DNA of 19,022 nt from the NCBI GenBank assembly GCA_031459535.1, contig JAVKIJ010000061.1, positions 1-19,022 of the forward strand, written 5' to 3'. Each line of letters begins with the position of its first letter. Position 1 is the first letter of the stretch. The notes beneath the pieces were generated by a model, which was not told where the DNA came from, searched no databases, and was given only the letters and a program-made list of their open reading frames with translations. The DNA is from Candidatus Fervidifonticultor quintus (lineage in GTDB: Bacteria > Sysuimicrobiota > Sysuimicrobiia > Sysuimicrobiales > Humicultoraceae). Position numbers and translations under genes: made by a program. Positions 1-19,022 of the stretch are shown here, piece by piece.

Positions 1-99
1 GAGGTCAACTGCGCACTCGGAGACAGAAAGGGCTGGGGCGCGGCTGCCCTGAGCATCATGTAGCCCCAGCGTCGGACGGGCCGGGCCCGCGGCTCGCCC

Positions 100-1170
100 T
101 CACTCCGCCGGCAGCAGATACAACCCCGACGGCAGGAACTGCAGTCGCACCGCCTGGCCCACGGCCAACATCCGGTCCACGCTGCGGGCGTCGGCGACGC
201 TGATCTCGCCCACCTCGGTCTCGATGAGGTAGTCCACGTAGGTGCCCATGAAGAAGGCGCTGCGCACCCTGCCGGGCAACCCCTCGCCGTCGGTGGCCAC
301 CTGGATGGCCTCGGGCCGCGCCATGAGCGTGGCCGGGCCGGGCGCCATCCCCGGCTGCTGGTAGGCGAACCGGTAGCTCCCCACCCGGACCGCGGTGTCC
401 TCCACGGTGGCCGGCAGCAGGTTGGCCTCACCGATGAAGTCGGCGACGAAGCGGCTGGCGGGCCGGCGGTACAGATCGGTGGGCGCGCCGATCTGCTCGA
501 TGCGCCCCTGGTTCATGACCACAACCACATCGGAGATGGCCAGGGCCTCGGACTGGTCGTGGGTCACGTAGACGCTGGTGATGCCCAGTTGCTGCTGCAG
601 CATGCGGATGTCGGCCCGCACGCGCTTGCGCAGCTTGGCGTCCAGGTTCGAGAGCGGCTCGTCGAAGAGCAGCACGCGCGGCTTCATGACCAGGGCCCTC
701 GCCAGCGCCACGCGCTGCTGCTGCCCGCCCGAGAGCTGTCCCGGCCACCGGCCCTCCAGGCCGGGCAGGCCCACCAGGCTGAGCACCTCGGCCACGCGCC
801 GCCGGATCTCGTCCTCCGGCCGGCGCTGCACCCGCAGCCCGTAGGCGATGTTCTCGAAGACCGTCAGATGCGGGAACAACGCGTAGGCCTGGAAGACCAT
901 GGTCACGCTGCGGTTGGCTGCCGGCAGCGGGGTGACGTCCTCGTCGGCGATGAAGATGCGGCCCGCGGTGGGTACCTCCAGCCCGGCGATCATGCGCAGC
1001 GTGGTGGTCTTGCCGCACCCCGACGGGCCCAGCAGCGTGACCAGTTTGCCGGCGGGGATCTCGAGCGTCACACTGTCCACGGCGGTCAGGGTGCCGAATC
1101 GCTTGGTGATCCCCTCCAGACGCACTGGGGCTGCCTCTGTGGGCAGGACCGTTCGCAACGGCTCGGCCAC
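100..1170 (-). CDS. ABC transporter ATP-binding subunit, AfuC/FbpC/PotA family (transporter A)
   Basis: Walker A GPSGCGKT, signature LSGGQQQR, Walker B LLFDEP, VTHDQ H-loop and a TOBE-like C-terminus. GTG start preceded by GGAGGGAG. Confidence 0.93.
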   Translation of the reverse strand: MAEPLRTVLPTEAAPVRLEGITKRFGTLTAVDSVTLEIPAGKLVTLLGPSGCGKTTTLRMIAGLEVPTAGRIFIADEDVTPLPAANRSVTMVFQAYALFPHLTVFENIAYGLRVQRRPEDEIRRRVAEVLSLVGLPGLEGRWPGQLSGGQQQRVALARALVMKPRVLLFDEPLSNLDAKLRKRVRADIRMLQQQLGITSVYVTHDQSEALAISDVVVVMNQGRIEQIGAPTDLYRRPASRFVADFIGEANLLPATVEDTAVRVGSYRFAYQQPGMAPGPATLMARPEAIQVATDGEGLPGRVRSAFFMGTYVDYLIETEVGEISVADARSVDRMLAVGQAVRLQFLPSGLYLLPAE

Positions 1171-1188
1171 GTCCGGCTCCCTCCGCGC

Positions 1189-3417
1189 CTACGCCGTCGC
1201 CACCCCGCCGACCTGCCGGATCCCCAGGCGCTGCGTGAACTGATAGAGGCCGACAATGACCGCCGCCATGAACAGCACCAGCACCCACGACAGCGCCGCC
1301 GCCAGCCCCACGGTGCCGTAGTTCACGTACGAGAGGATCTGGGTGGTGGCCAGGTTGGTCTGGGGAGTGATCAGGAAGATGACCTGGCTGATGGCCGTCA
1401 TCGCCCGCACGAAACTGAACACCAGCCCGGCCAGGATCGCGGCCCGCACCAGGGGCAGCACGATGCGCCGCAGCGTGGTGGGCGCGCCGGCCCGCAACAT
1501 CGTGGAGGCTTCCTCTAACGATCGGTCGATCTGGTGGATGGCCGCCACCCCGGCGCGCAGCGCGACGGGCATGTTGCGGAACACGAAGGCCAGGATGATG
1601 ATGAACTCGGTCCCGGTCAGCAGCAGCGGGCCCTGGTTGAACGCCAGGATGTAGCCGATGCCCATCACGGTCCCGGGCGTGGCGAACGACAGCATGGACG
1701 AGAACTCCAGCGCCTCCCGGCCGGGGAACGCGTAGCGCGTCACCAGGTAGCCGATGAGAAAGCCGACGAGGGTGGACGGGACGGCGGCGATCGCCGAGAG
1801 GGCGGCCGTGGTCCGGAAGACCTGCCATCCCGTGGGCGACAGGCCCTTGATGTGGGCCAGGGTGAAGGTGTAGTCGAAGCCCCACAGTTTGGTCACGCTG
1901 CCCACGGCGACAGACCCGTAGAGGACCACGATGACCAGCACCCACAGCACGAAGACCGCAGTGACGCCGTAGTCGAGCGCCCAGGGCAGCGGGCGCGCGA
2001 GCCCCGCCCCCGGACGGCCCGTCACGGTCACGTACGACGCCTTCCCGATCCACCGGTTCTGGGTGAGGAAGATGACCAGGGTCATGGCCAGCAGCGTCAC
2101 GCCGAAGACCGCGGCCTCGTTGGGGTTGTAGCGCCCGATGATCGAGAAGAACACCTCGGTGGCCAGGTACGGCTTGCCGCCGCCCACGACGATGGGGTTA
2201 CCGAAGTCGGCCAGGCTCTCGATGGCCACCAGCAGGAACGCGTTGGCGACCCCCGGCCGCGCCAGCGGCCAGATCACGGTCCGCAGGATGTGCCAGCGGT
2301 TCGCCCCCAGCGTCTCAGCCGCCTCCTCCATGGCCACGTCCAGTTGCTGGACCACGCCCTGGAGGATGAGGAACGCGATGGGGGTATACGCCAGCACCTG
2401 CGCCAGCCCCACCCCTAGCGGCCCGAAGAAGACCGTGGTGGACTGGCCCAGGAGCTGGTGCGTGATGAACCCGCGGCGGCCGAAGAGATAGATGATGGCC
2501 AGCCCCAGCACGAACGGCGGCGTGATGATGGGCAGGATCGAGACCGGGCCGAACAGCCGACGGGTGGGCAGCCGCGACCGCTCGGCCAGCAGCGCGAACA
2601 GGAATCCGAGGGCGGTGGAGAGGCCGCCGACCACCAGCGCCAGGAGGATGCTATTGCGCACCGCCCCAAACCCCACGTACAGCGCCGCCACCAGCGTCCC
2701 GCCCACCGCCGTCCCGGCAGCCCACAGTCCGGTGGGGCGGGCCTTGCGGGTGACGGCACCGACCACCAGCCCCGCGAGGGCGGCCATCACCGCACCGGCG
2801 GTGAGCGCGGTCTGCCACTCGTTGTGCGGCGTCAGCGGGTTGTTGACGAGCAGGAAGTTGGGCGACTCGACCGTCTGCCGCACCACCTCCAGGGTGAGGC
2901 GGCCTTTAACCCACACGCTGGCCTGCAGCACCGTGTAGAGCGGGTAGAGGATGAAGATCACGACGAACGCCGCCGACCAGACGATGCACACCCCGATGAA
3001 GGCGTCGGCGTGGATGTAGCCCCCCAGCGCGAGCCCGATCCCGACCAGCGCCAGGAACCCGAGGATCGCCACCAGGGCGCCCGGGCCCATGGGCGCTCCG
3101 CGGGCCGCCAGTGACCAGATGGTGGTCAGGGCGCCGGCGACACCGGCGGCAAGCGCCAGGCGGCCCCTCCGGAACAGCGGCAGGGGCGCCACCCCCAGCG
3201 TCCCGGCCAGCGCCGCCAGGACGACCAGGGTAGCCATGGCCCAGTCGCCAGCCAGCAGCTCATAGCCCAGGGTACCCGGCGTGTAGATGAAGAGGTCGCG
3301 CCCGGGGCGCGCCCACGGCAGGAGCAGCGCCCCGAGCAGGGTGAGGCCACCCCAGGCCACCAGCGTCGCACTGGGCCGGAGGAGGGGCCTGGTCGTGGCG
3401 ATGACGGGTGTGGCCAT
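1189..3417 (-). CDS. ABC transporter permease with two fused TM domains, long AfuB type (transporter A)
   Basis: 742 aa hydrophobic protein with two EAA loops (MEEAAETLGA, LEEASTMLRA), PPFV and SLADFGNP motifs, and extra N-terminal TM helices as in AfuB. Confidence 0.9.
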   Translation of the reverse strand: MATPVIATTRPLLRPSATLVAWGGLTLLGALLLPWARPGRDLFIYTPGTLGYELLAGDWAMATLVVLAALAGTLGVAPLPLFRRGRLALAAGVAGALTTIWSLAARGAPMGPGALVAILGFLALVGIGLALGGYIHADAFIGVCIVWSAAFVVIFILYPLYTVLQASVWVKGRLTLEVVRQTVESPNFLLVNNPLTPHNEWQTALTAGAVMAALAGLVVGAVTRKARPTGLWAAGTAVGGTLVAALYVGFGAVRNSILLALVVGGLSTALGFLFALLAERSRLPTRRLFGPVSILPIITPPFVLGLAIIYLFGRRGFITHQLLGQSTTVFFGPLGVGLAQVLAYTPIAFLILQGVVQQLDVAMEEAAETLGANRWHILRTVIWPLARPGVANAFLLVAIESLADFGNPIVVGGGKPYLATEVFFSIIGRYNPNEAAVFGVTLLAMTLVIFLTQNRWIGKASYVTVTGRPGAGLARPLPWALDYGVTAVFVLWVLVIVVLYGSVAVGSVTKLWGFDYTFTLAHIKGLSPTGWQVFRTTAALSAIAAVPSTLVGFLIGYLVTRYAFPGREALEFSSMLSFATPGTVMGIGYILAFNQGPLLLTGTEFIIILAFVFRNMPVALRAGVAAIHQIDRSLEEASTMLRAGAPTTLRRIVLPLVRAAILAGLVFSFVRAMTAISQVIFLITPQTNLATTQILSYVNYGTVGLAAALSWVLVLFMAAVIVGLYQFTQRLGIRQVGGVATA

Positions 3418-3427
3418 ACCGCGCCGC

Positions 3428-4444
3428 CTACTTGGGCAGCGGGAAGACCTCCCGCGTCCAGCGGTTGACGAGGCCGTCGCGGACGGCGGCCGTCCCGTAC
3501 TTGATGAAGTCGTACTTGATGACCCTGAAGTCCTGGAATCGCGGCGACACCTTGGGCACCGGCGTCTTGCTGTTGGACGGAATCTGATACGACTTGGCCT
3601 CGGCCGCCAGCAGCTGCGCCTCGGGGGACAGCGCCCACTCGATGAACGTGATCCCGTTGGCCCGGTTGGGCGCGCCCCGGACCAGGCTCAGCCCGCCGAT
3701 CTCGTAGCCGGTGCCGTCGCGGGCCGATCCGTACGTGACCGGGAAACCGCTGAGGATCTGCAGGACGGCATCGTGCAGGAACGTCACGCCGATGGCCACC
3801 TCGCCACGGCCCGCCATGACGCCCGGCGCCGCACCGGCCCGAGTGTACTCGGCCACGTTCCGGTGGATCCGCTTGAGCAGGTCGAACGCCTTCGCTTCAC
3901 CGTAGAGCTGGACGATCGTGGCGACCATGGTGTACCCGGTCCCCGAGGTGTTCGGATTCGGGTACGCAACCAGGCCTCGCAGCCGCGGATCGGCCAGGTC
4001 CTCCCAGGTCCTGGGCTCCGGGATGTTCTTCTCGCGGAGCAGACGCCCGTTGACCGCCCATCCCAGGATGCCGGCGTAGAGCGGGATGTATTTGTTGGCG
4101 ACAGCCTCGCGCAACTCGGGCCGGAGGTCGTCCCAGACCTTGGGCTTGTAGAACTCGGTCAGGCCCTCCTCGTTGGCCACGATGTGCGGGTCGCCGGTAC
4201 CTCCGAACCAGACGTCGAAGACCGGGTTCGCCCGCTCGGCCCGCAGCCTGGCCAGCGCCTCGCCCGAGCTCAGCCGGACGAAATCGAGCGCGATCCCGGT
4301 GGCCCGGGGAAACTGGGCCTTGATGAGGTCACACCACTCGACGTTGGGGCTGCACAGCACGACTACGCGCCCGGCCGGCGCGGCGTGCGCGACTCCCAGG
4401 GCCAGAAACACTACGCTCAGGCCCACTGCCAGCACGCGTCTCAT
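3428..4444 (-). CDS. ABC substrate-binding protein, AfuA-like (probable sugar/cyclitol-phosphate binding)
   Basis: Start moved to ATG 4444 (GGGAGGT 6 nt upstream). Signal peptide ends AHA. CS-x5-C, DVWFGGT-DP, SGTGYT, FLHD, GTGYEIGG and YDFIKYG match AfuA as I recall it. Confidence 0.88.
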   Translation of the reverse strand: MRRVLAVGLSVVFLALGVAHAAPAGRVVVLCSPNVEWCDLIKAQFPRATGIALDFVRLSSGEALARLRAERANPVFDVWFGGTGDPHIVANEEGLTEFYKPKVWDDLRPELREAVANKYIPLYAGILGWAVNGRLLREKNIPEPRTWEDLADPRLRGLVAYPNPNTSGTGYTMVATIVQLYGEAKAFDLLKRIHRNVAEYTRAGAAPGVMAGRGEVAIGVTFLHDAVLQILSGFPVTYGSARDGTGYEIGGLSLVRGAPNRANGITFIEWALSPEAQLLAAEAKSYQIPSNSKTPVPKVSPRFQDFRVIKYDFIKYGTAAVRDGLVNRWTREVFPLPK

Positions 4445-4458
4445 GTACCCACCTCCCA

Positions 4459-5307
4459 TCAGGATGCCTGTCCTCCCTCATATACGGTACCACCCCCACC
4501 CCCCTTCCTCACCAGTGGCCGCAGCGTGCGCAGCGTCCTCCGGGCGGCCTCATCGGGATCCGGCCTGGGCAGGATCTCTGCCGACAGGTACCCGCCATAG
4601 CCCATCGCCCGCAGCGTGGCCACGATCTTCTCGAAGTCGAGGTGCCCGAAGCCCGGCGCCCAGCGGTTGCTGTCGGCCGCGTGCACGTGCCACAGCCGCT
4701 CCCCGGCAACCTCCAGGGCGCCCTCGATCGTGGTTTCCTCGATGTTCATGTGGAAGGTATCGGCGAGGATGCCCAGGTGCGGGACGCCCGAGGCCTCGAT
4801 CAGCGCCCGGGTCTCGTCAACGGTCACCAGGAAGTCGGTCTCGTAGCGGTTGATCGGCTCGATGACCAACCGCACGTCAGCGGATGCCGCCTCGTCCAGC
4901 ACCGGCTTCAGCCCCTCGAGGAACCGGCGGCCTGTGGCCTCCGGGCCGCCGTCCGTCCGGCCCCTGATGAGCCCCACGATGACCAGGCTCCGCAGGCGCG
5001 CCGCCGCCCGCACGTGCGCGACCAGCCGCTCGGCGGCCCGCCGCCGCATGTCGGCGTCGGGGCTGGACAGGCACAGCCCGTCGTGCAGATAGGCCTGGCC
5101 GGTGGCTAGCGCGGGGACCGCGAGGCCGGCCTCGCGCACCACGGCCTCGACGCGGCCCAGGTCAATGGTCGCCGGGTCGCGGATCGCCAGCTCGATGCCG
5201 TCGAAGCCCAGGCGGGCCAGGTGAGCGGCGGCGGCTTCCCAGCCGCCGCGCATCGCGACCGCATCGAACGAGGTCTCCTCGACGGACACGGCCAGGCCGA
5301 GCTTCAT
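4459..5307 (-). CDS. iolO: 5-keto-L-gluconate epimerase-like TIM-barrel sugar epimerase
   Basis: Start moved to ATG 5307 (ATGA overlap with the upstream stop). SFDAVAMRG, ELAIRDP, TGQAYLHDGL, GLIRG, EPINRYETDF, ILADTFHMNIEE and HAADSNRWAPGFGH follow Thermotoga TM0416/IolO along its length. Confidence 0.82.
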   Translation of the reverse strand: MKLGLAVSVEETSFDAVAMRGGWEAAAAHLARLGFDGIELAIRDPATIDLGRVEAVVREAGLAVPALATGQAYLHDGLCLSSPDADMRRRAAERLVAHVRAAARLRSLVIVGLIRGRTDGGPEATGRRFLEGLKPVLDEAASADVRLVIEPINRYETDFLVTVDETRALIEASGVPHLGILADTFHMNIEETTIEGALEVAGERLWHVHAADSNRWAPGFGHLDFEKIVATLRAMGYGGYLSAEILPRPDPDEAARRTLRTLRPLVRKGGGGGTVYEGGQAS

Positions 5308-6377
5308 GCGCGACCGTCCCCGGTACCCTTCCCATCGTACAGGACGTGCATGTGCTCGGGGGCCAGCGCCAGATACACCTCGCCGTCGAACATGCGCTCC
5401 CCGGGCGCTGGCTGGTCCACGATCCACTCCATCCCCATGGTTTCGACCCAGTACCGGGCGAGCCCGCCCAGGAAGGCGCTGGTCTTGACGCGGCCACGCA
5501 GCGCCGGCCGACCGGAGACGGCAGACGGCGACGACGACAGCGTCACCGTCTCGGGCCGCACGACCAGCGTGGCCGGACCGGTCGCGGTCGCCCGCGCGAC
5601 CTCGAATTCCAAGTCGCCCAGGCGCACGCGGCGCGACGCGACCACCTGTACCGGCACGAAGTTGGCGAGCCCGACGAAGTCGGCGACGAACCAGTCCACG
5701 GGATGGTAGTAGATCTCCCGCGGGGTGCCCACCTGTACGATCCGGCCCTGGTTCATCACCGCGACCCGGTCCGAGATCGACAGCGCCTCCTCCTGGTCGT
5801 GGGTGACATAGATCGTGGTCTTGCCCAGGCGCTGCTGCAGGGCGCGCAGCTCGGTGCGCACCCGCACCCGCAGCTTCGCGTCCAGGTTGGACAGGGGCTC
5901 GTCCAGCAGCAGCACCTCCGGTTCCACGACCAGGGCCCGCGCCACGGCCACGCGTTGCTGCTGGCCGCCCGACAGCTGGTTGGGGAACTTGTGTTCTTGT
6001 CCCGACAGCCCCACCAGCTCCGCCACCGCGGCGATCCGGCGCCTGGCCTCGGCGTCCCCGATCCCGCGCATTTTCAGGCCGTACCCGATGTTCTCGGCCA
6101 CGGTCATGTGGGGAAACAGCGCATACTCCTGGAACACCATGGCCGTGTTGCGCTTGTGAGGCGGGATGTCGGTCACCCGCTGGTCGCGCACGAAGATGTC
6201 GCCGCTATCGGGGTGGTAGAAACCGGCGATCATGCGCAGCGTGGTGGTCTTGCCGCAGCCCGAGGGCCCCAGCAGCGTGGTGAACTCGCCTTCGGCGACA
6301 TCGAGGGAGACATGGTCCACGGCCAGGGTGGTGCCCAGGCGCTTGGTGACGTCCCGCAGGCGCACGTGGACGGCCAT
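5304..6377 (-). CDS. ABC transporter ATP-binding subunit, AfuC/FbpC/PotA family (transporter B)
   Basis: GPSGCGKT, LSGGQQQR, LLLDEPLSNLD and VTHDQEEA. Starts 1 nt after the permease stop. Confidence 0.93.
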   Translation of the reverse strand: MAVHVRLRDVTKRLGTTLAVDHVSLDVAEGEFTTLLGPSGCGKTTTLRMIAGFYHPDSGDIFVRDQRVTDIPPHKRNTAMVFQEYALFPHMTVAENIGYGLKMRGIGDAEARRRIAAVAELVGLSGQEHKFPNQLSGGQQQRVAVARALVVEPEVLLLDEPLSNLDAKLRVRVRTELRALQQRLGKTTIYVTHDQEEALSISDRVAVMNQGRIVQVGTPREIYYHPVDWFVADFVGLANFVPVQVVASRRVRLGDLEFEVARATATGPATLVVRPETVTLSSSPSAVSGRPALRGRVKTSAFLGGLARYWVETMGMEWIVDQPAPGERMFDGEVYLALAPEHMHVLYDGKGTGDGRA

Positions 6378-6378
6378 G

Positions 6379-8013
6379 CTAGCCCATCCGCAGGGGGCGC
6401 AGCGCCCACCCCGCCGCCGCCTGCGCGATCCCCACCGAGACCAGGGTGAGGATCAACAGCATGGTCGTCAGGGCCGCGGCCGATCCCCAGATGTTGTTGC
6501 CGATCATGTTGAGGATCGCGAAGGTGGCCACCACGTTGCCCGGGGCCACGAGGAAGATGACGATGCTGACGTTGGTGACCGCGCGGATGAACGAGACCAC
6601 GAACGCTCCCACGAACGCCCGCTGCAGCAGCGGCAGGTAGATGTCCCACAGGACGCGCAGCCCGCTGGCCCCCAGGTTCGTGGCGGCCTCTTCGATGGAC
6701 CGCTCGATCTGCTTGAGGGTGGCCACCGCCGCCTGGTAGCCCATGGGCAGGTGCCAGAAGGCCAGCGCCAGGGCGATCACCCAGATGGTGCCCACCAGCT
6801 CCAGCGGCGGCCGGTTGAACGCCAGCACGAAGCCCACGCCCACGAACACCCCCGGCAGGGCCCCGGGCAGCACCGCCAGGAAGTCCAGCGCCTGCCGCAG
6901 CGGCAGCGGCCGCGAGGTGAGGAACGCCACCACGACGCCGACCACGCCGGTGATCACGCCGGCCAGCGCCCCGATCTTGACGCTGGCCCACAGCGTATCC
7001 AGCCGGTCCACCGACAGCCGCCAGTGCGCCAGCGTCGGCGTCCAGTCCCGTCCCCAGATGGTGGTGAACGCGCCGGCGATGACCCCGAAGTAGACCAGGA
7101 AGACCATGACGCTCATCGCGACGCAGAAGGCCACGGTGCCCCACTTCAAGACTGGATGGGTCGGGGGAGGCTCGATCCGCGATCCGCGCCCGCTCACCGT
7201 GGTGTAGACCCGCCGGCTCACCCAGTAGCGTTCCAGCAGGAAGAGGATCGTGGTGGGCACGATGAGCATGGCCACCACCAGCGCCGCGCCCTTCAGATCA
7301 GCCATCCCCTCCATCCGGAACCAGGCCTCGGTAGCCAGCAGTGGAAAGCCGCCGGCGATGACGACCGCGTTGCCGAAGTCGGCCAGGACCGAGATCGCCA
7401 CCACCAGGGCCGCGCCCGCGATCCCTGGACGGGCCAGGGCAAACGAAATCGTGCGCACCACGGTCCACTCGTCGGCGCCGAGATTGCGTGCGGCGTGCTC
7501 CAGGCTGGGGTTGATCGCCTCCAGCACGCCGATGATGATCAGCATCGCCAGGGGGAAGAACGCCACCGTCTGCACGAGCCACAGCCCGTGCCAGCCGAAG
7601 ATGTTGGCGTCCAGCCCCAGCAGGGTCTTGGTGATCAGGCCCTGCCGGCCGAACATCAGAATATAGGCGAACGCCACCATGAAGGGCGGCGCAAAGAGCG
7701 GCAGCAGGGCCATGCTCCTGAAGAAGCGCCTGCCGGGGATGTCCGGGCGCGTGAGGGCGAAGGCGAAGATCAGGCCGCTGGCGGTGGCGGTGAGCGTGGA
7801 GATCACCATCATCACCAGGCTGTTGCGGGCAGCCTGCATCCAGCGCAGGCTCCTGGGGATGGCGAGGTAGTCCTGGAGCCCCGGATACACCAGCACCCGC
7901 AGCGTGGGATAGAGGACGAACAGCGCCAGGACCACGCCGGCGCCCAGAAATGCCAGCAGCACCCCCGGGTCGCCGGCGTGTCGGCGCGCGTCAGTCCACC
8001 GCAGAACGGCCAT
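6379..8013 (-). CDS. ABC transporter permease with two fused TM domains, FbpB/AfuB family (transporter B)
   Basis: 544 aa hydrophobic protein with EAA-like loops LEHAARNLGA and IEEAATNLGA, plus PPFM and LADFGN motifs. Confidence 0.9.
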   Translation of the reverse strand: MAVLRWTDARRHAGDPGVLLAFLGAGVVLALFVLYPTLRVLVYPGLQDYLAIPRSLRWMQAARNSLVMMVISTLTATASGLIFAFALTRPDIPGRRFFRSMALLPLFAPPFMVAFAYILMFGRQGLITKTLLGLDANIFGWHGLWLVQTVAFFPLAMLIIIGVLEAINPSLEHAARNLGADEWTVVRTISFALARPGIAGAALVVAISVLADFGNAVVIAGGFPLLATEAWFRMEGMADLKGAALVVAMLIVPTTILFLLERYWVSRRVYTTVSGRGSRIEPPPTHPVLKWGTVAFCVAMSVMVFLVYFGVIAGAFTTIWGRDWTPTLAHWRLSVDRLDTLWASVKIGALAGVITGVVGVVVAFLTSRPLPLRQALDFLAVLPGALPGVFVGVGFVLAFNRPPLELVGTIWVIALALAFWHLPMGYQAAVATLKQIERSIEEAATNLGASGLRVLWDIYLPLLQRAFVGAFVVSFIRAVTNVSIVIFLVAPGNVVATFAILNMIGNNIWGSAAALTTMLLILTLVSVGIAQAAAGWALRPLRMG

Positions 8014-8025
8014 CCTTCCCTGCCC

Positions 8026-9045
8026 CTAGCGGCCGATCTCGCGCTGCCACCGCTCCCGCAGCCGGGTCATGTTGTCAATGGCCCACTGGCGGTCGTACTT
8101 GACGAACTGCAGTTTCTCGAAGGCCGTGGCGCCCATGGGCACCGGCACGTCAGCCCGCACCGGGTAGCGGAACCCGTAGCTGGCGTTGATGACCTGCGGG
8201 GTGCGGCTCATCAGGAAGTCCACGTAGGCCTTGGCGCCTTCCGGGTTCGGGCCGCCCTTGATGATCGAGACTGCGCCGATCTCGAAGGCGGTATCGGGCG
8301 GCACCGTGGTCTCCAGCGGCTGCTGGGCCGCCAGGCGGGCGCCGATGGCCTCGTGCGCCCACATCATCCCCACGATGGCCTCGCCCCGCGCCAGCAGCGT
8401 GATGGTCCCCGGGGCGGTCGGCGTGTACTGGGACGCGTTGGCGTTGAGGGCCTTCAGGTAGGCCCACGCCCGGTCCTCGCCCAGCCGGAAGATCTGGGCA
8501 GCGACGAAGATGTACCCGCCACCGGTCGTGATGGGGCTGGGCATGACAAAGTGGCCCCGGAACTCGGGACGGATCAGGTCGTCCCACGTGGCCGGCTTGG
8601 GGATCCGGCGGGGCGCCATCTCACGGTCCCACCGGTCGGTGTTGACGATGATGGCCAGCGCGCCCAGGTACCACCCGTGCCAGAAGCCGCCCGGGTCCAG
8701 GTAGGCCGGGCTGACCTTGGCCTCGGCGGCGGCCGGTGACCTGTAGGCGAGCAGCAGGCCCTCGCGGGCCAGCGGCACATGGAAGTCGGCCGAACCGCCG
8801 ACGAAGATGTCGGCGCGCGGCCGATCCTTCTCGGCGCGGATGCGGGCAGCCAGCGTGCCGGCCGCCGCGACGCTCAATGCCTCCACCGGGATGCCGGTCC
8901 TCTTGGTGAACTCCCGGTTCACGAGCGTCGTCTCCAGATCCGGCAGGGCCGAGTACACCACGATCCTGGGCTGCTGGGCATAGCTGACCCCCAACCCGGT
9001 GAGCACCAGCGCCACCAACAGCACTCCAACCGTCAGTCGCCTCAT
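8026..9045 (-). CDS. ABC substrate-binding protein, AfuA/FbpA family, divergent (transporter B)
   Basis: Probable start ATG 9045 (alternatives 9051 and 9054) after GGGGGA. Signal peptide ends SYA. AEKDRPRADIFVGG, PATWDDL and FEIGAVSIIKG are family motifs. Confidence 0.85.
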   Translation of the reverse strand: MRRLTVGVLLVALVLTGLGVSYAQQPRIVVYSALPDLETTLVNREFTKRTGIPVEALSVAAAGTLAARIRAEKDRPRADIFVGGSADFHVPLAREGLLLAYRSPAAAEAKVSPAYLDPGGFWHGWYLGALAIIVNTDRWDREMAPRRIPKPATWDDLIRPEFRGHFVMPSPITTGGGYIFVAAQIFRLGEDRAWAYLKALNANASQYTPTAPGTITLLARGEAIVGMMWAHEAIGARLAAQQPLETTVPPDTAFEIGAVSIIKGGPNPEGAKAYVDFLMSRTPQVINASYGFRYPVRADVPVPMGATAFEKLQFVKYDRQWAIDNMTRLRERWQREIGR

Positions 9046-9098
9046 ACGCATCATCCCCCGTTGCAGAGTGTCACGGCTGGACGAACAGCCTGTCTGGA

Positions 9099-9914
9099 TC
9101 ATTCCGCGGACAGCATGTACCGCTCGATCACCTCCCGCAGGCCATGGTCGTCATTGCTGGGCGCCACTACATCGGCACGGGCGCGCAGCGCCTCGGGCGC
9201 GTGGCCCATGGCCACCCCGAGCCCCGCGTACTCGATCATCCCCAGGTCGTTGAGGTTGTCGCCCACGGCCACAATGGCCTCGCGCTCGATCCCCAGCCGC
9301 GCGGCCAGCGCCTGTAGCGCCGTACCCTTGTCCACGCCCGGCGGCAGGATCTCCAGGTAGATCGTCTCAGAGAAGACGTGGTTGACCGGATAGGGCAGCG
9401 CGTCCACCTCCCGCGCCACGGCCTCCAGCGCCGGGCGCTCGCCGATGATCAGGATCTTCATCGGCTCGCGCCTCGGGTCGGCGTCCAGCCAGTCCGCCAG
9501 ATCCCCCACCGGCTCGGCGCGCAGACTGTCCTTCTGCTGGTAGGTCAGCGTCGCCTCGGTGACGGCAGGCACGTAGACCCGGTCGTCCACGTACAGGTGC
9601 GGCTGGACCGCCGGGTGCCGGCGGAGGATGCGCAGCACATCCCTGGCGTGCCGGACGGGCAGCGGGGTGCGCATCCAGACCTCGTCCCGCGCGAAGTCGT
9701 AGATCATGCCGCCGTTGTAGAGGATGACCGGCGGGTCCGCGCCCAGCGCCTCGACGAACCGGCGGGCGGACGGCCAGATGCGGCCCGTGGCGAGGCAGAC
9801 CCTCACACCCCGCGCCCGCACCTGGGCCACGGCCGCGTGCACCGGAGGCGTGATCTGCCGGGCCGCATTGACCAGCGTCCCGTCGATGTCGGCCACCAGC
9901 AGACGATAGCGCAT
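9099..9914 (-). CDS. Cof-type HAD-IIB family phosphatase
   Basis: Motif I DIDGTL, motif II ATGR, motif III GVDKG and motif IV GDNLND, with AGLGVAMG. The start overlaps the upstream stop (ATG 9914 or GTG 9917). Confidence 0.9.
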   Translation of the reverse strand: MRYRLLVADIDGTLVNAARQITPPVHAAVAQVRARGVRVCLATGRIWPSARRFVEALGADPPVILYNGGMIYDFARDEVWMRTPLPVRHARDVLRILRRHPAVQPHLYVDDRVYVPAVTEATLTYQQKDSLRAEPVGDLADWLDADPRREPMKILIIGERPALEAVAREVDALPYPVNHVFSETIYLEILPPGVDKGTALQALAARLGIEREAIVAVGDNLNDLGMIEYAGLGVAMGHAPEALRARADVVAPSNDDHGLREVIERYMLSAE

Positions 9915-10897
9915 CACGCCAGGGGCAACCGCACCGGCGCGCCGCTTCGGGCGGCGCGGTATGTGGCTTCCACCAGCTCCGTGGCCCGGTAGCCGTCCTC
10001 GGCGGTCACGGCGGGAGGCCGCTCGCCCAGCACCGCGTCAATGAACAGCCGGTCTTCCTCCACGTAGCCCCACTTCTCCTCGAACGCCATCTGAAAACAG
10101 TCTATCGCCTCGACCTGGTCGCGCATACCGGGGGAGAACCAGGCGCGCTCCAGTTCCTCGGTGACCACGGTAGCGTGGTCGCCGTAGATCTCCACGCGCT
10201 CGTAGGGGAACAGCCACGAGGTGTGCGCGACGCTGGTCACCGAGGCCACGACGCCGCCGGCGAACTCGAACAGCATCACGAAGCCGTCGAGCTCATTGTA
10301 GACGCTCTGGCGGGCGGCGCCACTGACCTGCACCACGTCGCCGAAGAGGAACCGCCCCATGTCGAACAGGTGGACCGGCGTCTCATAGAGGTAGCCGCCG
10401 GTCACCGCGGGGTTGCCGGTCCACGGCGGCTGCTTCAGCTCGCCCCGGTTGTGCTTCATCTGCGCCAGACGAGGCGTGATGCGGCCCTCTTCGATGCGCT
10501 GCTTGGCGAACCGGTACACATTGGCGAACCGCCGGTTGAATCCGATCTGGTAGACGCCCCGCGCCCGCCGGGCGGTTTCCTTGATGGTCCTGGCGCCCTC
10601 CAGCGATGTGGCCATGGGCTTCTCAGAGAAGACGTGCAGCCCGGCCTCCAGGGCCGTCACCACCGGCTCCACGTGCATCGAGTTGGGCGTGCAGACATAC
10701 ACCGCCTGCGCGCCGGTGGCGATCAGGGCCGGCAGGCCGTCCAGTGCCGCCGTCCCGCACTCGGCCGCCAGCCGCTGCGCCGCGGCGGGGACCACGTCGG
10801 CCACCCCGACCAGGTCCACGCGGGCGTCACGCTTCAGACACAAGGCGTGGATGCGGCCGATGAATCCCGCGCCCAGAATGCCCACCTTGACACTCAT
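9914..10897 (-). CDS. Gfo/Idh/MocA oxidoreductase, probable inositol 2-dehydrogenase (IolG-like)
   Basis: Start moved to ATG 10897 after GGGAGGAG. Rossmann GAGFIG, CTPN..H, SEKP, GFNRRF and GGYLYETPVHLFD. Substrate inferred from the neighbours. Confidence 0.8.
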   Translation of the reverse strand: MSVKVGILGAGFIGRIHALCLKRDARVDLVGVADVVPAAAQRLAAECGTAALDGLPALIATGAQAVYVCTPNSMHVEPVVTALEAGLHVFSEKPMATSLEGARTIKETARRARGVYQIGFNRRFANVYRFAKQRIEEGRITPRLAQMKHNRGELKQPPWTGNPAVTGGYLYETPVHLFDMGRFLFGDVVQVSGAARQSVYNELDGFVMLFEFAGGVVASVTSVAHTSWLFPYERVEIYGDHATVVTEELERAWFSPGMRDQVEAIDCFQMAFEEKWGYVEEDRLFIDAVLGERPPAVTAEDGYRATELVEATYRAARSGAPVRLPLA

Positions 10898-10935
10898 GTG
10901 CTCCTCCCTGGTGTCGTTGCGCTCGCTGGCACCCG

Positions 10936-11763
10936 TCAATCGAACAGTTGCTTCATGCGGGCCAGGCCCACCCGCGCGACTTCCGAGGGATCCATGGCCC
11001 AGTAAGCGGGCCGGAACAGCTCCAGGGAATAGGCGCCCCGGTAGCCGATCTCCTCCAGCCGCGCCAGCAGCGGCTTCAGCGGGATCACGCCGTCCCCCGG
11101 CCACAGCCGCTGGGCGTCGGTGAGCGCAGCCGGGGGACCGGGCTCCGCGTCGTCGAGGTGTACGATGAAGATCCGGGAGCCGTCCAGCCCGTCCAGGTCC
11201 TCGAGCCGTGAACCGCCGGCGTAGAAGTGGAAGGCGTCGATCACGAGACCCACCCTGGGATCGCCCACGTCGTCTACGATCACCCGGGCCGCCCGCAGTG
11301 TGTTCACCGAGTTGGCCGCAAACCCCAGGAACTCGAACCCGACCATCACGCCGTACGCTCCCGCGACCGCAGCCATGGCGCGCAGCGCGGCCGCCGAGCG
11401 GACCCGCACCTGGGCCTCGTCCAGGCCCCCGGGCGGCAGGAAGCTCGGGACGCTGATGACGTAGGGGCAATCCAGGGCACGGGCCCACTCGCAGAAGGTG
11501 CGCGCCCGGGCCAGCACCACCTCCAGCGCCGGCCCGACCCGCAGGGTGGAGTCTTCCAGCGCGTTGATGCTGAGCACCTCGACCCCGGCCTGCTGCAGCA
11601 GGCCGCGCAGCGAGGCCAGGGTGCCGCCCGAGGCCAGGTACTGCTCGATCTTCGCATCCCGGAGCTCCACCACCTGATAGCCGGCCTCGCCTGCCACGCG
11701 GATGTCGGTGGCGAGGTCGACGGCAGCACCGGTGGTGGCGCCGTTGAGTCCAAATCTTCGCAT
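10936..11763 (-). CDS. iolI: Inosose isomerase (2-keto-myo-inositol isomerase)-like TIM-barrel protein
   Basis: Start moved to ATG 11763. FGLNGATT, SINAL, EFLG..NSVNT, GLVIDAFHF, IFIVHLDDAE, LTDAQRLWPGDG and SLELFRPAY parallel B. subtilis IolI as I recall it. Confidence 0.78.
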   Translation of the reverse strand: MRRFGLNGATTGAAVDLATDIRVAGEAGYQVVELRDAKIEQYLASGGTLASLRGLLQQAGVEVLSINALEDSTLRVGPALEVVLARARTFCEWARALDCPYVISVPSFLPPGGLDEAQVRVRSAAALRAMAAVAGAYGVMVGFEFLGFAANSVNTLRAARVIVDDVGDPRVGLVIDAFHFYAGGSRLEDLDGLDGSRIFIVHLDDAEPGPPAALTDAQRLWPGDGVIPLKPLLARLEEIGYRGAYSLELFRPAYWAMDPSEVARVGLARMKQLFD

Positions 11764-11771
11764 GGGCACCC

Positions 11772-12614
11772 CTATCCTTTCTCTCGCACCACGCCGAACG
11801 TCAGGGCCCCCACGACGTACCGGCGCGCGAGCAGCAGCAAGATGACCGGCACCAGCGCCGAGATGGTCCCGGCAGCCGCCATCTCGTTCCAGATGATCTC
11901 GAACTGGGTCACCAGGCTGGCGACACCGATCGAGAACGTCTGCGAGGTCGGAGAGGCGGTCAGGATGAACGCGAACATGAACTCGCTCCATGTCAGCGAG
12001 AACGCGATGACCGCCGCCGCCAGCAACGCCGGCGCCAGCTGGGGTAGCAGGATCTGGACGAAGGCCCGCAGCCGCGTGGCGCCGTCGACCAGCGCGGCCT
12101 CCTCGATCTCCATGGGCACCTCGGCCAGGAACCCCTTGAGCATCCAGACCACGAACGGCAGGCAGAACACCGTATACAGGAAGATGAGCGATTGCCGGGT
12201 GTCGTACAGCCCGAAGCCTCGCACGATGTCGAAGAACGGAATCACCACGACGATCGGGGGCAAGAAGCGCAGGCTGAGGATCCAGCCGAACAGGCCCCGC
12301 CGGAAGCCCGGGTGCACCTGGAGCCGCGTCAACGGGTAGGCGATGAGCAGGCCGAGCGCGATGGCGCCGGCGACCGCGGCCAGGGCGATCACCAAGCTGT
12401 TGGCCAGCAGCTGACTGTAGCCGCGCCGCCCCAGCACCGACGCGAACGCCTCCGCCGTGGGCGCGGCCGGGGCCACCGTAGGCGGGTAGCGGTAGAGCTC
12501 GGCCTTGGACTTCAGGCCCGTGGAGAGCATCCAGAAGAACGGAAACAGGTAGAGCACCACAATCAGCGCCAGCACACCGTAGGCCAGGACCACCCAGACC
12601 CGCCTCCAGGTCAC
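11772..12614 (-). CDS. Carbohydrate ABC permease, MalG-like
   Basis: GTG start 12614 (GTGA overlap). FPFFWMLSTGLK, EIEEAALVDGA and WSEF motifs. Confidence 0.9.
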   Translation of the reverse strand: MTWRRVWVVLAYGVLALIVVLYLFPFFWMLSTGLKSKAELYRYPPTVAPAAPTAEAFASVLGRRGYSQLLANSLVIALAAVAGAIALGLLIAYPLTRLQVHPGFRRGLFGWILSLRFLPPIVVVIPFFDIVRGFGLYDTRQSLIFLYTVFCLPFVVWMLKGFLAEVPMEIEEAALVDGATRLRAFVQILLPQLAPALLAAAVIAFSLTWSEFMFAFILTASPTSQTFSIGVASLVTQFEIIWNEMAAAGTISALVPVILLLLARRYVVGALTFGVVREKG

Positions 12615-13531
12615 ATCACGCCCTCCGTGGCCAGCCATCGGTTGAGCAGCGAGAACATCAGCGACGTGACCATGACCACGTAGAACCCGATGGCGGCCGC
12701 ATATCCCAGGTCGAAGAACTTGAACGCGATCCGGTACAGGTAGACGCTGATGAACTCGGTGGACGCGCCCGGCCCGCCAGCGGTCAGCACCAGCACGTGG
12801 TCGAACACCCGGAACGTGTCGGTGAACCGGAAGATGAGCAGCAGGAGCAGCAGCGACTTCAGGTACGGCAGCTCGATGAGCCGGAACAGGCTCCACCCGC
12901 CGGCGCCGTCCACCCTGGCGGCCTCGGCGACGTCTATGGGCACGGCGGTGAACCCCGCGAAACAGACCAGGAAGACGAACGGCGTCCACTGCCAGATGTC
13001 CACGCTCAGGACCGAGAACATGGCGCCCGCGCCGGTGGACAGCCAGAGGATATCCTTGTCGATCAGCCCCACGGCGCGCAGCGCGTGGTTCAGGATCCCG
13101 TAGTTCGGCGTGTAGATGAGCCGTGCGATCACCCCGGCCACGACCGGCGGGGTGACCATGGGGATGATGAGCAACAGGTAGACCGCCGACCGCACCGTGG
13201 CGCTGACGATCGTCCGGTGGATAAACAGTGCCAGCGCCAGGCCCAGGACGATCTCGACCCCCACGGCCAGGACCACGTAGATGCCGGTCGCTTTCAACGA
13301 GGCCGCGAACAGCGGGTCATCGAAGACACGGACGAAGTTGTGCAGCCCGACGAACGCGCCGGTCCGGTAGCTGCGGACGCTGAGGTTGACGTTGTAGAGC
13401 ATCGGGTACGCGACCAGCAAGAACAGCAGCAGGATGGGGATTCCTGCCAGCAGATACGGCGTTGCCTGTCGCAGCCTGGCCGCGGCCGTCATGGGGATCG
13501 GCGGGGGACCGACGCCGTCGGTCCCCCGCAT
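12611..13531 (-). CDS. Carbohydrate ABC permease, MalF-like
   Basis: FVGLHNF, DIWQWTPF, EAARVDGA, FRVFD and TAGGPG motifs. Start uncertain: ATG 13531 or ATG 13492. Confidence 0.88.
   Translation of the reverse strand: MRGTDGVGPPPIPMTAAARLRQATPYLLAGIPILLLFLLVAYPMLYNVNLSVRSYRTGAFVGLHNFVRVFDDPLFAASLKATGIYVVLAVGVEIVLGLALALFIHRTIVSATVRSAVYLLLIIPMVTPPVVAGVIARLIYTPNYGILNHALRAVGLIDKDILWLSTGAGAMFSVLSVDIWQWTPFVFLVCFAGFTAVPIDVAEAARVDGAGGWSLFRLIELPYLKSLLLLLLIFRFTDTFRVFDHVLVLTAGGPGASTEFISVYLYRIAFKFFDLGYAAAIGFYVVMVTSLMFSLLNRWLATEGVM
13501..13529. repeat. Perfect 14-bp inverted repeat (stem-loop) just after the binding-protein gene
   Basis: GCGGGGGACCGACG-C-CGTCGGTCCCCCGC, read directly from the sequence. 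No U-tract follows on the minus strand. Confidence 0.85.
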
Positions 13532-13535
13532 CGCC

Positions 13536-14837
13536 CTACTTATAGTACCCTGCCTCGCGCATGTGCTTCTCGATCTCCTGGGCGGCCTTAGCAATGGCGT
13601 CCTCGGGCGTCTCCAGGCCCGCCAGCGCCGCGTTCACGTGGGTACCCAGGATCGCCTCAACCGCGAACCACTCCGACGTGCGCGGACGCCACTGGGCCGG
13701 CGCCTCCAGCGAGGCCGCCATGGCCTTGAAGAACGCAAACTTCTTGTTCATCTCGGCATCCAGCAGCACGGACTTCCTGAAGGGGATGCCGCCGCCCAGC
13801 GCATACGGCTTCTGGACGTTCTTGCCGGTCGCCCAGAGAATGAACTCGTACGCCCAGCGCTTGTTCTTGGACCCCTGCGGGATACCCAACAGCCAGTTGC
13901 CGATCAGCGGCCCGTGAATGTTCCCCGGCCCGCGCGGTGCCAACGTGTACCCCATCTTGCCGATCACCTTGGAGACCGAAGGGTTCTCGACGATGTCGGT
14001 GATCTCGGCCGGCCAGATGAAGCCCTGCGCCGCGCGGCCCACGGCCACCTCCCGCGCGCGCTCGGCGGCATCGTAGTTCTCGACTCCGGGTGGCGCGTAC
14101 TGCTTGAGGTCCTTGGCGAAGAACTTCAGGGCTGCGACCGCTTCTTTGGAATTCAGGACGACCTTCCAGTTGTCATCGAAGATCTTACCGCCAAACGACA
14201 GCAGGACCGGCGTGAACTCAGAGATGACCGGGTTGCCCTTCGCACCCCGCAGGACCATGCCATAGAGGGGCTTGGCTGGATCCTGCACCTTCTTGGCGTT
14301 GGCGATGACGTCATCCCAGGTCTTGGGCTCCGAGACCAGGTCCTTCCGGTACATGAAGAACTCCACGTTCCCCACCAGCGTGATGGCGTAGAGCTGCCTG
14401 GGCTTGCCCTTCTCGCCGGGCGGCACCGGCCCGCGGGGCGGCGGCCACGAGCCCAGGTCGTACACGACGGGGAAGATGTCCGGGTCGCGCTTGTATCCGA
14501 ACTCCTTGTCCAGCGGCGTCAGCCACGCCTCGGAGCCGAATTTGGGCATCCAGGGGTCGTCCGCGATCAGCAGGTCGTAGGTCGCGGCCCTGGCCTGAAA
14601 CGTCGTGACCAGTTTCTCGTAGAGGGTGGGGTAAGGGAACTCGACGAGCTCGATCTTGAGGCCCCTCTCCTTCTCCCACATGGGCAGGATCGCCTTGAGG
14701 CCCTTGGTCTCACCTCCGGCGACGACGGCCATCGTGAGCTTCGCGGGCTTAGGCGGCAGGCCCTGGGCCCCCAGCGGCACCGCGTTAACCGCCAGCGCCA
14801 GGGCGATCAGCAACGCGACTGCTATCGCCATGCGCAC
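13536..14837 (-). CDS. Carbohydrate (CUT1, SBP family 1) ABC substrate-binding protein, probably inositol/polyol
   Basis: GTG start after AAAGGGGGT. Signal peptide, YDLLIADDPW, MYRKDL, PKTWDD, GNWLLGIP and RPRTSEW are typical of polyol/sugar SBPs. Confidence 0.88.
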   Translation of the reverse strand: MRMAIAVALLIALALAVNAVPLGAQGLPPKPAKLTMAVVAGGETKGLKAILPMWEKERGLKIELVEFPYPTLYEKLVTTFQARAATYDLLIADDPWMPKFGSEAWLTPLDKEFGYKRDPDIFPVVYDLGSWPPPRGPVPPGEKGKPRQLYAITLVGNVEFFMYRKDLVSEPKTWDDVIANAKKVQDPAKPLYGMVLRGAKGNPVISEFTPVLLSFGGKIFDDNWKVVLNSKEAVAALKFFAKDLKQYAPPGVENYDAAERAREVAVGRAAQGFIWPAEITDIVENPSVSKVIGKMGYTLAPRGPGNIHGPLIGNWLLGIPQGSKNKRWAYEFILWATGKNVQKPYALGGGIPFRKSVLLDAEMNKKFAFFKAMAASLEAPAQWRPRTSEWFAVEAILGTHVNAALAGLETPEDAIAKAAQEIEKHMREAGYYK

Positions 14838-14919
14838 ATCTGTGACCCCCTTTCGACCTGGTCTACGTTCGGGCTGATGCGGCGCTCACCTCCCTTCCCG
14901 GCGCCCAGGGGCGCGTCAT

Positions 14920-16089
14920 CTACGAGCGCACCATCACCTTGCCGTCCTGCCGCTTCGAGGCCCTCTCCACGGCGGCGACGGCCTGGTCCAGCGGAAAGCG
15001 GCTCGTGATGATCTGCGTCATGTCGATGCGGCGGGCGGCCATGAGCCGGATGACATATGGGAAGTTGCCGTACCCCGAGTGGCCCTGGGCGCCGAAGACC
15101 TGTCCCGCGTGGGTCTGGAAGTGCTCCAGGTACATGGGCACGCGCTCAGACGCGCGGCCGATCATGACGACCTTGCCGCCGAACGCCAGCGTCTCCTCCA
15201 TCTCGGGGATCGTCAACGGCGGTGCACCCGCCGCCTCCACGTGCATGTCGATGCCCTCGCCCTTGGTCTGCTCCCGGATGACGTCGCGGGGCCGAATGCC
15301 CTGCTTCTGCAGCTCGACCGGGTCGTAGACGAGGTCTGCGCCGACCTTCCTGGCGAGCTCCCGGCGGACCGGCGAGACCTCGAACGCCATGATGAGTCCG
15401 GCGCCGGCGGCCCTGGCCAGGGCGATGGCGGCGAAGCCGATGGGCCCCGTGCCGAAGACGGTCACGTAGCCGCCCGGCTTGAACCCCCCGGCCCGGGTGA
15501 ACATGGCGTTGTACGAGACGCTGGTGGGCTCGCACAACGCGCCGGCCTCGTAGCCCTTGTCCACGCTGCCGTAGGCATTGGCGAGCGCGTCGATCTTCCA
15601 GCAGTACTTGGCGCCGATGACGATGGACTCGGCCTGCGCCCCGTGGACGGTGAAGCCGATCTCTTCCAGGTTGAGGCACTGGTTGGGATATCCGTTGCGG
15701 CACGGGGTGCACTCGCCGCACCAGATCATCTCTTCGGCTGTCACCATGTCGCCGACCCGCAAGTCCTTGACCTCCCGGCCCACCTCGATAACCTCGCCCG
15801 AGAACTCGTGGCCGATGATCACCGGGAACTTGGTGAGGCCCGGGTAGAGCATGTAGCCGTCCGCATCGGTCTCGTAGAAGTGCACGTCCGACCCGCAGAT
15901 GCCGCAGGCCCGGGGACGCAGCCGGACATCCTTGGGACCCAGCGGCGTCTCCGGCAGGTCCTCCAGGCGCAGCTTCGGATGCCTCCACACACTGCTCCCG
16001 GTCACAGCCTTGCCGGTGGTCCGCTCGAACTCGCTGAGGGTGTAGCCGTCTCGCGGTGTCCACTCGGCGTCCAGGACAAGGCCCTTCAT
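14920..16089 (-). CDS. iolM: Zn-dependent scyllo-inosose 3-dehydrogenase-like enzyme
   Basis: CGICGSDVH, GHEFSG, structural Zn C-x2-C-x2-C-x7-C and GTGPIG. Diagnostic segments AEWTPR, GSSVWRHP, GYMLYPGLTKFP, AEEMIWCG, EPTSVSYNA and QGHSGYGNFP match Thermotoga TM0412/IolM as I recall it. Confidence 0.87.
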   Translation of the reverse strand: MKGLVLDAEWTPRDGYTLSEFERTTGKAVTGSSVWRHPKLRLEDLPETPLGPKDVRLRPRACGICGSDVHFYETDADGYMLYPGLTKFPVIIGHEFSGEVIEVGREVKDLRVGDMVTAEEMIWCGECTPCRNGYPNQCLNLEEIGFTVHGAQAESIVIGAKYCWKIDALANAYGSVDKGYEAGALCEPTSVSYNAMFTRAGGFKPGGYVTVFGTGPIGFAAIALARAAGAGLIMAFEVSPVRRELARKVGADLVYDPVELQKQGIRPRDVIREQTKGEGIDMHVEAAGAPPLTIPEMEETLAFGGKVVMIGRASERVPMYLEHFQTHAGQVFGAQGHSGYGNFPYVIRLMAARRIDMTQIITSRFPLDQAVAAVERASKRQDGKVMVRS

Positions 16090-16108
16090 GGTTCGCTCCC
16101 TCCCTCGC

Positions 16109-17143
16109 TCATGCGCTTTCTTGGATCACGGGGCGTCGCAGGCGGGCCCCGCACGAGTCCCGCACCACGAGCCTGGGCTCCAGGACCAGGCGGCGGGGCC
16201 GGCGGTCGCCTCCGCCGAGCAGTTCCAGGAGCCGCTCCATCGCCAGGCAACCCATGCGGTACTTGGGCTGCGCCACGGTCGTGAGGCGGGGTTCCACCAG
16301 CGAAGCGAACGTGATGTCATCGAACCCCACCACCGCCACGTCCTGGGGAACCCGGCGGCCGCAGCGCCGCAACTCCTCCATGCCGCCGATCGCCATCAGG
16401 TCGTTGGCAGCCACGATCGCCGTAAACCGTGTGCGGCGCTCAAGCAGCTCGCGGACGGCAGCGCCGCCGCCCTCGGCGCGAAAGCCGCCGTCGCAAATGA
16501 CGGCAGGATCGGCGACGATTCCCGCTGAGGCCAGGGCGTCCTGATAACCGGCCAGCCGCTCGTTGGCCACCGGCAGGGTCGGGGGCCCGCCGATGAACGC
16601 AATCCGCCGGTGCCCCAGACGGAGCAGGTGCTCGGTCGCCTCGCGCGCGCCCCGGCGGTTGTCCACCAGCACCGCATCGATGCTCACGCGGTCGGGCGCC
16701 CGCGCGACCAGCACCACGGGCACACCCTGCCGCCGCAGCATGCGCAGGTGCGCGGTGTTGGCGCCCACGGTGGCGAAGATCAGACCGTCCACCATGCGCT
16801 TGTCGAGCAGGGCCAGATATGTGCGCTCCTTGGCCAGATCCTCATAGGTGTTGCACAGCAAGACGCCCATGCCGGCGCGGCTGGCCACGTCCTCGATGCC
16901 GCGGGCGATGGCAGGGAAGAACGGATTGCTGATGTCGGGAACGATGAGCCCGACCGTGCCGGTGACACGCTTCTTGAGGCCGCGGGCGACCAGATTGGGT
17001 TGATAGCGCAGGCGCGCCACAGCGGCCAGCACCCGGCCGCGGGTATCGGGACGGACACCGTAGGCGCTGCCGCTGACGACGCGGGAGACTGTGGCCACAG
17101 ATACCCCGGCGGCTTGCGCCACCTCGCGGATCGTCACCGTCAC
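16109..17143 (-). CDS. LacI-family transcriptional regulator
   Basis: GTG 17143 with GGAGG 6 nt upstream. HTH TIREVAQAAGVSVATVSRV, hinge YQPNLVARGL, PDISNPFF, NDLMAIG and VPQDVAVVGFDD. Confidence 0.95.
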   Translation of the reverse strand: MTVTIREVAQAAGVSVATVSRVVSGSAYGVRPDTRGRVLAAVARLRYQPNLVARGLKKRVTGTVGLIVPDISNPFFPAIARGIEDVASRAGMGVLLCNTYEDLAKERTYLALLDKRMVDGLIFATVGANTAHLRMLRRQGVPVVLVARAPDRVSIDAVLVDNRRGAREATEHLLRLGHRRIAFIGGPPTLPVANERLAGYQDALASAGIVADPAVICDGGFRAEGGGAAVRELLERRTRFTAIVAANDLMAIGGMEELRRCGRRVPQDVAVVGFDDITFASLVEPRLTTVAQPKYRMGCLAMERLLELLGGGDRRPRRLVLEPRLVVRDSCGARLRRPVIQESA

Positions 17144-17191
17144 CGCCAGCCTCCGGCGCCTCGGGTGGTACGGGTACAACTGCCCACTGGT

Positions 17192-17205
17192 TGTAATCGT
17201 TTACA
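17192..17205. promoter_or_regulatory. LacI-family operator
   Basis: TGTAATCGTTTACA is a CG-centred palindrome with one mismatch. It forms an AT-rich island 48 nt upstream of the lacI start. Confidence 0.8.
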
Positions 17206-17212
17206 CAAACCT

Positions 17213-17240
17213 CTTCGGTGCGTTGCGGCGCACTCCTCCC
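17213..17240 (-). promoter_or_regulatory. Putative sigma-H-like promoter of the lacI-iol operon
   Basis: GGGAGGA-N17-GAAG has the same geometry as the B. subtilis sigma-H AGGA-N17-GAAT. The operator starts 7 nt downstream, around the expected +1. Confidence 0.5.
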
Positions 17241-17252
17241 GTGCAGGCGCGG

Positions 17253-17639
17253 CTACGCCCCGCCGCGCTCGACGGTCACGCGGGTGCCGTCACGCACCTG
17301 CCGGAAGCGGGTGGGGTCACCGTCGAGACGACCGAAGACGTTGACCGGGCTCGCGGCACGGGGCTCCTCGCCCTCGCTGGCCGGCGTCGGGCCGAAGAAG
17401 ATGCACAGCGCCTTCCCGGGCGGCCAGTACCCCAGGTCGCCAACCTCCACCACCTCGCGGCCGGCCTCACCGGGCAGGGTGAGCCCGATCCCGAAGTAGA
17501 TCTCGTCGCCCCAGCGGTTGCCCCGCCCCTCGAGGGGAAGTGCATTCCAGATCGCATCGGCCGTCTTCGTGGTGTTGAGGACCGCGGTGGCCTCGACGCT
17601 CCCGGCCCGGATGACGATGACGCGCTTCGCGCTGGTCAC
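17253..17639 (-). CDS. Cyclophilin-like fold protein (TM1367/DUF369 family), function unknown
   Basis: TADAIWNALP, WGDEIYF, VGDLGYWPPGKALCIFFGPTP and ASPVNVFG. GTG start after GGGAGGG. Confidence 0.85.
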   Translation of the reverse strand: MTSAKRVIVIRAGSVEATAVLNTTKTADAIWNALPLEGRGNRWGDEIYFGIGLTLPGEAGREVVEVGDLGYWPPGKALCIFFGPTPASEGEEPRAASPVNVFGRLDGDPTRFRQVRDGTRVTVERGGA

Positions 17640-17668
17640 GGCTGCATCCCTCCCGCTGCGCGGAAGAC

Positions 17669-17696
17669 CTTCCCCGCCGACCGACCAACCCCTCCC
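17669..17696 (-). promoter_or_regulatory. Putative sigma-H-like promoter of the cyclophilin-like gene
   Basis: GGGAGGG-N17-GAAG, the same spacing as the motif upstream of lacI, about 30 nt before the start. Confidence 0.35.
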
Positions 17697-17715
17697 GCCG
17701 CCTGCGCCTTCGGTC

Positions 17716-17721
17716 TAGAAT
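17716..17721 (+). promoter_or_regulatory. Putative sigma-70 -10 box for gcdH
   Basis: TAGAAT 29 nt upstream of the ATG in an otherwise GC-rich spacer. No recognisable -35. Confidence 0.45.
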
Positions 17722-17750
17722 CAAGGCAGACACGCCAGGGAGGCTGCCGC

Positions 17751-18929
17751 ATGAAAGAGGTGCTCGTCCGGCCCACCGACTACTACCTAGTGGACGACCT
17801 GCTCACAGAAGACGAACGGCTCGTGCGCGACACCGTGCGGCGCTTCGTGGATCGTGAGGTGCTGCCGTACGTGGGCGGCTGGTGGCTGCGCGGCGAGTTC
17901 CCGCGGCACCTGGTGAGTGTGATGGGCGACCTGGGCATGCTGGGCGCCAATCTGCCCGCAGAGTACGGCGCCGCCGGCGTCAACAACATCGCCTACGGCC
18001 TGATCCTGCAGGAACTGGAGCGCGGTGATTCGGGGCTGCGCTCCTTCGCATCGGTGCAGGGCGCGCTGGTGATGTACCCCATCTACACCTACGGGACCGA
18101 GGCGCAGAAGCGTCACTGGCTCCCGCGCCTGGCGCGGGGCGAGGCGATCGGCTGCTTCGGCCTCACCGAGCCCAGCGCCGGGTCCGACCCGGGCGCGATG
18201 CAGACCCGTGCCCGCCGCCGCGGTGACGGGTGGGAGCTCACCGGCACCAAGATGTGGATCACCAACGGCTCGCTGGCCGATGTGGCCGTGATCTGGGCGA
18301 AGGACGACGAGGGCGAAATCCGCGGCTTCCTCGTCGAACGCGGGACGCCCGGTTTCTCGGCCAACGCCCTGCACACGAAAGCCAGCATGCGCGCCTCGGA
18401 CACCTCGGAGCTGGTGTTGGAAGGTGTGCGCGTCGGCGAGGACGCGCGGCTGCCCGAGGCCAACGGACTGCGCGCGCCGCTGTCGTGCCTGACGCAGGCG
18501 CGGTACGGCATCGCCTGGGGCGCCGTGGGCGCCGCCATGGCGTGCTTCGAAGAGGCGCTGGCGTACGCGCAAGAGCGCGTCGCGTTCGGTCGGCCCATCG
18601 CCGCCACCCAGATCATCCAGCAGCGGCTGGTGGACATGTTGACCGGGATCACCCAGGGTCAGCTGCTGGTCTACCGCCTTGGCCAGCTCAAGGACCAGGG
18701 GAAGATGCGCTATACCCACGTCTCGCTGGCCAAGCGCAACAACGTGCGGATGGCGCTGGAAGTGGCGCGCGCGGCGCGATCGGTGCTCGGCGCTTACGGT
18801 ATCACGCTGGAGTACCACTCCATGCGGCACGCGGCGAACTTGGAGTCGGTGGACACGTACGAGGGCACGTACGACATCCACACGCTGATCCTGGGGCGAG
18901 ACATTACCGGCTTCGAGGCCTTCAGCTAG
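17751..18929 (+). CDS. gcdH: Glutaryl-CoA dehydrogenase (acyl-CoA dehydrogenase family)
   Basis: ATG 17751 after GGGAGG. ELERGDSGLRS..SVQ..LVMYPI, GCFGLTEP..GSDP, GTKMWITN, ARYGIAWG, KRNN and NLESVDTYEGTYDIHTLILG are GCDH-type motifs. Confidence 0.85.
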   Translation: MKEVLVRPTDYYLVDDLLTEDERLVRDTVRRFVDREVLPYVGGWWLRGEFPRHLVSVMGDLGMLGANLPAEYGAAGVNNIAYGLILQELERGDSGLRSFASVQGALVMYPIYTYGTEAQKRHWLPRLARGEAIGCFGLTEPSAGSDPGAMQTRARRRGDGWELTGTKMWITNGSLADVAVIWAKDDEGEIRGFLVERGTPGFSANALHTKASMRASDTSELVLEGVRVGEDARLPEANGLRAPLSCLTQARYGIAWGAVGAAMACFEEALAYAQERVAFGRPIAATQIIQQRLVDMLTGITQGQLLVYRLGQLKDQGKMRYTHVSLAKRNNVRMALEVARAARSVLGAYGITLEYHSMRHAANLESVDTYEGTYDIHTLILGRDITGFEAFS

Positions 18930-19022
18930 GAGCCCGTCCCGGAAATGGCGTCGAGATGAGATGCTATGAGACCTGACCTGCTTGTGAAGCGAGTACCAGG
19001 CCAGGAAAGCTCTTGGGCCGGG

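Follow-up and report, generated by a model that had tools for sequence, protein, structure and literature searches.

How the products of this inositol operon could open the ring of their substrate is the question that the locus raises. The window, a stretch of 19,022 nucleotides from a Candidatus Fervidifonticultor quintus metagenome bin (88.9% complete, 5.2% contamination, 138 contigs), holds iolM-, iolI-, iolG- and iolO-like genes; relatives of this lineage carry the NCBI label Armatimonadota. An earlier note, made from the letters alone, proposed a variant pathway in which either iolN is encoded elsewhere or an unrecognised catalyst, such as the IolI-like TIM barrel, opens the diketo-inositol ring. 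Our data suggest that the window probably represents a LacI-headed, Thermotoga-type inositol operon from which iolN was cleanly deleted, with the ring opened in trans by an extended IolN encoded at an unlinked site on contig C12.

Reading frames were picked by GC3, and 18 window ORFs were scanned and named with Pfam and NCBIfam. The genes between positions 4459 and 16089 all lie on the minus strand in close packing, and these two limits, taken over from the earlier note, proved to be the iolO stop and the iolM start. The operon continues down to base 100. Besides the four genes listed in the earlier note it encodes a LacI-type regulator, a Cof-type HAD phosphatase and three ABC importers, one of them sugar-type and two AfuA-like. 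The genes are, in operon order:

16109..17179, minus strand: LacI-family transcriptional regulator, first operon gene (Pfam LacI and Peripla_BP_3)
14920..16089, minus strand: IolM, scyllo-inosose 3-dehydrogenase, zinc MDR family (NF041097, 548.4 bits, cut-off 450; PDB 3ip1, E 4e-100)
13536..14837, minus strand: SBP1, sugar/polyol-type ABC substrate-binding protein (Pfam SBP_bac_1)
12611..13594, minus strand: permease 1a, sugar-type ABC importer (BPD_transp_1; UgpA/GlcT-like)
11772..12614, minus strand: permease 1b, sugar-type ABC importer (BPD_transp_1; GlcU-like), with its start placed at a GTG overlapping the stop of permease 1a
10936..11763, minus strand: IolI-family xylose-isomerase-like TIM barrel, putative inosose isomerase (family profile against 1i60)
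9914..10897, minus strand: IolG-like NAD-dependent Gfo/Idh/MocA dehydrogenase (TIGR04380, 165.8 bits, below the cut-off of 355)
9099..9917, minus strand: Cof-type HAD-IIB phosphatase (TIGR00099, 190.6 bits, cut-off 137)
8026..9102, minus strand: SBP2, AfuA/P5PA-family organophosphate-type binding protein, importer 2 (PDB 6wce, 4r72)
6379..8013, minus strand: fused two-domain permease, importer 2 (two BPD_transp_1 stretches; PhnU2-like)
5304..6377, minus strand: ATPase, importer 2 (ABC_tran and TOBE_2)
4459..5307, minus strand: IolO, 5-keto-L-gluconate epimerase (NF041099, 321.2 bits, cut-off 300; PDB 2zvr, E 2.4e-71)
3428..4459, minus strand: SBP3, AfuA-like binding protein, importer 3 (PDB 4r72, E 4e-68)
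1189..3417, minus strand: fused permease, importer 3 (BPD_transp_1 twice)
100..1170, minus strand: ATPase, importer 3, last gene before the contig end (ABC_tran and TOBE_2)

The grouping of iolM-, iolI-, iolG- and iolO-like genes in one operon was confirmed, with IolM and IolO above their NCBIfam equivalog cut-offs, a barrel that truly belongs to the IolI family and an IolG-like dehydrogenase. The closest solved relative of IolM is 3ip1, which we take to be the T. maritima IolM homologue, and that of IolO is 2zvr, an entry named TM_0416. The IolG-like gene tops the 13 matches to the IolG model in the genome, and the nearest solved chains to its product are the inositol dehydrogenases 4hkt and 3ezy. 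Its score below the IolG cut-off could mean that myo-inositol is not the substrate of the operon, which would instead serve another cyclitol or sugar, such as imported phosphorylated sugars, and that the names IolM and IolO over-read specificity; the known ligands of AfuA-family binders (sugar phosphates and pyridoxal phosphate) and the resemblance of SBP1 to sugar/polyol binders point the same way. We consider this very unlikely, however, given that IolM, IolO and the genomic IolN each exceed curated equivalog cut-offs and that an IolI-family gene is adjacent.

The window is also devoid of creatininase-family genes and of IolE-, IolD- or IolB-type genes (zero among the 18 ORFs scanned), as the earlier note had stated. 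In five relatives the gene order is LacI-IolM-(ABC)-IolI-IolG-HAD-ABC-IolN-IolO-ABC; ancestrally, iolN would have followed the importer-2 ATPase gene and preceded iolO. The ATPase gene and iolO meet directly in the window:

5304..5307, minus strand: junction without iolN, at which the ATPase stop overlaps the iolO start (ATGA, 4 nt; comparison with five relatives and bridging contigs)

All five relatives hold about 1.0-1.1 kb at this junction, with a full-length IolN (525-536 bits). By coordinate comparison, iolN lies less than 1 kb directly upstream of iolO on the same strand in 23 of the 26 relatives with an IolO orthologue, while in two of the 26 contig breaks hide the arrangement. Measured against the relatives, both the C-terminus of the importer-2 ATPase and the N-terminus of IolO are full length, and the 4-nt overlap between two intact neighbours therefore indicates a clean loss of iolN.

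An absence of this kind might be an assembly artefact in a metagenome bin of 138 contigs, particularly where two paralogous importers invite mis-joins. Such an artefact is highly improbable here: the ATGA overlap is gene-exact with both neighbours at full length, contigs from four runs span the junction as in the window (X1 and X2 covering 4300-5441, X3 and X4 covering 5265-5439; all from one study, possibly the source), and the same architecture occurs in different organisms. Among 41 genomes searched, operonic iolN is absent only in this genome and in G009, whose junction likewise has no iolN, and a third operon of this form was found in a metagenome (L129); G009 and L129 are different organisms. 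In a tree of ATPase plus IolO the window groups with three operons that carry iolN (98/97 clade), and the iolN-less label requires at least two changes on it, which suggests two or more losses of iolN from the operon; an extended IolN is found elsewhere in both resolved genomes. Separately, the X1-X4 contigs meet the window in numerous joints with short sides (19-29 letters) and in loose ends, including one at 5286 in all four, and these are taken as other organisms with common short words, not strain variants.

Genome-wide, the claim that the pathway has no known ring-opening enzyme fails. An iolN orthologue elsewhere in the genome, which the earlier note had held would remove the missing step, lies on C12: an IolN equivalog at G000:C12:6980-7885 (G000 being this genome; NF041098, 309 bits, cut-off 245; Pfam Creatininase match), so that iolN does appear to be encoded elsewhere and no unrecognised ring-opening catalyst is required. 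The gene is 5'-truncated by the contig end, and the missing N-terminal part of about 70 codons was not found in any assembled contig of the genome. In a seven-sequence alignment the C12 protein and the operonic IolNs have 86 invariant columns in common, among them the motifs TE.HG, HPYHH, N.HGQ and HADE.E. The C12 gene belongs to an N-terminally extended subtype whose scores of 306-323 bits fall short of the roughly 530 bits of operonic IolNs. Within the 41 genomes this subtype occurs only in this genome and in G009, at different chromosomal sites; the G009 copy is 91% identical to that on C12, compared with 40-47% for the IolNs of all other genomes.

We know of no assayed member of the extended subtype, which in other phyla sits within IolG-IolM-IolN-IolO clusters. 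It is flanked by IolG, IolM and IolO, all above cut-offs, at locus L157, and by IolM and IolO above cut-offs at L201; within 10 kb, an IolM-like gene is present in 70 of 80 genome loci and an IolO-like gene in 65 of the 80. The extended IolN would perform the same reaction as the operonic IolN.

Alternatively, the pathway may be truncated, with the iolN deletion representing loss of function and the C12 gene being mis-binned, chimeric, broken or active on another substrate. Consistent with this, the C12 gene lies at the edge of its contig and is missing its 5' end, bin contamination is 5.2%, the genes acting below tagaturonate are incomplete, and the flanks of the C12 iolN are not syntenic with G009 or same-genus genomes. 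The DNA of C12:1-5955 is 69-86% identical to same-genus contigs, a likeness that stops before the end carrying HD-GYP and iolN, and the likeness of G009 to C12 is confined to the iolN gene itself; this end of C12 could conceivably be chimeric. On the other hand, IolO is intact and above its equivalog cut-off, yet would be useless without the IolN product. G009 moreover also combines an operon lacking iolN with an extended IolN, in its case inside a 33-kb contig and inserted into a gene pair that is contiguous in G000:C13 (flanks matching at 71-74%), and the subtype is present in none of the 39 other relatives. We therefore regard truncation as unlikely and retain ring opening in trans as the preferred reading. 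A joining of the left end of the window to the right end of C12 was considered, since a short ORF continues past base 1 in a frame that would fit, and was rejected, because the extension of about 70 residues conserved in full-length relatives is not encoded at the window end. The absence of this extension from the whole genome also counts against the joining, and no contig-end overlaps of 12 nt or more were found in the genome.

The IolI-family barrel is a putative isomerase. A single-sequence query matched no PDB chain at E<=0.001, but a 28-sequence family profile matches B. subtilis IolI (1i60) at full length (E 3.4e-66; profile positions 3-268 aligned to chain residues 2-266), with a runner-up at 82 bits, and the JGI name for its relatives is 2-keto-myo-inositol isomerase. 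The B. subtilis enzyme connects D-chiro-inositol with scyllo-inosose. The barrel adjoins the IolG-like gene in all five relatives whose operons were examined gene by gene, at 70-79% identity; the closest relative found, with a 93% identical barrel, is on a 63.6-kb metagenome contig. This conservation, combined with a window free of creatininase-family genes, might suggest that an operon enzyme other than IolN, such as the barrel, opens the ring. That idea is scarcely credible, since the barrel is a full-length IolI-family member, an IolN equivalog is present in the genome, and all five relatives' operons, like metagenome operons such as L128, L134, L143, L145, L148, L151 and L161, carry the barrel together with iolN, which argues that it is no substitute for iolN. 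To speak of a variant pathway in a high-GC lineage outside Thermotoga is nevertheless fair: the combination of IolI with the IolG/M/N/O set is kept across the family and recurs in metagenome contigs.

In the proposed pathway, the sugar-type importer and the two AfuA-like importers would bring in inositols and probably also inositol phosphates, from which the Cof-type phosphatase may release the cyclitol. SBP1 is nearest among solved proteins to the sugar, maltose and sorbitol binders 5iai, 6dtq and 4rya, and no ATPase gene for its importer was found in the window. Importers 2 and 3 both consist of an AfuA/P5PA-like binder, a fused permease and an ATPase. SBP2 matches 6wce, a pyridoxal-5-phosphate binder (E 7.5e-39), and 4r72 (E 2e-37), and is 30% identical to SBP3; the permease of importer 3 has a counterpart in G003 with 76% identity across about 700 residues. 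The structure 4r72 goes with published work on AfuABC, named there as a hexose/heptose-phosphate transporter, and the solved relatives of the phosphatase are the sugar-phosphatase-type HADs 3niw, 1rkq and 1nf2. Inositol phosphates are the predicted ligands of the AfuA-like importers on the basis of the operon context and the adjacent phosphatase.

Inside the cell, the IolG-like dehydrogenase would yield scyllo-inosose, with the IolI-family isomerase perhaps supplying a second inosose isomer. IolM would then convert scyllo-inosose to 3-dehydro-scyllo-inosose, IolN would hydrolyse the ring to 5-keto-L-gluconate, and IolO would epimerise this product to D-tagaturonate; these substrates are all predicted from gene identity. 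Control of the operon is putatively exerted by the LacI regulator, which is 79-83% conserved at the same position in four of five relatives (the loci that reach that far). A possible binding site lies just upstream of its gene:

17192..17205, no strand assigned: candidate LacI-family operator, a 14-nt near-palindrome, low confidence (motif TGTAAWCGWTTACA)

This motif has a single match in the window, where 0.01 would be expected by chance, and in G001 it precedes both the LacI gene and the IolI-like gene. It is absent at up to two mismatches from the loci of the other four of the five relatives checked, and with retention in only one of five loci it is a weak candidate.

Searches of the genome (88.9% complete) recovered neither an IolD equivalog (best match 250.3 bits, cut-off 715) nor an IolE equivalog (best match 31.6 bits, cut-off 290). 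The best IolD-model match, on contig C106, was rejected as the acetolactate synthase of an ilv cluster, beside the small subunit and ketol-acid reductoisomerase. A gene of the IolB/KduI family (178 bits, cut-off 205) has a Tct transporter as its neighbour and no iol genes next to it. UxuA and a Mannitol_dh-type reductase were likewise not found in the genome at this completeness, and its route below D-tagaturonate is incomplete. One doubtful suggestion is that this operon family feeds an undescribed, glycolysis-like lower pathway, in which a kinase of the PPi-phosphofructokinase subfamily would phosphorylate D-tagaturonate at C1, the tagaturonate carboxylate standing in for the 6-phosphate of fructose 6-phosphate. 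A Cgl0159-like protein might then act as aldolase to give DHAP and tartronate semialdehyde, the latter being reduced to glycerate by tartronate semialdehyde reductase. Genes for such a kinase and a Cgl0159-like protein recur beside iolN-iolO in relatives and metagenome contigs, and C106 of this genome carries a trio of Cgl0159-like, reductase and hydroxypyruvate-isomerase-like genes; no kinase of this subfamily is assembled in this genome. The recurring pair is a testable candidate for the fate of D-tagaturonate.

Together, the IolM and IolO equivalogs, the IolN on C12, the deletion and the pattern among relatives point to a known pathway with a displaced gene: a divergent homologue appears to have taken the place of the operonic iolN. 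The apparent missing step would have meant a new C-C hydrolase; instead, a known family is encoded elsewhere in the genome, which cautions against reading a missing step off one contig of a fragmented bin. The locus offers a clean example of such displacement, with a loss that recurs in related organisms. Across the family and in metagenomes, the Thermotoga-type route is widely found together with IolI, a phosphatase and importers of the sugar-phosphate type, a combination that fits feeding on inositol phosphates.

The closest known system is the T. maritima inositol operon TM0411-TM0421, which reportedly (Rodionova et al. 2013) comprises IolR, IolM, IolN, IolG, the TM0415 kinase, IolO and InoEFGK. 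PMC3750489 lists an Ino regulon that includes InoEFGK, and IolO appears in PMC12632266 as the T. maritima 5-keto-L-gluconate 4-epimerase. This genome has the same core set of IolG-like, IolM, IolN and IolO proteins, with a linked ABC importer and phosphate-ester handling, but its regulator is LacI-type rather than ROK-type, its operon adds an IolI-family isomerase, a Cof phosphatase and three importers, its window contains no ribokinase-family kinase, and its iolN is unlinked, divergent and of the N-terminally extended subtype. The barrel resembles B. subtilis IolI in its full-length profile match and its place in an inositol cluster next to a dehydrogenase, although it sits in a Thermotoga-type route and not one of IolE, IolD and IolB. 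Similarly, the classical iolABCDEG systems of B. subtilis, C. glutamicum and Caulobacter begin with an IolG-type oxidation and include IolI, whereas this genome has no IolD or IolE equivalogs. AfuABC and P5PA of Actinobacillus, the closest solved relatives of SBP3 and SBP2, have the same layout of binder, fused permease and ATPase, but the predicted ligands here are inositol phosphates.

The window is one complete contig (G000:C97, 19,022 bases). Its operon runs from 17179 to 100, with every gene on the minus strand and small gaps or overlaps between genes. Since window GC is about 69%, reading frames were picked by third-position GC, and genes were then named with Pfam and NCBIfam models.

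Genes of the operon in the window, by Pfam and NCBIfam models
16109-17179, minus strand: LacI-family regulator
14920-16089, minus strand: IolM
13536-14837, minus strand: sugar-type ABC binding protein (importer 1)
12611-13594 and 11772-12614, minus strand: two sugar-type ABC permeases (importer 1)
10936-11763, minus strand: xylose-isomerase-like TIM barrel (IolI-like)
9914-10897, minus strand: Gfo/Idh/MocA dehydrogenase (IolG-like)
9099-9917, minus strand: Cof-type HAD phosphatase
8026-9102, 6379-8013 and 5304-6377, minus strand: importer 2 (binder, fused permease and ATPase)
4459-5307, minus strand: IolO
3428-4459, 1189-3417 and 100-1170, minus strand: importer 3, of the same kind as importer 2

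A 128-residue cyclophilin-like protein (17253-17639, minus strand; PF04126, 135.5 bits) is encoded immediately ahead of the LacI gene, in the same orientation. An acyl-CoA dehydrogenase gene (17091-18929, plus strand), whose three Pfam domains begin at about ORF residue 239, is transcribed divergently from the operon and is probably unrelated to it.

Both IolM (NF041097, 548.4 bits against a cut-off of 450; closest solved structure 3ip1) and IolO (NF041099, 321.2 bits against 300; closest solved structure 2zvr, TM_0416) pass their models. With 165.8 bits against the IolG model, the dehydrogenase falls short of the cut-off of 355; it is the top match to that model genome-wide, and its closest solved chains (4hkt and 3ezy) are inositol dehydrogenases. 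As a single-sequence query the TIM barrel retrieved no solved structure at E ≤ 0.001. A 28-member family profile of the barrel matched B. subtilis IolI (1i60) over its full length at E 3.4e-66, with the runner-up at 82 bits, and because this match stands so far above the next, the name IolI-like is correct. A Pfam and NCBIfam scan found no creatininase-family gene in the window. Model scores, IolI profile and window scan thus agree with the earlier note, which had placed iolM-, iolI-, iolG- and iolO-like genes together here without such a gene.

The position from which iolN, encoding the creatininase-family ring-opening hydrolase, is absent can be located precisely. The operon was followed one gene at a time in five relatives, three from the same genus and two from the same family. 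All five have it, and each encodes a full-length IolN (525-536 bits) with the ATPase gene of importer 2 on one side and iolO on the other. More broadly, 26 of 40 relatives have an IolO orthologue (at least 51% identity), and in 23 of these IolN lies no more than 1 kb upstream of it in the same orientation, as judged by eye from the coordinates of both searches; minus the unpublished genomes G013 and G022, the count becomes 21 of 24. The other three are G009, which has no upstream IolN, and G002 and G035, where the genes lie at contig ends and are not scorable. The stop codon of the ATPase gene overlaps the iolO start by four bases in the window, and neither protein is shortened relative to its counterparts in relatives; the iolN-bearing segment of roughly 1.0-1.1 kb is therefore a clean loss here. 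Four public sequencing runs contain contigs that span the same iolN-less junction: one 1,273-base contig in each of X1 and X2 (covering 4300-5441) and one 175-base contig in each of X3 and X4 (covering 5265-5439). All four runs belong to a single study labelled hot springs metagenome, possibly the source.

In all four runs, one contig agrees with the window up to 5286 and then diverges, and the 30 letters beyond resemble another organism's iolO start with different upstream sequence. This contig probably represents a related strain or species in the same habitat.

The bin does encode an IolN. When its 3.1 Mb (138 metagenome contigs, completeness 88.9%, contamination 5.2%) were searched with the NCBIfam IolN model, a single gene, on another contig (C12:6980-7885), exceeded the cut-off (309 bits against 245) and also matched Pfam Creatininase; eleven other creatininase-like matches each scored at most 98 bits. 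The earlier note's claim of a pathway with no known ring-opening enzyme, which it had tied to there being no iolN elsewhere in the genome, does not survive this finding, while its option of an iolN encoded elsewhere does. Most of C12 is native, since C12:1-5955 aligns to same-genus contigs at 69-86% DNA identity; no such match exists for the final 1.9 kb, where an HD-GYP gene and iolN lie. The gene extends past the end of the 7,886-base contig, and its full-length relatives share a conserved extension of about 70 residues before the point where the C12 copy starts. No contig of the bin contains that extension, and on this evidence the idea that C12 abuts the left end of the window was rejected.

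This extended IolN is 40-47% identical to the relatives' operonic IolNs and 91% identical to a gene in G009. The subtype is widely distributed and strongly conserved: within the best 80 of 562 genome loci, extended IolNs are 74-91% identical, with an IolM-like gene within 10 kb at 70 and an IolO-like gene at 65. Neighbors above their cut-offs include IolG (468 bits), IolM (496) and IolO (382) at locus L157, and IolM (556) and IolO (340) at L201. Conversely, among 80 IolO-centered metagenome loci, 66 have sufficient upstream DNA, and in 59 of these the gene immediately before iolO encodes IolN (extended in 35, operonic in 24). An alignment of seven sequences from both subtypes has 86 invariant columns, including metal-site-like motifs of the creatininase fold. 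From these sequences and neighborhoods, we infer that the extended subtype is functionally equivalent to operonic IolN. Its N-terminal extension has no Pfam match. Among MAGs with labels that include NC10, Chloroflexota and Armatimonadota, extended IolNs (G000:C12:6980-7885; L124:16165-17274) are 63-91% identical; catabolic hydrolases are not usually conserved to this degree.

Alternatively, the IolI-like barrel might itself open the ring, as the earlier note proposed. The barrel is 70-79% identical and holds the same operon position in all five relatives, each of which has iolN, and the two genes also occur together in several metagenome operons; it is therefore an extra part of the pathway rather than a substitute for the hydrolase. 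Work on B. subtilis IolI provides the basis for assigning it a role: by analogy, the barrel would likely feed a second inosose isomer into the route.

Among 41 genomes, only this bin and G009 carry extended IolN, and G009 is also the only other genome with an iolN-less operon in which the ATPase gene adjoins iolO. The G009 gene (369 residues, 323 bits) lies inside a 33-kb contig, flanked by genes that are adjacent to each other in contig C13 of our bin; therefore, the gene occupies a different site in each genome. A third iolN-less operon of this type is found on L129, a metagenome contig. In a maximum-likelihood phylogeny built from ATPase plus IolO (620 columns, 20 operons), the window falls in a clade with 98/97 support alongside three iolN-bearing operons, and the iolN-less state requires at least two changes on this tree. 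Because relatives are not independent samples, no statistic is given for this pattern.

The paralogous binders of importers 2 and 3 are 30% identical to each other, and the nearest solved structures to them are 4r72 (E 4e-68 for the importer-3 binder) and the pyridoxal-phosphate binder 6wce. Structure 4r72 comes from the AfuABC study, where AfuABC is called a hexose/heptose-phosphate transporter. The Cof-type phosphatase gene lies between the AfuA-like binder side and the dehydrogenase gene, and the simplest reading is that phosphorylated cyclitols would be imported and then dephosphorylated. Importer 1 (11772-14837) comprises a binder and two permeases without an ATPase gene of its own; it is absent from the operon in G008 and G018 of the same family, where the order is directly IolM-IolI-IolG. 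The number of organophosphate-type importers in the operon varies from two to three among relatives: L108 (14356-18052; G008), L109 (14275-17954; G018) and L128 have a third one, AfuA-like and sharing 37-60% identity with importer 2, which separates iolO from importer 3.

Model searches of the 88.9%-complete bin returned neither IolD nor IolE, extending to the whole bin the absence noted earlier; an IolD-like match proved to be acetolactate synthase. A KduI/IolB-family gene (G000:C23:4466-5296, L127; 178 bits on the IolB model, cut-off 205) follows TctC/TctA tricarboxylate-type transporter genes and precedes a HAD hydrolase, with no other iol genes linked. The picture below D-tagaturonate has gaps: C100 carries a UxaE-family gene and C84 a split altronate-dehydratase-like pair, and neither UxuA nor a Mannitol_dh-type reductase was found in the 88.9%-complete bin. 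A PPi-phosphofructokinase-subfamily gene and a Cgl0159-like gene, whose product's sole solved relative (3fok) is uncharacterised, repeatedly lie beside iolN-iolO. G009, G018 and G023 carry both on the contig that has IolO, and the kinase gene directly follows iolO in G037; of 80 metagenome IolO loci, many too short to tell, 9 include the kinase gene and 5 the Cgl0159-like gene. In G009 (L123:2330-6539), a tartronate semialdehyde reductase gene scoring above its cut-off is near the Cgl0159-like gene; in our bin (G000:C106:50129-52970; L208:8130-10971), the Cgl0159-like gene adjoins a reductase gene of this kind and one for a hydroxypyruvate-isomerase-like barrel. Speculatively, a kinase and an aldolase may convert D-tagaturonate to DHAP and tartronate semialdehyde. 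The kinase gene is absent from our bin's assembly, and G003 (98% complete) has the full operon yet neither gene.

Taken together, iolN has been deleted from this operon, and the divergent iolN elsewhere in the genome would cover its step. The gene is displaced and its function probably not lost, and a new ring-opening catalyst is unnecessary. The window holds a real, well-conserved inositol operon of the Thermotoga type (IolG-IolM-IolN-IolO), accompanied by IolI, a phosphatase and sugar-phosphate-type importers.
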